Positions 1 through 64,000 of a DNA stretch of 64,000 nucleotides are shown in pieces; the stretch's first letter is position 1, and each line of letters opens with the position of its first letter. The stretch is from NCBI GenBank assembly GCA_964480845.1, contig CAYZRM010000001.1, positions 6,402 through 70,401 of the forward strand, read 5' to 3'. The notes beneath the pieces were generated by a model, which worked only from the letters and a program-made list of their open reading frames with translations, searched no databases and was not told the origin of the DNA. The DNA comes from an uncultured Coxiellaceae bacterium. GTDB taxonomy: Bacteria; Pseudomonadota; Gammaproteobacteria; DSM-16500. The translations under genes and the position numbers were made by a program.

Positions 1-2102
1 TTGCCATAGTCTTGCATAAATTCATGATATTCTGGCATATCATTTAGAACAGTTTTTGTTTCTTTTACTCGGCTAGTAATGCTGTTAGTCATCTCTTTTA
101 ATAGATGGCCTCCATCTGGTTTTGTATCGATATGACTTTTGGCTACTTCTTCAAAGAGGCTGGTGTCCATCAATATGAATTTTGTTAGTGTTTTAAATTT
201 ATGGAAGATAAAAATAGGATCAGTCGCTAGCTGGCTAAAGTTTTGATTATCTTCAGCTGTGAACTCATTTGCTTGCGAGGTTGAGCCTGCAACCATTTTT
301 GCTGTTGATCTTAAAGAGTCAGATTTTGTTGGCCAGAAATAGTAGCCATCTTCATAGACATGAGGTAAGTTCGCAATCGTTCTGCTTGAAAGTGCAAATG
401 AATTAACGCTTGGTTTACGTAAAGAGCTATTTAAGAAGTTTTCGTCTTGTAGCTTGTACGTATAAGCAACATCCCACATTTTCATATCTGGGTCGAGCAG
501 GTTGCCGTAAATGTCAAAATTACCACCATGTAGATCGTTTTCTTTTAACAGCATATTGATGACTAAGCACTCTGCTAAACCCTTTCTAATAGCATAGTTG
601 TCAATATCCTGGTGATCTAAACAGAGATTAGATTGTTCAGTGCTGACCCCTTGCGCCTTGACTTCTGTTTTGATTAACACGGGGAAAAATGCAGCAAGTA
701 CGGCACATGTTAATAACTTGTTACCGTCAACTAAGTTAGAAACGATGCCGTTATAAATGTGTTCAGCGAGTTTGCCAGAGTTTTTCGCGTGTTCTAAAAT
801 GCCTAGCAGATCCATGGTGCTGTTGGGTTGCTTGATTGAGTAGGTAGGCTTGCCATCGCTGTCAAAATGAATGGATAAGGTTGGCAGTTTTTTGTTTGCA
901 AGATCCTGCTTATTCAATGATTCACTAATAGCTGAGTTTAAAGAATGGTTTCTGCGATACTCTCTCAACTGCTGAACTAGTGTTTGTATATCCTGAATAT
1001 TTTTCTCTGTAATGGATGATAACTTTTCTTGGTCTAATTTGAACTTAGCTAGAAAGCCATGTTTATTAACGTCGTTAAGCTCAAGTTGTCTGTAGCTAAT
1101 CATGGCATGCAAAAGATGGCTGCCAATGTTATAAATTAAGTGGTCAGGGGGTGCTATTTTGTTGCATTGAGTATGGATGTTCTCAAGCTGTTCAATGATT
1201 GAAATAGGCATCTTTTTGCTTTGGTGCGCTTTAATAAGCTGGGTTTGATGCTCAATTTGAGTAATTAGATTCATTTCTGCTTGTGTTTCTTCAGGGGGTC
1301 TTTTGAGACTTTCTAAATACGTTTTTCTTTTTATGATCGCTAACTGAAGAGCCGTAACGCTTTCTTCAGTTAGTTTCTTGCCAAATAAATATTGGTTAAA
1401 TAAGCTAACTAGGCCTGATGATGTTTCAGAATAGTAGCTATTGTAAAAGTCAGCACTATAAGTGGTGACAGCGCTTACAGCAATGCTGATAGATCCCAAC
1501 CAAGAGCTTTGTGATGGCTTAGAGGTAGATGCTTGAGCATTGCGCTTTTCTTCATAGACCTTTTTAAGAGATGTTAAAAGCGTTAATAGCGTTGCTTGGT
1601 ATCCTAGTAGTTGCTGTTGTAGAATTTTAGGCAGTTCCAAATTTTCTTTACGTAGCCTTCGTTTTGCATAAGGTACGAAGGGGATTTTTTCCATCATAAT
1701 CCCAGCATATTGGTAGCAGTTGTCTTGGTTAACGATACTGACAGCTTTGGGAGACTTGTGTGGCGCAATAAGGCGCACAAAGTCAAAATTACATGCTTCA
1801 ATTTCAGCCATTCTTTTGCTTTTATGCTCTTTAAATAAGAATGGTTTTTGTTTGGTGGAGTGGCTTTTTTTGTATTCTGATATGGGATGCGTACCGCCTA
1901 CTTGCGTTTTCGTTGACTGTACACTGTATTGGCCAAGATACTTAGTCATTAAAGGCAATTCGGGAGGTGTTGCTTGAACCATCTGGAATTGGGTGCTTTG
2001 CTCAAGGCCACTCATAGCGATTGAGTTGGTTGCAGAAAAAGAGACACCTTGATCTTGGGGATCAGATGATGAACTTGTGTTGCTTGGTCTGCTGACTGCC
2101 AT
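1..2102 (-). CDS. Large hypothetical protein, N-terminal ~700 aa only (the ORF runs off the left edge). Candidate secreted effector with a kinase-like catalytic-loop motif.
   Basis: I spot-checked the translation by hand on the minus strand at two places: 1921..2102 from the ATG at 2102..2100 (MAVSRPSNTSSSSDPQDQGVSFSATNSIAMSGLEQ...) and 481..560. No stop was seen. A quick read of the rest also stayed open to position 1. The ORF is missing from the track, presumably because it has no stop in the window. No family recognised. The N-terminus is Ser-rich. Motif ENDLHGGNFDIYGNLLDPD lies at ~492..539. Confidence 0.6.
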   Translation of the reverse strand, partial: MAVSRPSNTSSSSDPQDQGVSFSATNSIAMSGLEQSTQFQMVQATPPELPLMTKYLGQYSVQSTKTQVGGTHPISEYKKSHSTKQKPFLFKEHKSKRMAEIEACNFDFVRLIAPHKSPKAVSIVNQDNCYQYAGIMMEKIPFVPYAKRRLRKENLELPKILQQQLLGYQATLLTLLTSLKKVYEEKRNAQASTSKPSQSSWLGSISIAVSAVTTYSADFYNSYYSETSSGLVSLFNQYLFGKKLTEESVTALQLAIIKRKTYLESLKRPPEETQAEMNLITQIEHQTQLIKAHQSKKMPISIIEQLENIHTQCNKIAPPDHLIYNIGSHLLHAMISYRQLELNDVNKHGFLAKFKLDQEKLSSITEKNIQDIQTLVQQLREYRRNHSLNSAISESLNKQDLANKKLPTLSIHFDSDGKPTYSIKQPNSTMDLLGILEHAKNSGKLAEHIYNGIVSNLVDGNKLLTCAVLAAFFPVLIKTEVKAQGVSTEQSNLCLDHQDIDNYAIRKGLAECLVINMLLKENDLHGGNFDIYGNLLDPDMKMWDVAYTYKLQDENFLNSSLRKPSVNSFALSSRTIANLPHVYEDGYYFWPTKSDSLRSTAKMVAGSTSQANEFTAEDNQNFSQLATDPIFIFHKFKTLTKFILMDTSLFEEVAKSHIDTKPDGGHLLKEMTNSITSRVKETKTVLNDMPEYHEFMQDYG

Positions 2103-2179
2103 TAGTCTGCCTCAATAGGATTCTTTTTTTACATTACCAAGAATTTATTAAGAGAGTATTATGAAAAGCTATATATTCT

Positions 2180-2713
2180 TTATTTAAGAGGAATATAGGG
2201 CGTTAACAGATAAATGGCTTGTATTGTGCCAGCAGCAAAAAAACCAGCAACAACATCATCTAAAATCATACCAAATCCACCATGAACTTTCTCATCAATC
2301 AGGCTAATTGGCCAAGGTTTCCAGATATCAAATAGACGAAAGAGGGCAAAACCTAAGAGAACCCATACCCAACCATTGGGGGCGCCTATCATGGTAACAA
2401 AAAAACCCGCAAATTCATCAATACACATGCCGGGGTGATCATGCTCTTTGAGTTCTTTGCTAACGATATCAGATATCCAAGAGGTTATTGCAATGAAAAT
2501 TAACACAAAAATAATATAAGCAAGTGGTGATAAGAAATAAGCTAATAAAAGATAGAAGGGGATGGCCATCAAGGTACCAAATGTACCTGGTGCAAAAGGG
2601 GCTAGTCCACTGCCTAAGCCAAACGCGACAAAATAAAGTGGGTTGGTCCACACCTTGGCGGGAATGGGTGGGATGGGTTTGGTAGATCTTGGTAAGTGGC
2701 TAAAAAACGACAT
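2180..2713 (-). CDS. pgpA: Phosphatidylglycerophosphatase A
   Basis: 177 aa, collinear with the remembered E. coli PgpA: FGLGSGLAPFAPGTFGTL, HDHPGMCIDEF, FDIWKPWPI, VHGGFGMILDDVVAG. Confidence 0.85.
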   Translation of the reverse strand: MSFFSHLPRSTKPIPPIPAKVWTNPLYFVAFGLGSGLAPFAPGTFGTLMAIPFYLLLAYFLSPLAYIIFVLIFIAITSWISDIVSKELKEHDHPGMCIDEFAGFFVTMIGAPNGWVWVLLGFALFRLFDIWKPWPISLIDEKVHGGFGMILDDVVAGFFAAGTIQAIYLLTPYIPLK

Positions 2714-2763
2714 GATAATTCCCTGTTTAATGATGCCCAGACAGCCTTGTCTGGGCTAGATGG

Positions 2764-3243
2764 TTATTTGTTAGTATGATTTTCTATTGGACGATTTTTT
2801 TTGGCTATTTTATCTAATAGGCCGTTAACAAACTTATATCCTTCAACCGAGCCAAACAGTTTGGTCAACTCTAGTGCTTCATTGATAATGACGCGATATG
2901 GAACATCCGGGCGTTTGGTTAATTCATAAGTCGCAATGCGTAATATAGAGATTTCAACAGGGTCTATATCGCTCATGCTTCTATTCAAGAATGGCTTCAT
3001 TTCCGCATCTAACTCTGTCACATTGGTTGGTATGCCGTGCACTAATTCTTTGAAGTACGCTAAATCTATCTTTTTTTCAATATGATAGCGTAGGAATTCA
3101 TTCTCAATGTCCATGATAGGATGGCCAGTTAGATGCCATTGGTACATTGCTTGTACAGCATAACGGCGGGCATTATGTCTAGCAGCAGGTTTAACGGCAC
3201 TATCATTTTCAGTTGTCGGTTGTGGTTTCGGTTCGTTTTGCAT
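2764..3243 (-). CDS. nusB: Transcription antitermination factor NusB
   Basis: 159 aa. NusB signature [12 protein letters not shown]..., ...[12 protein letters not shown]..., [17 protein letters not shown]. The conserved nusB-pgpA neighbourhood is present. Confidence 0.9.
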
Positions 3244-3691
3244 GTTTATTTAGTCTACTTATTTCTCTTTGAAACTCATCAATATTTTGAAAACAACGAT
3301 AAACAGACGCAAATCTAATGTAGGCAACCTGATCGAGCTCGTGGAGTTCTTCCATCACCCATTCACCAATTTGGGGTGAGGGTACTTCTCGTTCAGTGCA
3401 AGTCATTGCTTTTCTTAGAATGCGGGCAAGCGCTGTTTCGACCTTTTCAACACTTACAGGGCGTTTTTCCAAGGCTCTTAGGATCCCAGCACGCAATTTA
3501 TCTTCGCTAAATGGCACACGGCGACCGTCTCGTTTTATCACTCTGGGCAGCGAAAACTCGGCTGTCTCATAGGTGGTAAAACGCTCTTTACAATCAGGAC
3601 ATTCGCGCCTACGTCGCGTTTGATTGCCTTCACGGATAAGCCGTGAATCAATCACTTTTGTGTCACTTGCATTGCAAAATGGGCAGTACAT
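3209..3691 (-). CDS. nrdR: Transcriptional repressor NrdR (zinc ribbon + ATP-cone)
   Basis: 160 aa. N-terminal zinc ribbon [17 protein letters not shown]...[12 protein letters not shown] followed by an ATP-cone. The 3' end overlaps the annotated nusB start by 35 nt. Confidence 0.93.
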
Positions 3692-3768
3692 AGCTTTGGG
3701 TCTACCAAACTCTTTCGTGGCTAAAGTTTATCCGAAATTAGGTGGAAATAGAAGGAAATAATCAATGG

Positions 3769-3897
3769 GCGACTGCTATCCCCGCTAACTATCGTCCCGC
3801 AGCTTGTCCGCGGGATCCAGGCAGGCAATGCCAAGCTGGATCCCCCGCCTTTGCGGGGGACGACGAGATTGACGGGAATTCCTGGGGATAGCGACAG
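3769..3897. repeat. GC-rich nested inverted-repeat element (REP/MITE-like or structured RNA) in the nrdR-ispA intergenic region
   Basis: Outer arms: gctatcccc (3775..3783) pairs with ggggatagc (3885..3893). Inner stems: gcgggatccag (3810..3820) with ctggatccc-c-cgc (3836..3848), and ccccgc-cttt-gcgggg (3843..3858). The element is strikingly GC-rich against AT-rich flanks. Confidence 0.5.
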
Positions 3898-3911
3898 ATT
3901 AAGCATGATTT

Positions 3912-4793
3912 TTAATGGTTTCTATGCAGCATTTTTTCCGCTAATGTTCGCAATTCCTTTGCTTTTTCACCTAGATACGCGATTGCCTCTAACCCTTCTT
4001 GATATAAGGCGTCTACTTGAGCTTTTGCTTGTGCTAATCCTAGCATGGCTGGGTAGGTTTTCTTATTGTTTACCACATCAATATTTTGTGGTTTGCCTAG
4101 TTGGTCACTGGTGGCTTCAATGTCCAAAATATCATCTTGAATCTGGAAGGCCAATCCTATGCAATCACCGAATACTTTTAGTGCTAGTTTATGTTTAGGA
4201 TCACTATTATTTCCTGCTAAACGCCCCAACTCAACGCAAGCGGATAGTAAGGCACCTGTTTTTAAGTTGTATATTTCTAATAGCTGAGGAATGCTTAGCT
4301 GTTCACTTTGCATGAGTGTAATATCCATCGCTTGTCCTGCGGCCATGCCAAATGGGCCACAGGCTTCGCTTAATACTTTCATCATTTCAATACGTTTCTC
4401 TGCGGATAAAGGGGCGGGGTGGCTACTCAGGATTTGCATCGATAGCGTATGCAGGGCATCGCCTGTTAAAACAGCCATGCCATCGTTATAAACAATATGG
4501 CAGGTAGGTTTGCCACGGCGTAAATCGGCATTGTCCATACAAGGCAAATCATCATGGATAAGCGAATAAGTATGAATTAATTCAACTGCTGTTGCCGGTA
4601 TATCTAAATTTTCTAATGGCGCATCAAAAATGGCGCCTGTTGCATAAATTAATGCGGGACGTAATTGTTTGCCGCCATTCGATAAAGAATAGGTCATGGC
4701 TTCCTTCAGAAGAGAAGAAGGGGTATTTTCTAAATACCGAGCAACTGTTTGCTCAATGCGTTTATTAATCATCACTATTGTTTTCCATCTCAT
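3912..4793 (-). CDS. ispA: Farnesyl diphosphate synthase (geranyltranstransferase)
   Basis: Both Asp-rich motifs are present: LIHDDLPCMDNADLRRGKPT and FQIQDDILD. It follows xseB as in the classic xseB-ispA operon. The true start may be the ATG at 4772 (MINKRIEQ...), which overlaps the xseB stop region. Confidence 0.9.
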   Translation of the reverse strand: MRWKTIVMINKRIEQTVARYLENTPSSLLKEAMTYSLSNGGKQLRPALIYATGAIFDAPLENLDIPATAVELIHTYSLIHDDLPCMDNADLRRGKPTCHIVYNDGMAVLTGDALHTLSMQILSSHPAPLSAEKRIEMMKVLSEACGPFGMAAGQAMDITLMQSEQLSIPQLLEIYNLKTGALLSACVELGRLAGNNSDPKHKLALKVFGDCIGLAFQIQDDILDIEATSDQLGKPQNIDVVNNKKTYPAMLGLAQAKAQVDALYQEGLEAIAYLGEKAKELRTLAEKMLHRNH

Positions 4794-5031
4794 CTTGGAT
4801 GTTGTCGTAATCGGCTAGCGTTTCTTGGTTGTTTTGTTGGATGAGTATTTGTACCTTTTGTTCGGCATCGCTCAATATTTTTTGGCAATGCTTGATAAGG
4901 GTAATGCCACGCTCAAAATCGGCCAGAGAAGCTTCGAGGCTTTGCTCGCCATGCTCCATTTTATCAATGAGCTGGGTGATGTCTGATAATGATTCTTCCA
5001 GGCCTGGCAGTTTGGTTGATTTCTTAGTCAT
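4765..5031 (-). CDS. xseB: Exodeoxyribonuclease VII small subunit
   Basis: 88 aa. XseB pattern LEESL..I..LI.KMEHGEQSLEASLADFERGI.L...CQ..L..AEQKVQIL. Located upstream of ispA. Confidence 0.9.
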   Translation of the reverse strand: MTKKSTKLPGLEESLSDITQLIDKMEHGEQSLEASLADFERGITLIKHCQKILSDAEQKVQILIQQNNQETLADYDNIQDEMENNSDD

Positions 5032-5095
5032 GAGATGGGCTCCTTTGTCGGAGCAAAAAGGTAACGCAAAATCTAGGGGGATGCAATCTTAAGAA

Positions 5096-5115
5096 ATGCC
5101 GGCCGAGGCCGGCAT
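5096..5115 (-). terminator. Hairpin terminator downstream of the isocitrate dehydrogenase gene
   Basis: Perfect GC-rich palindrome atgccggcc-ga-ggccggcat, 16 nt after the stop at 5131. On the minus strand it is followed by TTCTTAA. Confidence 0.55.
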
Positions 5116-5130
5116 ATTGGGGTTGGTGGC

Positions 5131-6594
5131 TTACTGGCCAGCAGCGAGCGTGAAACCCAGTTGGCCATCGAAGGTATACAGATTTTCCGTTTTAATCACA
5201 TCTAGGCCAAATTCATTGAGTTCATCTAGTAATCTGATGATGTCGTTATATTCTATTGCAGTTAATGCTTGCACATCATTGTTCGATTGGAAGCGGCAGC
5301 AGCAATGACGTAAATAGGGCTCGTCTATTGTGCTATTAGGCCAGATTTTTAAGCCTTTGCTATTAATCGTGATGAGTTTTAGTTTGCTTTCGATTTGAGA
5401 TAGCTTATCTGCTAATTGTTCAGCAGGTATGCTGCTACCATTGTCGAGGAAGATATCAACACCGACTAATTCTTTTTTGGCAACGGTTACTTTTTTGTCT
5501 GCTTTGCATTCTATTTTACGATCAGCACCAGGTTGGTAGTTGGCAGGTTTGAAATGCTCAGGCTGTTGACCTAGGCGTGCTATGACTGCTTTTGCAAATT
5601 CGTTGGTGCCAACTTTTTCTTTACTACGCTGAGGCGAGTAAATATCAGCTGTGTGTATGCCATCTTCTATGGTTTTTAACCACGCGTTTTCAATTAAGGT
5701 GGCAGTTTCTGGTTGGTTGATATGAACTAACATTTGAATGGCTGCATTTAATAGGCCGGATGGATTTGCGATATTTTTACCAGCGATATCAGGAGCAGAT
5801 CCATGGATGGCTTCAAACATAGCCACTTTTTTGCCTATGTTGGCAGAGCCTGCTAAACCGACAGAGCCTGCTACTTGTGCCGCAACGTCAGAAATGATAT
5901 CGCCGTATAAGTTAAGCGTGACAATCACATCAAATCGCTCAGGCTGTGAGGCTAATAGAGCGGTACCAATGTCAATAATCATATGGTCGCTGGTGATTTC
6001 TGGGTATTCAGCTGCAATTTCATTAAATACTTTATGGAATAAGCCATCAGTCATTTTCATAATATTGTCTTTCGACATGCAGGTGACTTTTTTGCGATTA
6101 AACTTTCTCGCATATTCAAAGGCATAACGAATAATCTGCTCGCAGCCTGGACGACTAACAATTTTTAAGCATTGGTAGACTTCGTCTGTTTGGCGGTGTT
6201 CAATCCCTGAATATAAGTCTTCTTCATTCTCGCGAACAATCACAAGATCTATGCTGGGGCAGCTAGTGGGTACATAAGGCGCATAGGAAACACAAGGGCG
6301 TACGTTAGCAAATAAGCCTAATGTTTTACGTAAGGTAACATTTAAGCTTTTGTAGCCGCCACCTTGAGGGGTGGTAATGGGACTTTTTAGTAGTACATTA
6401 GTGCGCTTGAGAGAAGCCCATGCTTCGTCAGGAATCCCAGTGGTATTGCCTTTTAAATATACTTTTTCACCAACATCAATCACTTCTGGCGCAATATTGG
6501 CACTTGCTGCGCTAAGTATATCTAAAGTGGCTTGCATAATTTCGGGACCGATGCCGTCACCGTAGGCAACCGTAATAGGTGTCTTAACTGACAT
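5131..6594 (-). CDS. icd: Isocitrate dehydrogenase, long form (~345-aa isocitrate/isopropylmalate dehydrogenase core plus ~140-aa C-terminal extension)
   Basis: 487 aa. N-terminus ITVAYGDGIGPEI. Substrate-loop motif GGYKSLNVTLRKTLGLFANVRP is typical of IDH rather than IPMDH. Also LYGDIISD and GSAPDIAGKNIANP. The extra C-terminal domain resembles the ~480-aa Rickettsia/alphaproteobacterial IDH class (from memory). Confidence 0.75.
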   Translation of the reverse strand: MSVKTPITVAYGDGIGPEIMQATLDILSAASANIAPEVIDVGEKVYLKGNTTGIPDEAWASLKRTNVLLKSPITTPQGGGYKSLNVTLRKTLGLFANVRPCVSYAPYVPTSCPSIDLVIVRENEEDLYSGIEHRQTDEVYQCLKIVSRPGCEQIIRYAFEYARKFNRKKVTCMSKDNIMKMTDGLFHKVFNEIAAEYPEITSDHMIIDIGTALLASQPERFDVIVTLNLYGDIISDVAAQVAGSVGLAGSANIGKKVAMFEAIHGSAPDIAGKNIANPSGLLNAAIQMLVHINQPETATLIENAWLKTIEDGIHTADIYSPQRSKEKVGTNEFAKAVIARLGQQPEHFKPANYQPGADRKIECKADKKVTVAKKELVGVDIFLDNGSSIPAEQLADKLSQIESKLKLITINSKGLKIWPNSTIDEPYLRHCCCRFQSNNDVQALTAIEYNDIIRLLDELNEFGLDVIKTENLYTFDGQLGFTLAAGQ

Positions 6595-6642
6595 GTAAGT
6601 TCTCCTCTCGCATGAATGATTATTATACCTGAAGCTGGTTTT

Positions 6643-7992
6643 TTATTGTACTAGGCCGGCAATCACTTTTTCCATTTGCATAGAGCGTGAACCTTTCACT
6701 AACACAGTGGTTGTATTATGTAGTAGTGGCTGTAGAGCCGTCACTAACTTTTCTTGTTCGGCAAAGTGAAAAGCATTTTCACCAAAGGATAGTGATGCAT
6801 TTTTGCTCAAATCTCCATAGGTGAATAGGAAATCAATTCCTGCTTCACGGATTTTTTCACCGGCTTTAGTGTGTAAAACATCAGCTTCATCACCTAGTTC
6901 GCGCATGTCACCTAGCACTAAAATCTTTTTTCCTGCAAAGGTTGCTAAGGTATCCACTGCTGCTTGTAATGAGAAAGGATTAGCATTGTAAGTGTCATCA
7001 ATCACATTCACGCCATTAGCTAGTGTGTGTAGCTGTAAGCGGCCTGGGGCTGGATGGGCATTTTCTAAGCCAGCTTTGATGTTTGCTAATGGGATATCAA
7101 TGGCGAGAGTTGCTGCAACGGCAGCTAATGCGTTTAATACATTATGTCTTCCTAGCAGGGGGAGGTTGACTTGAGTATTGCCCTTGGGGGTGTGGATAGT
7201 AATTGTTTGGGAACGAATCGCTTCTTCAAGTTGCGCATGGATGTCAGCATCTGGGTGGAAGCCAAAGGTAAGGTAGCGGTGATTGCCAACTTGTTCTCGC
7301 CAGAAAATATAGAAGGCATCATCTCTGTTAATAATGCCTATACCTTCTGCATCTAGGCCTTGGAATATTTCAGATTTTGCTTTGGCGACACCTGCAACGG
7401 TGCCAACACCTTCTAAATGAGCTGCGGCAGCATTAGTAATAATAGCCACTCGTGGTCTAGCAAGCTTTGTGAGATAAGCAATTTCACCAAAATGACTCAT
7501 TCCCATTTCAAGTACAGCATATTTATGGTCGGCATTTAAACGGCATAGTGTTAAGGGGAGGCCCAAATGGTTATTAAGATTTCCTTGGGTTGCTAATACC
7601 TCGTGATCATGTTGGCAGGCAGTGCGTAAAATACTAGCCATCATATTTTTTAAAGTGGTTTTTCCGTTACTACCGGTGACTGCCAAAAATGGAATATCAA
7701 ATTGATCTCGCCATGCTTGGCTAATTTTTCCTAAAGCTAACACGACATCTTCAACTACGATTTGTGGGATAGGGCAGTCAACTTGATGGTTAACTAATGC
7801 AGCAGCAGCGCCCTTCTCATAGGCTGTCTGTACAAAGTGATGGCCGTCAACGCGGCTGCCTGTGAGTGCAATAAATAAATTATTGGGCTGTATGGTGCGA
7901 GTATCAATGCTGACGCCTGCACAAGTGATGGATTCATTGCGGGCATTTATGCCTAAAATAGCAGAAATTTGTGCAATTGTTAGCGTTAGCAT
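6643..7992 (-). CDS. murF: UDP-N-acetylmuramoyl-tripeptide--D-alanyl-D-alanine ligase
   Basis: 449 aa Mur ligase. P-loop VTGSNGKTT, then NNHLGLPLTL, IITNAAAAHLEG, DDTYNANP. The length and motif order match MurF. Confidence 0.88.
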   Translation of the reverse strand: MLTLTIAQISAILGINARNESITCAGVSIDTRTIQPNNLFIALTGSRVDGHHFVQTAYEKGAAAALVNHQVDCPIPQIVVEDVVLALGKISQAWRDQFDIPFLAVTGSNGKTTLKNMMASILRTACQHDHEVLATQGNLNNHLGLPLTLCRLNADHKYAVLEMGMSHFGEIAYLTKLARPRVAIITNAAAAHLEGVGTVAGVAKAKSEIFQGLDAEGIGIINRDDAFYIFWREQVGNHRYLTFGFHPDADIHAQLEEAIRSQTITIHTPKGNTQVNLPLLGRHNVLNALAAVAATLAIDIPLANIKAGLENAHPAPGRLQLHTLANGVNVIDDTYNANPFSLQAAVDTLATFAGKKILVLGDMRELGDEADVLHTKAGEKIREAGIDFLFTYGDLSKNASLSFGENAFHFAEQEKLVTALQPLLHNTTTVLVKGSRSMQMEKVIAGLVQ

Positions 7993-8077
7993 GGATACAC
8001 CTTATTAGATTGAGATGCTGTATAATATCATCTAGTGATGAGTGATAAAATGCCTGTTGCAATCATAAGGATGTACC

Positions 8078-8986
8078 ATGAAGGGATTAAAAGTGGGTCA
8101 TCATACCCAGGTTGAACATAAGACTGGTGTGACCGTATTTTTGTTTGATCGTCCCGCAGTTGGTGCCTATACCCTGTGCGGTGCTGCACCCGCTTCACAC
8201 GAGTGGGGGGTGTTGGAATCTGAAGCTAGTGTGGATGTCTTACACGGTTTGGTATTGTCTGGCGGTAGTGCTTATGGTTTGTTTGCAACGCAAGGTGTTA
8301 TGCGTTTTTTACGTGAAGCGGGCATAGGATTGATGTTGCCACATGGCGTGGTACCAATAGTGCCCGCCGCAGCTATCTATGATTTAACATATGGACAAGC
8401 AGAACCACCGACAGCAGAAGATGCTTATCGAGCCTGTATTGATGCGCATGAAAATAACTATGCTTCTGGTGCAATAGGAGCAGGTGCAGGCGCAACGATA
8501 GGTAAAATTATTCCTGAGGCGCATAGTATGACCAGCGGCATTGGTCGAGCAGAAATGACCTTATCTAACGGGCTAGTTGTGTCAGCATATGCAGTAGTGA
8601 ATGCGGTAGGTGATGTGAGGGATGAAGGTAGTCATATTATTGCAGGCGCTGTAAATGATGCGGGTCAATTCTTGGATTGTGAAGCATTCCTATTATCAGG
8701 CAAGGGAGAGGCGCTTTTAATTAATCAGCACACTAATACAACATTAGTTGCTGTTTTTACCAATGCAGCATTAACACGGCCTGAATTAAAGCGCGTTAGT
8801 AAAATGGCGGTAGCGGGGATGGCAAAAGCTATTTCACCGGTGTTTACAGATTACGATGGTGATACGATATTTGCTGTATCAATAGGTGATATGCCCGCAA
8901 CGGTTTTATCCGTAGGTACGATAGCGACAGAGGTTGTTAGGCTGGCTATTTTAGATGCGGTTAAAGCAGCGGAAGTGATTAAATAA
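8078..8986 (+). CDS. P1/S58 family peptidase (DmpA/BapA-like aminopeptidase fold)
   Basis: 302 aa. N-terminus LKVGHHT....TGVTVFLFD, then LSGGSAYGL, and a putative nucleophile region HTNTTLVAVFTNA. Confidence 0.7.
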   Translation: MKGLKVGHHTQVEHKTGVTVFLFDRPAVGAYTLCGAAPASHEWGVLESEASVDVLHGLVLSGGSAYGLFATQGVMRFLREAGIGLMLPHGVVPIVPAAAIYDLTYGQAEPPTAEDAYRACIDAHENNYASGAIGAGAGATIGKIIPEAHSMTSGIGRAEMTLSNGLVVSAYAVVNAVGDVRDEGSHIIAGAVNDAGQFLDCEAFLLSGKGEALLINQHTNTTLVAVFTNAALTRPELKRVSKMAVAGMAKAISPVFTDYDGDTIFAVSIGDMPATVLSVGTIATEVVRLAILDAVKAAEVIK

Positions 8987-9033
8987 CCCTTTTGCTTGGC
9001 AGAGGGTGGTAGCTTCGTTCACGGAGAGAGTAG

Positions 9034-10170
9034 ATGACCCAGGGATTTTCATTATTTCGCTTATGGGCGCTCATTATTAAAGAATTTACGCAGCTAAAGC
9101 GCGATCATTCTACATTTGCATTGATTATTGGTTTGCCGCTAGTGCAGCTAGTTTTATTTGGTATGGCAATTAATACAAATCCTAAATATTTACCAAGCGC
9201 GTTAATTAATTCTGATGATGGCCCCTTCTCGCGTACGTTGGTACATCAATTAGAGAATACGCAGTATTTTAAATTTAATCACCGCCCAGCAACTGAAAAA
9301 GATGCTCATAAACTAATGGCAACAAATGAGGTGTTATTTACGTTAAATATTCCACCCGATTTTTCTCGAAAGTTAGTACGAGGAGAGTACCCTGCAGCCC
9401 TGTTAGAGGTGGATGGTACTGATCCGGTTTCAGTTGCTTATGCTGTTTCTGCATCAAATACGTTAATGAATAATTTATTTCAGTACGATTTGGTGGGGCC
9501 ATTGGCTGATTTGAATCCGACTAAAGGGCCTGCGGAGCTTCGTATTCACACTAAGTATAATCCTAGTGCAGTGACATCTTATAATATTGTTCCTGGATTG
9601 CTGGGGTTAGTTTTGACCATGACCTTTGTCATGGTTGCTGCGATGGCTCTAACTCGTGAGCAAGAGCGCGGGACGATGGAAAGCCTATTGACCATGCCGC
9701 TATTGCCTTCAGAGGTGATAGTGGGTAAAGCTGGGCCTTTTATTTTGGTGGGGTATGCGCAAACTATCATTGTATTGGTTATTTCTATTTTCTTCTTTGG
9801 TATTCCAGTTAAAGGTAGTATGACCTTGCTATTATTAGCGACATTTCCGTTTATTTTAGCTAATTTATTTGTTGGTATATTGATGTCAACACTCGCTAAA
9901 ACGCAGCTGGAAGCGAGTCAAATTTCCACTTTCTTTTTCTTACCATCTTTACTGCTATCAGGCTTTGCTTTCCCATTTTATGGTATGCCAGGCTGGGCGC
10001 AGTGGATAGGTAATGCGCTTCCATTAACTCATTTTAATCATATAGTCCGTGGTGTCATGTTAAAAGGCATTGGTTGGGGCGATGTATGGCCTGATTTATG
10101 GCCAATTTTGCTGTTTATGTTCGTTATGTTGTTCTTGGCGATGAAGCGATATCGTCAAACCTTGGATTAG
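9034..10170 (+). CDS. ABC-2 type transporter permease (YhhJ/YbhR-like)
   Basis: 378 aa. One N-terminal TM segment, a large periplasmic loop, and 5 C-terminal TM segments (ABC-2 topology). No adjacent ATPase. Confidence 0.75.
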   Translation: MTQGFSLFRLWALIIKEFTQLKRDHSTFALIIGLPLVQLVLFGMAINTNPKYLPSALINSDDGPFSRTLVHQLENTQYFKFNHRPATEKDAHKLMATNEVLFTLNIPPDFSRKLVRGEYPAALLEVDGTDPVSVAYAVSASNTLMNNLFQYDLVGPLADLNPTKGPAELRIHTKYNPSAVTSYNIVPGLLGLVLTMTFVMVAAMALTREQERGTMESLLTMPLLPSEVIVGKAGPFILVGYAQTIIVLVISIFFFGIPVKGSMTLLLLATFPFILANLFVGILMSTLAKTQLEASQISTFFFLPSLLLSGFAFPFYGMPGWAQWIGNALPLTHFNHIVRGVMLKGIGWGDVWPDLWPILLFMFVMLFLAMKRYRQTLD

Positions 10171-10259
10171 GGGAATAACGTAATTGCGCTAACTGAATAA
10201 AATATTTTATAATTTAGTATGGACTAAGGAATCTATTAGCCGATTCATTCAACAGGAGG

Positions 10260-11030
10260 TTGAAATTGAAGTTAATATTTATAGGCGCTGGATCGGCTTT
10301 TACATCCCATTGTGGTAACTACAATTCCAATATGTTGTTGGTTGATGAAGAAAACAATGACAAATTGCTAATAGATTGTGGCTCTGATGCCAGACATGCA
10401 TTAAGTGATCTTGGTTTTTCTTATAAAGATATTTCTAATGTTTATATCAGTCACTTGCATGCTGACCATGCCGGTGGTTTAGAATGGTTGGCACTGACAA
10501 CCAAGTTTGATCCTTCTGCTGATAGGCCAAACTTATTTGCCAATCGCTCAATTATTAAAAATCTTTGGGAAAATACCTTGTCTGGTGGCTTATCTACTAT
10601 ACAGGGTGTCAAAGCAACCTTAGATAGCTTTTTCAAAGTAAATGAAGTGGATAATGATGGTTCTTTCATCTGGAATGATATTTCTTTTCAGACAGTTCAG
10701 ACCGTGCATATTGTCGCTAACTTTGTATTTATGCCTAGCTTTGGCTTAATTTTTACAATTAACGGCACTAAAATATTTATTACCACCGATACGCAATTTG
10801 CACCTAGCCAAATGCGTGATATTTATCGTGATGTTGATTTAATATTTCATGATTGTGAAACAACGGCTGTTGCCAGTGGTGTGCATGCGCAATTTAAAGA
10901 TTTAGCTACCTTAGATGAATCTATTAAAGCAAAGATGTGGTTATATCACTACAATCCAGGTGAGCTGCCAGATGCAAAGGCGCATGGATTTCTAGGTTTT
11001 GTAAAGAGAGGCCAAGTATTCGAGTTTTGA
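10260..11030 (+). CDS. MBL-fold metallo-hydrolase
   Basis: HxHxDH motif ISHLHADHAGG. The TTG at 10260 abuts the AGGAGG Shine-Dalgarno. The second TTG at 10266 has 6-nt spacing and is the more likely start. Confidence 0.75.
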   Translation: MKLKLIFIGAGSAFTSHCGNYNSNMLLVDEENNDKLLIDCGSDARHALSDLGFSYKDISNVYISHLHADHAGGLEWLALTTKFDPSADRPNLFANRSIIKNLWENTLSGGLSTIQGVKATLDSFFKVNEVDNDGSFIWNDISFQTVQTVHIVANFVFMPSFGLIFTINGTKIFITTDTQFAPSQMRDIYRDVDLIFHDCETTAVASGVHAQFKDLATLDESIKAKMWLYHYNPGELPDAKAHGFLGFVKRGQVFEF

Positions 11031-11041
11031 TATTGGTGTGC

Positions 11042-12013
11042 TTATTTAGGAACTAGAAAGTGTTTTAATATAATCTTTTGCAGGCGTGCAATGATAAATT
11101 TCTTCCAATTTGGTATCAGTGCTTGCGTATCTAATACTAGGTCATCCACCGTTCTGGTTTGAAATTGCAAAATATTCTCAGTTTCTGTTGTGTCATACCA
11201 ATTCAAGTAGTAAGGCTTCTCAATAAACTTTTCCCAAGGTATATCTTCTGCCTGTAGCTTACCCAGGTTGCCCATTAATAGTTTAGTGATGTATTCTTTA
11301 TACGTAATTTGATTGTTTTTCCCGCCCGCAATAATAAATATTTTATGCGAAGCGTCTTTTTTAATGAGGGCATGATAAGTCGCAACAGCTAAATCTTTTA
11401 CATGAACAGGTTCTACACGCGTATTCAATGCAATTTGAAAACCGAATTTGACTAAATCTTTATTGGGTACAAAAGTGGGGTTCATGATGACAGAGTAGCG
11501 TAGTATGCGCCAATCTAGCTTTGATGCTTTTAATAGGGATTCGCATTCAATTTTATTGGATGTGTACTGGCTGGTTGCTTTAATCGGATGCGCGGGGGTT
11601 AAGTATATTTCATTCGGGGAGGCATCACCAAAGACAGTGGTTGATGATGAAAATACAAAAGGAATCGTTGGTGCGTATTGTTCTGTTAATCGAATAAGTG
11701 TGCTGGTGCTGCCAACATTGAGCGTATAAGCTTGTTCGGGCTTAAGCTCAGATAGTGGTGGGATAATAAAAGCCAAATGGATGATGCCGGTCAGGGAATA
11801 GTGTTTGAATATAGCTTCTAATTCTTGGGGGTTGGTTAAGTCACCCCAGATGATATCGAGTTTAGATTTGGTTGCTTTATTTTTTAGGAAAGTGGCTATT
11901 TTGGCTGTGTGGGTATTGTGTAAATCAATACCCACAACATCCAGGCCTTCTTCCAATAGCTTTTCAATAACATATTGCGCTGTATTACCACAGGCGCCTG
12001 TTACTAAAATCAT
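11042..12013 (-). CDS. NAD-dependent epimerase/dehydratase family protein (extended SDR)
   Basis: Rossmann motif MILVTGACGNTAQYV and catalytic YxxxK (YTSNK). The start overlaps the upstream stop as ATGA, which suggests translational coupling. Confidence 0.7.
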   Translation of the reverse strand: MILVTGACGNTAQYVIEKLLEEGLDVVGIDLHNTHTAKIATFLKNKATKSKLDIIWGDLTNPQELEAIFKHYSLTGIIHLAFIIPPLSELKPEQAYTLNVGSTSTLIRLTEQYAPTIPFVFSSSTTVFGDASPNEIYLTPAHPIKATSQYTSNKIECESLLKASKLDWRILRYSVIMNPTFVPNKDLVKFGFQIALNTRVEPVHVKDLAVATYHALIKKDASHKIFIIAGGKNNQITYKEYITKLLMGNLGKLQAEDIPWEKFIEKPYYLNWYDTTETENILQFQTRTVDDLVLDTQALIPNWKKFIIARLQKIILKHFLVPK

Positions 12014-12465
12014 CTAGCGCGCTCCCAATTGACGGTTTTACCAAATAGAGGTGCGCCAACATAGGCATGTAGGTAAAGTGTGCGGCCGTCTGGTGAGGTT
12101 GATATTTGGCAGCGGTAAGTCTTGCCACTATCTGTATCTAAAATTGAACCATTTACCCACTTATCGCCTTCTTTTGTAAGGCCCCAAATGATGACCATGC
12201 CCATCTTGGGTTTATTTTTAGCGGATCCTTTGCAGGCTGTACAAAGATCTTTAGGGGTGGCGCCTTTGGTGGGGAGTATCTTTACAATTTGCCCTTGGAG
12301 TTGGCCGCCGCTAGGGTAAATTTTAACGATACTGCGTGGTGTGCCGCTTAAATCGTAGGTTCGCCAAGAGCCAATTGGTGAGGCATCTGCTAAGGCTGTG
12401 GTGAGGGGGATAAAGGTAAGTGTTAAACAAGTAGCAAGTGAGGTAACCCATTGTTTTATAGACAT
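12010..12465 (-). CDS. DUF2147-like secreted protein
   Basis: 151 aa. Signal peptide (…TTALA/DA), then the GSWRTYD...G.PRSIVKIY..GG.L.G.IVKIL pattern I associate with DUF2147. Confidence 0.55.
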   Translation of the reverse strand: MSIKQWVTSLATCLTLTFIPLTTALADASPIGSWRTYDLSGTPRSIVKIYPSGGQLQGQIVKILPTKGATPKDLCTACKGSAKNKPKMGMVIIWGLTKEGDKWVNGSILDTDSGKTYRCQISTSPDGRTLYLHAYVGAPLFGKTVNWERAR

Positions 12466-12483
12466 TATGTATCCTCCTAAAGA

Positions 12484-12510
12484 TTTTCCCGCCCATGATG
12501 GGCGGGAAAA
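12484..12510 (-). terminator. GC-rich hairpin between the FadL-like gene and the DUF2147 gene (attenuator/terminator candidate)
   Basis: ttttcccgccc-atgat-gggcgggaaaa. No clean U-tract after the stem, so the function is uncertain. Confidence 0.35.
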
Positions 12511-12516
12511 TGAGAA

Positions 12517-13860
12517 TTACGCGATGTTCCATAATAATTGTACACCGATTACATCTGCTTGCGTGCTGGTAAAGCCATTTTCAGTGACGCCTGAGTTTCT
12601 ATCTATATGATTTAACCAAGCTTTCTGGCCAAAAGAATGGCTGTATGCAAGGTCTAAGCTGGCTTGCTTGCTCATGTCATAGCGTGTACCCACTGACACA
12701 TTTAGACGCTGTGAATCAGGAATATAGGCTGTTCTATTGGGGCGTTGGGTTGCAATTTCATCGACACCGGCACCGGCACGTAATAACCATTTCTCATTTG
12801 CATGATAGTTGGCTGCTGCTGATAGGCGCCAGGTGTTGCGGAAATACTCATCCTGTGTTGCGTCAACTAGGCCGCTAGGGGCAACTGCGCCAAATGCGTG
12901 AATGGTGCGTAAGCTACTCCATTGCGTGAATTCAGCTGTTCCCATGATAGCCCAACGATTATTGAGTTCGTGATAAGCGCTCAGTGTTGTATAAGCAGGC
13001 ATGGTGATATTAATACGTAAGCTTTCAGAGGTGCTATTCGCTGGGATGAATTGGGCGAGTGCGGGGGTTAAATTGTTGAGTGAGAATTGACTCTTGCCTG
13101 ATAAGTGGTGAACAATTTGTGAGTGAAATGCTAAGCCGATACGTGTTTGTTTATTCACTTCGTAGAGACCACCAATATGTCCGCCATAGCCCCAGCCATT
13201 AGCTTGGTTTTTCTGGTCGGAGTCATTGCTGGTTAAGTATTGGGTATTAACTTTTGCATAGCTGTAAACGCTGAAGTATTGGAAATCAGGTCCTGCACCA
13301 ATAGACCAATGATCATTGATACGATATGCCAAGCTAGGTCCCAGGTTGAGTGAGCGATCGATCGCGGTAATGGTTGTGTAGCGAAGCACAGAATCTTTGC
13401 CATATTTTAGACCCAAACCAAAAGGGGTATTGACGGTCATACCAAAGCGCCATTTTTCATTAATAGGCAAGACGTAGTGAAAGGCGGGGATAACACCTTT
13501 AAAGGTGGAAGTTGTGCTGCTAGTTTCACTGGTGGGTCTTGCTAAAATAGAAGGAGAAGATGGTGAGGGGCTAGGATAGCCAACCCCAGGACTGGTCACT
13601 GTTCCTTTATACTGGATTCTAGGGATAACGCCAATAGCAGAGCCAACAATCTGTTGTTTATCTAAAACAGTCAAAGCAGCTGGATTATAGTAGTTCGTAC
13701 TAGCGTCACCAGCGAGTGCCGCACCACCCGCAAACTGATTACCTAAATCAGCTGCACTATCTAAGCCTAGACGAATACCTGATGCTAGCGTATAGCTTGA
13801 TAGGCTCAATAAGACAATCGATACGCCAGTATTTAAAATCCATTTGCGTGACTTTTCCAT
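12517..13860 (-). CDS. Outer-membrane hydrophobic-compound transport protein (FadL/TodX/OMPP1 family)
   Basis: Signal peptide, then the family N-terminal plug motif ASGIRLGLDSAADLGNQFAGGAALAGDASTNYYNPAAL. Beta-barrel-like alternation ends in LLWNIA. I prefer the ATG at 13860 (AGGAGAG Shine-Dalgarno 5 nt upstream) over the track start at 13884. Confidence 0.8.
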   Translation of the reverse strand: MEKSRKWILNTGVSIVLLSLSSYTLASGIRLGLDSAADLGNQFAGGAALAGDASTNYYNPAALTVLDKQQIVGSAIGVIPRIQYKGTVTSPGVGYPSPSPSSPSILARPTSETSSTTSTFKGVIPAFHYVLPINEKWRFGMTVNTPFGLGLKYGKDSVLRYTTITAIDRSLNLGPSLAYRINDHWSIGAGPDFQYFSVYSYAKVNTQYLTSNDSDQKNQANGWGYGGHIGGLYEVNKQTRIGLAFHSQIVHHLSGKSQFSLNNLTPALAQFIPANSTSESLRINITMPAYTTLSAYHELNNRWAIMGTAEFTQWSSLRTIHAFGAVAPSGLVDATQDEYFRNTWRLSAAANYHANEKWLLRAGAGVDEIATQRPNRTAYIPDSQRLNVSVGTRYDMSKQASLDLAYSHSFGQKAWLNHIDRNSGVTENGFTSTQADVIGVQLLWNIA

Positions 13861-13964
13861 ATGACTCTCCTGGTAACAATCCATGTTGAAGGGTGGTTTA
13901 AGTTATCTATATCTATATGGGAATTAGTATATGTATGTTTTATCTGAGTTGCTAGAAATCTTTG

Positions 13965-16900
13965 CTAGTTAGATTGGCAACGCTTGATATAAAGTGCAGT
14001 GACAGTGTCATTAGGATTGGTTTGAGCTATTTTCTCGAATATTGTTAATGCTTCTGGTTTTTTATTTTCATGATAAAGCTCAACTGCTGTTGAAAAATCA
14101 TTTAAGGTTTTATCTTTTAAGCCGATATTCTCTGCGTTATCTACATCATAAATTTCATAGATGGTAACAGGCTGTGTTTTTCCTTTTACTAGTAGCTGAT
14201 CTATTTTTCGTAAATGGTAGTATTCAGTTGAAGATAAGCGTTTGTATGTTTCCTCTGTTAAAATACAAGGTATGCCATACACTTTTGTTAGGTCCTGTAC
14301 GCGAGATGCCACATTGACCGCATCAGAGATCACCGTTGCATCCATACGGCGGTCGCTACCAACGGTACCCAGCATGAGTGATCCGCTATTTAGACCAATG
14401 CCGATTTTAATATTAATATTTGCCTGTTTTAGATAGGCAGAATTTTCATTATAGCGTCCCAATGTGCTTATCATGTCAATGGCAGCTTGAACGGGGTCTG
14501 CATTAATAGGGAAGAGTGCCATAATGCCATCACCTATGAATTTATCAATAAATCCACCATGTTCAGTGATGCAAGGTCCCATATAGCTTAAATATTCATT
14601 AATAAAATTGAAATTTTCTTCGGGAGATATTTTTTCTGATAATGTAGTAAATCCACGTATATCGCAGAACAAAACAGTCATTTCTTTTTGGATGTTATCA
14701 CCAATATGTACATCGATAATGCTTTGTTTGCCTAGCATATCTAAGAATTCGTGCGGGACAAATCGATCAAGTGCGGTGTAAATCTGAGAGTTGAGCAAAG
14801 AAATAGCTGCTTGACCGGCAATCAGTTGCAATACACTTAATCGATCTGCAGAGAAAGTACCTGCTGTTAGATTGTTTTCAAGATATAAAATGCAAAGTAT
14901 TTCGCCTTGATGAATGACGGGGAAGCATAAAATAGAGATGGGTTTTTTACTGACGATATAAGGGTCTTCGGTAAATATACCTGTTCTTGTTGCATCATCT
15001 AGAACAACTGGCTTTTCATTGCGCTGTACGTGTTTAACAACAGATACACTGATATCTGAGTAGTCTTGCAAAGACATATTTTTAACAATGACGGGTTTAG
15101 CATCTGCTGATTCACATTTGGCTGCAATCATGAATTGATCATTTTGTTTAAGTAGAAGGACAGATCTTGTTGCCCCTGCATTTTCCATCACTATCTTGAT
15201 TAATGATAGTAGTAGTTCATCTAAAACCACCTTACCAGAGATGCTTTGTACTGATTTGATGACGGTCAAAAAGTCTAATGTAGAATCTTTTGTTAAAGAT
15301 GTATTTGTGCTTGTATAAGACCTTGACTTGTCTGTTTTAATTTTATCAAGTTTAATGGAGATTTCAGGGTATTGTTCTGAAATTAGTTTTAATTTAACAA
15401 GGGCCCCCCAGCGTTGATATACTAAAGCTGCTTCTTGTAGATATAACTTGGCATGTCTTGGTTGGCCCGTATGATGATATAGCTTTCCAACAAATTCATT
15501 GGCAATGGCTTCTATCATGGTTAATCCATATTCTCGTGCAGCAACAATAGACTGATCGAATGAGATGAGAGAATTAGTAGCATCGCCTGTTAGGTATTGC
15601 CAGCTACCTAGTAATAATTTGTATTTGGCTTCAAAGTTAGCTGGGCAATGTATTGCCCAGCGTCTAAATCGATTTAGACTAGATTTAATATGTCTTTTGT
15701 ATTTTATCTTTTTCCAAAATGAAGCTGATTGATAACATTTTAAATAAACTAATGCTGAAAAGAAGTAATACTCGGCGGACATAAATAAAGGAACCATATA
15801 AGGTGCTGTAATGTGTGGTTGTATGCGTTTAATAATGCCGATAGAAGATTCCCAATCTTCCAAAATATATGTTCCTATTAAGCATAAAATACCAGCTGAT
15901 CCATAAGTCACTGGGTGAGTATAAGGTATTTTGTTATCAAAAAATTCAGATACACGGAAATCAAAAAATTCTTTTGGCTTTTCATTTTTTAATACAGGTA
16001 ATAAGCGCTCAAATGTTTTGATGCTGCCAAGAGAGTCAAGGTGTTTGGTAAATTCAGGTATCACTGATACCACTTTCAGGCGCTTTTCAATCTCAGATAT
16101 TTCATCGCCTTGCACTAACATCATTTGAGGGATAACGGCTGCTGCATAGCTACTGTAAAGTAAGTCACCTGCCTGGCGGCTGAAGTGGTAAGCTTTGTTT
16201 ATTCGGACAAAGCAATCACGATAAGGTTCTTTCCAGGGGAAGACAAGTACGTCACTGGTAAAATAAATCATACTACGTATGCGGAAGTCATCAAATTTAT
16301 CAGCCACTTGCAAGGCTAATTTAGAAAATTCATGGCCAGTTTCATAGCGATGAAAGCCTGCTACTAAGATCATGCTATAAACAAGATAATTAGTGGAGGA
16401 TGCTGCTGTATAGCCATGAATTAAGCAATACCTTAAATTTTTCAGACCTAAATAAGCCAATAAATTAGGATCGCTCAAATAAGCTGAAGTACAAACTCGT
16501 TCGATGAAATCTACATAGAGTATTTTTTCTGGATCAGTTAATGCAGGTATGCGTAACATGTCATTAATAGTTAATTTTCTAACTGCTAAATATGTTTTAA
16601 TAATTTCTATGAATACTTTCAGATTGCTAGGGTAGCGCTTAGCTGGCATGCCTAACACAGCAAGTCCACGCAAGCCAGAGTCAACAGCTTCTTCCAGCTT
16701 AGACTGCACAGCGTAAGACAATGCTTGTAGCATGATGATGCGCGCTTTATCTAATCTAGTCTTGGCTTTATTAATGAGAATATTAAATTGCTTATCAGCT
16801 TCGTCAAATCGACCTAATAAATGGATAGACTCTGCGTACCCTAAGTGGCAGTCTAACATCATCTGGTAATGATTTTCCCAAGCGTTTATTCCTAATAAAT

Positions 16901-19253
16901 CGATTGTTCTTTCGTAATAAATGGCAGCTGATTCATAAGCAATAGATGTTTTTGCTTTTTCACCGGAACGGAAGTTAAGCTGAGCAACTTCAAATTTTTC
17001 TGAATCATTTGTTAATAGATCAAGGCTTTCATTGAAATGATTGGTAATTTCAAATAAATGCTCATTGATTTCTTCTGGTGTATTGGTTGTTAGCATTAGT
17101 CGACCAATCTTGAGATTAACTTTGCTTAATTGATCGGCTGTTAACATGGTGGCTGCAGATTGTTGAATCCTATCATGTGAAAATCGATATAGTATCGGTT
17201 TTTTTCCAGAGGCATAGTCTGGGTCTGCAATAATTAATTTATAACCGTCAGATAAGGGGATGATCAGGTTGCTTTCAAGGTTTGGCCATAAGTCATTTGC
17301 GGTTTCTTCTAACGATTTCCCATAAATACTGGCTAATGTTTTAAGGTCAAATTGGTTGCCTACACAGGCAGCCATTTGTAATAATTCTTGTGCAGATTTA
17401 GGTAGTTTTTCAATTTTATTGATGACTAAATCAACGACATTATCGGTGATGGTTAATGATTTTAAGGAGGTGATATCCCAGATCCATTCACTGGATTTTG
17501 AATCAAATACTAAATAATTTTCTTCGTACAACATGGTTAAGAAGGTGTTAACGAAAAATGGATTGCCACCTGTTTTGTCTAATATTAGTTCTGCTAGTGG
17601 AGTAACATCTAAATGTGTATTTAAAGTGTCATCCACTAATTCTTTAATGCTGTCTAGTCCAAGCGGTTTTATTTGTATACTGCCCATGGGAACATGCATT
17701 TTTTTCAAATCATCAATCATGTCCAGCAAAGGGTGTCCTGGTTGTGTTTCATTGTCCCGGTATACGCCAATTAGTAACAAATACTTCAAGCTGTCGTCTT
17801 TTAATAACTTTTTGATTAAATCAAGAGAAGCTAAATCTGCCCACTGCATGTCATCTAAGAAAATAACAGTAGGATGCTCCTTCCTTGCGAATGCTTGAAT
17901 AAAATCAAAAAACACTAGTTCAAAGCGATTGCGAGCTTCAGATGGCGGTAATGTGGGTACAGCAGGTTGCTTACCTATCAGCCATTCTACTTCGGGAATA
18001 ACATCAATTAGAATTTGGCCGTTAGATGCCAATGATTTTAAAATCTTATCGCGCCATATTTCAATTTGTGTCTGGTTTTCAGTGAGAATTTGATGAATTA
18101 ATTTTTTGAAGGCTTGTATTAAACCAAAATAAGGTATCTTTTTTTGGAATTGCTCAAATTTGCCGGAAGTAAAATAGCCGTGTTCTTTGATGATTGGTTT
18201 ATGGATCTCATTGATCAGTGATGTTTTGCCAATACCGGGGTAGCCGTATACTAGCAAGAGTTCACGTGAGCCATGGCTAATACGTGAAAAGGTAGCCAGT
18301 AAGTCATCAACCTCAGCTTCACGACCATATAATTTTTCTGGAATTTGTAATCGTCCCGCGTGATCTTTTTCACCTAAGGGGAAATCAATAATCTCATGTT
18401 TTTCTTTCCATGCTGTCGCAAATCGTTCTAAATCTGCTACTAAACCATTAGCTGTTGAATATCTATCTTCTGGTTTTTTGGCAAGTAATTTCATAATAAT
18501 ATTGGATATTACGAGAGGGATTTCGGGATCTAGTTCTGCTGGTGATTTAGGTTGTTTTGCAATATGACAATGTACCCATTCCATTGCATCTTCTGCGTGA
18601 AAAGGCAGCTTGCTTGTTAAGAGTTCGTAGAAGGTAATGCCTAAAGAGTATAAATCAGTACGATGATCCACAGCATGATTCATACGCGTTGTTTGTTCTG
18701 GTGACATATAGGCTAATGTGCCTTCCAAGCCTTCAGGGCTCACAATCTGTTGGTTTTCGTGAGAAAGTTGGGTTGATATGCCAAAATCAATTAACTTAAT
18801 TTGGTTCAAGCCACGAGTCACAATAATATTGGCAGGCTTGATATCTTTATGAATGATATTTTGCGTATGTAATTCATAAAGGGTGCGCGCTAGCGGTAGC
18901 GCTAATTCTAGGAAGAGGTCTATCTTTAAGGCGATTTTATTGCCAACAATATCATTCAATTTAGGAATAACATGGCTTAATGTCGTGCTGTCTTGAATAT
19001 CTTCTAAGACCAGTACGTAGCTATACCCGCTTTTATCTAGGCTGTAAGCCTTAATAACACCATTAGAATTAATTTTTTTTAGTAAGTTATATTCATGTTT
19101 TAGTTGAGAAATGTCTTCAACAGAGGGGTACTCGGCATTCAAAATTTTGAGTATAACAGGCATGTTGTCCTTTCTACGCAAACCATGGTAGATACTGGTT
19201 TTTGTATTAGAATCAATATGCGCTATGATTTTATACCCTGGTAAGCTAACCAT
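13965..19253 (-). CDS. Multidomain signalling protein: Ser/Thr-kinase-like domain + STAND/AAA NTPase + helical/TPR region + GAF + class III adenylyl/guanylyl cyclase + TPR
   Basis: 1762 aa.
- Kinase-like domain: VILK, HKDIKPANII (~18828..18860), DFG, YMSPEQ. The glycine-rich loop is degenerate (IDSNTKTSIY).
- NTPase: Walker A GYPGIGKTS (~18219..18250) and Walker B VIFLDDMQWAD.
- GAF at ~14785..15280.
- Cyclase at ~14190..14700: VLFCDIRGFTTLSE, FIGDGIMALF, GTVGSDRRMDATVISDAVNVASR. Confidence 0.85.
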   Translation of the reverse strand: MVSLPGYKIIAHIDSNTKTSIYHGLRRKDNMPVILKILNAEYPSVEDISQLKHEYNLLKKINSNGVIKAYSLDKSGYSYVLVLEDIQDSTTLSHVIPKLNDIVGNKIALKIDLFLELALPLARTLYELHTQNIIHKDIKPANIIVTRGLNQIKLIDFGISTQLSHENQQIVSPEGLEGTLAYMSPEQTTRMNHAVDHRTDLYSLGITFYELLTSKLPFHAEDAMEWVHCHIAKQPKSPAELDPEIPLVISNIIMKLLAKKPEDRYSTANGLVADLERFATAWKEKHEIIDFPLGEKDHAGRLQIPEKLYGREAEVDDLLATFSRISHGSRELLLVYGYPGIGKTSLINEIHKPIIKEHGYFTSGKFEQFQKKIPYFGLIQAFKKLIHQILTENQTQIEIWRDKILKSLASNGQILIDVIPEVEWLIGKQPAVPTLPPSEARNRFELVFFDFIQAFARKEHPTVIFLDDMQWADLASLDLIKKLLKDDSLKYLLLIGVYRDNETQPGHPLLDMIDDLKKMHVPMGSIQIKPLGLDSIKELVDDTLNTHLDVTPLAELILDKTGGNPFFVNTFLTMLYEENYLVFDSKSSEWIWDITSLKSLTITDNVVDLVINKIEKLPKSAQELLQMAACVGNQFDLKTLASIYGKSLEETANDLWPNLESNLIIPLSDGYKLIIADPDYASGKKPILYRFSHDRIQQSAATMLTADQLSKVNLKIGRLMLTTNTPEEINEHLFEITNHFNESLDLLTNDSEKFEVAQLNFRSGEKAKTSIAYESAAIYYERTIDLLGINAWENHYQMMLDCHLGYAESIHLLGRFDEADKQFNILINKAKTRLDKARIIMLQALSYAVQSKLEEAVDSGLRGLAVLGMPAKRYPSNLKVFIEIIKTYLAVRKLTINDMLRIPALTDPEKILYVDFIERVCTSAYLSDPNLLAYLGLKNLRYCLIHGYTAASSTNYLVYSMILVAGFHRYETGHEFSKLALQVADKFDDFRIRSMIYFTSDVLVFPWKEPYRDCFVRINKAYHFSRQAGDLLYSSYAAAVIPQMMLVQGDEISEIEKRLKVVSVIPEFTKHLDSLGSIKTFERLLPVLKNEKPKEFFDFRVSEFFDNKIPYTHPVTYGSAGILCLIGTYILEDWESSIGIIKRIQPHITAPYMVPLFMSAEYYFFSALVYLKCYQSASFWKKIKYKRHIKSSLNRFRRWAIHCPANFEAKYKLLLGSWQYLTGDATNSLISFDQSIVAAREYGLTMIEAIANEFVGKLYHHTGQPRHAKLYLQEAALVYQRWGALVKLKLISEQYPEISIKLDKIKTDKSRSYTSTNTSLTKDSTLDFLTVIKSVQSISGKVVLDELLLSLIKIVMENAGATRSVLLLKQNDQFMIAAKCESADAKPVIVKNMSLQDYSDISVSVVKHVQRNEKPVVLDDATRTGIFTEDPYIVSKKPISILCFPVIHQGEILCILYLENNLTAGTFSADRLSVLQLIAGQAAISLLNSQIYTALDRFVPHEFLDMLGKQSIIDVHIGDNIQKEMTVLFCDIRGFTTLSEKISPEENFNFINEYLSYMGPCITEHGGFIDKFIGDGIMALFPINADPVQAAIDMISTLGRYNENSAYLKQANINIKIGIGLNSGSLMLGTVGSDRRMDATVISDAVNVASRVQDLTKVYGIPCILTEETYKRLSSTEYYHLRKIDQLLVKGKTQPVTIYEIYDVDNAENIGLKDKTLNDFSTAVELYHENKKPEALTIFEKIAQTNPNDTVTALYIKRCQSN

Positions 19254-19425
19254 TGCTTATTTAGCCCTCAACCTTAAGCATAATATTCCTTTGCAATTTT
19301 CATTATACTCGAATATTTGGCATAACTGGCAAAAAAAGAGTGGTAGTCTTTTCAGTTGCTTAAGTTGGGCAATGATTTATGATAAACTTATGAAGGATAG
19401 CAGGAGCTATTTTGTGGGGGCAAGG

Positions 19426-20277
19426 ATGAGAAACAAACCGATAGTATCTGTCTTATTGGCCTCTGTGGCTGTATTGGTGGGCTGTTCCCATGAGACTTCG
19501 GGTAGTGCTCAAGGATATATAGAAGGTCGCTATACTTATATGGCGACGAGTGTTCCTGGTGTGTTGAAAAAGATATTAGTTGCGCGCGGTACGCAAGTTA
19601 AGCAAGGCCAACCATTAGCGATATTAGAAGCTCAGCCCGAAAGCGATGCTTATCAAGCCGCACTGGAAAACTACAATCAGGCATTAGCTGCCAAAGAAGC
19701 CATTAGCGCTAATCTTGAATATGCACGCTTAACATATGAGCGCAATAAAATTCTTGTTGAGAAAAAAGCAGTCCAGCAATCTATGTTGGATAGTGCCAAG
19801 GCGAATTTCAATGCATTAACGGCACAGTTGGCTCAGCAAAGCTCAAATATTGCGTCTTTAAAAGCAGCGCTTGCTCAGTCTAAATGGCAAACAGAGCAAA
19901 AAGTATTGGTGGCGCCTGTTGATAGCTTAGTCTTTGATACCTATTATCGACTAGGTGAATATACCGTTGCTAATAAACCAGTATTATCTCTACTAGCACC
20001 TGCTGATATTAAGGCTATTTTTTACGTGAATGAACCTGTGCTTGGTCACTTACGCTTAAACGAAAAAGTGAGTGTTCAATGCGATGGTTGTAAGAAGCCT
20101 TATACTGGCCGCATTAGCTTTATTTCGCCTAGTGCTGAATACACGCCACCTGTTATCTATAGCACTGAAACAAGTGAGAAGCTGGTGTATCGCATAGAAG
20201 CAGAATTTAAAAAAGAAGATGCAGTTAATTTGCATCCTGGCCAACCTGTCACAGTGACGTATCATTTCCATGGCTAA
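19426..20277 (+). CDS. HlyD-family periplasmic adaptor lipoprotein (YbhG-like)
   Basis: I prefer the internal ATG at 19426, which gives MRNKPIVSVLLASVAVLVGC, a signal peptide with a lipobox. A coiled-coil middle region and a beta-barrel C-terminus follow. The stop overlaps the next gene by 8 nt. Confidence 0.8.
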   Translation: MRNKPIVSVLLASVAVLVGCSHETSGSAQGYIEGRYTYMATSVPGVLKKILVARGTQVKQGQPLAILEAQPESDAYQAALENYNQALAAKEAISANLEYARLTYERNKILVEKKAVQQSMLDSAKANFNALTAQLAQQSSNIASLKAALAQSKWQTEQKVLVAPVDSLVFDTYYRLGEYTVANKPVLSLLAPADIKAIFYVNEPVLGHLRLNEKVSVQCDGCKKPYTGRISFISPSAEYTPPVIYSTETSEKLVYRIEAEFKKEDAVNLHPGQPVTVTYHFHG

Positions 20278-21184
20278 TGATGAATATATCATTGATGTGA
20301 AACATTTAAATAAGAGCTTTGGTGGTAAGCCAGCTGTTATTGATGTGTCTTTGAAGGTGAAAAAAGGTGAAATATTTGGCTTTTTAGGGCCTAATGGTAG
20401 TGGTAAAACCACCACCATTCGTATGCTGTGTGGCTTAATGACGCCGGACTCAGGTGAAGGCCAATGCCTAGGTTATGACATTATTAAAGACTCACGCATG
20501 ATTAAATGCTTAATGGGTTATGTGCCGCAAAAGTTCAGTCTGTATGAAGACATGACAACAAAAGAGAATCTCGAATTCGTTGCGCGTGCTTATGAAGAGC
20601 ATGACTATGCTAGGCGTGTTACGGACATCATGGCGGATTTGGGTCTAGATGCTTATAAGAATATTTTAGCCGGTCGCTTGTCAGGTGGTTGGAAGCAACG
20701 ATTATCATTAGCATCAGCCATGATACATGATCCTAAATTATTGTTATTAGACGAGCCAACCGCTGGGGTAGATCCTAAGGCAAGGCGTGATTTTTGGGAT
20801 TATATTGCCCATCTCACCACGAAAGGTATTTCATCCCTGGTCACGACGCATTATATGGATGAAGCAGAGCGCTGTAACCGCTTGGCTTATATCGTTTATG
20901 GGCACCTATTAGCCAACGGCACTATCCCTGATATTATTGCGAAGGTTGGTTTGCAAACCTGGATGGCTAGTGGGGAGGGTTTGGCTGATTTAGCAGATGA
21001 GCTCAAGCAAAGCCAAGGTGTTGACCAAGTAGTGCGTTGGGGTAATGACCTGAGAATTTCAGGATTAGATGGGGTTGCACTGGGCAGGGTGGTTGAAAAA
21101 TACACACAGTTCCATTGGCGCAAAGTGGATACCAGTATGGAAGAAGTCTTTATTCATTTAGTCGGGGAAGAACAAGCAAAGTAG
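20270..21184 (+). CDS. ABC transporter ATP-binding protein (ABC-2 subfamily)
   Basis: Walker A GPNGSGKTT, signature LSGGWKQRL, Walker B LLLLDEPTAGVD. No permease gene follows. Confidence 0.85.
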   Translation: MANDEYIIDVKHLNKSFGGKPAVIDVSLKVKKGEIFGFLGPNGSGKTTTIRMLCGLMTPDSGEGQCLGYDIIKDSRMIKCLMGYVPQKFSLYEDMTTKENLEFVARAYEEHDYARRVTDIMADLGLDAYKNILAGRLSGGWKQRLSLASAMIHDPKLLLLDEPTAGVDPKARRDFWDYIAHLTTKGISSLVTTHYMDEAERCNRLAYIVYGHLLANGTIPDIIAKVGLQTWMASGEGLADLADELKQSQGVDQVVRWGNDLRISGLDGVALGRVVEKYTQFHWRKVDTSMEEVFIHLVGEEQAK

Positions 21185-21262
21185 CATTACCCTATAAGAT
21201 GACATAACACTAAATTTAGCCCATAATGCGCCCTTCATTTACATTCATATAAAAGAATCATC

Positions 21263-22939
21263 ATGGCACAATACATTTATACTATGCAGGGTGTGAGCAA
21301 AGTTGTTCCGCCTAAACGTGAAATTTTGAAAAATATTTGGCTTTCATTTTATCCAGGCGCCAAGATTGGTGTATTGGGTTTGAATGGTGCTGGTAAATCC
21401 ACCTTGCTTAAAATTATGGCAGGTATAGATCAAGATATCCTTGGCGAAGCACGCCCATTAGCAGGCATCAAAGTAGGTTACTTATCCCAGGAGCCACAGC
21501 TAGATCCTAATAAAAACGTTAAGCAAAACGTTGAAGATGGCGTGGGCGAAGTCGTCGCTATGCTTAATCGCTTCAATGAAATTAGTGATAAATTTGCAGA
21601 TCCTGAGCTTGATGCGGATGAAATGACTAAGCTCTTAGAAGAGCAGGGTGAGTTACAGCATAAGATTGACGTAGCTGGTGCTTGGGACCTGGATCGTAAA
21701 TTAGAGATCGCTGCCGATGCCTTACGCTTACCAGCATGGGATGCTGATGTGACCAAGTTATCCGGTGGTGAACGTCGCCGAGTCGCTCTCTGTCGTTTAT
21801 TGCTCTCTAAGCCAGATATGTTGCTATTAGACGAACCTACTAACCACTTAGATGCTGAGAGTGTTGCTTGGTTAGAGCGTTTCTTACACGATTATACCGG
21901 TACTGTTGTTGCAGTTACCCACGATCGTTACTTCTTGGATAATGTTGCTGGCTGGATTTTAGAATTAGACCGTGGACAAGGTATCCCTTATGAAGGTAAT
22001 TACTCTTCATGGTTGGAGCAAAAAGATAAGCGCTTAGAGCAAGAGCAGCGTTCTGAAGATGCCCATCGTAAAGCGATGAAGGCTGAATTAGAATGGGTTA
22101 GACGTAACCAGAAAGGACAGCAAGCAAAAAACAGCGCACGTTTGAAGCGCTTTGAAGAATTATCCTCTGTGGAATTCCAAAAACGTTGTGAAACGCAAGA
22201 GCTGTATATTCCACCTGGTCCACGTTTAGGCGATATTGTTATTGAAGCAAAAAATCTAAGCAAAAAATTTGGCGACAAAGTCTTATTTGAGAATTTAAGC
22301 TTCAATATTCCTAAGGGTGCTGTTGTTGGTATTATCGGTCCTAATGGTGCAGGTAAATCGACACTGTTTAAAATTTTGAATGGCCAAGATACACCTGATA
22401 GTGGTGAGTTCCGTTTAGGTGATGCAGTTAAGCTTTCTTATGTTGATCAAAGTCGTGATAGCTTAGATGGTGATAAGACTGTTTGGGAAGAAGTATCTGG
22501 TGGTTTAGAAATCATGAATATTAATGGTTTTGAGATGCCTACCCGTGCCTATGTCGGTCGATTTAACTTTAAAGGTACAGATCAGCAGAAAGCGGTTAAA
22601 ACTTTATCTGGTGGTGAGCGTAATCGCGTGCATTTAGCTAAGTTATTAGCAAATGGTGGTAACGTATTATTATTAGACGAACCAACTAATGATATCGACG
22701 TTGAAACCTTACGTGCATTAGAAGAAGCGATTTTGAACTTCCCAGGATGTGCATTGGTTGTATCGCATGATCGTTGGTTCTTAGATCGTGTTGCAACGCA
22801 TATTTTAGCGTTTGAAGGTGATAGTAAGGTTACTTTCTTTGATGGCAATTATACTGATTACGAGAAAGATCGCGTGCGCACGTTAGGCGAGCAAGCTGTT
22901 CAGCCACATCGTATCAAGTTTAAAAAGCTAGAAGATTGA
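21263..22939 (+). CDS. ettA: Energy-dependent translational throttle protein EttA (ABC-F)
   Basis: 558 aa with two NBDs and no TM segment. The N-terminus [49 protein letters not shown] is the characteristic EttA/YjjK start. Confidence 0.92.
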
Positions 22940-22952
22940 TCTTTTTCTTGAG

Positions 22953-22990
22953 CATTTGTCGTTTCTGATGTTATTCAGAAGCGGCAAATG
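22953..22990 (+). terminator. Long hairpin after ettA
   Basis: catttgtcgtttctga-tgttat-tcagaagcggcaaatg, a 16-bp stem containing two G-U pairs, 14 nt after the stop. The T-tract is weak. Confidence 0.45.
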
Positions 22991-23132
22991 TATTCTCTGA
23001 GTTATTTGTTGTTTCCCCAAAAAAACGCATCATTTTTAGTATAAGTACTAATAAATTGAAATCATCTCTTTGTATTTCCCCTAGGAGAATTAGGTTTTTT
23101 AAAAAGAATTTAATTCTTATCTCACTGAATGA

Positions 23133-23161
23133 TTGACAAAAATATCTGAAACACTTAGCAT
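23133..23161 (+). promoter_or_regulatory. Sigma70-like promoter for the OMP gene
   Basis: TTGACA (23133..23138), a 17-nt spacer, then TAGCAT (23156..23161). It lies about 80 nt upstream of the ATG at 23243. Confidence 0.45.
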
Positions 23162-23242
23162 TTTATTCTGAAGATAGATCTCTTGATTGTTTTTCGGATG
23201 AATGAAAACTTGTCGTCATTACTTAAGGAAGGAATGTCAGGT

Positions 23243-23989
23243 ATGAAAAGATCGACGAAATTACTAGCTCTCTCATTAATCACCGCTTCAACCGTTAGCT
23301 TCGCTCACGGCCACCACAACAACTTTAAAGGCGAAACAAACTTTAAAGATGCAGTTCCATGCCCAGTTCCTGCTACCTTAAACGGTGGTTTCTATGTGGG
23401 TGCGCAAGCTGGTTATGATTCTTATCGTATTCGTGAATCATTTGGTGGTGTTAACCAAGCTGGAACAATCAATGCAAGCGGAACAACCGTTCACAATGCA
23501 ACTGGTTGGTTAGGTGGTTTGTTCTTAGGTTATGGCGATTACCTAAGCCCAGCTTTCTACCTCGGTGGTGAACTTTTTGGTAACTACAGTGGCGCTGAAG
23601 CTGCAAGACACTTTACTTCTACTACTGTTGCTACAGGTGCAACAATGAGTGGCTATGGTAAAGTAGAAGCTAAAGGCAACTATGGCTTAAGCATTATCCC
23701 AGGTTACAAAATCAACGATACCACTCTAGGTTATGTACGTTTAGGTTGGAACTGGGCTCGCATCAAGAATACAGCTACCTATAACGACTCAGCTGTTCCA
23801 GCAAACAACTACAGCTACAGCAATACCAATACCTACAATGGTTTCGCTTGGGGCTTAGGTATGGAAACCAAGTTAGTTGATAACTGGAGTGTTCGTACAG
23901 AGTACAACCACAGCTACTTCAACGACAGAAACACTATTAACCCATCTGACAACCAATTCTCCGTTGGTGTTTTATACCACTTCGTATAA
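23243..23989 (+). CDS. Outer-membrane beta-barrel protein (OmpA-like/porin-family barrel)
   Basis: The ATG at 23243 is preceded by AAGGAAGG. Signal peptide MKRSTKLLALSLITASTVSFA. Alternating aromatic beta-strand pattern with Gly/Tyr/Asn-rich loops. C-terminal ...SVGVLYHFV. Confidence 0.75.
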   Translation: MKRSTKLLALSLITASTVSFAHGHHNNFKGETNFKDAVPCPVPATLNGGFYVGAQAGYDSYRIRESFGGVNQAGTINASGTTVHNATGWLGGLFLGYGDYLSPAFYLGGELFGNYSGAEAARHFTSTTVATGATMSGYGKVEAKGNYGLSIIPGYKINDTTLGYVRLGWNWARIKNTATYNDSAVPANNYSYSNTNTYNGFAWGLGMETKLVDNWSVRTEYNHSYFNDRNTINPSDNQFSVGVLYHFV

Positions 23990-24002
23990 GACTCAGATTA
24001 AA

Positions 24003-24040
24003 GACGCGCAAGTGCTTTTGGCACCTGCGCGTTTTTTTTT
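24003..24040 (+). terminator. Rho-independent terminator of the OMP gene
   Basis: Stem acgcgcaagtgc / gcacctgcgcgt followed by T9. Confidence 0.8.
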
Positions 24041-24076
24041 GCCTAAAATAAATCTGTAAAATATAAGAAGGTTAAC

Positions 24077-25225
24077 GTGAATTTAGGTTTATTTGCATTA
24101 GCAATCGGTGGGTTTGGGATCGGTACCACAGAATTTATTGCAATGGCATTATTGCCAGATATTGCCACCAGTTTGCATATTAGTATTCCTCAAGTTGGAC
24201 ATATTATTTCTGCTTATGCGTTAGGGGTGGTAGTGGGTGCACCCATTTTAACGGCTATTGCTGGTCGCTTTTCACCTCAGCATATTTTATTTATATTAAT
24301 GGGCTTATTTACTCTATTTAATGGATTGTCAGCGCTGGCTGTTAGCTATCCAACATTAATGTTATTTCGTTTCTTAGCTGGTTTGCCACATGGTGCTTTT
24401 TTTGGCGTAGGGGCAGTTGTTGCTGCTCGTCTTGCAAGGAAAGGAAAAGAAGCATCAGCTGTTGCTGTCATGTTTAGTGGATTAACTATAGCAAATCTAT
24501 TGGGCGTACCTTTTACAACCTTTATTGGTCATCTGTGGGGGTGGCGTATTGCTTTTTGTCTAATTGCGCTGGTTGGATTAGTAACAATGGGCGCTATTTA
24601 TTGCTGGATTCCGTCAGTCAATTTGCCACCAAGCAAAGGTATTTTGAAAGACTTACAAATACTAAAACAGAAAGCGCTATGGGTGGCATTAGCTATTACT
24701 TCTATTGGCTTTAGTAGCTTTTTTGCTTGGATGAGTTATTTGGTACCCTATTTTACACAGCAAGTTGGTTTTCCCGTGAGGTCTGTGCCGTTTTTAATGG
24801 CGGTTGCAGGGGTTGGGATGGTCATTGGTAATATTATCGGGGGGCGTTTAGCTGATAGTGTGAGGCCAATTATTGCGGTTATTGGTTTAATGTTTGTTTT
24901 AACCATATTGTTAACGGTGAGCGGGTTATTTATGTTGCCTAAATTGGTCGTTATATTATTTACGTTGATGATTGGATTAGTAACAATGGCTTTAGGTCCA
25001 TCCATTCAGATGTTATTAATATCACATTCCAGAGACGCAGAGATGTTTGGCGCTTCCTTAGGGCAATCAGGTTTTAATATTGGTAATGCATTAGGCGCTT
25101 ACCTTGGCGGCATTCCGTTGTTGTATGGTTTGTCGTATGCGTCATCGCAGTGGGTGGGGGCGATATTAAGCTTTATTGGGGCACTAATAGGATGTGGTTT
25201 ATTACTTCAGCGTAGGGAGAATTAA
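24077..25225 (+). CDS. MFS transporter (DHA1, YdhP/AraJ-like)
   Basis: 382 aa with ~12 TM segments and a GTG start. N-terminus FALAIGGFGIGTTEFIAMALLPDIA...S.GHIISAYALGVVVGAPIL is typical of this MFS subgroup. Confidence 0.8.
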   Translation: MNLGLFALAIGGFGIGTTEFIAMALLPDIATSLHISIPQVGHIISAYALGVVVGAPILTAIAGRFSPQHILFILMGLFTLFNGLSALAVSYPTLMLFRFLAGLPHGAFFGVGAVVAARLARKGKEASAVAVMFSGLTIANLLGVPFTTFIGHLWGWRIAFCLIALVGLVTMGAIYCWIPSVNLPPSKGILKDLQILKQKALWVALAITSIGFSSFFAWMSYLVPYFTQQVGFPVRSVPFLMAVAGVGMVIGNIIGGRLADSVRPIIAVIGLMFVLTILLTVSGLFMLPKLVVILFTLMIGLVTMALGPSIQMLLISHSRDAEMFGASLGQSGFNIGNALGAYLGGIPLLYGLSYASSQWVGAILSFIGALIGCGLLLQRREN

Positions 25226-25229
25226 TTGT

Positions 25230-25256
25230 AGCCCGCATGTTAATGCGGGGCTTTTA
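25230..25256 (+). terminator. Terminator hairpin after the MFS gene
   Basis: agcccgcat-gtta-atgcggggct followed by TTTT. Confidence 0.55.
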
Positions 25257-25273
25257 CTAATCCCAACCCCTGG

Positions 25274-26278
25274 TTAGATATAAGTTGATGTTCGACTAAA
25301 TAAGCTGGTTTTAATAAATTGAGCAAACGCGAATAGCTTACTAAAAGCTGGTTTTTTAGTGTAGGTATATATATCAAACACTTCAACTTTTTTCATGCGT
25401 TCTACAATGTATTCATCACTGGTTTTAATTTCATCGACTAGCTTTAATGTTAAGGCTTCTTGGCCTAGCCAGTGCTCGCCTGTCGCTACTTTATCGATGT
25501 CTAAATCAGGGCGATTATCTTTAATCAAGGTTTTGAACTGATTGTGTATGTTTTCAATTTCTTCTTGCAGCTTCTCGCGACCCTCATCAGTATTATGCCC
25601 AAAGACGGTCAATGTGCGCTTAAAATCCCCAGCAGTCAGTTGTTCAAAGTCAATATGCTTGTCTTTCAATAAGCGATGAAAGTTAGGTAGCTGAATAATC
25701 ACGCCAATCGAGCCAATAATAGCAAAAGGGGCTGCTAAAATTTTATCTGCAATACATGCCATCATATAGCCACCACTAGCAGCTACTTTATCAACAGCAA
25801 CGGTAAGAGGAATGCCCGCATAACGTAGACGCATTAATTGTGCTGCAGCTAAGCCATAGCCATGTACTACACCACCAGGACTCTCTAGTTTTAGTAAGAC
25901 TTCATCGCCTTTCTGAGCAATGCCTATGATGGCTGTAATTTGTTCGCCTAATGCAGGTACGCCAGATGCTTTCATGTCACCATTAAAAGATAAAACATAC
26001 ATTTTTTTACGGGGAGTATGTTTTGCTTGGTTTTTCTCTTCTTGTTTTTTGTCTTTTAAAAATTGCTTAAACGCTTTCTTAGATAGCGTTTCTTCCAGTA
26101 ATGCTGCTTTTGTTTCGGCTGTTTTCTTGTTGAGATGTTTAATGATCAAACGACCTTTTAGTTGATCTTTGCCTTTAGCGAGTAGTGCAAAAAAGGCAAT
26201 TAGAATGACTAAAACAAGTGCAACAACAATCATGGCTTTAGCGGTAAATAAACCTAGTTGTATGAGGGCGTCTAGCAT
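25274..26278 (-). CDS. sohB: Protease SohB (peptidase S49)
   Basis: 334 aa. N-terminal TM segment, a Lys-rich linker, then an S49 ClpP-fold core with KVAASGGYMMAC (Ser nucleophile). Confidence 0.8.
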   Translation of the reverse strand: MLDALIQLGLFTAKAMIVVALVLVILIAFFALLAKGKDQLKGRLIIKHLNKKTAETKAALLEETLSKKAFKQFLKDKKQEEKNQAKHTPRKKMYVLSFNGDMKASGVPALGEQITAIIGIAQKGDEVLLKLESPGGVVHGYGLAAAQLMRLRYAGIPLTVAVDKVAASGGYMMACIADKILAAPFAIIGSIGVIIQLPNFHRLLKDKHIDFEQLTAGDFKRTLTVFGHNTDEGREKLQEEIENIHNQFKTLIKDNRPDLDIDKVATGEHWLGQEALTLKLVDEIKTSDEYIVERMKKVEVFDIYTYTKKPAFSKLFAFAQFIKTSLFSRTSTYI

Positions 26279-26279
26279 A

Positions 26280-28322
26280 TTACTTCCTACTTTGTTGGGT
26301 GGTTTTAATTAATAAGATATTTTGTTTGATGACTTCATCAGTATTGGTTGTTAAATTCATATTGATGGTACGCCATTGCCACTGTTTGCTTTCCATTTGG
26401 CTAGGAAAGACAAGCGCTGGCTCAATATCAACAACGCTAGCATTTTTCTTAAATAACCAGCTATAAGATCGGGGCACCCAGCTAACAATACCCACCCAGA
26501 GTGGCTGTTTGGTTTGTATAATGGTGCGATTGGAATCCCACAGTCTTAATACCATGAGACGCTTACCATTTTTTGTCTCAACAGCACGGGTCAAAATCAA
26601 AATAGGGCGCTTGTCGAGATATTGTGGTGAAACTAATGGTAAATACTGTGCACTTCTAATATCAGCAATTCTATGTAACGTGCTAATCCAGTCGCGAGCT
26701 GGTGGTTTTGCCCAGCCTTCTTTTAGCAGGGTGGTTTTAATTGCGTCAAATTTACCTGCCCAGGCCAAGTTGATTTGGGATGATGGGAAGCCAAATAAAC
26801 TGGCACGATAGGCAGGAAGCATATCATTTTTTTCCCACCAAGCATTCTCATTTACTTCAACAATAGGTGCATCAGCTTGAGCATAGTTGATCACCATTTG
26901 CGGCATATAGTAGTGCTGAAACAGTGTAATGCTTATCCCTAGGGATGCTATTGCTACTATCAACACGCCTAGTGGCTGGATAATTGTTTCTTCTCTACGC
27001 TGGTAAGCAATAGTAATAAACGTTAACAGAGCGGCGCTAAGCAGCCAGCCAGCTACAATATCGGTAAACCAATGAGCTCCCAAATATAATCGAGAAATAC
27101 TGACTAAAATAGCAATCGAAATTGCTATTAAATAAGCAGGCCAGCGATAACGTGGTCTAACACTTCGAGCAAGTAGAATTGCAATGCCAATATAGATGGT
27201 CGTTGCTAAGGTTGTATGGCCGCTAGGCATGGAAAATGTTTCAGGACTTTGGAATATACCCCAAGGGCGAGCTGATTGAATCAGATGCTTTAATACAAAT
27301 ACACTGCCGCCCGCTAGTATGCCTAATGCTAATAAATGCAAAGCAGTACGAGTATGTTTTTTGAATAATAGCCATGCACTGATAACGATAACCATGAATG
27401 CTAATATTTGTTTTTGACCAAATAAGCTTATGGTTAACATGATCTCATCGATATCTGGAGAGCGTATGCCGCGGAATAGATGAAAGATAGCATCATTAAC
27501 AGCAATATTGTTTGCCCCTTTCATTTTTACATAAAAGGCCAGGCCTAAAAAAATAAGGCTAGTAAATAAAAATGCTAATGCGAGGCTAAGTTGGCCGTGT
27601 GTTTTTTGAGGGTCATAATGTTTTAATAGCGTCGTTGTTGGAGCAAATAGGCGAGAGTCTTTTAACTTAACCCAAATCCAATTTTGTAATTGCTCTATTT
27701 GATGACTAACCAATTTAATTAGTTTGTAAACAAACCACAGGCATAATAAAACAAATAAGGTAATCAGTAGCATCGCCAATATAACATGGATAGCAATGTC
27801 TGGCGGTAGCTCTAAAGAAGCGGCTCCTAATAAAATGCCTGGTAGCATGTAAGCGGGCGCCCACCCAATGGCAGAGAGAATATTCGCAATATAAAATCTC
27901 AGTGGTTTCATGCCTAGCATGCCAGCTACTAATGGTACGAGGGCCCTTACCGGTCCAACAAAACGCCCAATAAATACGCTCATGCTGCCGTATTTATGGA
28001 AAAAGCGTTCTCCGCTAGCTAATAATTGAGGTCGGGTTCGGAAAGGCCAAATGTAAACAAGGCGATGTTTGAATGCATGTCCTATCCAATAGCTAATGCC
28101 GTCGCCGACAATGGCGCCAAGAATGGCCCAGATAATGGTAGGCCAAAGAGGAATGATCCCTGAGCCTGCTAGGGCGCCGATGGCCGTCATCATAATGGTA
28201 CCGGGAATGATGGTACCTAAAATGGCAACGGATTCAATAGCAGAGATCAGAAAGGTGAATAAGCCTGATAATTCAGGGTTGTTATTCAGCCATTGCAATA
28301 AAGGGCTTACTATGTCAGACAT
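26280..28322 (-). CDS. Fusion membrane protein: DedA/VTT domain + PAP2 phosphatase + ~200-aa C-terminal soluble domain
   Basis: 680 aa. DedA-like N-terminus (…GDGISYWIGH…FIGRFVGPVRALVPLVAG). PAP2 motifs KHLIQSARP, PSGHT, SRLYLGAHWFTD. The C-terminal domain may be LssY_C-like, a recollection I cannot verify. Confidence 0.7.
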   Translation of the reverse strand: MSDIVSPLLQWLNNNPELSGLFTFLISAIESVAILGTIIPGTIMMTAIGALAGSGIIPLWPTIIWAILGAIVGDGISYWIGHAFKHRLVYIWPFRTRPQLLASGERFFHKYGSMSVFIGRFVGPVRALVPLVAGMLGMKPLRFYIANILSAIGWAPAYMLPGILLGAASLELPPDIAIHVILAMLLITLFVLLCLWFVYKLIKLVSHQIEQLQNWIWVKLKDSRLFAPTTTLLKHYDPQKTHGQLSLALAFLFTSLIFLGLAFYVKMKGANNIAVNDAIFHLFRGIRSPDIDEIMLTISLFGQKQILAFMVIVISAWLLFKKHTRTALHLLALGILAGGSVFVLKHLIQSARPWGIFQSPETFSMPSGHTTLATTIYIGIAILLARSVRPRYRWPAYLIAISIAILVSISRLYLGAHWFTDIVAGWLLSAALLTFITIAYQRREETIIQPLGVLIVAIASLGISITLFQHYYMPQMVINYAQADAPIVEVNENAWWEKNDMLPAYRASLFGFPSSQINLAWAGKFDAIKTTLLKEGWAKPPARDWISTLHRIADIRSAQYLPLVSPQYLDKRPILILTRAVETKNGKRLMVLRLWDSNRTIIQTKQPLWVGIVSWVPRSYSWLFKKNASVVDIEPALVFPSQMESKQWQWRTINMNLTTNTDEVIKQNILLIKTTQQSRK

Positions 28323-28393
28323 GCTAATATCATCCTTGCTGTTACTAACTCGTGTTACACATTGGTGAAACGTTAGTGCAGATCAATCAAGGG

Positions 28394-29350
28394 TTAAGTG
28401 ACCTCTTCCCCTGATGCTTGCTTATCTGCGTGATACGAAGACCGAACTAGTGGGCCGCTAGCAATATTTTTAAAGCCTAATTCTTTCGCTAAGTCGGCAA
28501 ATTGTTTGAATTCTTCTGGTGTCACATAGCGGCTAACAGGTAAATGGAATTTACTGGGTTGTAAATATTGTCCTAATGTAATCATATCGACATCGTGCGC
28601 ACGTAAATCCCTTAGTGTTTGTTCCACCTCTTCATTGGTTTCACCTAAGCCTAGCATGATGCCAGATTTGGTTGGAATGCCAGGATATAATTTTTTAAAT
28701 TCTTGTAGTAAACGTAAAGAATGCGCGTAATCAGAGCCTGGGCGTGCTGCTTTGTAAAGTCTGGGCACGGTTTCAATATTGTGGTTGAAGACGTCAGGTA
28801 AAGATTTGCCTGTTTCTTCAAGCGCAACTTCTAAGCGACCGCGGTAATCAGGCACTAGTACTTCGATTTGAATATGCGGGCTTTTTTTGCGAATTTCATC
28901 TATGCAGGCAGTAAAGTGGCTGGCGCCGCCATCACGTAAATCATCTCTATCAACAGAGGTAATAACGACATAGCGTAGATTCATCTTGGCAATGGTGTTG
29001 CCTAAATGAATAGGCTCATTAGGATCAAGAGCATCAGGGCGTCCATGAGCAACATCACAAAAACTGCAACGTCGAGTGCATTTATCACCCATGATCATGA
29101 AGGTGGCTGTGCCTTTTGTAAAACATTCTGGTAGGTTGGGGCAGGATGCTTCTTCACAGACGGTCACTAAGTTATTCTCTCTGAGTAAATTTTTTAATTC
29201 ACTGACGGCAGGAGAGGCTGGGATGCGTACGCGTATCCAATCTGGTTTGCGTAGGGGATTCTCTGTTGGTTCAATTTTAACAGGGATTCTGGCTAATTTT
29301 TCGGCACCACGTTGCTTGGGGTGGCTAGTTTGAGTTGGCTTATTTTCCAT
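28394..29350 (-). CDS. lipA: Lipoyl synthase
   Basis: Both Cys clusters are present: [12 protein letters not shown] and the radical-SAM CTRRCSFC. Confidence 0.93.
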
Positions 29351-29450
29351 CAGTTTCGCTCATTATCACATATAAAAAGTGGGGGTAGTATACCTTAATT
29401 TTGGCGGGAATAAATTTTTTAGGTCACATAGTTCCTAATGTAGGAGTCAT

Positions 29451-30074
29451 TTAGGACTGGATAGGTGGCAGTAGGGTTAAAAGTTGTTTGGTAAATGCTT
29501 TTCCAGCAGATTCAACATCATTTAGCAAGCATAATTCGCTTGTTTGTGCCATTTGCAGTGCTTGAAATCCGCAAGGATTAATGCGATTAAATGGTGCTAA
29601 ATCCATGTTAATATTAAAAGCAATCCCATGGTAAGAGCATCCACGGCGAATCCTAAGCCCGATTGAGCAAATTTTACTCTCGTTAACGTACACGCCAGGC
29701 GCATCAACTTTTCCATAAGCAATGATGTTGTATTCTGCCATTACTTGTATAACGCTGTTTTCTAGTAAAGTAACTAGCTCTCTCACATTCAGTTTGCGTC
29801 TACGAAGATCGATTAGTATGTAGGCCATTAATTGGCCGGGTCCGTGATAGGTGACTTGTCCACCTCTATCGGTTTGAACAATCGGTATCTCACCGGCATT
29901 TAATATGTGTTCGGGTTTTCCATTCTGACCCTGAGTGAAAATAGGGTCGTGCTCTAGCAACCAAATCTCATCAGGTGTGTCTGCTGTGCGTTGATTGGTG
30001 AAGGTCTGCATAGCATCCCAGGTGGTTGTGTAGGGTTGCCGACCTAGCCAGCGTATCATCAAAGCGGTTGCCAT
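29451..30074 (-). CDS. lipB: Octanoyltransferase
   Basis: 207 aa. Motifs [13 protein letters not shown] and the active-site Cys region KICSIGLR. Sits in the dacA-ybeD-lipB-lipA arrangement seen here, where lipA is adjacent, unlike my recollection of E. coli. Confidence 0.9.
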
Positions 30075-30364
30075 TAGAGTGCCATTAAAATATGTGGTGA
30101 AGAAGACAAATCGCGATAGATATTGTCTAGTTGTTCTTTAGAGGTCACATGTACAGTAATTGTTAAAGCGAGATATTTACCTTGCTTACTGGGCCGTGAT
30201 TGATAAGCATTTTCAGAAAAGTCAGGTAAGTGTTTGCGGATGATACTAAGTACAGCTATTTCAAAGTCATCAGATTGTTGGCCAACTACTTTGATAGGGA
30301 AATCACAGGGGAATTTTAATAAAGTTTCAGGTTGTTCAGGGGTATCGGTCATGATGTTCTCCAC
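30074..30364 (-). CDS. ybeD: YbeD-family protein (DUF493)
   Basis: 96 aa. Pattern [14 protein letters not shown] ... [13 protein letters not shown] ... as in E. coli YbeD. TAATG overlap with the lipB start. Confidence 0.85.
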
Positions 30365-30403
30365 AAAATACCCCTTCCTAGTTGCTATAGGAAGGGGGTG
30401 TCA

Positions 30404-31642
30404 CTAGCCAGTGTTTACTTTGTTATCATTTTCTGTTTTAGAAAAATATTTATGGATAGTGTAGCTTACTGAATCAGTGGCGCGACGAAATATACCACCT
30501 TTGGGGTTGTTATTTAAGGCAACCAGTGGTTGGGTCGCAATGGTTTGGTTGTTTAAGTTAATATTAATAGAGCCATATGGTTGGCCTTTAACCAAAGGAG
30601 CTTTCAGTGGGGTGGTTAACTGAACAGCTGCTTGTACTTTTTTGAATTGGCCTGTTGGGACTGTCACATAAAAATCTTCGGTAACACCTAATGGCGTTTC
30701 GGATTGCTGACCTTGCCATACACGTGCTTTAACAACAGGGGCGGATGCGCTATATAATTTATGTGTTTCAAAAAAGCGGAACCCATACGTTAATAAACGA
30801 ATAGAGTCTTCGGTGCGAGCTTGATCGGTTGGCTCACCTAGTACAATACTAACTAAACGCATGCCATCTTTCTTGGCAGAGGCAACCAAGCAATATCCAG
30901 CTTCATTGGTGTGGCCAGTTTTTAAACCATCAGCATATTGGTAGCGCCATAATAAGCGATTACGATTAGATTGTTTAATATTATTATAAGTGAACCATTT
31001 TTCAGAATAGAAGCCATAATCTTCTGGGAAGTTTTTAATGTAAGCGCGCGTTAGAATGGCTAAATCATGAGCGGTGGAGTAATGGTCTGGGTTGGGTAGG
31101 CCGGTGCTATCCATAAAATGACTATTATTCATACCTAATTGCTTTGCTTGCTGATTCATTAAGGCAACAAATGCTTCTTCAGAGCCTGCAACGTATTCAG
31201 CCATAGCGACAGTGGCATCGTTACCAGAGTCAACAATAATGCCTTGTACTAGGTCGCGTACGGGTACTTCATCCCCTGCTTTGACAAACATGCGGGAGCC
31301 TTCTGTTTTCCAAGCTTTGGTGCTGATACGGACATTATCATCCATGTGGATTTGGCCATTTTTCAGCGCTGCTGAAATAATATACATGGACATTAGTTTG
31401 GTTAAGCTAGCGGGTGGTAAGCGATTCTGTGAGTTTTTTTCTGCCAGAATTCGGCCGCTAGTAGAATCCATTAGTATGTACCCAGTTGCCTCTAAATTAG
31501 GCGCATTTGGGGTGAAGCTAGGCTGCTGTGGTTGGGTAGGTACTGGAATAATGGGGTTTGCACATAAGGATGTGCAAAACATAAAGCTGGCCAATAAGGC
31601 AGCGATAGATCGCTTACCTATAATAGATGAAGTTAGACGCAT
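30404..31642 (-). CDS. dacA: D-alanyl-D-alanine carboxypeptidase (PBP5/6 family, peptidase S11)
   Basis: Signal peptide. SxxK (ASLTKLM), SxN (DSGNDA) and KTG (LKTGHT) motifs, plus a C-terminal beta-sandwich and amphipathic tail. Confidence 0.88.
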   Translation of the reverse strand: MRLTSSIIGKRSIAALLASFMFCTSLCANPIIPVPTQPQQPSFTPNAPNLEATGYILMDSTSGRILAEKNSQNRLPPASLTKLMSMYIISAALKNGQIHMDDNVRISTKAWKTEGSRMFVKAGDEVPVRDLVQGIIVDSGNDATVAMAEYVAGSEEAFVALMNQQAKQLGMNNSHFMDSTGLPNPDHYSTAHDLAILTRAYIKNFPEDYGFYSEKWFTYNNIKQSNRNRLLWRYQYADGLKTGHTNEAGYCLVASAKKDGMRLVSIVLGEPTDQARTEDSIRLLTYGFRFFETHKLYSASAPVVKARVWQGQQSETPLGVTEDFYVTVPTGQFKKVQAAVQLTTPLKAPLVKGQPYGSININLNNQTIATQPLVALNNNPKGGIFRRATDSVSYTIHKYFSKTENDNKVNTG

Positions 31643-31834
31643 GAAAAGGTTCCCTATTGTTTTAGTGACAAAGCGCTTCTAAAGAGATGGCAGTGTAACA
31701 AAAATGTAGGGGTGTCTCTAGGGTTTGTGGGATGAAATTTATGTCGCCTACTAGACTTTCATCTCTTACTGATTTAGTGTTTTTGTTTTATTGATTCATC
31801 TCATTGGACTAACTATATATTAAGGAATAAGCTC

Positions 31835-32167
31835 ATGTCTTTATTTCGTGTCTTGATGGCAACAGCAGTTGCTGCTGTGATTGCAAGCCCAATTTATGCC
31901 AGTGAAACTGCTACCCAAGAGCCAGCAACGACTGCTGCTATGCTTGCTAGCGACGCTGCTGATGTAAAAGTCAATTTGAATAAAGCAACGGCTAAAGAAT
32001 TAATGAAAGTAAAGGGTTTGAATGCACCTAAAGCGCGTGCCATCGTTGCTTACCGTAAAAAACATGGTGACTTTAAATCCATGGATGAGTTAATGAAGGT
32101 AAAAGGCTTTAAAAAAGTAAATCAAGAAAAAATGGAAGAAATTAGCAATCAATTAACACTGGACTAA
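31835..32167 (+). CDS. comEA: ComEA-family helix-hairpin-helix DNA-binding protein
   Basis: 110 aa. Signal peptide followed by tandem HhH: VNLNKATAKELMKVKGLNAPKARAIVAYRKKHGDFKSMDELMKVKGF. Confidence 0.8.
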   Translation: MSLFRVLMATAVAAVIASPIYASETATQEPATTAAMLASDAADVKVNLNKATAKELMKVKGLNAPKARAIVAYRKKHGDFKSMDELMKVKGFKKVNQEKMEEISNQLTLD

Positions 32168-32190
32168 TTGTTAATGATTCTTCTAAAAAA

Positions 32191-32213
32191 GGGTGCTTTG
32201 GGCACCCTTTTTT
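32191..32213 (+). terminator. Rho-independent terminator after comEA
   Basis: gggtgc-tttgg-gcaccc followed by T5-6 and preceded by an A-run, so it could act bidirectionally. Confidence 0.8.
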
Positions 32214-32258
32214 GCTATGTTGGGATCCGATTAACAAGGACAGTCAAAGAGGTTTAGT

Positions 32259-33695
32259 GTGCTAAAAAAAGAAATCGTTCCAGTTATTTTATGCGGTGGG
32301 TCGGGTACTAGATTATGGCCATTATCACGTCGTGTGCACCCAAAACAATTGCTTCCTTTGGTTGATGATCAAAGTATGCTGCAAAATACCATTTCTCGCG
32401 TTCAAAATATAGGCACCATGCAGCCTATGGTTATTTGTAATCAGGAATATCGATTTATTATCGCTGAACAGTTGTGCCAAGCGGGCTATAAGCAGGCAGA
32501 AATTTTCTTAGAGCCAGTAGGGCGTAATACTGCTCCGGCTATTACCATTGCAGCTATGCATATGCTTAACCAAGGTAAAGATCCGTTACTATTTGTGATG
32601 CCAGCGGATCATGTCATTGGCCAGCAAGACCAGCTAGCAGCTACTGTGGCAGCGGGAGCAGAATTAGCGGAGCAAGGTTATTTAGTAACCTTCGGTGTGG
32701 TGCCTACTAAGCCAGAAACAGGTTATGGCTATATCTTAAAGGGTGAAAGTGTCGGCAATAATGCCGGCTTCAACGTTAAACGTTTTGTAGAGAAGCCTAA
32801 TTTAGAGAAGGCGCAAGAATATATTGCAAGCAAAGCTTATCTTTGGAATAGCGGAATGTTTTTGTTTAAAGCATCTACTTTCCTTAAAGCAATGCAAGAG
32901 CACGCAAATGATATTTATGTTGCTTGTGAGGGCTTAGCTAAGCATATTGAGATTGATTTAGATTTTCATCGCTTGGGCAAAGAATTTGAACAGGTAAGAA
33001 GTGAATCCATAGACTTTGCAGTGATGGAAAAGGCTAGCAATATTGCGGTTGTTCCTTTGCAATCTGATTGGAGTGATGTGGGCTCTTGGGATGTACTTTG
33101 GGATATCAGCGAGAAAGATAGTGATGGAAATGTTAAACGTGGCAATGTTTACACAGAAAATGTTAAAGACTCTTACTTGCGATCTGATAAGCGGTTAGTG
33201 GGTGTGGTTGGTTTATCCAATGTGGCTGTGGTGGAGACACCAGATGCTATTTTGGTGGCAAATAAAGAGAGTTGCCAGGATATTAAAGGGTTAGTCGCAA
33301 CGCTTCAGAAACAAGCGAGAGAAGAGGTTGAGATTCATACTCGTGCTTATCGTCCTTGGGGTTATTATGAGAGTCTGAGTAAGAGTGATAGCTATCAAGT
33401 AAAGCATATTTGTGTGAATCCTGGGGCGAAATTATCTTTGCAAATGCATTATCGCCGTTCTGAGCATTGGGTCATCATTAAAGGTACAGCGATTGTTACT
33501 CATGGCGAAGAAGAGATTGAATTAACTGCTAACCAATCTATTTATATTCCTGTGACAGTGAAGCATAGAATGGAAAATCGTACGAAAGAACCGTTGCATT
33601 TTATTGAAGTGCAAACTGGGGATTATTTTGGTGAAGATGATATTGTGCGGTTTGAGGATATTTATGGAAGGAGAGAAAAAGACGGGATAGTTTGA
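32259..33695 (+). CDS. manC: Mannose-1-phosphate guanylyltransferase / mannose-6-phosphate isomerase (type II PMI-GMP)
   Basis: 478 aa with a GTG start. N-terminus VILCGGSGTRLWPLSR. C-terminal cupin with QMHYRRSEHWVIIKG. Confidence 0.88.
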   Translation: MLKKEIVPVILCGGSGTRLWPLSRRVHPKQLLPLVDDQSMLQNTISRVQNIGTMQPMVICNQEYRFIIAEQLCQAGYKQAEIFLEPVGRNTAPAITIAAMHMLNQGKDPLLFVMPADHVIGQQDQLAATVAAGAELAEQGYLVTFGVVPTKPETGYGYILKGESVGNNAGFNVKRFVEKPNLEKAQEYIASKAYLWNSGMFLFKASTFLKAMQEHANDIYVACEGLAKHIEIDLDFHRLGKEFEQVRSESIDFAVMEKASNIAVVPLQSDWSDVGSWDVLWDISEKDSDGNVKRGNVYTENVKDSYLRSDKRLVGVVGLSNVAVVETPDAILVANKESCQDIKGLVATLQKQAREEVEIHTRAYRPWGYYESLSKSDSYQVKHICVNPGAKLSLQMHYRRSEHWVIIKGTAIVTHGEEEIELTANQSIYIPVTVKHRMENRTKEPLHFIEVQTGDYFGEDDIVRFEDIYGRREKDGIV

Positions 33696-33726
33696 TGTAA
33701 TTCTGTTTTGATTAACTGCGAAAAAT

Positions 33727-33755
33727 AAAAATCCCTCTTTCCAGGGGGATTTTTA
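33727..33755. terminator. Bidirectional terminator between convergent manC and gmd
   Basis: An A-run, stem aaaaatccc / gggattttt, then a T-run. The stem is weak. Confidence 0.45.
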
Positions 33756-33772
33756 TCTGGGGTAATTTTTGC

Positions 33773-34864
33773 TTACTCATTATAGGCATATACAGAAAAA
33801 CCGTTCTGTAATGATATTTTATCTCGCTTAGCTTCTTTCAAGTCTTCTGCAACCATTTCTGCTACTAGCTCGTCAAAGCTGATTTTAGGTGCCCAATTTA
33901 ATCTGTGTTGAGCTTTTGTTGCATCACCAAGAAGCGTTTCTACTTCAGCAGGGCGGAAGTAGCGAGGGTCAACTGCTACAATAACATTTCCATATTGATC
34001 GTAGCCTTTTTCTTCAGTACCAGATCCGCTCCAGGTAATATGGATATCCAGTTCTTTTGCTGCTCTCATGACAAAATCTCGAACAGAATATTGTTTGCCC
34101 GTTGCTATGACAAAATCTTCGGGTTTTTCCTGTTGAAGCATTAGCCATTGAGCTTCTATATAATCTTTTGCATGTCCCCAGTCACGTTTAGCATCCAAAT
34201 TACCTAAGAATAGAGAGTAATCTTGTAGTCCTAATTTGATTTTAGTTAGTGCTCTGGTTATCTTTCGGCTTACAAATGTTTCACCACGTAAAGGAGATTC
34301 ATGATTAAATAAAATGCCATTGCACGCATAGATGCCATATGCCTCACGATAATTTACTGTGATCCAGTAAGCGTATAATTTAGCCACAGCATAAGGTGAT
34401 CGGGGATAGAAGGGGGTTTTTTCGCTTTGTGGGATTTCTTGTACAAGCCCATACAGTTCTGAAGTGGATGCTTGGTAAAAACGTGTTTTTTTCTCTAGCC
34501 CTAAAATACGAATAGCTTCCAATATTCTGAGTGGACCAATAGCATCTGCATTGGCTGTATATTCAGGTTCTTCAAAAGAGACGGCCACATGGCTTTGTGC
34601 CGCTAAATTGTAGATTTCATCGGGCTGGGTTTGTTGAATGATGCGAATCAAGCTACTGGAATCCGTCATGTCGCCATGATGCAAGAAAAACCGAGTATTA
34701 CGTTTGTGAGGGTCCTGATAGAGATGATCAATGCGATCGGTGTTGAATAAAGAGGTACGTCGTTTGATGCCATGAACGATGTAACCTTTCTCTAACAAAA
34801 ATTCAGCTAAATATGCGCCGTCTTGGCCAGTAATACCAGTTACTAATGCTACTTTATTATTCAT
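33773..34864 (-). CDS. gmd: GDP-mannose 4,6-dehydratase
   Basis: [43 protein letters not shown] is the canonical Gmd N-terminus. I prefer the ATG at 34864 over the track start at 34903. Confidence 0.92.
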
Positions 34865-35371
34865 TTTTACACCTAGTCCATTATTTATATGCGAATCTTC
34901 CACTCTAGAATCAGGAATGGTCTATCAAGGTTGCGATAATACTTTAGTTCCCGATGTTGGGCAAATAATCTATTAACATCAAATAGTTTTTTTGCGCCCA
35001 CATTCTTGAATAGCGCAAAATTTGTTTAAAAAATCGTTTTTTTTGCTGGTCTATATCTGAATGATCTAACTGCAAGTGCTGGTACTATATGCTTGGTGTT
35101 TAACTTGGGCACTAGCCCTTAGTTGTCTTTTAAGAAAAAACTATCAATCCACAGTATTTTTCGCTTTTTTTGTATCAGCATTATTGTAGCCATATATTTT
35201 GAAGACTTCTCCAATCATGTCTTTTCTCATAGTAATGCTGGTTTTTGCATTTTCCTTAGCCTATCAATCTTGCGTAACATCATTTAGCAGGATAGAATGC
35301 CGCGATATAAACAGGGATTCCAATTTTATTCATAAGTTGGCGTTGATTTACGGCATCTTCAGGAGCAAAAA

Positions 35372-36457
35372 ATGTTCATTCCAATTTATCAACCCTACCT
35401 CAATGGCAATGAGAAAAAATACGTTAATGAATGCTTGGATTCTAGCTGGATTTCATCAAAAGGTGAATTTATAGCGCGTTTTGAAAAAGGATTTGGTGAG
35501 TATATTGATGCGCCTTATTCAACCAGTGTTTGCAATGGTACGGTTGCCATTCATTTAGCACTAGCTGCATTAGGTATTCAGTCAGGAGATGAAATTATTG
35601 TACCTACCCTGACTTATGTTGCTTCTGTCAACACTATTGTGCAAGTTGGGGCAGTTCCTGTTTTTGCTGATAGCTTAGAAAAAACTTGGCAGGTAGATCC
35701 AGTGTCTATTCGTCAAAAAATCACCCCTAAAACAAAAGCAATTATGGCGGTTCATTTATATGGCCATCCTTGTGATATGCAGCCAATCTTAGATATTTGT
35801 AAAGAGCATAATTTGTATTTAATTGAAGATTGTGCAGAGGCGTTCGGTACGTATTATCGTGGCCAACATGTCGGCACATTTGGTGATGTTGCTACTTTTA
35901 GTTTTTTCGGAAATAAAACCCTTACTACCGGAGAAGGTGGAATGGTAGTTGCGCGTTCATCAGAAGTATTTGCCCGCTGTAATCTATTGAAAAATCAGGG
36001 TGTTTCTAGTCAAAAGATGTATTGGCATGATGTAGTTGCTTACAATTATCGCATGACAAATATTTGTGCAGCTATCGGGTTGGCTCAATTAGAACAAGTG
36101 AATGAAATTTTAGAAAAGAAAAGAAAAATAGCCGAATGGTACAGGGAAGATTTGCAAGGATTACCTTTAAAGACACATGATGAAGTGGGTGATGTAAAGC
36201 ATTCTTACTGGATGTGTTCAATTATATTGAATGATGCAAAGCACAGGGATGTTCTACGCGATTACCTGAAAAATGCAAATATTGAAACACGGCCTTTATT
36301 CTATCCTGTTCACACCATGCCTATGTACCAGGACAAATCTTCTTATCCAGTAGCAGAATCAATAGGCGGCCGAGGCATTAACTTGCCAAGTTGGCCTGCA
36401 TTAACTCGTGACAAAGTCTCCATAATCACTGGTAAAATCCAGGAGTATTTTTCTTGA
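35372..36457 (+). CDS. per: GDP-perosamine synthase (GDP-4-keto-6-deoxy-D-mannose 4-aminotransferase, DegT family)
   Basis: 361 aa, near-collinear with the remembered E. coli O157 Per / V. cholerae RfbE: IP.YQP.L.G.EK.YVNECLDS.WISSKG, FSFFGNKT.TTGEGGMVV (PLP Lys retained), YNYRMTNICAAIGLAQLEQ, ETRP.FYPVHTMPMY. Confidence 0.85.
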   Translation: MFIPIYQPYLNGNEKKYVNECLDSSWISSKGEFIARFEKGFGEYIDAPYSTSVCNGTVAIHLALAALGIQSGDEIIVPTLTYVASVNTIVQVGAVPVFADSLEKTWQVDPVSIRQKITPKTKAIMAVHLYGHPCDMQPILDICKEHNLYLIEDCAEAFGTYYRGQHVGTFGDVATFSFFGNKTLTTGEGGMVVARSSEVFARCNLLKNQGVSSQKMYWHDVVAYNYRMTNICAAIGLAQLEQVNEILEKKRKIAEWYREDLQGLPLKTHDEVGDVKHSYWMCSIILNDAKHRDVLRDYLKNANIETRPLFYPVHTMPMYQDKSSYPVAESIGGRGINLPSWPALTRDKVSIITGKIQEYFS

Positions 36458-37245
36458 TCGCTCGATCTAGCTATTTAAGTGGAATTTGGAGTGCGCGCTA
36501 TTTTTGGGTGCACCTCGCTTTATCTGATATTCGTATCAAATATAGACGATCTTTATTAGGGTTAGCTTGGGCATTGGTTCAGCCACTAGCGCTCACTATT
36601 TTGTTATCATTTGTAATGGGAAATATTTTTCAAGCTAAAAGCGAACAATATGCCCCTTATATTTTTTCAGGATTAATTGTCTGGGAATTTATTACTTCAT
36701 CTGCTATTACTGGCTGTACCGCTTTGACGAACGCGGAAGGGTATATTAAGCAATTTACCCATCCGATGGCTATTTATACGCTACGCAGCGTTTTACCGTG
36801 TTTGATTAATCTTGGGTGTGCATCTTTAGGATTATTTGTTTGGTCTCTTATCGTTAATCCAGTTAACTTAAATGCAAGCTGGCTATGTTTACCAATATCA
36901 TTTGTGCTGATTTTTTTCTTTGCATGGCCGTTGGCTACAATAGCTGCGTTTATAGGCGTCCAATTTAGAGATTTCTCTCAATTAATTATTATTGGTCTTC
37001 AAGCAGTATATTATATATCACCCATCTTCTTTTTGCCGGATATGTTTTTAAAGGCTAAAATAGGGTTCGTGTTAATGTACAACCCTATTTATCATCTATT
37101 AAATTTATTCCGTATGCCTTTGTTATATGGTCAGATCCCATTCTTATTTAGTTATATGTATGTGTGCTCTGTTTGTTTATTATTATGGCTTATCGCATGG
37201 ATTTTTATTAAAAAAAATGAAAATAAAGTTATTTTTTACTTATAG
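36454..37245 (+). CDS. wzm: Polysaccharide ABC exporter permease (ABC-2, Wzm)
   Basis: 263 aa with 6 TM segments. N-terminal DIRIKYRRSLLGLAWALVQP motif. TTG start in a TTGA overlap with the per stop, with an AGGAG Shine-Dalgarno 8 nt upstream. Confidence 0.85.
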   Translation: MIARSSYLSGIWSARYFWVHLALSDIRIKYRRSLLGLAWALVQPLALTILLSFVMGNIFQAKSEQYAPYIFSGLIVWEFITSSAITGCTALTNAEGYIKQFTHPMAIYTLRSVLPCLINLGCASLGLFVWSLIVNPVNLNASWLCLPISFVLIFFFAWPLATIAAFIGVQFRDFSQLIIIGLQAVYYISPIFFLPDMFLKAKIGFVLMYNPIYHLLNLFRMPLLYGQIPFLFSYMYVCSVCLLLWLIAWIFIKKNENKVIFYL

Positions 37246-37256
37246 GGACATTATTA

Positions 37257-38003
37257 ATGAGCGTAGTTAGATTAGAGGGTGTAAACCTTCATTATTCTTC
37301 GCTTGCATACCGCGAAACATCTTTCAAAGCTTATATCTTTAAGTCATTAGGCTTAAGAAGAAAAAAAATGATAGATAACGTACATGCTTTAAAAGACATA
37401 AATATCAGTATTCAGTCGGGGGATAGGCTGGGGTTAATAGGTCATAATGGCGCAGGTAAGAGCACTTTACTAAAAACAATCGCAGGGCTTTATCCAATAT
37501 CCTCTGGTAAAAGAGAGGTGAAAGGTAGAATACGTTCATTATTTGAGCTCAGTTTGGGTTTTGAAATGGAAGCATCGGGCAGAGAAAATATTTTCTACCG
37601 CGGGCTTTTACTGGGTCAGACGCCCGGAGAGATGAGCCGATTATCTAAAGAAATTATAGAGTTTACTAATATTGGTGAATTCATTGATTATCCAATTAAA
37701 ACGTACTCAGCAGGTATGTTGGTTAGATTAGCATTTGCCATTTCTACTTCTATTCCGGGTGACTTATTGCTACTTGATGAGGTAGTAGGTGCGGGTGACG
37801 CAGATTTTATGGCAAAATCAACGCAACGGATCAATCAGCTGATTAATAATTCTCAAATGATGGTTTTAGCTTCTCATGACTTTGCAGCAATACGGAATTT
37901 TTGTAATCGAGCGCTAGTGCTAAAACATGGCAATATATTATTTGATGGAGATGTGGAAGGAGCCATAGCGTGTTATCACAGATCAATGAAGATAGAAGCT
38001 TAA
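37257..38003 (+). CDS. wzt: Polysaccharide ABC exporter ATP-binding protein (Wzt, NBD only)
   Basis: Walker A GHNGAGKST, signature YSAGMLVRLAF, Walker B LLLLDEVVGAGD. At 248 aa it has no C-terminal carbohydrate-binding domain. Confidence 0.85.
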   Translation: MSVVRLEGVNLHYSSLAYRETSFKAYIFKSLGLRRKKMIDNVHALKDINISIQSGDRLGLIGHNGAGKSTLLKTIAGLYPISSGKREVKGRIRSLFELSLGFEMEASGRENIFYRGLLLGQTPGEMSRLSKEIIEFTNIGEFIDYPIKTYSAGMLVRLAFAISTSIPGDLLLLDEVVGAGDADFMAKSTQRINQLINNSQMMVLASHDFAAIRNFCNRALVLKHGNILFDGDVEGAIACYHRSMKIEA

Positions 38004-40327
38004 AAATTAATTCATACAAAGAGCGGCGTGATTTAGCTAAGAAAAATCGTATTTTATGGCTAATCAATCACACCACTTTGCGTGACTTTGAAATCCCTAT
38101 GCTGATATCATTGGGCTTTGAGGTATATACACCAAAAAATATTCCCGAGTTTATTCATGAATGGAGCGGTTCAAATTGTTATGATTATGATGGCACGCTG
38201 ACTATTCCGTCCGAAGATCTAGCTATTTTAAACCAGCATGATTTTTATGATGGAGAGATGACAGAGACAATAGCGGCAATTATTAACAAATATTTTGCTT
38301 CCGCTTTTTGTGTTTTTTATCCAGCATTGCTAAATGAAGTGGTCAAAAATTTTCACGGGCATGTATTGCTTCGAGCATTTGGTTTGGATAAAAGTACCTC
38401 ATATACAAAAGTCATAGAAGATGCGCTGGGTAGAAATTTCTTTACCATCCTTAAAAAAATGGGTAATCGGTTTTGGTTCTCAGAGTCATATGATAATTTA
38501 AATGAGATTGAACATTATTCATTAAAAAATCGAGCTATTTATCACCCTCTTGGATTGCCAGAAAGTTTTTTTAAGCATCAGAATACATGGGTAGGCGGCG
38601 AGAAAAAAATTCTATTTTTCTGCTCAAGAATCAATGCTTCACCTACTTACTATGGGAAGATTTATAAAGAATTCAAACAAAATTTTGGTGATATTCCTCA
38701 TCTGATTGCTGGAAATCAACCTATAGCAGTAGACGATCCCTGTGTTGCAGGAAAGCAGTCTAGAGATACACTTGATCAGTGGTTAAAAAGTTATGCGGTT
38801 ATGTATTATCATTCAGAAGAGCCACGGCATTTACATTATCATCCACTAGAAGCTATTATTTTTGGTATGCCCCTCATTTTTATGCGTAAAGGAATTTTGG
38901 AGCATATGGGTGGAAAAGATCAGCCAGGGGCTTGTGAAACCATACAGGAAGCTAGAGAAAAAATTCATCGCATTATAGGTGGTGACACCATTTTTATTAA
39001 TGAAATTCTTAAGAGGCAGGTCGAAATGCTAACCGCTTTCTCTTTAGAATTTGCCAAAAAATTATGGCAAGAAAATTTCATTGATAAGGTATTGGTGGAA
39101 GAGATTACCTATACTAATATAAAGCCTATACATAAAATTGGTTTATTTTTGCCAGTGCCTTACAAGGGCGGAAGTCTGGTAGCTGCTAAAAATATAGCTA
39201 AAATGATTGTGCTAGGAAGTGAAGAGTTAGGTGATAATATTCAGCTTGTTTTTTCATGTGTGGAAAATGAATATAATGCAAAAGCTGATTTTAGAGACTT
39301 GACTGAGCTGGGCATTACCGTAAGAGAAACCAAGTGGATTAAACTGATAAAGCAGCAAGTAGAAGCTATACAAAATTTTGCTGGGAAAAAATCAAATTTA
39401 GATTTTCAACAATATTTGTTACCAACTGATGGTATTTGCAATTTCAATGACTGCGATTTTTGGTTGGTTATTTCAGATAGAACATGTTATCCGTTGGCTC
39501 CTATCAAACCCTATGGAATGGTTATCTATGATTATATACAGCGGTATGTGCCAGAAATCACCCATGGATCAGGGTCAGCTTTTGATAATTACATCGCAAG
39601 TGCAAGACAAGCAAATTTTGTATTAACAACCACGCCACAAACAGCTCAGGATGCAATCCAGTTTGCTGGTGTTAAAGCTAGTGCTGTGCATTTAATACCA
39701 ATGGAATTTGAACCAGTAAAAGCGGATGCTTGTCAATTAATAGAAAATGAAGAGCCTTATTTTTTATGGCCAACAAATACTAGCCCACATAAAAATCATT
39801 TAAAAGCCCTTGAAGCTTTACATATTTATTACAATGAATTGAACGGCAGCTATAATGTTCATATAACTGGTTCGGATACGGAAGATTTTTCTAATTCATC
39901 TAGTCCATGCAATTATGTTAAGCAAGTTGTTGAGGCAATCAATAAATCTAGCAAAACAAGGCAGAGCATTCATATTTTTGGTGATTTGCCTAGAAAGGAA
40001 TTCGCTAATAAGCTGAAAAAAGCTAGATTTGTGTGGCATCCAACCAAAATTGATAATGGTACCTATGCAGCTGTTGAGGCTGCTTATTTGGGTGTGCCTA
40101 CGCTTAGTAATGATTATCCCCAAATGCATTATATAAATGAGCGGTTTAGATTAAATTTACAATTTATAAATATGAATGAGCCTTATAAGGTCGCCCTAAA
40201 GCTAAAAGAAATGGAAAAAATGCAAGATAAGTTGCGCCTCCATTTGCCTAAACAGGAATTTTTAGAGCAATTCTCTTATGAAAGCTTAGCTGCTAATTTT
40301 TGGAGTTCAATATGGAAGCTGATGTAA
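37970..40327 (+). CDS. Large soluble protein with two GT-B-like (GT1/GT4-like) modules; putative polymerising glycosyltransferase
   Basis: 785 aa. Two regions resemble GT-B C-terminal halves: ...YYHSEEPRHLHYHPLEAIIFGMPLIF... and ...WHPTKIDNGTYAAVEAAYLGVPTL... The start is uncertain (GTG at 37970 overlaps wzt by 34 nt). The function is inferred from context. Confidence 0.45.
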   Translation: MLSQINEDRSLKINSYKERRDLAKKNRILWLINHTTLRDFEIPMLISLGFEVYTPKNIPEFIHEWSGSNCYDYDGTLTIPSEDLAILNQHDFYDGEMTETIAAIINKYFASAFCVFYPALLNEVVKNFHGHVLLRAFGLDKSTSYTKVIEDALGRNFFTILKKMGNRFWFSESYDNLNEIEHYSLKNRAIYHPLGLPESFFKHQNTWVGGEKKILFFCSRINASPTYYGKIYKEFKQNFGDIPHLIAGNQPIAVDDPCVAGKQSRDTLDQWLKSYAVMYYHSEEPRHLHYHPLEAIIFGMPLIFMRKGILEHMGGKDQPGACETIQEAREKIHRIIGGDTIFINEILKRQVEMLTAFSLEFAKKLWQENFIDKVLVEEITYTNIKPIHKIGLFLPVPYKGGSLVAAKNIAKMIVLGSEELGDNIQLVFSCVENEYNAKADFRDLTELGITVRETKWIKLIKQQVEAIQNFAGKKSNLDFQQYLLPTDGICNFNDCDFWLVISDRTCYPLAPIKPYGMVIYDYIQRYVPEITHGSGSAFDNYIASARQANFVLTTTPQTAQDAIQFAGVKASAVHLIPMEFEPVKADACQLIENEEPYFLWPTNTSPHKNHLKALEALHIYYNELNGSYNVHITGSDTEDFSNSSSPCNYVKQVVEAINKSSKTRQSIHIFGDLPRKEFANKLKKARFVWHPTKIDNGTYAAVEAAYLGVPTLSNDYPQMHYINERFRLNLQFINMNEPYKVALKLKEMEKMQDKLRLHLPKQEFLEQFSYESLAANFWSSIWKLM

Positions 40328-41973
40328 AAACCATAGGCATTTTTTTAGCTTACGCTCCTGAAGATCAAATTAAAAACCAAGGCATCGGTAGGCTGTTGGG
40401 TTTTTTGTTGTTAGGATTGCTTAAAGATCCAACAAATAAAGTTGTTATTGCAATGCCAGGTTGGTATGTCCAGGAAGTAATAAATTTTTTAAAAGATTTA
40501 GCCATAGATCAAGAAAGAATAGAGCTCATTTCAACACCTGGTTCACCTATTTTTGTAAAAATTAAAAAATTTTTACGGAAAAAGAAAAGCTCTACACAAT
40601 CGCCCCAGCAAGCAAGCGCAAGCGGGGCGCGTCGTTCAACTATGAAAAGATATTTTATTAATCCAGTTGTTACAATGGTCAAGCATTGGGTTTCTGCGCG
40701 CTCATTTCTGGTTTTTATGTTAGGTGCTTGTTTGGTAATGACGGCGACTTTATTAGCCATCCTTTTCTTTGTTCCGCTAGCTGTTATAACCAGCTTAGTT
40801 GTATTAATTGCGTTAGGGGTCTATAGTTTTAAAAAAGCAAGGCCTAGGTTGATGCAATTTTTGCTTACTAAAAAGCATATGCTTCCTATGGGGGGAGCTA
40901 AATCAAGGTTATTGAATGTTAAAAATATATTGGAAGCAGCCAGATATCGATGGCGACAGCGTGGGCAATTAATGTATTCTATTGAGTATAAAAAGCTAGC
41001 TAATAAGGTGAATAAAAGAAAGGATATACACGCATGGTTTATTCCTGCCTTATTTTGGCCTGAGATTAAGCACATAAAGGCAAAAAAAATTGTATCTGTA
41101 CCAGATGTAGTTTTTATTGAATTTCCTACGTTATTTATTGAAGCTGGTTATCGAAGAGATTTTCGTAGCTATGCTGAAACAATTTCAGTTGCTGACAATT
41201 TTATTTGTTACAGTGAATATGTAAAAGAAATGCATCTTATCAATAGTTTTGATATTGACCCTTCACGGATTTCAGTGATTCCTCATGGCGTTGTGCGGTC
41301 TGATGAACATTTTAAAGAGTTAGATCCAAGTAACTGGAGCCAAGAAGCCAAGCAAATTCTTTCTCAATTCCAGAAGAGTTATTTAAAAAATAACCAATAT
41401 TTGAGCAGCTTTGATTTTGGGAATGCCAAATATATTTTTTACTCTTCTCAAAGTAGGCCCTATAAAAATATTTTGAGTTTAGTGAAGGTTTATGAAAGAT
41501 TGCTAAGAGAGAATTTTTTAAATATAAAGCTTATTTTGACTGTTAATTTAGACCACGACAAGGCTCTAAAGGCTTATATTAAAGATAAAGATTTAGAAAA
41601 AGATGTACTTTGTCTACAGAATGTTTCAGCAAGAGTGCTAACTGCATTATATCAACGTGCTATATGTGCTGTTAATCCAACTTTATTTGAGGGGGGGTTC
41701 CCTTTCACATTTACAGAGGCTTATTCAGTCGGCACACCTTCTGTAATGAGCAATATTAATGTTGTCAATCGCCACATTAAAGATAATGAATTGAAAAATG
41801 TAATGTTATTTGATCCCTATGATTTGGATGATATGCTTCAAAAGATTGCTAGTGCTGTTAGGGATCCCGATGCTTTATATAAAATGCAGGCACCTTTATA
41901 CGCTGAATTTGAAAAACGTTCATGGGAGCAGGTAGCCGAAGAATATGCTAATGTGATTAAAAATGTAGCTTAA
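40312..41973 (+). CDS. GT4-family glycosyltransferase with an inserted basic linker and two-TM hairpin
   Basis: C-terminal GT4 motif NPTLFEGGFPFTFTEAYSVGTPSV. Insertion KKFLRKKKSSTQSPQQASASGARRS followed by FLVFMLGACLVMTATLLAILFFVPLAVITSLVVLIALGVYSF. I prefer the ATG at 40312 (GGAG 6 nt upstream). Confidence 0.65.
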   Translation: MEADVKTIGIFLAYAPEDQIKNQGIGRLLGFLLLGLLKDPTNKVVIAMPGWYVQEVINFLKDLAIDQERIELISTPGSPIFVKIKKFLRKKKSSTQSPQQASASGARRSTMKRYFINPVVTMVKHWVSARSFLVFMLGACLVMTATLLAILFFVPLAVITSLVVLIALGVYSFKKARPRLMQFLLTKKHMLPMGGAKSRLLNVKNILEAARYRWRQRGQLMYSIEYKKLANKVNKRKDIHAWFIPALFWPEIKHIKAKKIVSVPDVVFIEFPTLFIEAGYRRDFRSYAETISVADNFICYSEYVKEMHLINSFDIDPSRISVIPHGVVRSDEHFKELDPSNWSQEAKQILSQFQKSYLKNNQYLSSFDFGNAKYIFYSSQSRPYKNILSLVKVYERLLRENFLNIKLILTVNLDHDKALKAYIKDKDLEKDVLCLQNVSARVLTALYQRAICAVNPTLFEGGFPFTFTEAYSVGTPSVMSNINVVNRHIKDNELKNVMLFDPYDLDDMLQKIASAVRDPDALYKMQAPLYAEFEKRSWEQVAEEYANVIKNVA

Positions 41974-41976
41974 TAT

Positions 41977-42570
41977 ATGAATTTAATTATTTATGGTTGT
42001 GGTGGGCATGCAAGAAGCATTGCAGATGTAGCAATAGCTAATGGCTATTCTGAAATTACTTTTTTAGATGACTATGCAAAGCTAGAGGAAAAGATATTTA
42101 ATTTTCCTATACAAAAGGAAATAATTAATAGTCAATTATCAAGTATTGTTGGGCTGGGAGATAATAATAAGCGTAAACATCTGTTTGAACAGCTAGATCA
42201 AAAATTTATCATATCTTTAGTATCAAAAGATGCGTATCTTGGGCAAGAAGCTTGCATTGATAAAGGCACATTTATCGGTCATCAGGCTTATATAGGGCCA
42301 AATGCACAGGTTGGTAAAAATACGATTATTAATACCCGGTCAATCGTTGAACATGATTGCGTAATAGGCGATCATTCACATGTTTCTGTTGGTTCTATTA
42401 TGGCAGGAAAGGCTAAGCTTGGGGATAAGGTATTTTTAGGGGCTGGCGCAATAGTAGTTGATGGTATATCAGTATGTTCAGATGTTGTCATAGGTGCTGG
42501 CGCTGTTGTGACAAAAGATATAGTTGAGTCAGGAATTTACGTTGGTATACCAGCTTGTAAAATTAAATAG
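41977..42570 (+). CDS. NeuD/PglD/PerB-family sugar N-acetyltransferase (left-handed beta-helix)
   Basis: 197 aa. N-terminal Rossmann-like MNLIIYGCGGHARSIADVA, then hexapeptide repeats (IG..A.IGPNA.VG.NT.IN..S.V.HD..IGD.SH.S.G). The context with gmd/per suggests GDP-perosamine N-acetylation. Confidence 0.7.
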   Translation: MNLIIYGCGGHARSIADVAIANGYSEITFLDDYAKLEEKIFNFPIQKEIINSQLSSIVGLGDNNKRKHLFEQLDQKFIISLVSKDAYLGQEACIDKGTFIGHQAYIGPNAQVGKNTIINTRSIVEHDCVIGDHSHVSVGSIMAGKAKLGDKVFLGAGAIVVDGISVCSDVVIGAGAVVTKDIVESGIYVGIPACKIK

Positions 42571-42579
42571 ATCATCAGA

Positions 42580-42996
42580 ATGGCTAATATAATAAAGTTG
42601 ATAAAATCGATTTGTGCTTCTCAACCATTGCGTTTTCTTTTAGTCGGTGGTTTAAATACGCTATTTGGATACGCTGTATTTTCTATTTTCATTAGTTATC
42701 ATTTGCCTTATCAAATAGCAATGTTTTTAGCAACTTGCCTAGGAATATTGTTTAACTTTAAATCGGTGGGATATTTGGTTTTTAATAATAAGAAGAATCA
42801 CTTAATTTTTAAATTTATGCTGGTTTATTTTTTATTATACCTTGTTAATGTTAGCCTAATTTCTTTTCTTTCATTTATTTCACCCAACCTATATTTAAAT
42901 GGAATGATTGCCATTTTAATAACCGCCGTACTTAATTATTTTTTAAGTAAGCGCTTTATTTTTAAAGAAAATGAGTGTAGTTTGGCCCATCATTAA
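42580..42996 (+). CDS. GtrA-family membrane protein (polyprenol-phosphate-sugar flippase-like)
   Basis: 138 aa with 4 TM segments. N-terminal [21 protein letters not shown] and C-terminal [11 protein letters not shown] are typical of GtrA-like proteins. Confidence 0.75.
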
Positions 42997-43045
42997 TGCA
43001 GACGCATGTATGTGTATTAGGATAAAAAGGAAAGGAGAATATGCT

Positions 43046-43813
43046 ATGAAGGCAGTTATCTTAGCTGGGGGCTTAGGTACCCGAATCAGTGAAGAAACAA
43101 TTTTAAAACCAAAACCAATGATTGAAATTGGCGGGCGACCTATTCTTTGGCACATAATGAAGCATTATTCTGCTTATGGAATAAATGATTTTATTATTTG
43201 TTTGGGTTACAAAGGGTATGTTATTAAAGAATACTTTATTAACTATTTTCATCACATGTCAGATGTCACCATAGATATTCGAAATAATTCAACTGAAATT
43301 CATCAAAATAATTCTGAGCCTTGGCGTGTAACCTTGGTTGACACTGGCGAGCATTCTATGACGGGTGGTCGATTGAAACGGGTTGCACATCATTTGGGTG
43401 ATGAAGATTTTTGCTTTACGTATGGCGATGGCGTGTCAAATGTTAATATTAATGATCTGATTGATTTCCATAAAAAACAAGGTCGTTTAGCCACATTGAC
43501 AGCTATTAAGCCACCTGCACGTTTTGGTGCTATTAATATTGAGCAAGAAAAAATCACTAGTTTCCAAGAAAAGCCTTACGGCGGAAATGGTTGGGCGAAT
43601 GGTGGCTTTTTTGTTCTTTCCCCTAAGGTAATTGATTATATACAAGACGATCATACTATATGGGAGCGTGATCCGTTGGAGCGTTTAACGGAAGACCATC
43701 AAGTTTCTGCTTATCAGCATGAAGATTTCTGGTATGCAATGGATACGCTGAGAGATAAAAATTATCTTGAGCAATTATGGGAAAGTAAAGAAGCACCTTG
43801 GAAGGTTTGGTAA
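43046..43813 (+). CDS. rfbF: Glucose-1-phosphate cytidylyltransferase
   Basis: Collinear with the remembered Salmonella RfbF: [63 protein letters not shown]...MTGGRLKRV...MDTLRDK.YLE.LW...APWK.W. I prefer the ATG at 43046 (AAAGGAGA Shine-Dalgarno). Confidence 0.92.
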
Positions 43814-44874
43814 TGACCTCAGATTTTTGGAAAAATAAGAAAGTTTTCATAACAGGGCATACAGGCTTTAAGGGCAGCTGGCTATCTTTATGGTTGCAGG
43901 AATTAGGCGCAGAGGTGATAGGCTTTTCTTTAGAGCCATCAACCGCACCTAATCTTTTTACAGTTGCTGCTGTAGAAAAAAACATGAAAAGCTATATCGG
44001 CGATATCCGAGATTTTGATGCATTAAAGCGGGCTATTTCGGATACCAGACCAGACATCATCTTTCACATGGCTGCACAATCATTAGTTCGTTATTCATAC
44101 GATTATCCTATTGATACTTATGCTGTTAATGTGATGGGAACCGTTAATTTATTTGAAGCAGTGAGACAAGTAGGTGGTTGCAAAGCCATTGTCAATATTA
44201 CTTCAGATAAATGTTATGAAAATAAAGAATGGCATTGGGGTTATCGCGAGCATGATGTATTAGGTGGACATGATCCTTACAGTAATAGTAAGGCTTGTGC
44301 AGAACTTGTGACTGCTTCTTTCCGTGATTCATTCTTCAAAGCGCAGGGTTGCGGATTGGCCTCTGTGAGAGCTGGGAATGTAATAGGGGGCGGTGACTGG
44401 GCGTTAGATCGTTTAATTCCAGATTTAATGCGTAGTTTAATAAATGAGAAAGTATTCAGTGTTCGCTATCCACATGCTCTGCGTCCTTGGCAGCATGTAT
44501 TAGAGCCCTTGCATGGTTATTTATTAGTCGCAGAGCAATTATATCAGGCGCCTAGTGTTTATGCCGAAAGCTGGAATTTTGGCCCAGAAGAGAATGATGT
44601 TAAACCGGTTGAATGGATTATCAAGAAAGTTCAACAATTCTGGAAAGCCAATCTTACTTCTCAATATGATGCCAATGCAGTACAACGTCATGAAGCAACT
44701 TACCTTAAGTTAGATAGTTCTAAAGCAAAGAGTAAGCTGGGATGGAAGCCTAACTGGGATTTGGAAAAAGCGTTAGCTCAAACCGTTGATTGGTATCAAG
44801 CATATGCTAGAAAATCAGATATGCATCAGAAAACTTGCGCACAAATTAAAAAATATACTAGTTTACAAGGATAA
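43813..44874 (+). CDS. rfbG: CDP-glucose 4,6-dehydratase
   Basis: FWKNKKVFITGHTGFKGSWLSLWLQELGAEV is the RfbG N-terminus, and YSNSK is the catalytic YxxxK. The ATG at 43813 overlaps the rfbF TAA (TAATG). Confidence 0.9.
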   Translation: MTSDFWKNKKVFITGHTGFKGSWLSLWLQELGAEVIGFSLEPSTAPNLFTVAAVEKNMKSYIGDIRDFDALKRAISDTRPDIIFHMAAQSLVRYSYDYPIDTYAVNVMGTVNLFEAVRQVGGCKAIVNITSDKCYENKEWHWGYREHDVLGGHDPYSNSKACAELVTASFRDSFFKAQGCGLASVRAGNVIGGGDWALDRLIPDLMRSLINEKVFSVRYPHALRPWQHVLEPLHGYLLVAEQLYQAPSVYAESWNFGPEENDVKPVEWIIKKVQQFWKANLTSQYDANAVQRHEATYLKLDSSKAKSKLGWKPNWDLEKALAQTVDWYQAYARKSDMHQKTCAQIKKYTSLQG

Positions 44875-44880
44875 TATGAC

Positions 44881-46101
44881 ATGAGTTCAAATCAACCAAT
44901 AGCTGTCCCTTATGGAAAAACTGTGCATGGTGAAGAAGAAATTGCAGCAGTCGTTAATGTATTGCGTACCTCTACTCAAATGGGTAAGCATGTGCGTGAA
45001 ATGGAAGAGAAGGTAGCTGCTTTATTTAATAAAAAGCATGGCATTATGGTGAATTCTGGATCCTCTGCTAACTACTTAGCAATTGAAATTTTGCAATTAC
45101 CAGCCGGCTCTGAAGTGATTACCCCCGTGCTAACTTTTTCAACCACCGTGGCACCTTTAATTAAAAATAATTTAGTGCCTGTATTTATTGATGTAGAACC
45201 TGATACTTTCAATATTGATGCTGATCAAGTTGAAGCAATGATCACTGATAAAACAAAAGCAATGATGATTCCTAATTTATTAGGTAATTTACCTAACTGG
45301 AAAAAATTAAGAGAAATCGCTGATCGTTATAATTTGTTAGTGATAGAAGATTCTGCTGATACCTTGGGTGCCACCATTGAAAATGAATCTGCAGGTCGCT
45401 TTAGTGATATTAGCACCACCAGTTTCTACGGTTCACATGTGATTAACTGTGGCGGTAATGGCGGTATGTTATGCGTTAACAACGATGAATTAGCGAATCG
45501 TGCTAAATTGTTAAGAAGCTGGGGCCGTAGTTCTTCTTTATTTGTTGAATCTGAAGCGATTGAAAATCGATTCAATGTGCAAGTGGATGGCATGGAATAC
45601 GATGCTAAATTTTTATTTGAAGCATTAGGCTATAATCTTGAGCCATCTGAGATGGGCGCAGCATTTGGTTTAGTCCAGTTATCTAAATTAGACAATAATA
45701 TTGCTTTAAGAGAAAAAGCGTTTAAGCAACACCAAGAATTTTTTAACCAATACCAAGATTGGTTCATATTTTCTAAGCAATTACCAGCATCGAGAACTGG
45801 CTGGTTAGCGTTCCCCCTCATTGTTAAAAATACTGCGCCTTTCTCTAGAAGAGAATTGCAAATTTTCTTAGAGAAAAAGCTAATTCAAACCAGAACCATT
45901 TTTACTGGCAATATTTTACGTCAGCCAGGTTTCAAGCAGGTAGAAAGAAGAGAATCTGCTAACGGATATCCAAATGCAGATCAAGTTATGAAAGGCGGTA
46001 TGTTGATTGGTTGTCATCACGGGTTAACACCTGAAATGATGCAACACATACATCAATCATTCTTAGAGTTTGCTGCTCAATATAGTTCAGCAACAGTTTA
46101 A
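44881..46101 (+). CDS. DegT-fold NDP-4-keto-6-deoxyhexose 3-dehydratase (RfbH/E1/ColD-like; His replaces the PLP Lys)
   Basis: 406 aa. It aligns to the aminotransferase motif SFFGNKT..GEGG as SFYGSHVINCGGNGG, so the Schiff-base Lys is replaced by His, as in the E1/ColD dehydratases. There are only 3 Cys in the whole protein, so it cannot carry a 4-Cys [2Fe-2S] site. Confidence 0.7.
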   Translation: MSSNQPIAVPYGKTVHGEEEIAAVVNVLRTSTQMGKHVREMEEKVAALFNKKHGIMVNSGSSANYLAIEILQLPAGSEVITPVLTFSTTVAPLIKNNLVPVFIDVEPDTFNIDADQVEAMITDKTKAMMIPNLLGNLPNWKKLREIADRYNLLVIEDSADTLGATIENESAGRFSDISTTSFYGSHVINCGGNGGMLCVNNDELANRAKLLRSWGRSSSLFVESEAIENRFNVQVDGMEYDAKFLFEALGYNLEPSEMGAAFGLVQLSKLDNNIALREKAFKQHQEFFNQYQDWFIFSKQLPASRTGWLAFPLIVKNTAPFSRRELQIFLEKKLIQTRTIFTGNILRQPGFKQVERRESANGYPNADQVMKGGMLIGCHHGLTPEMMQHIHQSFLEFAAQYSSATV

Positions 46102-46112
46102 GGGGTGTATTA

Positions 46113-47912
46113 ATGCATAATTCTATTAGCAGTTATAAACATTCAATTAATAATTATTTTTCTTTTTTAAAAGAAACCACGCGTTTAGATGATTTACATA
46201 CTAAATCAATTTTATTACCTAACGACGCAGGTTATCTGTTGCCTGTTTGTGAGTTACATGCAACAGATAAGAATTTGATTAGCAAGTTTGCTAATTGGAG
46301 AAAGGAAAATGGCCAATTTTTCCCATCTCAGTTTCCTGTAACAGATGAAGGCACCACCACCTGGTTACGCAAGAGTGTCTTAGATGTTAAGGATAGAATT
46401 TTATTTTTAGTATTAGATAACCATGGCGAAGTGGTTGGTCATTTAGGATTTGCAAATGGTTTAAATGATCAAGGCGAATTAGAAGTTGATAATGTTGTGC
46501 GTGGCGTGAAACAAAGCCATGCCGGTATTATGCATCTTGCCATGCAAAAATTGATTGATTGGGCTGAAGAATTTATTGCCCCGGAAAAAATATTTTTACG
46601 CGTATTTAGCGATAATCAACATGCCATTAATTTTTATAAAAAACTTAGCTTCAAGGAAGATGGCCTTATTCCTTTAGCTAAGCATGTGGAAGGCGAAGCC
46701 GTATTTTATCGCGCCACTACCAGTGCTGATGAAAAAGTAGCGCAGCATTTTTTACGCATGGTATATGCACCAGCCAGATTAGAAAAAGCTGAGACCTTGA
46801 TTTCAACAGCTGGCCCTTCTATTTCAGCTCGTGAAGTTAGCTACGCAAATGATGCAGCTAGAAATGGCTGGAATGGGAAGTGGAATACTTATATTAAGAA
46901 ATTTGAAGAAACTTTCTGCGATTATATTGGTGTAAAGCATGCATTAACGACCTCTAGTTGCACGGGTGCACTTCACATTGCGCTTGCCGCTCTTGGTATT
47001 GGTCCTGGTGATGAAGTGATAGTGCCTGATATTACCTGGGTAGCAACAGCCAATGCAGTCGTTTACGTGGGTGCAACCCCAGTATTTGCTGATGTCGATT
47101 TAGATAGCTGGTGTATGACGCCTGAATCCTTCGAATCCTTAATTACTGAAAAAACAAAAGCAGTGATTCCTGTGCATTTATACGGCCATCCTGCTCCTAT
47201 TGAAGAAATTGTTAAAATTGCACGTAAGCACGGCTTGTATATCATCGAAGACGCAGCGCCTTCCGTTGGTGCTGAGTGGACGGGCCAGAAAGTAGGTACC
47301 TTTGGTGATTTTGCTGCATTTAGTTTCCAAGGTGCAAAATTAGCAGTCAGTGGTGAAGGCGGTATGCTAGTTACCAATAATGATGAGTTATTTGCGAAAG
47401 CATATGCCATTTGGGATCAGGGCCGCGAACCTAATACTTTCTGGATTAAGCAAAATGGCTTAAAATATAAGATGTCTAATGTCCAAGCAGCTATTGGTTT
47501 AGGGCAGGTAGAAAGAATTGTTGAGCTAATTGAAGCAAAACGTCGAATTTTCTCTTGGTATGCTGAGCATCTACAAGATACGCCGCATATTAAATTAAAT
47601 TATGAAGTGCCAAATGCTTATAGTATTTACTGGATGACTAGTATTATGGTAGATGATAAAAGTGGCATAGGACGTGATCGTTTGCGTGACGCTTTAAAAG
47701 CAAGAAATATAGATACACGTCCTGTATTTCCTGCCATTAGCCAGTATCCTCATTGGCCAAGAGCACAACAGGCACAAGTCAATTCATCTTACATTGGTAA
47801 GCAAGCAATTAACATGCCAAGTGGCGTCTGTCTAAAGCAAAGAGAAGTAGAATATATTTGTCGTTCATTAAAAGAAATTTTAGTGACACAAGATATTTTA
47901 ATTCCTGCTTAA
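46113..47912 (+). CDS. Fusion protein: N-terminal GNAT N-acetyltransferase + C-terminal DegT/ArnB-type sugar aminotransferase
   Basis: 599 aa. The first ~210 aa are GNAT-like (…VVGHLGF…GVKQSHAGIMHLAMQKLIDWAEE…INFYKKLSFKE). The remainder is DegT-like, with FSFQGAKLAVSGEGGMLV (Lys retained) and DTRPVFPAIS. Confidence 0.7.
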   Translation: MHNSISSYKHSINNYFSFLKETTRLDDLHTKSILLPNDAGYLLPVCELHATDKNLISKFANWRKENGQFFPSQFPVTDEGTTTWLRKSVLDVKDRILFLVLDNHGEVVGHLGFANGLNDQGELEVDNVVRGVKQSHAGIMHLAMQKLIDWAEEFIAPEKIFLRVFSDNQHAINFYKKLSFKEDGLIPLAKHVEGEAVFYRATTSADEKVAQHFLRMVYAPARLEKAETLISTAGPSISAREVSYANDAARNGWNGKWNTYIKKFEETFCDYIGVKHALTTSSCTGALHIALAALGIGPGDEVIVPDITWVATANAVVYVGATPVFADVDLDSWCMTPESFESLITEKTKAVIPVHLYGHPAPIEEIVKIARKHGLYIIEDAAPSVGAEWTGQKVGTFGDFAAFSFQGAKLAVSGEGGMLVTNNDELFAKAYAIWDQGREPNTFWIKQNGLKYKMSNVQAAIGLGQVERIVELIEAKRRIFSWYAEHLQDTPHIKLNYEVPNAYSIYWMTSIMVDDKSGIGRDRLRDALKARNIDTRPVFPAISQYPHWPRAQQAQVNSSYIGKQAINMPSGVCLKQREVEYICRSLKEILVTQDILIPA

Positions 47913-47926
47913 CTTCACTCTGTACA

Positions 47927-47954
47927 AAAGGCAAGATGCTCATCTTGTCTTTTG
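47927..47954 (+). terminator. Weak hairpin + T-tract between the GNAT-aminotransferase and GT2 genes (possible sub-operon boundary or attenuator)
   Basis: aaaaggcaaga-tgctca-tcttgtctttt, an AT-rich stem with one G-U pair. Confidence 0.3.
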
Positions 47955-47970
47955 CCTTAATGAGAATAGC

Positions 47971-48945
47971 ATGAAAAAACATATCAGTATCGTAACACCT
48001 TGTTACAATGAAGAGAAAAATGTTGAAGAGATTTATCATCAAGTTAAGATGGTGATGAATGGGTTGCCTCAATATACATATGAACATATCTTCATTGATA
48101 ACGCCTCTATAGATAAAACAGTTAATATTTTACGTCATATGGCAGCTCATGATAAAAACGTAAAAATTATTTGTAATGCTAGAAATTTTGGTCCTGTACG
48201 CTCTCCGTATTATGGTTTATTGCAAGCTAAAGGTGATGCTGTCGTTTGTATTTCAGCGGATTTGCAAGAGCCACCAACCTTAATTAAAGATTTTTTAGAA
48301 AAGTGGGAAGCCGGTTTTAAGGTTGTTGCTGGTACAAAAGCACAGAGCCGTGAGTCTAAGCTAATTTTCTTTTTACGTAAGCTATATTATCGCACCGTTT
48401 CTAAAATTTCAGATGTAAAATTAATTAGAAACTTTCATGGCTTTGGTTTATACGATAAAGCTGTTATTCAAGCGTTTAGAAAAATAGATGATCCTTATCC
48501 ATACCTACGTGGCTTGGTATCAGAAATTGGTTACAAAACCACAGAAGTACCGTATACACAAGAAGAACGTATGCATGGTAAATCGAAAGCGAACATCTTT
48601 GTCTTGTATGACTGGGTTATGTTAGGTATTACCAGTCATAGTAAATTTCCTATCCGACTAACCACGATGGTGGGGTTTAGCCTAGCCTTTTTAAGTTTTT
48701 TAGCTTCTATTGCATTTGTTGTATTAAAGCTAATGTTCTGGTCTAGTTTTAAATTGGGTGTGGCACCGTTATTAATTGGCTTATTTTTCTTTTCATCAAT
48801 ACAATTATTCTTTATTGGCTTATTAGGCGAATACATTATATCGATACATACACGTGTGATGAAAAGACCATTAGTGATAGAAGACGAAAGGGTTAATTTT
48901 GATGAAGCGAATGAAGATAAGCAATTATATTGCCGTGTTTCTTAA
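47971..48945 (+). CDS. GT2 polyprenol-phosphate glycosyltransferase (ArnC/GtrB/DPM1-like)
   Basis: Collinear with the remembered ArnC: ISIVTPCYNEE, IFIDNAS.D.T, SADLQEPP. Two C-terminal TM helices end in GLLGEYIISIHTRV (compare ArnC GLLGEYIGRIYTDV). Confidence 0.85.
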   Translation: MKKHISIVTPCYNEEKNVEEIYHQVKMVMNGLPQYTYEHIFIDNASIDKTVNILRHMAAHDKNVKIICNARNFGPVRSPYYGLLQAKGDAVVCISADLQEPPTLIKDFLEKWEAGFKVVAGTKAQSRESKLIFFLRKLYYRTVSKISDVKLIRNFHGFGLYDKAVIQAFRKIDDPYPYLRGLVSEIGYKTTEVPYTQEERMHGKSKANIFVLYDWVMLGITSHSKFPIRLTTMVGFSLAFLSFLASIAFVVLKLMFWSSFKLGVAPLLIGLFFFSSIQLFFIGLLGEYIISIHTRVMKRPLVIEDERVNFDEANEDKQLYCRVS

Positions 48946-50632
48946 GGTTCAGGAAACTGATCATGTATTTGAGGTAGCAGGCGGTATGATTACCCATATG
49001 CTAGACTCATTGCATAATGTCGGTAGGACGAAAATTATTAGTGTTCATCATGAACAATCTTCTTCATTTGCTGTTGATGCTTACGGGCGATGCACTGGTC
49101 GCCCTAGTATTGCATTTGCCACTAGCGGTCCGGGTGCAACCAATTTGTTAACTGGTATAGGGAGCTGTTATTTTGATTCATCACCAGCTCTTTTTATTAC
49201 TGGCCAGGTCAACACCCATGAGCAAAAAAGAGATAAGCCAATTAGGCAATTAGGTTTCCAAGAAACAGACATTGTTTCTATGGCAAAACCAATTACTAAA
49301 AAAGTTTATCAGGTTGAAAGAGCTGAAGATTTTGAAGCTATTTTAAAAGAAGCTTACACCTTAACAATGAGTGGTAGGCCGGGCCCTGTTTTAATTGATA
49401 TTCCAATGAATATACAATCGGCTCAAATTGATGTTAGCGATATTGAATATATTCCCATACCGCAGGTAGATCAATTTCAAGAAATTAGTAAATTAATATT
49501 GTTAGAGCAGGCAATTAAGCAAGCTAAGAAACCTTTAATACTGGCAGGACAAGGCATCTCTTGTGCGCGTGCTAGAGCTGAATTTATTACCTTTATTGAA
49601 AAGCTAAATATTCCTGTCGTTTCTTCTTTGCTAGGCCTAGATTTATTGCCGTTTGATCACGCTTTACGTGTAGGTATGATAGGTAGTTATGGTAATCGTT
49701 GGGCTAATTTAGCGATTGGAGAAGCTGACTTATTAATTGTTCTCGGTAGCCGATTAGATATTCGACAAACCGGTGCGCATATTGATGGTTTTAGGCAAAA
49801 TAAGACAATTTTCCACATTGATTGCGATGCAGGTGAAATTAATAACCGCATGAAAGATTGCACTCCTATTGTGGCGGATGCCAACGATTTCTTGCTGAAA
49901 GCAAATCATTACTATCAAGCGCAAACCTTCCCTTCATTTAATGATTGGTTAGCTGACATTAACGCTTTAAAGGCGAAATGGCCTGATACGAATGAACTGC
50001 AAGGCTTTAAAGGTATTAATCCTAATGAGTTTATGCATGCTTTGTCAGCTGCAGCTAAAGATAGTGCAGCTTATCTAGTTGATGTGGGTAATCATCAGAT
50101 GTGGTCGGCTCAATCAATTGACCTTCATAAAAATCAATTATTTATTACAACGGGCGGTATGGGCGCTATGGGGTTTGCCTTGCCTGCCGCAATAGGTGCT
50201 TGTTTTGCTCTAAAGCAACAACCTGTCGTTGTTATTGCGGGTGATGGTGCATTTCAAATGAATATCCAAGAGCTGCAAACGATAGTTAGAAATAAGCTAC
50301 CTATTAAAATAGTCATTATCAACAATCAGGCATTAGGCATGATTAGGCAGTTTCAAGATAGCTATTTTGATAAACGCTACCAGTCAACCTATTGGGGTTA
50401 TAGCGCGCCTGATTTCTCTGCTGTTGCAAATGCTTACGGTATACCAGCCACTACGATAGATGCGACAGATGCTATACAAGAAGCGGTTGCCTGGCTGACA
50501 AGCCAACCTTCTGCTGCATTGTTGCAGGTAATGGTAGATACTCACATGAATGCTTATCCTAAAATAGCATTTGGTAAACCCATTACTGAAATGGAGCCAT
50601 TTGCTAAACCGGTAGAAATGGAAAGTACCTAA
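48902..50632 (+). CDS. Thiamine-diphosphate enzyme of the acetolactate-synthase large-subunit family (YerE-like candidate)
   Basis: About 575 aa. N-terminal Pyr domain (HEQSSSFAVDAYGR..GRP.IAFATSGPGATNLLTGI) and the ThDP motif GDGAFQMNIQELQTIVRNKLPIKIVIINNQALG (GDG...NN). No ilvN/ilvC neighbour. The start overlaps the 3' end of the GT2 gene. Confidence 0.8.
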   Translation: MKRMKISNYIAVFLKVQETDHVFEVAGGMITHMLDSLHNVGRTKIISVHHEQSSSFAVDAYGRCTGRPSIAFATSGPGATNLLTGIGSCYFDSSPALFITGQVNTHEQKRDKPIRQLGFQETDIVSMAKPITKKVYQVERAEDFEAILKEAYTLTMSGRPGPVLIDIPMNIQSAQIDVSDIEYIPIPQVDQFQEISKLILLEQAIKQAKKPLILAGQGISCARARAEFITFIEKLNIPVVSSLLGLDLLPFDHALRVGMIGSYGNRWANLAIGEADLLIVLGSRLDIRQTGAHIDGFRQNKTIFHIDCDAGEINNRMKDCTPIVADANDFLLKANHYYQAQTFPSFNDWLADINALKAKWPDTNELQGFKGINPNEFMHALSAAAKDSAAYLVDVGNHQMWSAQSIDLHKNQLFITTGGMGAMGFALPAAIGACFALKQQPVVVIAGDGAFQMNIQELQTIVRNKLPIKIVIINNQALGMIRQFQDSYFDKRYQSTYWGYSAPDFSAVANAYGIPATTIDATDAIQEAVAWLTSQPSAALLQVMVDTHMNAYPKIAFGKPITEMEPFAKPVEMEST

Positions 50633-50645
50633 TTAATATCAGCGG

Positions 50646-52340
50646 ATGATTAAATCATCCGCTACTCATAGATGTATTATAAAAGTGTATAATTTAACTA
50701 AAAGTTCTCAGTCTATTTTAATTATTCTTGGCTTAAGCTGCGTGATAGGTCTGTCTTGGTGGCTTAGCTACTATGGTTTTCCCTTTAACGATGAAAGCTT
50801 TCCACTAGCCACGTCTTTGCGTTTTGTTAATGGGCAAATTCCATTTAAAGATGATTTATCGCCTTACATAGGCATAGGTTTATTTTTAGCACCATTTATT
50901 AAATTGAGTTTGCTGCTGCATCAAGGAACCAATGAGTTAGTATTATTTATGCGGCAGCTATTTATTGCTTTTACTATGTTAGGCGCTCTTAGAATATATT
51001 ATGTCACTAAACAATATTGGGACACTGCTTTAGCTTTTTTCACAGCGTGTATGCTTATTGTTTATCATCCATTTGGCATTAATAATTTTCATTACGATAC
51101 AATGGCGGAAGTATTGTGGCCTTTAATATTGTTTAGTCTAGTTAATTTCGTAAGAAAGCCAGATAGCAGTAAAATAGCCTATATCATATTTTCGCTTTTA
51201 AGCTGTTTACTATGTCTTATTTATCCTACCTTTGCGCCATTTTTATTGGCGCTATATGTTGCTTGCCATTGTTGGATAAAGGATAAATTTATCTTTTGGT
51301 TTACGAATGTCGTGGTGGGTTCTTTAGTTGCCGCATTATTTTTAGGATTACTGTTTGGGTATTATAAAATTACAGGCGTCGATATTTTGCATGCTAAAGA
51401 GTTTAGTAGCCAATTGTTCGCGCTATCAACTACTGAGCATGGTCTAATAGGCAAAATTATAACTGTTTTTAGTCACCTGGTGCATGCGTATTGGAAATAT
51501 ATTATTTGTAGTTTTCTATTAGTGGGGTCAGCCGCTTTATTCAAAAAAAACTGGTTCACATTATTGGTCTTGGGCGTTTTATTTCTTCTTCCCCTTACTG
51601 GTATGTCATTTGCTCAAATTTATTTTCCTGATATATTTTACTACTTTAATTGTATTGGATTGTTAGGCCCTATCATTTATTGGTTGTTGTATCAGCCAGC
51701 AGGGGAAGACAAAAAATTATTTAACATTTTATTTCTAGCATCATTAGCAGCTGGTTTTTTAATTAGCGTAACAAGCTACAACCTAGATTTAAATTTTAAT
51801 ATCGGCTTTTTCCCTGCCACTTTGCTGGGCTTTTTTATTGCCTACCTAACTATTAAGCAGTGCTATCCTAAGCGATTTTATCAATACTCAGTGCTTATTT
51901 ATGGCTTGCTATTAACGGCTTTTTTTCAATGGAATGCTATCTACGCAGTGAGTGATAGAGGCATAGATATTTATAAAAATGCAGAAGTCTATGATACAAA
52001 AGGCGCATTGTATGGTCTTTATTTTCATCCATATTGGATGAAAATAGCAGAAGATCTGCAGCAAGATTTAGCAAAGTTAGATACTAACGAAAAAACATTT
52101 GTTTATTTTGGCGCATTTTCTGTTGGGTATTTATTGGTTAATCATTTAAAGCCAGGTGAATATCTATTGTTTTCTCCGTATAACTTAAACCATTTCGGTG
52201 CGGCGGTACGTTTTCCTAATATTACGATAGATTTATCGCGTTCTTTAGGCTTGCCTGATGACCATATTAAGGCTTATCTAAGCGGTGGAGCTTATAGAAA
52301 AATAATAACCAAACAGTACTACGATATTTACCAAGGATGA
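50646..52340 (+). CDS. Polytopic membrane protein, putative GT-C-fold glycosyltransferase (ArnT/PMT-like architecture)
   Basis: 564 aa with >10 predicted TM segments. An acidic motif sits in the first extracytoplasmic loop just after TM1 (YYGFPFNDESFPLA). A soluble C-terminal region of ~110 aa follows. The start is uncertain because the ATG at 50646 lies inside a hairpin. Confidence 0.5.
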   Translation: MIKSSATHRCIIKVYNLTKSSQSILIILGLSCVIGLSWWLSYYGFPFNDESFPLATSLRFVNGQIPFKDDLSPYIGIGLFLAPFIKLSLLLHQGTNELVLFMRQLFIAFTMLGALRIYYVTKQYWDTALAFFTACMLIVYHPFGINNFHYDTMAEVLWPLILFSLVNFVRKPDSSKIAYIIFSLLSCLLCLIYPTFAPFLLALYVACHCWIKDKFIFWFTNVVVGSLVAALFLGLLFGYYKITGVDILHAKEFSSQLFALSTTEHGLIGKIITVFSHLVHAYWKYIICSFLLVGSAALFKKNWFTLLVLGVLFLLPLTGMSFAQIYFPDIFYYFNCIGLLGPIIYWLLYQPAGEDKKLFNILFLASLAAGFLISVTSYNLDLNFNIGFFPATLLGFFIAYLTIKQCYPKRFYQYSVLIYGLLLTAFFQWNAIYAVSDRGIDIYKNAEVYDTKGALYGLYFHPYWMKIAEDLQQDLAKLDTNEKTFVYFGAFSVGYLLVNHLKPGEYLLFSPYNLNHFGAAVRFPNITIDLSRSLGLPDDHIKAYLSGGAYRKIITKQYYDIYQG

Positions 52341-54088
52341 AACAGGAGTTTAAGGTGGAAAAAACAAGTTATTTAAAAAGTATCATGGAATATACATTAG
52401 CATTTGTATTATCAATTGTTATTTATTTGTTGGTGTCGGGTACTTATCATCATCATACTTTAACAGTTTTGTATGATTACAATGGCGATGGGCTTTTTGC
52501 TGCTTCTTGGGTCAAATCCATCATTGAGCATGGCTGGTATTTATCTAATGAAAATTTAGGTGCGCCTAACGGCTACAATATGATCGACTTTCCCATGGCG
52601 GATAACTTTCATTTCCTTATTCTAAAAGGCTTGACCCTCTTTTCTAGTAATTATGCAGTAGTCGTAAATTTATTTTTTTTATTAACATTTCCCTCTATTA
52701 CGCTGATGACGTTATTTGTTTTAAAGCGATTTAATATTATTTACCCGTTTGCTTTAGTAGCTAGCTTATTATTCGCTTTTGTGCCTTATCATTTTGAACA
52801 TGGTCAATGGCACATCTTTTTATCCTCTTACTATGTTATTCCATTAGTCATATGGATCGCTTTATCTGTTACCGAAAGAGGTGCTTTAAATTTTATTTCT
52901 AATAGTGCTTATATTAGGTGGGGTGTTTTAACATTACTTTGTTTGCTCATCGGTTCATCAGGTATTTATTATGCATTTTTTGGTGTTTTCTATTTATTAA
53001 TGGCAGGCTTAATTGTTAGCGTGGTCAGAAGAGAATGGTTGCCTATTATACGGACGATGATACTGACAGGCTTGATTGTTGGAGCTGGGATATTAAATGT
53101 ATCAACTTATTTATTATACGGCCATGCCACAGAATCTGTTCAGCGCCATCCTGTAGAATCTGAAGTATACAGCATGAAGATTACGCCTTTGCTCTTACCC
53201 GCGGAGTTTCATCGCGTTGAGCCTTTAGCCAACTTCAAGCATTTTTATACCTCTACCACCAAGGGTAATGCAGGGATGACTTGCTCTTTAGGATTTATTG
53301 GTAGCCTTGGGTTCTTGTTTTTATTAGCAGCTATTATTTTTAGAAACGATGAAATAAAAAATGTAAAACCAGGCATGTCAGATTTTAATTTGATTGCAAA
53401 ATTAAATTTGTGTGGTGTGCTATTTGCAACAATGGGAGGATTTGGTGCTTTATTTGCTTATACCATTTCTCCTATGATTAGATGCTACGATAGAATGAGT
53501 ATTTTTCTAGCATTTTTCGCTTTTTATGCTTTCTTCTTTTTATTGCAAAGAAAATGGGTAGCGCATTACGGCACGACTAAGAATAAGTTACTCTGGCTAT
53601 TGTCATTGTTATTATTAGTACTTGGTATGTTAGATATCACTGTCAAAGATCATCTAACTAATTATATTAAGGTTAGTTCTACTCGTGTCATTAAGGCAAA
53701 AGTAGATAATGACAGGCACTTTGTACGTGAAGTAGAAAAGGTTATCCCTGCAGGTGGTATGGTTTTCCAACTACCTTATGTTATTTTTCCTGAAGCAAAT
53801 TATGAACACTTCCGGCCTTATCTCCACTCTAAGCATACGAAATGGAGTTTTGGTACCATGGCTGGTAGTAAAGTAGATGCATGGCAAAAACAAGTAGCTC
53901 TTTTACCACCTGCAGAAATGGTGGCAGAGTTAAAACGTGCAGGTTTTATTGGTATTTATATAAATAGAGATTTATATACTGATAAAGGGGTTGAGGTTGA
54001 GCTCGAAAAACAATTAACGTATTTAACTAAGAGTCAGCCTATTGTAAGCGAGAATGCTAGTTTAAGTTTTTTCTTAATCCCTAATTAA
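52337..54088 (+). CDS. Polytopic membrane protein with a ~150-aa C-terminal periplasmic domain, second putative GT-C-type transferase
   Basis: 583 aa. After TM1: YDYNGDGLF...LGAPNGYNMIDFPMADNFH, an acidic loop. About 11 TM segments. 4-nt overlap (ATGA) with the upstream gene. Confidence 0.45.
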   Translation: MKQEFKVEKTSYLKSIMEYTLAFVLSIVIYLLVSGTYHHHTLTVLYDYNGDGLFAASWVKSIIEHGWYLSNENLGAPNGYNMIDFPMADNFHFLILKGLTLFSSNYAVVVNLFFLLTFPSITLMTLFVLKRFNIIYPFALVASLLFAFVPYHFEHGQWHIFLSSYYVIPLVIWIALSVTERGALNFISNSAYIRWGVLTLLCLLIGSSGIYYAFFGVFYLLMAGLIVSVVRREWLPIIRTMILTGLIVGAGILNVSTYLLYGHATESVQRHPVESEVYSMKITPLLLPAEFHRVEPLANFKHFYTSTTKGNAGMTCSLGFIGSLGFLFLLAAIIFRNDEIKNVKPGMSDFNLIAKLNLCGVLFATMGGFGALFAYTISPMIRCYDRMSIFLAFFAFYAFFFLLQRKWVAHYGTTKNKLLWLLSLLLLVLGMLDITVKDHLTNYIKVSSTRVIKAKVDNDRHFVREVEKVIPAGGMVFQLPYVIFPEANYEHFRPYLHSKHTKWSFGTMAGSKVDAWQKQVALLPPAEMVAELKRAGFIGIYINRDLYTDKGVEVELEKQLTYLTKSQPIVSENASLSFFLIPN

Positions 54089-54098
54089 ATCAATAGCT

Positions 54099-54153
54099 AG
54101 GCAAATGTGAGAAAAGTTGGTGTGGATTTTTTCTACACATTTGCCTTTATTTC
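54099..54153 (+). terminator. Strong hairpin terminator at the end of the glycan operon
   Basis: aggcaaatgtgagaaaa ... ttttct(a)cacatttgcct, a ~17-bp stem with one bulge, followed by TTATTT. Confidence 0.65.
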
Positions 54154-54227
54154 AGTATAATAAACCACCTTTATATCAATCTCAGCTATCAGCTTTGTAA
54201 CTAGTTAATTTATATAGGAATAGGCCC

Positions 54228-54818
54228 ATGAACATTCTCAGTCTTCTAAAAGAACACCAAACCGTCATGGCTAGTCTAGAAGCGTTAATTCCTCAAATAG
54301 AGCAAGCTAGTGAGCGGATTTACCAAGCTATTGAAAAGGGCGGCAAAGTCTTTTTCATGGGAAACGGTGGCAGTGCCGCTGATGCACAGCATTTAGCAGC
54401 TGAATTAATCGGCCGGTTTTACGCGGAGCGTAGAGCACTACCTGGTATATCTTTAAGTACAGATACCTCAGTATTAACTTGTCTCACCAATGACTATGAC
54501 TATTCCATCGTTTTTTCCCGTCAATTAGAAGCCCTATGCCGTCCGGGTGACGTCGTGATTGGGTTATCGACTTCTGGTAACAGTAAAAATATTTTAAAAG
54601 CCATGGCAGCTGCCAAGCAATTGGGTGCTTATCGTATTGGCATGGCAGGTGTAGATGGTGGCTTGTTAAAAGAAGAGACAGATTTATGCTTCTGCGTTGC
54701 TTCTAAGAATACGCCACGTATACAAGAGGCGCATATTTTTATTGGGCATACTATTTGTGAAATAGTTGAAAAGAAAGCGGTAGAAGCAGGAAAAATAACA
54801 ACAGCTGTGATAGGTTAG
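54228..54818 (+). CDS. gmhA: D-sedoheptulose-7-phosphate isomerase (SIS domain)
   Basis: 196 aa. Motifs GNGGSAADAQHLAAEL and GLSTSGNSKNIL. Confidence 0.88.
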   Translation: MNILSLLKEHQTVMASLEALIPQIEQASERIYQAIEKGGKVFFMGNGGSAADAQHLAAELIGRFYAERRALPGISLSTDTSVLTCLTNDYDYSIVFSRQLEALCRPGDVVIGLSTSGNSKNILKAMAAAKQLGAYRIGMAGVDGGLLKEETDLCFCVASKNTPRIQEAHIFIGHTICEIVEKKAVEAGKITTAVIG

Positions 54819-55025
54819 TAATGACATGGCTTTCATTTAGAAGGCCTGGCAACATGGGTTGATCTTCGTTTTATCTTTCTATCTAAATGATAATAAGAGT
54901 TTTACCGTGTTTTTTACGGTAAGGTCTAATATAAATATCGCTTATAAGATGAAAATTCTGTTAATTCAAGAGGTTAAGATTATTTTAAATGGGCCATTCA
55001 GCATCTATTTTTCACTCATGCTATC

Positions 55026-55054
55026 CTTGAGCTTATAAGAATCACCCTCATATA
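55026..55054 (+). promoter_or_regulatory. Sigma32 (RpoH)-type heat-shock promoter of clpB
   Basis: CTTGAg (55026..55031), a 13-nt spacer, then CCCTCATAT (55045..53). The consensus is CTTGAA-N13-15-CCCCATnT. It lies ~35 nt upstream of the clpB ATG. Confidence 0.6.
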
Positions 55055-55088
55055 CAAGGAAGATAAATAAACTGAGGATTAATATCTC

Positions 55089-57683
55089 ATGCGAATGGAC
55101 AAGTTAACCAGCAAATTCCAAACCGCTTTAGCAGATGCGCAGTCATTAGCATTAGGCCAAGATCATGCTGTAATTGAGCCTATTCATGTGATGAAGGTAT
55201 TGTTAGATGAAGATCATAGTGACACAGCCTCTATATTAAGCAAAGCCCAAGTGAATCTTCCCAAATTAAAAAATGAATTAGATGCTGCTATTAAACGCAT
55301 GCCTAGAGTAGAGGGTGTGCCAGGTGAAGTGCATATCTCTAATGAGCTGAATCGTATTCTCAATGTCACGGATAAGCTGGCACAAAAACGCAAGGATCAA
55401 TATATCTCTAGTGAGTTATTCGTCTTAGCCGCCATAGAAGATAATGGCACATTGGGTGACATATTAAGGAATTGTGGTGGTAAAAAAGCAGCTATTGAAA
55501 GCGCAGTGGATCAAGAACGTGGAGGCCAAACAGTGCAAGACCCTAATGCAGAAGAGCAAAGAAATGCACTTAGTAAATATACAATAGATTTAACTGCATT
55601 AGCCGCTCAAGGTAAATTAGATCCTGTGATTGGTCGTGATGCGGAGATTCGTCGTACCATTCAAGTGTTGCAACGTCGATCTAAAAATAATCCTGTTTTA
55701 ATTGGCGAGCCCGGTGTCGGTAAAACAGCAATTGTGGAAGGCTTGGCACAACGTATTGTAAATAATGAAGTACCTGAAGGTCTGCGTGATAAACGCCTGC
55801 TTTCCTTAGATTTAGGTGCGCTAATAGCAGGTGCTAAATTTCGTGGTGAATTTGAAGAGCGTTTAAAGGCAGTTTTAAAGGATTTAAATAAACAAGAAGG
55901 CCAGATTATCTTGTTCATTGATGAGCTACACACCATGGTGGGTGCAGGTAAAGGTGAAGGCTCTATGGATGCTGGTAATATGCTAAAACCAGCATTAGCA
56001 CGTGGCGAGTTGCATTGTGTAGGCGCAACCACTTTGGATGAATACCGAAAATATGTGGAAAAAGATGCCGCATTAGAGCGACGTTTCCAACGTGTATTGG
56101 TGGAAGAGCCCAGTGTGACTGATACAATCGCGATCCTCAGAGGGTTAAAAGAGCGCTATGAAGTACATCATGGTGTGGAAATTACCGATTCTGCAATTGT
56201 AGCAGCAGCAACCTTATCTCATCGTTATATCACAGATCGTAATCTTCCCGATAAAGCGATCGATTTAATTGATGAAGCGGGTAGTAATATTCGCATGGAA
56301 ATTGATTCTAAGCCTGAAATGATGGATAACTTAGAGCGTCGTATTATTCAATTAAAAATTGAACGAGAAGCGCTTAAAAAAGAAAAAGATGAGGGATCTA
56401 AAAAGCATTTAGAAAAATTAGAGCACGATCTACATAGTCTGGAAGCTGAATATAAGAAATTGGAAGAGATTTGGAAGAAAGAAAAAGGTTCATTGCAAGA
56501 TGCCCAATCAATTAAGCAAGAGTTAGAAAAAGCTAGAACGGACTTTGAAGCAGCAAGGCGTGCTGGTGATCTCACTAAAATGGCAGAATTGCAATATGCT
56601 TTAATTCCTCAGTTAGAAAAGCAATTAGCAGAAGCATCCAACGAAACAGGTAAGCAAACAGAGAAACAATTATTGAGAAACAAAGTCACTGACGAAGAAA
56701 TTGCCGAAGTGGTTTCTAAGTGGACGCATATCCCCGTTTCTAAAATGCTAGAAAGTGAAAAGGAAAAGTTATTGCATATGGAAGATGCGTTGCATGAACG
56801 CATTATTGGCCAAAGCCAAGCAGTTAATGCAGTTTGCAATGCTATTCGTCGCTCTCGTGCAGGATTGGCTGATCCTAATCGACCTATAGGCTCTTTCTTG
56901 TTCCTAGGGCCAACAGGTGTTGGTAAAACAGAATTGTGCAAGTCTCTTGCTGGCTTTTTGTTTGATACCGAAGAGGCGGTTATTCGCCTAGACATGTCAG
57001 AATTTATGGAGAAACACTCAGTATCAAGAATTTTGGGGGCGCCTCCTGGCTATGTGGGCTATGAAGAGGGCGGATATCTAACAGAGCAAGTTAGAAGGAA
57101 GCCTTATTCTGTTATTTTGCTGGATGAAATGGAAAAAGCACATCCAGACGTTTTTAATGTGTTATTGCAAGTATTAGATGATGGTCGTTTAACGGATAGC
57201 CAAGGCCGAACAGTCGATTTCCGTAATACGATTATTGTGATGACCTCAAATCTGGGCTCTGATCTGATCCAAGATATTTCTAAGCATGGCGACTACTTTG
57301 AAATGAAAGAAGCTGTCATGGGTGTGGTTGGTAAGCACTTCCGACCTGAATTTATCAATCGTATTGATGAGATTGTGGTCTTTCATCCGTTGGATGAGGC
57401 TCAAATTAAGTCTATTGCTAATATTCAGATTAATCGCCTAAGATTACGATTGGCCGAGCGGGAATATGGGGTTGAAGTAACGCCTGCAGCCATGGATTAT
57501 CTTGCAAAAGCAGGCTATGACCCAGTTTATGGGGCAAGGCCATTAAAGCGTTCTATCCAACAGTACTTAGAAAATCCTTTAGCACAAGCTATTCTAAGTG
57601 GTAAATTTGTACCAGGCGATACCATCAGTGTAGAATTAAAGGATGATCAGCTAGTATTTAGTAAAGCGACCGTGGCGATTTAA
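55089..57683 (+). CDS. clpB: Protein disaggregase ClpB
   Basis: 864 aa. [23 protein letters not shown] matches the E. coli ClpB start. Two AAA+ modules (GEPGVGKTA and GPTGVGKTE) with a long coiled-coil M-domain between them. Confidence 0.95.
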
Positions 57684-57712
57684 TACATTATTTAGTGAAA
57701 GGATGACATCTC

Positions 57713-58144
57713 ATGTATAAGCACATATTGTTTACCACCGATCTAACTGACGATATGGAACATTTAATGGAAAAAGTAAAAATGATGCGTAGCTTTACTG
57801 GTGCAAAGTTGAGTTTAATCCACGTAGTGGAGCCCTTGCCTGGTTATAGTTATGCTTACTTGGGTGTAGAAGATATTGAGGGTCAGTTAATTGAAGAAGC
57901 TAGGGCAGCGCTTGCTAAACTAGGCAGTCAACTTGATGTAGGCAAAGATGATCAGCATATCGAAGTGGGCCCTACCAAAACAAAAATCTTGCAAATAGCC
58001 GAAGAAAATGGGGTGGATCTAATTATTTGTGGTAGTCATGGACGCCATGGCTTATCTCTTTTGTTAGGCTCAACCGCGAATGCTATTTTGCATGGTGCAA
58101 AATGTGATGTGTTAACTGTACGTTTACCTGAAGAGCTTGATTAA
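57713..58144 (+). CDS. Universal stress protein (UspA family)
   Basis: 143 aa. HILFTTDLT..., LIHVVEP, and the C-terminal ATP-binding-type motif ICGSHGRHGLSLLLGSTANAILHGAKCDVLTV. Confidence 0.85.
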   Translation: MYKHILFTTDLTDDMEHLMEKVKMMRSFTGAKLSLIHVVEPLPGYSYAYLGVEDIEGQLIEEARAALAKLGSQLDVGKDDQHIEVGPTKTKILQIAEENGVDLIICGSHGRHGLSLLLGSTANAILHGAKCDVLTVRLPEELD

Positions 58145-58149
58145 TTTCT

Positions 58150-59118
58150 ATGGAATATAAAGACTACTATAAAATATTAGGTGTCGAGAAAACGGCGACA
58201 CCTGATCAAATTAAGCATGCTTATCGTCGTTTGGCGCGTAAATATCATCCGGATGTTAGTAAAGAGGCCGATGCTGAAAATAGATTTAAAGATGTTCAAG
58301 AGGCTTACGAAGTATTGAAAGATGCTGAGAAGCGTTCTGCTTATGATGAGCTTGGCAGTAATTGGAAGGCTGGGCAAGATTTTAGGCCACCACCGGGTTG
58401 GGGGCATCAGAACACGAACTTCTATTCTTCTAATGGTGGTGGTTTTACGGAAGAAGATATGGGAGGCTTTAGTGATTTCTTCTCTAATCTATTTGGGCGT
58501 AAACGCGGTAGCAGCTTTGATGATCATGGATTTGAAGGCTATCGACAACGTGGTAATGATCAGCGAACGAAGGTAACCATTAGTTTAGAGGAGGCGTTCA
58601 CTGGTGCCGCAAAAACCATGCATTTACAATCGCCGGCGATTGATGCAAATGGACAAATTCGTGAGCAAACACGTACGCTTAAAGTAAATATTCCTGCAGG
58701 GGCAAAGCAAGGCCAGCAGCTACGTTTGGCTGGGCAAGGTGGTCCTGGTGTTGGAGGAGAGGTTGCAGGTGATTTATACTTAGAGATTGATATTCAAACC
58801 CATCCATTGTTTACTCTACAGGAAAGGGATATTTATTTGACATTGCCAGTGACACCTTGGGAAGCTGCATTAGGTGCTGAGATTAAGGTTCCTACATTAG
58901 CTGGTCCTGTAGGTTTAAAGCTAGCGGCGGGCTCGCAGGCCGGTCAAAAATTACGCTTAAAGGGCCGCGGTATGCCAGACAAAAAATTAGGGAATGGCGA
59001 TCAATATGCTGTGTTGCAAATTTTAATTCCTTCTGCACAAACGGATGAGCAGAAGCAGTTGTATGAGAAGATGGCAGAATTAATGCCATTTAATCCACGC
59101 CAGCATTGGCAAGCTTAA
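58150..59118 (+). CDS. cbpA: Curved-DNA-binding protein CbpA (DnaJ-like co-chaperone)
   Basis: J-domain KDYYKILGV...AYRRLARKYHPDVSKE.DAE.RFK.V.EAYEVL. No Zn-finger Cys repeats (CbpA rather than DnaJ). Followed by cbpM. Confidence 0.88.
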   Translation: MEYKDYYKILGVEKTATPDQIKHAYRRLARKYHPDVSKEADAENRFKDVQEAYEVLKDAEKRSAYDELGSNWKAGQDFRPPPGWGHQNTNFYSSNGGGFTEEDMGGFSDFFSNLFGRKRGSSFDDHGFEGYRQRGNDQRTKVTISLEEAFTGAAKTMHLQSPAIDANGQIREQTRTLKVNIPAGAKQGQQLRLAGQGGPGVGGEVAGDLYLEIDIQTHPLFTLQERDIYLTLPVTPWEAALGAEIKVPTLAGPVGLKLAAGSQAGQKLRLKGRGMPDKKLGNGDQYAVLQILIPSAQTDEQKQLYEKMAELMPFNPRQHWQA

Positions 59119-59129
59119 AGGTAAAAGCG

Positions 59130-59453
59130 ATGAACAGGGAAGAAATCGTTATTGTGGCAGATTTGGCGGAAGAGTCAGTTTTTACATTAATGGAAGTGTG
59201 CCAAATTTGTCATGTGACCCCGCAACTAATTCAGGACTTTATAAATCACGATATTATTCAATTGGATAGTTATCGCGCTGATCATCAGTTTACGGTTGAT
59301 CACTTATCTCGTATTCAGCAATCATTGCGGTTGCAAAAGGAATTAGAGGTGAATTTGACCGGTGTCGCGATTATTTTAGATTTATTAGACGATAGGCAGA
59401 AGATGCAGGCTGAAATTAATTTATTAAAGAGCCTGCAATTAATGTGCTGTTAA
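59130..59453 (+). CDS. cbpM: Chaperone modulatory protein CbpM (MerR-like)
   Basis: About 107 aa from the ATG at 59130. Its position immediately after cbpA and the pattern ...LRLQKELEVNLTGVAIILDLLDD...LK match CbpM. Confidence 0.75.
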   Translation: MNREEIVIVADLAEESVFTLMEVCQICHVTPQLIQDFINHDIIQLDSYRADHQFTVDHLSRIQQSLRLQKELEVNLTGVAIILDLLDDRQKMQAEINLLKSLQLMCC

Positions 59454-59512
59454 GGTATATGCGTTATTTTTGCAAATAACAATAAAATATACCGTATATT
59501 GAGGCTATTGCT

Positions 59513-61345
59513 ATGTCGTCTAGTCGTAATCGAAACCAAGCTCGCTTGACTAAAATTCTTGAATTATTAACGGCTAGAGTGGTTGAAGCTGAGAAAGCTT
59601 TGCATAAAGCACTCTTTATGAAAAGTTCAGAAGAGAAAGCATATAGTCATGCTATTGATGAACTAGCTAGTCAGCTAAATAGAATAGTAGGTCGATTATT
59701 CATAGAGAGCAACCCGGCACAAATTGTGGATGCTATTTATCAAGGAGAGGCGCTATCTAAGCTGGCAAATAAATTCACATCAAGTAGTGAGAAGATAAAA
59801 TTTATTGTTATCCAGGATATTAAAGCAAGCAAGAATCCTGATCGTACTTATGCGTATTGGATAGATGTTTTAAGGCATTGTAATGTTGAAAAATATCATT
59901 ACCTTAGTTTTAGCATTATCAGTGCAATACTGGAATTCTCGAAACATCAGTTAGAAGAATACAAGATTACACCCAAAGAGTACGATGTTAGTATTATTAG
60001 CGAGCTATCTAGCCGTTTATGCTATCCAGCAAGCATGATGAAAGATTTTAGAGAGTTAAGCAGTGTTCCTCAAATGTCTATTGTGATAGGCGAGATTGTG
60101 CGGCTTAAGGAAAGCACGCAGCTAACGCTTGAAAATGAACAAACAGGAGAGAAAGAAGCTATTTGTGACGAAACGATAGCACTAGCACGTATTGATGGTA
60201 TCAAATCACGTTTGGATCAGATTGTTAGGGAAGAAAAAGTAAGATTGGGTGAAATGCATGCAGATGATTGTGAGGTTTTTAGCGCATTAAAACGGTTGAA
60301 TGTTGATGTGCTGAGCGAGCCATGTTCTGAGGTAGCAAGTAGCTCTTCATCCCCTAGCGCTTCTTCCAGTAAATCATCTCCTGTATTGCTTCGTAAACAT
60401 GTTCCAGTTGATTCCCTTACCTTGCATCAAGTTAGGCGATCTAAAACAAGTGGTCATTTGGAGTTGGGCTCATCAGCAGTCTCATCTCCGCGAAAGCAGA
60501 AAAAGTTAGCATTATCTCAAGAGTTAATTGAAGCACCTATTTTGCAACCTTCATCCTCATTGCCAACGGAGTCTTTACTTGTTGGAAATGAAACCCCTCC
60601 CAGACGTACAAGAAAGAGTAGCTTCAAGCATACTAGTTCATCGGGTAGCCAAGGTTCTGTAGGTATCTCGGTGGACACAAGTAAAGTGTCAGGCAGGCGG
60701 TCTAGAAAGAATAGTTCTCCTGATCAAAATAGAAGCCCGATTAAATCCCCTTATAAACGAGTGTGCCGCCAAGCAGGGAGTACAGCACCTTTATTGGATC
60801 GTAGTGCCTCAGCAACTAGTGTCGCTGTATGCGAGGGGTTTATGCCAGAAACTAGCCAATCATTGCCTTCACTTAATTTGAATGTGCTTGCGTTGCCACC
60901 CGTTCAAGAAGAGGTTAGGAAGAGTAAATCTCGAAAAAGAGTACATGGGACTTCATTCTCATCTGTTAGTACGTTAGGTTCTGATGTTGCTTCATCTAGT
61001 GCACCAATATTATTAGATCAAGATAGATTAGATCAAGATGCTGCTAATGTTGCACCTACCCCATCGTTGTCTTCTCTTCGTAATCGTATCAGCTTTTTTG
61101 AGAGGGTATCAGCGCCTCAGGCAGAGGAAGAGCATCTGTCTTCTCCTCGTGGTCAGATAGTTAGAGATCATATCAATCAAAAAGTAAGGGAAGGAAAAAA
61201 ACAGGCAATAGAAGACACTCGGTCTCTTTCAAGATTACGTTCACAAACGTCGTATGGCGTGAATGGGAAACTGTTTGTCTCCCCAGTTAAGCATATAAAG
61301 CGTTCTTCATCAGAAGCAAATATGAGACGGGCGAAAAAAAACTAG
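59513..61345 (+). CDS. Hypothetical effector-like protein: ~270-aa helical N-terminal domain (possible RasGEF/Cdc25-like core) + ~340-aa Ser/Pro/Arg/Lys-rich disordered tail
   Basis: 610 aa with no signal peptide or TM segment. The tail has runs such as SSSSSPSASSSKSSP and basophilic motifs RRTRKSSF and RRSRKNSSP. The gene is monocistronic, with its own terminator. Confidence 0.6.
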   Translation: MSSSRNRNQARLTKILELLTARVVEAEKALHKALFMKSSEEKAYSHAIDELASQLNRIVGRLFIESNPAQIVDAIYQGEALSKLANKFTSSSEKIKFIVIQDIKASKNPDRTYAYWIDVLRHCNVEKYHYLSFSIISAILEFSKHQLEEYKITPKEYDVSIISELSSRLCYPASMMKDFRELSSVPQMSIVIGEIVRLKESTQLTLENEQTGEKEAICDETIALARIDGIKSRLDQIVREEKVRLGEMHADDCEVFSALKRLNVDVLSEPCSEVASSSSSPSASSSKSSPVLLRKHVPVDSLTLHQVRRSKTSGHLELGSSAVSSPRKQKKLALSQELIEAPILQPSSSLPTESLLVGNETPPRRTRKSSFKHTSSSGSQGSVGISVDTSKVSGRRSRKNSSPDQNRSPIKSPYKRVCRQAGSTAPLLDRSASATSVAVCEGFMPETSQSLPSLNLNVLALPPVQEEVRKSKSRKRVHGTSFSSVSTLGSDVASSSAPILLDQDRLDQDAANVAPTPSLSSLRNRISFFERVSAPQAEEEHLSSPRGQIVRDHINQKVREGKKQAIEDTRSLSRLRSQTSYGVNGKLFVSPVKHIKRSSSEANMRRAKKN

Positions 61346-61364
61346 CTAAAAATATTGTTTGTCC

Positions 61365-61410
61365 TGAGTCGTGTGCTAATCTACACGACTCAAAGGGCAA
61401 TTTTTTTATT
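61365..61410. terminator. Bidirectional terminator between the effector-like gene and sodB
   Basis: Perfect 10-bp stem tgagtcgtgt / acacgactca with an 8-nt loop, followed by ...caattttttta. Confidence 0.7.
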
Positions 61411-61422
61411 TTGGTGGTATAA

Positions 61423-62001
61423 CTACTCGGCGAAGTTTTCTGCAACAAAATCCCAATTTACTAAGTTCCAGAATTTTTCAACATAAGAGGCGCGAACATT
61501 GCGATAGTCGATATAATACGCGTGTTCCCATACATCACAGGTTAATAACGCTTTTTTGTCATCTTTCATTGGTAAACCAGCATTGCCTGTGTTCATGATT
61601 TCTAATTCACCATGCGCATTTTTAACTAACCAGGTCCAGCCGGAGCCAAATAAAGTGGTTGCTGATTGACTAAATAATTTTTTGAACTCATCAAATGAGC
61701 CAAATTTTTTATCAATAGCATCAGCCAATGCGCCACTTGGTTTGCCTGTGCTATTAGGGGTCATGCAATTCCAATAGAAAGTATGATTCCATACTTGTGC
61801 TGCATTATTAAAAATACCGCCAGTTGATTTCATGATAATGTCTTCTAAAGACATATTTGCAAATTCACTGTCTTTCGTTAAATTGTTTAAGTTATTAACG
61901 TAAGCTTGATGGTGTTTGCCGTAGTGATATTCTAAGGTTTCTTTAGATATGGTAGGTTCTAAGGCATCCATCGCATATGGAAGTGTTGGTAGTTCAAACA
62001 T
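61423..62001 (-). CDS. sodB: Iron superoxide dismutase
   Basis: The ATG at 62001 has an AAGGAGAG Shine-Dalgarno. MFELPTLPYAMDALEP.IS.ETLEYHYGKHHQAYVNNLN, AAQVWNHTFYW (Fe-type) and DVWEHAYYIDY. Confidence 0.92.
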   Translation of the reverse strand: MFELPTLPYAMDALEPTISKETLEYHYGKHHQAYVNNLNNLTKDSEFANMSLEDIIMKSTGGIFNNAAQVWNHTFYWNCMTPNSTGKPSGALADAIDKKFGSFDEFKKLFSQSATTLFGSGWTWLVKNAHGELEIMNTGNAGLPMKDDKKALLTCDVWEHAYYIDYRNVRASYVEKFWNLVNWDFVAENFAE

Positions 62002-62028
62002 AGTACTCTCCTTGGTTATCAAATAGGC

Positions 62029-62778
62029 TTAACTAGTTTTCTGATGGTAAAGCGCCATACCTTCTTTGACATCACCAAAGAATTTAACTTTGCCACTTTC
62101 CATCAATAAAATCTTGTTGCAGAATTCATGTATTAACTCATCGGCGTGTGTTGCTAGCACCACAATACTAGACTGATTAAGTAGCGATACCATTTTCTGC
62201 CTGGCTTTATCCATAAAATCAGAATCACCAGCACCGAAAATTTCATCAATCAGTAAAATGTCGGGGTTAATGGCGGTGGATATGGCAAATGCAAGGCGAA
62301 CACGCATACCTGATGAGTAGGTGCGTATAGGCATTGCCAAGTAATCACCTAAGCCACTAAATTCAGTAATTTCAGCGATATGATGTTTAATTTCTTGTTT
62401 GGATAACCCTAAAACGGTACCTCTGGTTATGATATTTTCATAGCCAGTAAACTCAGCTTCTATTCCATGCATGATATCTAGCATAGGAGAGATCTTGCCC
62501 TCTATGAGCAGGTTGCCTTGAGTGGGTTCATAAATTTTGCTTAATAAACGCAATAAAGTACTTTTTCCCGAGCCATTGTGGCCGACCAAACCAACGCGAT
62601 CACCATCTCGAATGGAGAGGTTGACATGGCTAAGGGCATTGACCATAACCAATTGGTTAGCATCTTCTACGACAGTACCACCTGTTGCCATGCGTATGAA
62701 TTGTTTTTTAAAGGAGCGAGCATTCACATTGTAAACAGGGAATTCAACAGAAACATTTTGTAATTCGATTCTAGCCAT
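62029..62778 (-). CDS. Second polysaccharide/teichoic-type ABC exporter ATP-binding protein (Wzt/KpsT/TagH-like, NBD only)
   Basis: Walker A GHNGSGKST, signature YSSGMRVRLAF, Walker B ILLIDEIFGAGD. I prefer the ATG at 62778, 5 nt after the upstream stop. Confidence 0.82.
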   Translation of the reverse strand: MARIELQNVSVEFPVYNVNARSFKKQFIRMATGGTVVEDANQLVMVNALSHVNLSIRDGDRVGLVGHNGSGKSTLLRLLSKIYEPTQGNLLIEGKISPMLDIMHGIEAEFTGYENIITRGTVLGLSKQEIKHHIAEITEFSGLGDYLAMPIRTYSSGMRVRLAFAISTAINPDILLIDEIFGAGDSDFMDKARQKMVSLLNQSSIVVLATHADELIHEFCNKILLMESGKVKFFGDVKEGMALYHQKTS

Positions 62779-62783
62779 GGGTT

Positions 62784-63623
62784 TTATAACCAATAAATAA
62801 TACGTGAACGATAGCGAGTGAATAGTTTAGCGCAAATGCTAAGACCAATACCGGTAATCAGTAGAGCAATCCCGTAAATGGACCAAGTCGTAAAACTACC
62901 ACACATAGGTGCTCGGATTAATTCAACAAAAATGTAGCAAGGATTGAGATACATATATGGTTGATACTGTGCTGGTAATACTGCTGGATTCCACATAATG
63001 GGCGTCACAAAGAAAGCGACCTGAATTAAATTTTTAATGATTTGCGATACATCACGATAACGCGCACCAATGATGGCTAAAATTAGGCCGAAAATAATGG
63101 TGTTAGCGTAGATGAGCGCAAGATTAGGAATAAGTAGTAGAGTGTATAGGTTGAATTTAGCTACTTGGTGGAAGATCAGTAAAATAGGTATCATCACAAT
63201 TAGATTGTGGAAGAAAATAATCATATTGCGAGTAGCGATTCTGTGTATGTATAAGGTGTAGGGTAGCTTGATTTGTTTCATTAGGCCGTCTGAGCTGGTA
63301 AAAGCGTCTGTTAGCTCACTGACAGAGGATGAAATTAACGACCATGCTAACATGCCTGCAACAAGGAATGGGTAATAGCTCTGCATGTCAGTATGGAACA
63401 AATGTGCATATAAAAAGCCCATTGAATAGACGGTAACAGCCATACTTAATGTGATCCAAAATGGACCTAAAATAGAGCGACGATAGCGCAATTTAATGTC
63501 TTGATAGGCTAGCATAAGCCATATGCGCCATTGTTTGATGCCATCAACGACGTCTTGTTTTGCTAAACTCTGGGCGCTGGGTGTTTGGAGGGCAATATTT
63601 TGAATAGTGGCTGATTCCATCAT
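62784..63623 (-). CDS. Second ABC-2 polysaccharide exporter permease (Wzm/KpsM-like)
   Basis: 279 aa with 6 TM segments. N-terminal motif DIKLRYRRSILGPFWITL. Confidence 0.82.
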   Translation of the reverse strand: MMESATIQNIALQTPSAQSLAKQDVVDGIKQWRIWLMLAYQDIKLRYRRSILGPFWITLSMAVTVYSMGFLYAHLFHTDMQSYYPFLVAGMLAWSLISSSVSELTDAFTSSDGLMKQIKLPYTLYIHRIATRNMIIFFHNLIVMIPILLIFHQVAKFNLYTLLLIPNLALIYANTIIFGLILAIIGARYRDVSQIIKNLIQVAFFVTPIMWNPAVLPAQYQPYMYLNPCYIFVELIRAPMCGSFTTWSIYGIALLITGIGLSICAKLFTRYRSRIIYWL

Positions 63624-63721
63624 GACTCTGTTTATTATTTAGACATAAAGAGGTGCTTATGTTATCATGCACGCACTTTATTCACAATATAATGCTTAGA
63701 AAGCGCGCGAAAGGGGATATT

Positions 63722-64000
63722 ATGGAACAGCATAGCGTCTTATTTGACCTCAAAATTGCTATGAATAATGGGTTTTGTGGTATTGGAACAGAAAATAGAT
63801 TAATTTTCAATATGTTATCTAAAGAAGAAAGGTTGAGCTTGAGTGGGTTATTAGTCTCAAATCAAGTGGTAACAACTTTAAGTAAATACCAAAAATTACC
63901 AGCAAATCAAGGTATTCCCCAAGCGAACCAATTCTTTCATGAAGCATTAGGCCAAGAACTCCTAGTGAAAAATAAATTAAAAATGAAGTTTAAAATGCAC
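63722..64000 (+). CDS. Hypothetical protein, 5' fragment (runs off the right edge), divergent from the second wzm/wzt pair
   Basis: ATG at 63722. Hand translation MEQHSVLFDLKIAMNNGFCGIGTENRLIFNMLSK... is open to position 64000. A glycosyltransferase is possible from context only. Confidence 0.4.
   Translation, partial: MEQHSVLFDLKIAMNNGFCGIGTENRLIFNMLSKEERLSLSGLLVSNQVVTTLSKYQKLPANQGIPQANQFFHEALGQELLVKNKLKMKFKMH

Follow-up and report, generated by a model that had tools for sequence, protein, structure and literature searches.

A gene block in an uncultured Coxiellaceae bacterium predicted to encode an extracytoplasmic glycosylation module with its donor sugar made on CDP

The window analysed here is a 64,000-nucleotide stretch of contig CAYZRM010000001.1 (positions 6,402 to 70,401, assembly GCA_964480845.1) from an uncultured Coxiellaceae bacterium. 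Where an earlier note on this DNA had described nine co-directional, tightly packed genes, all nine ORFs are present on the + strand (42580-54088) with gaps between genes of 6-58 nt. These genes and the region preceding them are as follows.

32259..42570, no strand assigned: preceding portion of the polysaccharide locus to which the nine genes belong, encoding the probable acceptor glycan (Pfam and NCBIfam matches, gene calls)
42580..42996, + strand: GtrA-like small 4-TM protein, putative flippase of a polyprenyl-phosphate-linked sugar (PF04138, 59.8 bits)
43046..43813, + strand: glucose-1-phosphate cytidylyltransferase, RfbF/DdhA type (TIGR02623, 457.6 bits, cut-off 300)
43813..44874, + strand: CDP-glucose 4,6-dehydratase, RfbG/DdhB type (TIGR02622, 513.7 bits, cut-off 278)
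44881..46101, + strand: PMP-dependent CDP-4-keto-6-deoxyglucose 3-dehydratase, His-type (RfbH-like, 328 bits, below the cut-off of 423)
46113..47912, + strand: fusion of a GNAT N-acetyltransferase and a sugar aminotransferase (PF00583, PF13302, PF01041)
47971..48945, + strand: polyprenyl-phosphate glycosyltransferase, GT2, of the GtrB/ArnC/DPMS class, distinct 'IDNxS' subfamily (alignment to GtrB and ArnC)
48902..50632 (ORF from 48899), + strand: YerE-like ThDP-dependent carboligase with three domains (PF02776, PF00205, PF02775)
50646..52340, + strand: predicted GT-C-fold polytopic glycosyltransferase, family 1 (AlphaFold2 model, Foldseek)
52337..54088, + strand: predicted GT-C-fold polytopic glycosyltransferase, family 2 (AlphaFold2 model, Foldseek)

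Overlapping stops and starts had also been claimed, and gene calls bear this out for rfbF/rfbG (1 nt), GT2/ThDP (~44 nt) and GT-C1/GT-C2 (4 nt). For GtrA/rfbF the apparent overlap probably arises from extension of the ORF: an upstream extension of rfbF to 42971 is possible, and the gene call on an identical contig begins at window position 43046. The rfbG ORF is likewise extendable, to 43798. In the window, the nine-gene module follows, on the 3´ side, from a wzm/wzt O-polysaccharide locus whose upstream part contains manC, gmd (- strand), a perosamine-synthase-like DegT gene, wzm, wzt, two GT4 genes and a gene for a NeuD/PglD-type N-acetyltransferase. The two GT4 enzymes could in principle use a CDP-sugar. 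Inside the module, neither the domain search nor the gene calls revealed a Leloir glycosyltransferase.

The CDP-glucose entry assigned earlier to rfbF and rfbG is upheld, both products scoring above their curated cut-offs, while the onward route to a CDP-3,6-dideoxyhexose needed correction. The closest solved relatives of the 3-dehydratase are E1 (3bcx, 230 bits) and ColD (172 bits), and, as previously noted, a His occupies the position of E1 His220 (SFYGSHV). The E1 iron-sulfur cysteines are absent, with the E1 motif DCYCAPGCDNTC replaced by SSSLFV-ESEAIE in the window's dehydratase and every Legionellales-type orthologue, and no E3-like reductase gene was found in the block by ORF list or domain search. 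The enzyme is thus not of the E1/E3 type and, lacking these cysteines, is ColD-like in logic. The ThDP enzyme, first described as acetolactate-synthase-like, does have the three-domain ThDP architecture and can now be refined to a known kind, the YerE-type branched-sugar carboligases. Its scores do not reach the acetolactate synthase equivalog cut-offs, and its closest solved relative, 5ahk, which we take to be the Pseudomonas protegens YerE homologue, scores 440 bits, compared with 315 bits for a genuine acetolactate synthase. YerE-type chemistry has been described (PMC12247030, PMC9306805). In loci with a close ThDP orthologue, that gene is found within the CDP-3,6-dideoxy gene set or next to it; other kinds of branching enzyme (split transketolase, B12-radical SAM, aldolases) also occur with this set.

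Pfam detected both domains of the proposed GNAT-aminotransferase fusion, a GNAT domain at residues about 60-185 (PF00583 and PF13302 at residues 66-181) and a DegT aminotransferase domain at residues 230-590 (PF01041, 367.6 bits, residues 236-586), with the Lys present. The fusion is also encoded at L005, L007 and L012, and L022 carries GNAT and aminotransferase as separate genes together with a transketolase-type ThDP branching enzyme. Orthologous ThDP genes are accompanied by either a reductase or the GNAT-aminotransferase, never both. The yersiniose-type clusters of Legionella micdadei and relatives have the reductase, and the presence of the GNAT-aminotransferase in its place suggests that the sugar of the window variant is acetamido-branched.

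Among solved structures, the aminotransferase domain is closest to GDP-perosamine synthase (284 bits), a C4 aminotransferase, and might therefore act on C4, competing with the ThDP enzyme. In a somewhat unlikely version of events, the same delivery system would handle two sugars, with the fusion acting on C4 to give a 4-acetamido-3,4,6-trideoxyhexose, the ThDP enzyme making a separate branched sugar, and each GT-C protein possibly serving one donor. This would fit the similarity to C4 aminotransferases and the presence of two unrelated GT-C genes, but a single GT2 and a single GtrA would have to serve both donors, and the ThDP product, without a reductase, would retain a free acetyl ketone. 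The mutual exclusion of reductase and aminotransferase-GNAT beside orthologous ThDP genes, and the recurrence of aminotransferase and GNAT with a ThDP branching enzyme in L022, also argue for one acetamido-branched sugar, which we prefer.

The first eight genes are found in identical order in L005, L007 and L012 (opposite strand), from other Legionellales genomes, with protein identities of 37-76% to the window block, and this recurrence rules out a chance arrangement. The co-occurrence envisaged for all nine genes thus holds for eight, which are conserved as a unit in Legionellales, whereas the ninth, encoding GT-C family 2, is a variable partner there and a widespread partner elsewhere. In loci of 31-64% GC the gene order is shuffled and the gene set retained, and in many of these independently rearranged loci the GT2 gene is interleaved among the sugar-synthesis genes. 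In L005, L007, L013, L041, L053 and L078, the sugar-synthesis genes, GT2 and GT-C have no further glycosyltransferase gene between them.

Residues 5-304 of the GT2 align with Synechocystis GtrB (5ekp, 180 bits) and ArnC (about 100 bits), a match that takes in both TM helices at the C-terminus; judged by this full-length alignment, which agrees with the initial ArnC/GtrB-like assignment, the protein belongs structurally to the polyprenyl-phosphate glycosyltransferases. Its best NCBIfam match is PgfS (192 bits, far under the cut-off of 500), and it scores 127 bits against the ArnC profile (cut-off 529). In ArnC, D48 contacts the nucleotide UDP (PMC12690121). The window GT2 has Asn at this position and Ser in place of the first Asp of the DxD motif, and all 120 of its 120 best homologues have DN at the D48 position. 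In SpsA, the equivalent Asp presumably contacts uracil N3. Across 27 GT2s of the collected loci, the residue is Asn in 19 and Asp in 8, and CDP-hexose genes lie within 3 kb of 15 of the 19 Asn-type compared with 1 of the 8 Asp-type enzymes (Fisher p = 0.0025, a value that ignores relatedness among the GT2s). Six GT2-anchored look-ups, chosen with their context unknown, placed rfbF, rfbG and dehydratase genes directly beside the GT2 in five cases. We infer that the GT2 uses a CDP-sugar. A 61%-identical GT2 from Polaromonas (L095) is encoded in a plain GtrA-GT2-polytopic cassette with CDP genes absent within 10 kb, indicating either that the GT2 clade is not always CDP-linked or that the pathway lies elsewhere in that genome.

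These data also bear on the alternative, which we judge unlikely, that two functions are simply co-located, a Gtr-type system adding glucose or another common UDP-sugar in the periplasm while the CDP-sugar is incorporated in the cytoplasm by a Leloir transferase (e.g. an upstream GT4), as in Yersinia. For GtrB-type enzymes characterised to date, the donors are UDP-sugars (PMC11127046, PMC12698845), the yersiniose clusters of Yersinia and Pseudomonas have been read as a cytoplasmic route (PMC4509608, PMC9306805), and the Polaromonas cassette and the GT4 genes upstream in the window would be in line with such a division. Co-location is harder to reconcile with the interleaving of the GT2 gene in rearranged loci, the lack of another glycosyltransferase gene in the six loci named above, the outcome of the blind look-ups, and the alteration of the nucleotide-contact Asp in exactly the CDP-linked GT2s.

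The flippase gene proposed earlier is supported by its PF04138 match, and GtrA homologues are encoded in the same block in L005, L007, L009, L012, L024, L094, L096 and L099. Neither polytopic protein has a Pfam or NCBIfam match, but AlphaFold2 and Foldseek, the latter a check named beforehand, predict a GT-C fold for both, in agreement with their original description as GT-C-like. The family 1 model (pLDDT 79.7, pTM 0.82) matches STT3, PglB, ArnT and AglB (E 6e-4 to 8e-3, probability 1.0), and D49, E50, D69 and D70, located after TM1, are invariant. Twenty close homologues were found in a wider family of 1763 representatives, and the close relatives are restricted to Legionellales. Family 2 (pLDDT 90.9, pTM 0.92; matches to STT3, DPY19, ArnT and AftA, E 2e-6 to 2e-4, probability 1.0) is unrelated to family 1 by hhalign and is widespread, with a precomputed DUF6311 tag on some homologues. 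In metagenome loci of 31-64% GC, its genes are linked to CDP-hexose, branching-enzyme and GT2 genes; among 45 family 2-anchored metagenome loci of at least 10 kb, rfbF and rfbG are present in 9, rmlA in 1 and manC in 3. An unrelated role for the GT2 and GT-C genes, raised at the outset as an objection, is not what we found, given the conservation of the block as a unit, a GT2 of polyprenyl-phosphate type and the predicted GT-C fold.

We propose, with a probability of roughly 0.6, that the block encodes a self-contained module of three components for glycosylation outside the cytoplasm, with the donor sugar synthesised on CDP. Conservation, the GT2-anchored look-ups and the D-to-N change, all read from sequence, support the periplasmic glycan-modification module fed by a CDP-hexose branch that the earlier note had put forward. 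By analogy with well-characterised families, RfbF would produce CDP-glucose, RfbG would convert it to CDP-4-keto-6-deoxyglucose, the His-type PMP dehydratase would take off the 3-OH without E3, in a ColD-like manner, to give CDP-4-keto-3,6-dideoxyglucose, and the YerE-like enzyme would add an acetyl branch from pyruvate at C4. The side-chain carbonyl would be the only one left after branching, so the fusion would act on the branch, and by our own reading would aminate and N-acetylate it to yield CDP-4-C-(1-acetamidoethyl)-3,6-dideoxyhexose. The GtrB/ArnC-type GT2 would then move the sugar off CDP and onto undecaprenyl phosphate, GtrA would flip the lipid-linked sugar, and the two GT-C enzymes would attach it in the periplasm, most likely to the ABC-transporter-exported O-polysaccharide encoded just upstream, which is probably poly-N-acetylperosamine.

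We consider it doubtful that the acceptor is instead lipid A/core (Arn, Flm, Lgm) or a periplasmic or surface protein (Pgf, Streptococcus mutans). PgfS is the best, though sub-threshold, NCBIfam match of the GT2, and in L005 and L007 the module is present with wzm/wzt not in the short flanks, yet in the window it continues a wzm/wzt O-polysaccharide locus, and GT-C family 2 shares its locus with wzt in 14/45 and gmd in 10/45 of the metagenome loci. Far less probable is that the GT2 moves an early intermediate (glucose from CDP-glucose, or a 4-keto sugar), with deoxygenation, branching and amination occurring on the lipid-linked sugar. ArnD, which acts on Und-P-Ara4FN, is a precedent for tailoring a lipid-linked sugar. 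DprE1/E2 and ORF13, which epimerise lipid-linked pentoses (PMC11127046), are further precedents. Against this reading, RfbG, E1/ColD-type dehydratases and YerE have all been characterised on soluble NDP-sugars (PMC12247030), and the RfbG, dehydratase and ThDP enzymes here have no membrane segment. For transfer of the completed CDP-sugar, the reading we retain, the lipid-carrier route is known for common UDP sugars, and we found none for a CDP-linked, branched, nitrogen-bearing deoxy sugar. The novelty claimed earlier is consistent with our literature search, which found no characterised cluster that explains the locus by cytoplasmic transfer only.

The uncharacterised Legionella micdadei/Tatlockia cluster (CP020614, L094), one of the five positive look-ups, carries rfbF, dehydratase, GT2, SDR, GtrA, ThDP and family-2 GT-C genes together. 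Its rfbF, GtrA, dehydratase (751 bits), GT2 (64% identity), family-2 GT-C (497 bits against the family profile) and ThDP enzyme (799 bits) are orthologous to those of the window, but an SDR reductase takes the place of the GNAT-aminotransferase fusion, and no family-1 GT-C adjoins the module. Yersiniose A is a known constituent of L. micdadei LPS (PMC7867332), which makes this cluster a natural reference case.

Among known systems, the closest three-component relatives are GtrA/GtrB/GtrC O-antigen glucosylation (Shigella and Salmonella phages), Synechocystis GtrB, gmlABC and the GT136 systems, which likewise combine a GT-C transferase and a small GtrA flippase with a polyprenyl-phosphate GT2 that has two TM helices at its C-terminus, and which share with the window, probably, post-export O-polysaccharide modification. 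The window module differs in encoding its own donor pathway from CDP-glucose rather than relying on a housekeeping UDP-sugar or PRPP, in the Asn at the nucleotide-contact Asp and the missing first Asp of the DxD motif in its GT2, and in that neither GT-C protein matches a Pfam GT-C family. The Arn pathway (ArnA, B, C, D, E, F, T; L-Ara4N on lipid A) shares the logic of aminotransferase, N-acylation, GT2 transfer to undecaprenyl phosphate, flipping and GT-C transfer; this parallel, drawn earlier, holds insofar as the order of steps would be common to both by our gene assignments. In contrast to Arn, the window has no ArnA-type decarboxylase/formyltransferase and no deformylase, its flippase is GtrA rather than ArnE/F, its chemistry is CDP-based rather than UDP-based, and its acceptor is probably different. 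The CDP-yersiniose A pathway of Yersinia pseudotuberculosis O:6 (DdhA-D, YerE, YerF) shares CDP-glucose entry, 4,6-dehydration, PMP-dependent C3 deoxygenation and ThDP-dependent C4 branching. Relative to that pathway, the window module has no E3 (DdhD) and a dehydratase that lacks the E1 iron-sulfur cysteines, the GNAT-aminotransferase fusion replaces the YerF reductase, and the predicted delivery relies on GT-C enzymes and a lipid carrier instead of a Leloir transferase in the cytoplasm.

The block at 42580-54088 was described in an earlier note as nine tightly packed, co-directional genes that form a lipid-carrier glycan-modification pathway fed by a CDP-sugar branch, and this interpretation is the best-supported one. 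For the model as a whole, in which a sugar made on CDP is converted to a predicted polyprenyl-phosphate-linked donor and then transferred by GT-C enzymes, we estimate a probability of about 0.6. Between 42580 and 54088, nine ORFs run in the same (plus) direction, encoding GtrA, RfbF, RfbG, a His-type 3-dehydratase, a GNAT-aminotransferase fusion, a GT2, a probable YerE-like ThDP enzyme and two polytopic proteins (GT-C families 1 and 2), and the block extends a run of plus-strand genes beginning at 35372. ORFs, curated models and gene calls confirm the nine-gene arrangement; according to gene calls from identical contigs, rfbF and rfbG overlap by 1 nt, the GT2 and ThDP genes by about 44 nt and the two GT-C genes by 4 nt, with remaining intergenic gaps of 6-58 nt. 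Counts in the promoter and terminator scan were under the shuffle expectation, and the sole candidate signals 3´ of 54088 were a weak hairpin and one promoter-like site. Curated models, the HMM check proposed for each product, match the first seven products.

The entry into the pathway is well defined. RfbF and RfbG match the equivalog models for glucose-1-phosphate cytidylyltransferase (TIGR02623, 457.6 bits, cut-off 300) and CDP-glucose 4,6-dehydratase (TIGR02622, 513.7 bits, cut-off 278). The RfbH-like PLP/PMP enzyme scores 328 bits, under the cut-off of 423, and aligns over its full length with Yersinia E1 (3bcx, 230 bits) and ColD (172 bits). As had been proposed, it retains a His at the position of the Schiff-base Lys (SFYGSHV in the alignment to E1). 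All of the E1 cysteines are missing, with IEDSAD and SSSLFV-ESEAIE in the window enzyme in place of IEDCCD and DCYCAPGCDNTC in E1, which rules out a classical E1 carrying a [2Fe-2S] cluster. The missing cysteines, together with the absence of an E3-like reductase gene from the block, argue that the protein is a predicted 3-dehydratase of ColD-like logic rather than part of a classical E1/E3 pair. This Cys-less His-type dehydratase is almost invariant across related low-GC loci; the Cys-containing E1 type is found in loci of other phyla.

The predicted lipid-carrier functions are encoded by the GtrA, GT2 and polytopic protein genes. Residues 5-304 of the GT2 align with Synechocystis GtrB (5ekp, 180 bits), and the protein also aligns with ArnC (about 100 bits); the alignment takes in the C-terminal TM pair, with D96, Q98 and the RNFG motif retained. 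This full-length match places the GT2 among the polyprenyl-phosphate glycosyltransferases, which combine a GT-A domain with juxtamembrane helices and a pair of TM helices at the C terminus, as the label ArnC/GtrB-like had implied. GtrA is assigned to its family by PF04138 (59.8 bits, cut-off 26.1). Neither polytopic protein has a match in Pfam or NCBIfam, nor did a scan of every member of each family give one, and these scans did not recover the DUF6311 tag that is precomputed for some homologues. AlphaFold2 models were confident for both (pLDDT 79.7 for family 1, 90.9 for family 2), and in Foldseek, which had been suggested as a check, the only significant PDB matches of either were GT-C enzymes (STT3, PglB, AglB, ArnT, AftA and DPY19), with a probability of 1.0 to STT3, PglB, ArnT and AftA for both, so that the GT-C fold is predicted as anticipated. 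Invariant acidic residues lie just past TM1 (D49/E50 in family 1, D51 in family 2) and would face the periplasm in the first periplasmic loop. The two proteins are not a duplicated pair, as the families are unrelated in profile-profile comparison. Family 1 has 20 close homologues among 5.8 billion proteins, all of those with names being from Legionella or Tatlockia, and 1763 representatives in a wider profile search. The homologues of the block suggest that the window comes from a member of the Legionellales.

Several fetched loci carry other membrane proteins near such genes. In a Gammaproteobacteria MAG (L007), a 117-aa EamA/SMR-like protein lies directly 5´ of GtrA (1266-1996), and the two may form a two-part flippase by analogy with ArnE/F; a YfhO-like GT-C protein of 773 aa is encoded 3´ of the module in the same locus (13593-15914). 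At L010 12631-18752, the order is rfbG, SDR, DN-type GT2, rfbF, an LPG_synthase_TM (MprF-flippase-like) protein and an amine oxidase, and in the Legionella micdadei genome (L094, 16444-20736) an SDR, DN-type GT2, LPG_synthase_TM protein and amine oxidase occur together, with rfbF/rfbG not inside the stretch. The MprF-like protein may replace GtrA there as flippase of a lipid-linked sugar derived from a CDP-6-deoxyhexose. A second exotic module adjoins family 1 GT-C homologues in Legionella sp. (L003, 1-9688) and Tatlockia (L009, 1023-9703), consisting of GtrA, an AMP-dependent ligase, GNAT, SDR, carrier protein, hexapeptide acyltransferase, two methyltransferases, a GT2 of the NDGS type and WbqC, which points to a further lipid-carrier route that would handle an N-acylated amino sugar.

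Genome co-occurrence of the nine genes, a further check that had been proposed, was examined in loci fetched with GT-C family 1. The eight genes from GtrA to the family 1 GT-C are found in identical order in Legionella sp. 515359 (L005) and in L007, and the ninth gene, for GT-C family 2, is missing from both; the block is conserved as a unit for eight of its nine genes in these two loci. At L012, the opposite strand carries the seven genes from GtrA to the ThDP enzyme as a group, and both GT-C families, including the ninth gene, have homologues elsewhere in the locus; the set is present but rearranged in the Tatlockia MAG (L009).

A metagenome scan with GT-C family 2 gave 80 loci at 33-41% identity, 45 of them of at least 10 kb. 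Among these 45, rfbF and rfbG were present in 9, an RfbH/ColD-type dehydratase in 8, a ThDP enzyme in 5 and a GtrB-like GT2 in 10; for comparison, rmlA was present in 1, manC in 3 and gmd in 10. The family 2 loci range from 31 to 64% GC, and their gene order is shuffled with the GT2 placed among the sugar genes. Previously unnamed genes in between encode SDR reductases, a split transketolase (L053 6849-8615; L022 14844-16660), and a B12-radical SAM enzyme with an HMGL/DmpG-type aldolase (L078 789-7687), the last three within the CDP-dideoxy/GT2/GT-C gene set; all are plausible alternative tailoring or branch-building enzymes, and those in L053, L022 and L078 would predict a range of unknown branched sugars. 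Approaching the question from the GT2, whose best 120 homologues are 60-76% identical, we looked up six blind to context. In five of the six, rfbF, rfbG and dehydratase genes directly adjoin the GT2, with or without the ThDP gene; the sixth, from Polaromonas aquatica, sits in a simple cassette of GtrA, GT2 and a polytopic protein. Among the five is the complete genome of L. micdadei, a cultivable pathogen, where the order is rfbF, dehydratase, GT2, SDR, GtrA, ThDP (minus strand) and next a family 2 GT-C (497 bits to the family profile). Chemical analysis has established that L. micdadei LPS contains yersiniose A (PMC7867332, which cites Sonesson and Jantzen 1992). The module type appears widespread.

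GtrB-type enzymes take a UDP-sugar (PMC11127046), and we compared the window GT2 with the motif residues of UDP-using members (D94/D96 in GtrB; D48 and D100/D102 in ArnC). The canonical DxD and the nucleotide-contact Asp are not kept. In place of IDADLQDPP in GtrB, the window GT2 has ISADLQEPP, retaining the second Asp and the Gln with Ser for the first Asp, a position that is Ser, Ala or Val in IDNxS GT2s. In place of IDDGS in ArnC and NDGS in GtrB, it has IDNAS; the Asp in the ArnC motif, D48, hydrogen-bonds UDP (PMC12690121). The window GT2 and each of its 120 best homologues have Asn at the D48 position (IDNxS). CDP-hexose genes lie within 3 kb of 15 of the 19 GT2s in fetched loci that have Asn here, and of 1 of the 8 other GT2s, which have Asp (Fisher p = 0.0025, relatedness not accounted for). 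Which atom of UDP is contacted by the Asp is not specified in the GtrB and ArnC papers. Because the equivalent Asp39 of SpsA presumably binds uracil N3, the change from Asp to Asn would be expected if the enzyme had come to recognise cytosine in place of uracil.

The ThDP enzyme has three domains and falls under every acetolactate synthase equivalog cut-off, scoring 440 bits to 5ahk, which we take to be the YerE homologue of Pseudomonas protegens (PpYerE), versus 315 bits or less to true acetolactate synthases. The scores under the cut-offs, a missing small subunit and the conserved context led us to reject a stray acetolactate synthase. In the window and in related loci, the gene sits with those for CDP-4-keto-3,6-dideoxyglucose, the compound to which YerE-type enzymes attach an acyl branch (PMC12247030, PMC9306805). 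Orthologous ThDP genes (780-960 bits) adjoin either an SDR, the yersiniose type (L009, L013, L094, L098 and L099), or the GNAT-aminotransferase (window, L005, L007 and L012), never both, and no SDR that could be a YerF-type reductase is encoded within 42580-54088. In the window protein, the GNAT domain is fused to a DegT-type aminotransferase; at L022 (62% GC), the aminotransferase and GNAT are encoded by two genes, and the branching enzyme that accompanies them in this gene set is of the transketolase type. The 3-dehydratase step would use the 4-keto group and ThDP-dependent branching would then consume it, so a carbonyl would remain only in the side chain. Read most simply, this would mean amination and N-acetylation of the acetyl branch by the fusion protein. 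Since the aminotransferase has C4 aminotransferases as its closest solved relatives, action at C4, the carbon whose keto group the branching step would use up, is a serious alternative to modification of the branch.

The acceptor may be encoded nearby. Other features of the window are:

13965-19253, minus strand, 1762-aa multidomain protein with Ser/Thr protein kinase, AAA_16/STAND NTPase, GAF and adenylate/guanylate cyclase domains
26280-28322, minus strand, 680-aa fusion of a VTT/DedA domain, PAP2 phosphatase and LssY_C domain
32259-42570, gmd on the minus strand, O-polysaccharide locus upstream of the block with manC, gmd, a perosamine-synthase-like DegT, wzm, wzt, two GT4 and a NeuD/PglD-type (PerB-like) N-acetyltransferase
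59513-61345, plus strand, 610-aa ORF with no Pfam match

The locus at 32259-42570 is ABC-transporter-dependent, with a Wzt of 248 aa that has no carbohydrate-binding extension and GT4 proteins of 785 and 557 aa. Its product would be poly-N-acetylperosamine, and this glycan is the probable acceptor of the module. Proteins of the PAP2 and DedA types have been connected with the recycling of undecaprenyl phosphate, and the fusion at 26280-28322 therefore might matter for lipid-carrier supply. Downstream of the block are a GmhA-like SIS protein and clpB; such a GmhA-like SIS-domain protein is found with these modules in three unrelated loci (window 54228-54818, L010 4036-4662 and L024 15224-15823), and heptose synthesis is one possible role for it.

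The earlier note knew of no characterised system that takes a CDP-3,6-dideoxy sugar, aminated or C-branched, to a polyprenol-phosphate carrier, and we found no CDP-sugar-fed route to polyprenyl phosphate in the open-access literature, where searches on yersiniose and GtrB, CDP-glucose with polyprenol phosphate and GT-C, Legionella and GtrA, and DUF6311 gave no prior description. A more far-reaching proposal is tentative, and we consider it unlikely to hold in all its parts together: that IDNxS GT2s are a widespread unrecognised subfamily taking CDP-3,6-dideoxyhexoses, often C4-branched, that yersiniose-type sugars are commonly delivered outside the cytoplasm by lipid carrier and GT-C, and that the window sugar is an undescribed 4-C-(1-acetamidoethyl)-3,6-dideoxyhexose. 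If true, IDNxS would be a simple sequence marker for annotating CDP-sugar-dependent GT2s, the attachment of rare branched sugars in Legionella and several other phyla would be explained, and new antigenic sugars would be predicted.

Compared with known systems, the sugar route resembles the Yersinia yersiniose pathway, from which the block differs in having no E1 cysteines, E3 or YerF. The parallel drawn to Arn stands for the shared logic of amination and N-acylation but not for membership, since the GT2 scores 127 bits against the ArnC cut-off of 529 (NF007986) and equivalents of ArnA, ArnD and ArnT are missing from the block, in which neither a decarboxylase/formyltransferase nor a deformylase domain occurs. 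The module follows the same scheme as the three-component Gtr, gml and GT136 systems. Periplasmic three-component glycosylation is viewed in the literature as using common UDP-sugars, GDP-mannose or PRPP-derived pentoses, and a CDP-sugar-dependent subfamily, if real, would extend this route to a new class of donor.

Follow-up and report, generated by a model that had tools for sequence, protein, structure and literature searches.

A YerE-type ThDP enzyme predicted in a glycan operon of an uncultured Coxiellaceae bacterium, and a possible amino-sugar variant of the yersiniose pathway

The closest described system is that of YerE and YerF in Yersinia pseudotuberculosis, in which a three-domain ThDP enzyme is encoded downstream of CDP-glucose synthase, 4,6-dehydratase and 3-dehydratase genes. 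Y. aleksiciae YerE and the protein of PDB entry 5AHK were used here as stand-ins for the biochemically characterised Y. pseudotuberculosis enzyme. The Y. aleksiciae locus has the gene order ddhD-ddhA-ddhB-ddhC-yerE-yerF-GtrA-GT2-membrane protein. We take 5AHK to be PpYerE of Pseudomonas protegens, which is consistent with the identity of its sequence to a P. protegens protein (83%, compared with 68% to Yersinia proteins) and with a review (PMC12247030). There is a precedent, in the amycolose of kibdelomycin (PMC12247030), for a deoxysugar whose ThDP-installed acetyl branch is transaminated instead of reduced. Mechanistic background for Fe-S-free 3-dehydratases comes from ColD, the GDP-4-keto-6-deoxymannose 3-dehydratase, in which the PLP lysine is replaced by His and which works without an Fe-S motif or a reductase of its own (PMC8987622).

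We analyzed a stretch of 64,000 nucleotides (64 kb; hereafter the window) from an uncultured Coxiellaceae bacterium, which carries a ThDP enzyme gene within a glycan operon. Amino acid identities between the window and the Y. aleksiciae locus are 61% for DdhA (rfbF), 55% for DdhB (rfbG), 36% for DdhC (an E1-like protein), 40% for YerE (the ThDP enzyme), 43% for the GtrA-like gene that follows yerE-yerF, 57% for the GT2 protein and 33% for the membrane protein. The two loci share a loop insertion in the ThDP enzyme and downstream delivery genes of the same kinds in Y. aleksiciae, but ddhD (E3) and the reductase gene yerF have no counterparts in the window, which instead carries a GNAT-aminotransferase fusion, an E1-like protein lacking Fe-S ligands and an additional membrane protein (mem564). 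Loci in Legionella maceachernii, L. nautarum, L. drozanskii and Legionella sp. D16C41 are more similar: their ThDP enzymes are 62% identical to that of the window, and they share the Fe-S-less E1 (80%), the GT2 protein (62-63%), GtrA and a membrane protein of the mem583 type. They differ in that the position of the fusion is taken by an extended SDR of ~365 aa, which is a candidate for a YerF-like protein.

The ThDP enzyme and its family

The following features are all on the plus strand.
47971-48945, + strand: GT2 polyprenyl-phosphate glycosyltransferase of the GtrB/ArnC type (Pfam PF00535)
48902-50632, + strand: predicted YerE-type ThDP-dependent carboligase, probably FAD-binding (three TPP domains, TIGR00118 and 5AHK scores, tree, loop and reciprocal HMMs)
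49202-49264, + strand: YerE-type loop GQVNTHEQKRDKPIRQLGFQE, residues 101-121, with a 6-residue insertion relative to AHAS
50240-50326, + strand: ThDP-binding motif GDG-X24-NN, residues 447-475, from inspection of the translation

The ThDP ORF extends from an ATG at 48902 to a stop at 50632 and encodes 576 aa; a Shine-Dalgarno-like GAAAGGG lies ~10 nt 5′ of this ATG, which is preceded by an in-frame TTG at 48899. The full ALS-type architecture described in the original prediction is borne out by Pfam, which places TPP_enzyme_N at residues 4-127, the M domain at 203-331 and the C domain at 394-543 (E-values 4e-30 to 2e-49), and by the ThDP-binding motif; the cofactor-activating Glu lies within HHEQ (residues 49-52). 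The predicted overlap with the GT2 gene measures 44 nt, and gaps between the genes of the operon are at most 58 nt from 35372 to 54088.

Could this protein be a genuine biosynthetic AHAS large subunit, serving Val, Leu and Ile synthesis and located by chance in a glycan operon? We consider this highly improbable. Its complete ALS architecture, its top NCBIfam matches (ALS models, 486 bits) and the Arg of the RxDxR motif (RLDIRQTG), kept as in AHAS, would fit such an enzyme, but its TIGR00118 score of 486.5 bits is under the equivalog cut-off of 538.35, which true AHAS exceed by 130-400 bits (E. coli IlvB, 670.7; IlvI, 946.7). The L. maceachernii homologue (500 bits) and classical YerE are also below this cut-off. 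Also against an AHAS are the overlap of its start with the GT2 gene inside a sugar-gene operon and the absence of partner genes, as had been claimed for ilvN and ilvC: when all ORFs in the 64 kb with a length of 100 aa or more were compared with Pfam, none matched ilvN (the AHAS small subunit), ilvC or ilvD. In our survey of related loci with usable flanks, rfbF, rfbG or E1 lies beside the ThDP gene in 58 of 60, L. maceachernii among them, across many phyla, which also counts against an AHAS. The Leu, Val and Ile auxotrophy of L. pneumophila, a cultured relative (PMC6178616), likewise speaks against this alternative.

Direct comparison of the two families, by HMM and by tree, placed the protein on the YerE side in both cases. 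An HMM of its own clade scored classical YerE at 571-585 bits and AHAS at 417-420 bits, and an HMM of classical YerE scored the window protein at 560 bits and AHAS at 326-341 bits, so that the reciprocal models prefer YerE over AHAS by 150-220 bits. A neighbor-joining tree, with two AHAS outgroups and without bootstrap support, groups the protein with YerE, its clade being a sister lineage of the Yersinia/Pseudomonas clade and not nested within it. Among solved structures the best relative is 5AHK (440 bits over residues 3-566; E. coli AHAS I, ~315), and identity is ~40% to classical YerE (Y. aleksiciae YerE, E = 4e-143) compared with ~34% to AHAS. Both 5AHK and all 80 related proteins carry the 6-residue loop insertion, which E. 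coli IlvB and IlvI lack, and the Phe that stands where IlvI has Trp agrees with this grouping. PpYerE and the window enzyme have in common the loop GQVNTHE.K...IRQ.GFQE and the motif GM(V/I)R.FQ; they are ~40% identical, and PpYerE has been characterised with non-physiological ketones whereas the window enzyme is assigned from its sequence.

Together with the CDP-sugar linkage and the match to the Yersinia locus, these results make it very likely that the ORF encodes a YerE-type branching enzyme and not a branched-chain-amino-acid ALS, as had been proposed; HMMs, tree and loop all put it with YerE, and no robust clustering with bona fide ALS was observed. Judged from sequence and context, its role is very probably to add a two-carbon branch to a CDP-activated deoxysugar destined for a cell-surface glycan. 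Two results count against it: the window clade is only slightly more identical to classical YerE than to AHAS, and its TIGR00118 score exceeds that of classical YerE. For genome annotation, "acetolactate synthase" labels are misleading for members of this clade, such as those of L. micdadei and L. nautarum.

Precursor genes and the place of YerF

Four plus-strand genes lie between the GtrA and GT2 genes.
43046-43813, + strand: rfbF/ddhA, glucose-1-phosphate cytidylyltransferase, which forms CDP-glucose (TIGR02623, 457.6 bits; cut-off 300)
43813-44874, + strand: rfbG/ddhB, CDP-glucose 4,6-dehydratase (TIGR02622, 513.7 bits; cut-off 278)
44881-46101, + strand: E1-like PMP-dependent 3-dehydratase without an Fe-S cluster (best solved relative Yersinia E1, 3bcx, 230 bits)
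46113-47912, + strand: N-terminal GNAT N-acetyltransferase fused to a DegT-family aminotransferase at the C-terminus (Pfam)

The upstream rfbF, rfbG and dehydratase genes named in the original prediction are present: the first two products pass their curated TIGRFAM cut-offs, and an RfbH/E1-like PLP enzyme is encoded next to them. The rfbF start was set at Met-26 (43046), in agreement with the model and with the gene calls of Logan contigs; the longest ORF begins at 42971. The E1-like protein scores higher against E1 (230 bits) than against ColD (172 bits) and is 80% identical to its L. maceachernii homologue. It keeps the catalytic His (H186, aligned to E1 H220), and the [2Fe-2S] ligands C193, C251, C253 and C261 of E1 are replaced by A, S, L and I. 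With the Y. aleksiciae locus proteins as queries, no homologue of E3 (DdhD/AscD) was found within the 64-kb window. A missing E3 says little by itself, since only 1 of 80 related loci, among them those with a canonical E1, has a linked E3.

We infer that the E1-like enzyme makes CDP-4-keto-3,6-dideoxy-D-glucose, the substrate that had been proposed for the ThDP enzyme. All three genes expected for this substrate are in place, but the classical E1/E3 route to it probably does not hold here, as the Fe-S cysteines and E3 are missing. Given an E1-like protein without these cysteines and without an E3 partner, the precursor is probably made by a ColD-like mechanism instead. The enzyme differs from ColD itself in being nearer to E1 by sequence and in belonging to a CDP-glucose pathway and not to a GDP-mannose one.

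The lack of an adjacent YerF-type reductase was also correctly predicted. Three YerF-type SDRs and Y. aleksiciae YerF, used as queries, found no YerF-type SDR in the 64-kb window; the only SDR, at 11042-12013 on the minus strand, lies outside the cluster and has generic SDR similarity (E about 1e-3). The slot is occupied by the fusion, in which Pfam identifies Acetyltransf_1 at residues 70-180 and DegT_DnrJ_EryC1 at 236-586 (E = 1e-109), with K409 as the PLP lysine. The nearest solved relative of the aminotransferase domain is GDP-perosamine synthase, a ring C-4 aminotransferase (284 bits), and the GNAT half is similar only to generic amine acetyltransferases. Across the 60 surveyed loci, the tailoring gene is an SDR in 52 and a GNAT/aminotransferase in five (loci that are not phylogenetically independent and represent about 3-4 lineages); both occur together in none, and neither is present in three. 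Fusions of this type are common, forming at least 120 clusters at ≥60% identity, and in seven of seven contexts sampled independently, regardless of ThDP genes, the fusion follows an E1-type dehydratase and sits beside either a YerE-like enzyme or a split transketolase. No alignment column separates the ThDP enzymes of SDR loci from those of GNAT/aminotransferase loci, and the YerF-type SDRs are themselves heterogeneous, comprising at least three poorly related types.

The missing YerF is a replacement by the fusion and not an annotation gap. The proposal that the fusion aminates and then N-acetylates the branch carbonyl is, in our estimation, evenly poised. Because the fusion occupies the place of YerF, the end product would probably be an aminated, N-acetylated analogue and not yersiniose A. 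Kibdelomycin offers a precedent for this chemistry, but it is an actinomycete antibiotic and not a cell-surface glycan. Its ThDP enzyme is of the alpha-KADH2 type, the branch is carried on C-3 of a dTDP-type sugar, and no GNAT domain is fused to the enzymes of that pathway.

Since the regiochemistry of DegT enzymes is not readable from sequence, the fusion may instead act on a ring C-4 ketone. One CDP-4-keto intermediate would then give rise to two parallel products: a 4-C-acetyl sugar that stays unreduced, or is converted to yersiniose by an unlinked reductase, and a separate 4-acetamido sugar formed by the fusion from CDP-4-keto-(3,)6-(di)deoxyglucose. The similarity of the aminotransferase domain to a C-4 aminotransferase fits such a scheme, as does the presence of the unlinked SDR, and, with YerF-type SDRs as diverse as they are, a remote reductase may exist. 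We nevertheless regard parallel products as unlikely, because SDR and fusion are mutually exclusive beside the ThDP and GT2 genes (52 compared with five, never both), the module has a single GT2 carrier transferase, and the unlinked SDR resembles none of the YerF types specifically. The constant position of the fusion beside a ThDP carbon-carbon enzyme would also be unexplained if only a 4-keto sugar were needed. Still less probable is a YerE-type enzyme that takes a longer or functionalised 2-oxo acid donor, as in ErwE and MMAR_2332, and installs a branch of more than two carbons. YerE-like enzymes use C2 to C8 donors, and their preference is not yet readable from sequence (PMC12247030), but the special donors of the erwiniose and caryophyllose clusters are supplied by aldolase and dehydrogenase genes (PMC9306805) of which the window cluster has none. 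In addition, L. maceachernii, whose enzyme is 62% identical to that of the window, has been reported to contain the C2-branched yersiniose A (Sonesson and Jantzen, 1992, J Microbiol Methods 15:241, as listed among the citations in PMC7867332), a listing that also agrees with the Legionella lead given in the original prediction.

Delivery genes and a proposed pathway

In addition to the GT2 gene, three plus-strand genes encode membrane proteins.
42580-42996, + strand: GtrA-family small membrane protein, a putative flippase for polyprenyl-phosphate-linked sugar (PF04138 GtrA_DPMS_TM, E = 4e-16)
50646-52340, + strand: polytopic membrane protein mem564, with about 11 TM segments (hydropathy profile)
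52337-54088, + strand: polytopic membrane protein mem583, with about 12 TM segments and a soluble tail of ~150 aa (homology and topology)

Like E. coli GtrB (YfdH; 33% identity) and ArnC (27%), the GT2 protein has a C-terminal TM hairpin (TM segments at ~234-285). The mem583 protein shares 33% identity over 557 aa (E = 5e-77) with the membrane protein at the end of the Y. aleksiciae yerE-yerF-GtrA-GT2 locus, and 30-33% with ThDP-adjacent proteins in L. maceachernii, L. drozanskii and L. nautarum, which makes it a candidate for a periplasmic glycosyltransferase in the role of GtrC. No Pfam match was obtained for mem564 even at E = 1; its homologues (38-41%) occur in three related loci, two with the GNAT-aminotransferase (L005 and L009, the latter from the cultured Legionella sp. 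515359) and one with an SDR instead (L006), and it is possibly a second periplasmic transferase. Both proteins are polytopic with an ArnT-like topology. Comparison of mem583 and mem564 with ArnT and GtrII by hhalign found no similarity, and the AF2 model in the test for a GT-C fold had a pLDDT of 42, too low for a fold to be assigned.

With a GtrA-family protein, a GT2 enzyme with a C-terminal TM hairpin and a polytopic membrane protein whose C-terminal tail is soluble, the module resembles GtrABC and ArnC-ArnT, and we consider Gtr-type delivery of the branched sugar to be likely. It differs from these systems in that they use a UDP-sugar donor, where a CDP-sugar donor would apply here, and in that ArnT and GtrII have no detectable sequence similarity to mem564 or mem583. 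A GtrA/GT2/membrane-protein route is also found in a Yersinia yerEF locus.

A pathway can be proposed from these assignments, and we consider it reasonably likely as a whole, as an amino-sugar variant built around a YerE-type carboligase. RfbF and RfbG, both of which pass curated cut-offs, would convert glucose-1-phosphate to CDP-4-keto-6-deoxy-D-glucose. The E1-like enzyme would then remove the 3-OH to give CDP-4-keto-3,6-dideoxy-D-glucose, presumably in the manner of ColD, with hydrolysis of the intermediate and regeneration of PMP from glutamate, because the catalytic His is kept, the four [2Fe-2S] cysteines are lost and there is no E3 gene. As family membership and gene context suggest, the ThDP enzyme would decarboxylate pyruvate, or another small 2-oxo acid, and add the acyl-anion equivalent to C-4, yielding a tertiary alcohol that bears an acetyl branch. 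In place of reduction by YerF, the DegT domain would transaminate the branch ketone and the GNAT domain would N-acetylate the new amine; the predicted product, CDP-3,6-dideoxy-4-C-(1-acetamidoethyl)hexose, has its basis in the statistics of gene replacement and gene coupling. By homology, the GtrB/ArnC-like GT2 would load the sugar on undecaprenyl phosphate and GtrA would flip it. The positions of the genes suggest that mem583, perhaps with mem564, would attach the sugar to a periplasmic glycan, the likely target being the N-acylperosamine-type O-polysaccharide encoded just upstream.

Implications for branched-sugar biosynthesis

Taken together, we tentatively propose, as a reading that may somewhat more easily prove wrong than right, that the operon makes an undescribed glycan sugar, 3,6-dideoxy-4-C-(1-acetamidoethyl)hexose, an N-acetyl-amino analogue of yersiniose. 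It would be formed through YerE-type branching and a bifunctional branch-ketone aminotransferase/N-acetyltransferase, from a precursor supplied by a CDP-hexose 3-dehydratase that is free of Fe-S chemistry and independent of E3. The fusion could then be the mark of a much wider, unrecognised family of branched amino-sugar pathways in Cyanobacteria, Acidobacteria, Chloroflexi and Legionellales, made with YerE-like enzymes or split transketolases.

If this is true, amination and N-acetylation would constitute a new tailoring branch of YerE-type branched-sugar biosynthesis in cell-surface glycans; to our knowledge, branch amination is so far known only from an actinomycete antibiotic with a different class of ThDP enzyme. 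A CDP-hexose 3-dehydratase free of both Fe-S cluster and E3 would make CDP-3,6-dideoxyhexoses easier to prepare enzymatically. There is demand for YerE-like enzymes as catalysts in the synthesis of chiral tertiary alcohols, and a natively coupled transaminase/acetyltransferase could widen this toolbox to alpha-tertiary-hydroxy amines. The reading also predicts a new monosaccharide for which LPS chemists could search in Legionella-related bacteria.

A YerE-like enzyme in a glycan gene cluster

The ThDP-dependent enzyme is encoded among genes for nucleotide-sugar synthesis and glycan transfer, with the following features.

Features of the cluster (window coordinates)
32259-42570, + strand except gmd (-): O-polysaccharide module of N-acylperosamine type, ABC-transporter-dependent, directly upstream
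44881-46101, + strand: E1-like 3-dehydratase
46113-47912, + strand: fusion protein of 599 aa between the E1-like gene and the GT2 gene; GNAT acetyltransferase at residues ~70-180, DegT aminotransferase at 236-586, PLP lysine K409
48902-50632, + strand: ThDP enzyme, intact ORF of 576 aa; Pfam TPP_enzyme_N, M and C (ThDP decarboxylase superfamily); cofactor-activating Glu within HHEQ (residues 49-52); ThDP motif GDG-X24-NN (residues 447-475)
50646-52340, + strand: polytopic membrane protein mem564
52337-54088, + strand: polytopic membrane protein mem583

The three Pfam domains and the GDG-X24-NN motif bear out the original prediction of an acetolactate synthase (ALS) large-subunit architecture with a GDG...NN motif. 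The ATG, preceded by GAAAGGG, falls within the preceding GT2 gene, giving an overlap of 44 nt at the 3' end of that gene; this is the start overlap that had been claimed. A Pfam scan of the 64-kb window, covering all ORFs that encode 100 aa or more, found no ilvC, ilvD or AHAS small subunit, in agreement with the claimed lack of an ilvN or ilvC partner. The genes at 35372-54088 are co-directional, with gaps of at most 58 nt and several overlaps, and therefore look like a single operon. Scanned for promoters and terminators, the cluster gave a result not above that of shuffled sequence, and an Rfam scan of the window returned zero matches. The exact sequence was found only in metagenomes from bioreactor, wastewater, sludge and sediment, and the closest relatives of the ThDP protein (60-72% identity) occur in Legionella and Tatlockia genomes and MAGs. 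ClpB from the window falls into a cluster (90% identity or more) with NCBI MAG proteins annotated as "Gammaproteobacteria bacterium". Together these results point to an uncultured gammaproteobacterium, probably of the Legionellales.

The top NCBIfam model for the ThDP enzyme is that of the biosynthetic ALS large subunit (TIGR00118), at 486.5 bits against a curated cut-off of 538.35; the E. coli controls IlvB and IlvI reach 670.7 and 946.7 bits, the Legionella maceachernii homologue reaches 500.3, and Yersinia YerE and the protein of PDB entry 5AHK score lower than that homologue. In a search of all PDB sequences, 5AHK clearly outscored every other entry (440 bits, against 315 for E. coli AHAS I and 309 for plant AHAS). 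We take 5AHK to be PpYerE, the ketone-accepting YerE homologue from Pseudomonas protegens. This fits the identity of its sequence to a P. protegens protein (83%) and to proteins from five Yersinia species (68%), and a review according to which a structure of PpYerE exists (PMC12247030). YerE of Yersinia aleksiciae, our stand-in for the characterised enzyme, shares 40% identity with the ThDP enzyme (E = 4e-143). HMMs of the window clade and of classical YerE cross-score at 560-585 bits, and IlvB/IlvI at only 326-420. In a neighbour-joining tree, the window protein falls in an 80-sequence clade to which 5AHK is sister, and IlvB and IlvI branch outside this grouping. Common to 5AHK and every member of the clade are a 6-residue insertion in the GQV...FQE loop (window GQVNTHEQKRDKPIRQLGFQE vs AHAS GQVPASMIGTDAFQE) and a Phe at the position of the IlvI Trp.

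The sub-cut-off TIGR00118 score, the PDB ranking, the reciprocal HMMs, the tree and the loop insertion thus agree on a YerE-type enzyme over a branched-chain amino acid ALS. Robust clustering with bona fide ALS enzymes was absent from the HMM, tree and loop comparisons, all of which side with YerE, and we consider it very improbable that the protein is a true AHAS, its top NCBIfam model notwithstanding. By sequence, it is a further member of the YerE-like subclass, of which more than 200 in-silico members have been reported previously (PMC12247030). Clade members from L. micdadei, L. nautarum and Legionella MAGs (P0082, P0083 and P0102) carry the public label "acetolactate synthase", which is misleading by the NCBIfam cut-off and gene context. 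L. pneumophila is an auxotroph for Leu, Val and Ile (PMC6178616).

A GNAT-aminotransferase fusion in place of YerF

A scan with one genome per species returned 80 ThDP-gene loci, 60 of which had usable flanks (at least 4 kb before the ThDP gene and at least 2.5 kb after it).

Genes near the ThDP gene in loci with usable flanks
rfbF, rfbG and/or E1-type 3-dehydratase: 58/60
Extended SDR, usually directly upstream: 52/60
GNAT/aminotransferase: 5/60
SDR together with GNAT/aminotransferase: 0/60
Neither SDR nor GNAT/aminotransferase: 3/60

The Y. aleksiciae locus has the order ddhD(E3)-ddhA-ddhB-ddhC(E1)-yerE-yerF, in which YerF, adjoining yerE, is an SDR of 310 aa (PF01370) of the same kind as the SDRs in the related loci. 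L. maceachernii ATCC 35300 resembles the window in its ThDP gene (62% identity), E1-like gene (80%), GT2 and GtrA, but differs in having an SDR of ~363 aa. As cited in PMC7867332, it is one of two species reported to contain yersiniose A (Sonesson & Jantzen 1992), which gives the YerE family assignment an indirect chemical anchor within the clade. We found no YerF-type SDR in the window; the adjacent reductase is missing as originally described, and the GNAT-DegT fusion lies between the E1-like and GT2 genes. An unlinked SDR at 11042-12013 was rejected as a hidden YerF for want of specific similarity. Compared with the classical yersiniose module, the window lacks two tested features, YerF and the Fe-S E1/E3 pair, and gains a putative fused branch-tailoring enzyme.

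The replacement of the SDR by the fusion is also seen in L005, L009 (Legionella sp. 515359), L042, L043, L064 and probably L059, and fusion-type loci belong to at least three branches of the tree of ThDP enzymes. At 60% identity or more, the fused GNAT-DegT architecture itself falls into at least 120 clusters, with members in Cyanobacteria, Acidobacteria, Anaerolineae and others. In all seven fusion contexts sampled irrespective of ThDP content, the fusion gene lies downstream of one for an E1-type dehydratase and is the immediate neighbour of a gene for a ThDP-dependent, C-C-forming enzyme; this enzyme is YerE-like in L096 and L097 (the latter with a full transketolase besides) and a split transketolase in L094, L095, L100, L101 and L102. 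Among metagenome contigs scanned with the fusion protein there were five loci, mostly of little use because of their shortness; the same GT2 comes next after one homologue (71%), and nothing could be learned from the 50% homologues. No alignment column tells the ThDP enzymes of loci with the aminotransferase apart from those of loci with the reductase, as would fit a branching reaction common to the two locus types.

Polysaccharide clusters in which a split transketolase stands beside the fusion in place of the YerE-like enzyme, downstream of rfbF, rfbG and E1, come from Cyanobacteria, Acidobacteria and others (L094 is from Microcoleus and L095 from Terracidiphilus). According to a 2025 review, predicted sugar-branching split transketolases are all from Streptomycetes (PMC12247030).

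We infer all functional steps beyond the family assignment from sequence and gene context. A YerE-type enzyme would use up the C-4 ketone, leaving the branch ketone as the sole remaining carbonyl and a candidate target of the DegT domain, which would aminate it; the GNAT domain would then acetylate the newly formed amine. Branch-ketone amination followed by N-acetylation is the parsimonious reading of the fusion. The amination has a precedent, since ThDP-installed acetyl branches may be reduced, methylated, oxidised "or transaminated (kibdelomycin)" (PMC12247030), although kibdelomycin is an actinomycete antibiotic and involves another ThDP enzyme class. The aminotransferase domain is closest to GDP-perosamine synthase, as might be expected if the fusion instead aminated the ring C-4 ketone to yield a second, unbranched 4-acetamido sugar, with the ThDP product left unreduced or reduced by an unlinked enzyme. 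We regard this as unlikely, given that SDR and fusion are strictly exclusive across loci and that the fusion is coupled to ThDP enzymes in 7/7 contexts. Still less probable is a ThDP-enzyme donor longer than pyruvate, which is unsupported because donor-synthesis genes are absent from the cluster. A literature search for LPS sugars with a 1-aminoethyl or 1-acetamidoethyl branch returned nothing relevant, and neither the variant pathway nor the predicted sugar is described in the searchable literature, outside which the bioinformatic survey of Krug et al. (2024) falls.

An E1-type dehydratase without Fe-S ligands

The E1-like protein (406 aa) aligns best with Yersinia E1 (3bcx; 230 bits, against 172 for ColD) and keeps the catalytic His (H186, corresponding to E1 H220), and all four [2Fe-2S] ligand positions (E1 C193, C251, C253 and C261) are substituted. 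Across the 80 ThDP loci, 47 of the linked dehydratases are canonical, with every [2Fe-2S] ligand conserved, and 19, all of Legionellales type and including that of L. maceachernii, have lost ligands (all four in 17, three in 2). The window protein belongs to this ligand-loss lineage (L005-L020, L026, L029 and L047), in which the catalytic His is retained. A review of nucleotide-sugar dehydratases describes only E1 (CDP, Fe-S), ColD (GDP, no Fe-S) and SpnQ (dTDP, Fe-S); E1 and SpnQ require the cluster and a reductase, whereas ColD, without a cluster, hydrolyses the intermediate and has its PMP regenerated from glutamate (PMC8987622).

The loss of the [2Fe-2S] cysteines suggests that the E1-like enzyme follows a ColD-like mechanism on a CDP substrate. 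No E3 homologue was found in the window, but we rejected its absence as evidence by itself, since E3 is linked in 1/80 loci, canonical Fe-S E1 loci included. The Fe-S-less enzyme probably deoxygenates C-3, given that yersiniose A lacks the oxygens at C-3 and C-6 (3,6-dideoxy) and that the L. maceachernii locus has only the Fe-S-less type.

Glycan delivery and a candidate acceptor

The module opens with a GtrA-family protein; its GT2 shares 33% identity with E. coli GtrB and 27% with ArnC and has their C-terminal TM hairpin, and the two polytopic membrane proteins lie downstream of the ThDP gene. This layout is that of a three-component periplasmic glycan-modification system. The mem583 protein shares 33% identity (E = 5e-77) with the membrane protein at the end of the yerEF-GtrA-GT2 locus of Y. 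aleksiciae; L. maceachernii, L. drozanskii and L. nautarum have mem583 homologues beside the ThDP gene, and Legionella sp. D16C41 has a GtrII-family protein at the same position. A mem583-family profile gave probabilities below 1% against ArnT, GtrII and mem564, and single-sequence structure prediction of mem583 reached a pLDDT of 41.7. By position, the membrane proteins are candidate transferases. The mem564 protein (~11 TM segments) has no Pfam match, and the only homologues detected are those in three related loci (L005, L006 and L009).

Elsewhere, the window encodes a 1762-aa protein (13965-19253, -) with Ser/Thr protein kinase, AAA_16/STAND NTPase, GAF and adenylate/guanylate cyclase domains, and a metallo-beta-lactamase-fold protein (10260-11030, +) that matches the Anti-Pycsar Apyc1 family (PF23023, 93.8 bits; cut-off 50) in a chromosomal, non-phage context. 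A 680-aa fusion (26280-28322, -) combines VTT (DedA-like), PAP2 phosphatase and LssY_C, a domain named from a Legionella secretion-system protein and so in keeping with a Legionellales origin, and a 610-aa ORF with no Pfam match (59513-61345, +) lies downstream of a cbpA/MerR_2 pair.

The upstream O-polysaccharide module comprises manC, gmd, a perosamine-synthase-like aminotransferase, wzm/wzt, a PglD/NeuD-type acetyltransferase and two GT1-type glycosyltransferases (785 and 557 aa). By position, its N-acylperosamine-type product is the obvious candidate acceptor. In Y. aleksiciae (L088, 4785-15264), the genes after ddhDABC-yerE-yerF encode GtrA, GT2 and a membrane protein of 747 aa that has a DUF7024 domain at its C-terminus; there, likewise, a Gtr-type periplasmic route, and not a cytoplasmic O-unit glycosyltransferase, may deliver yersiniose.
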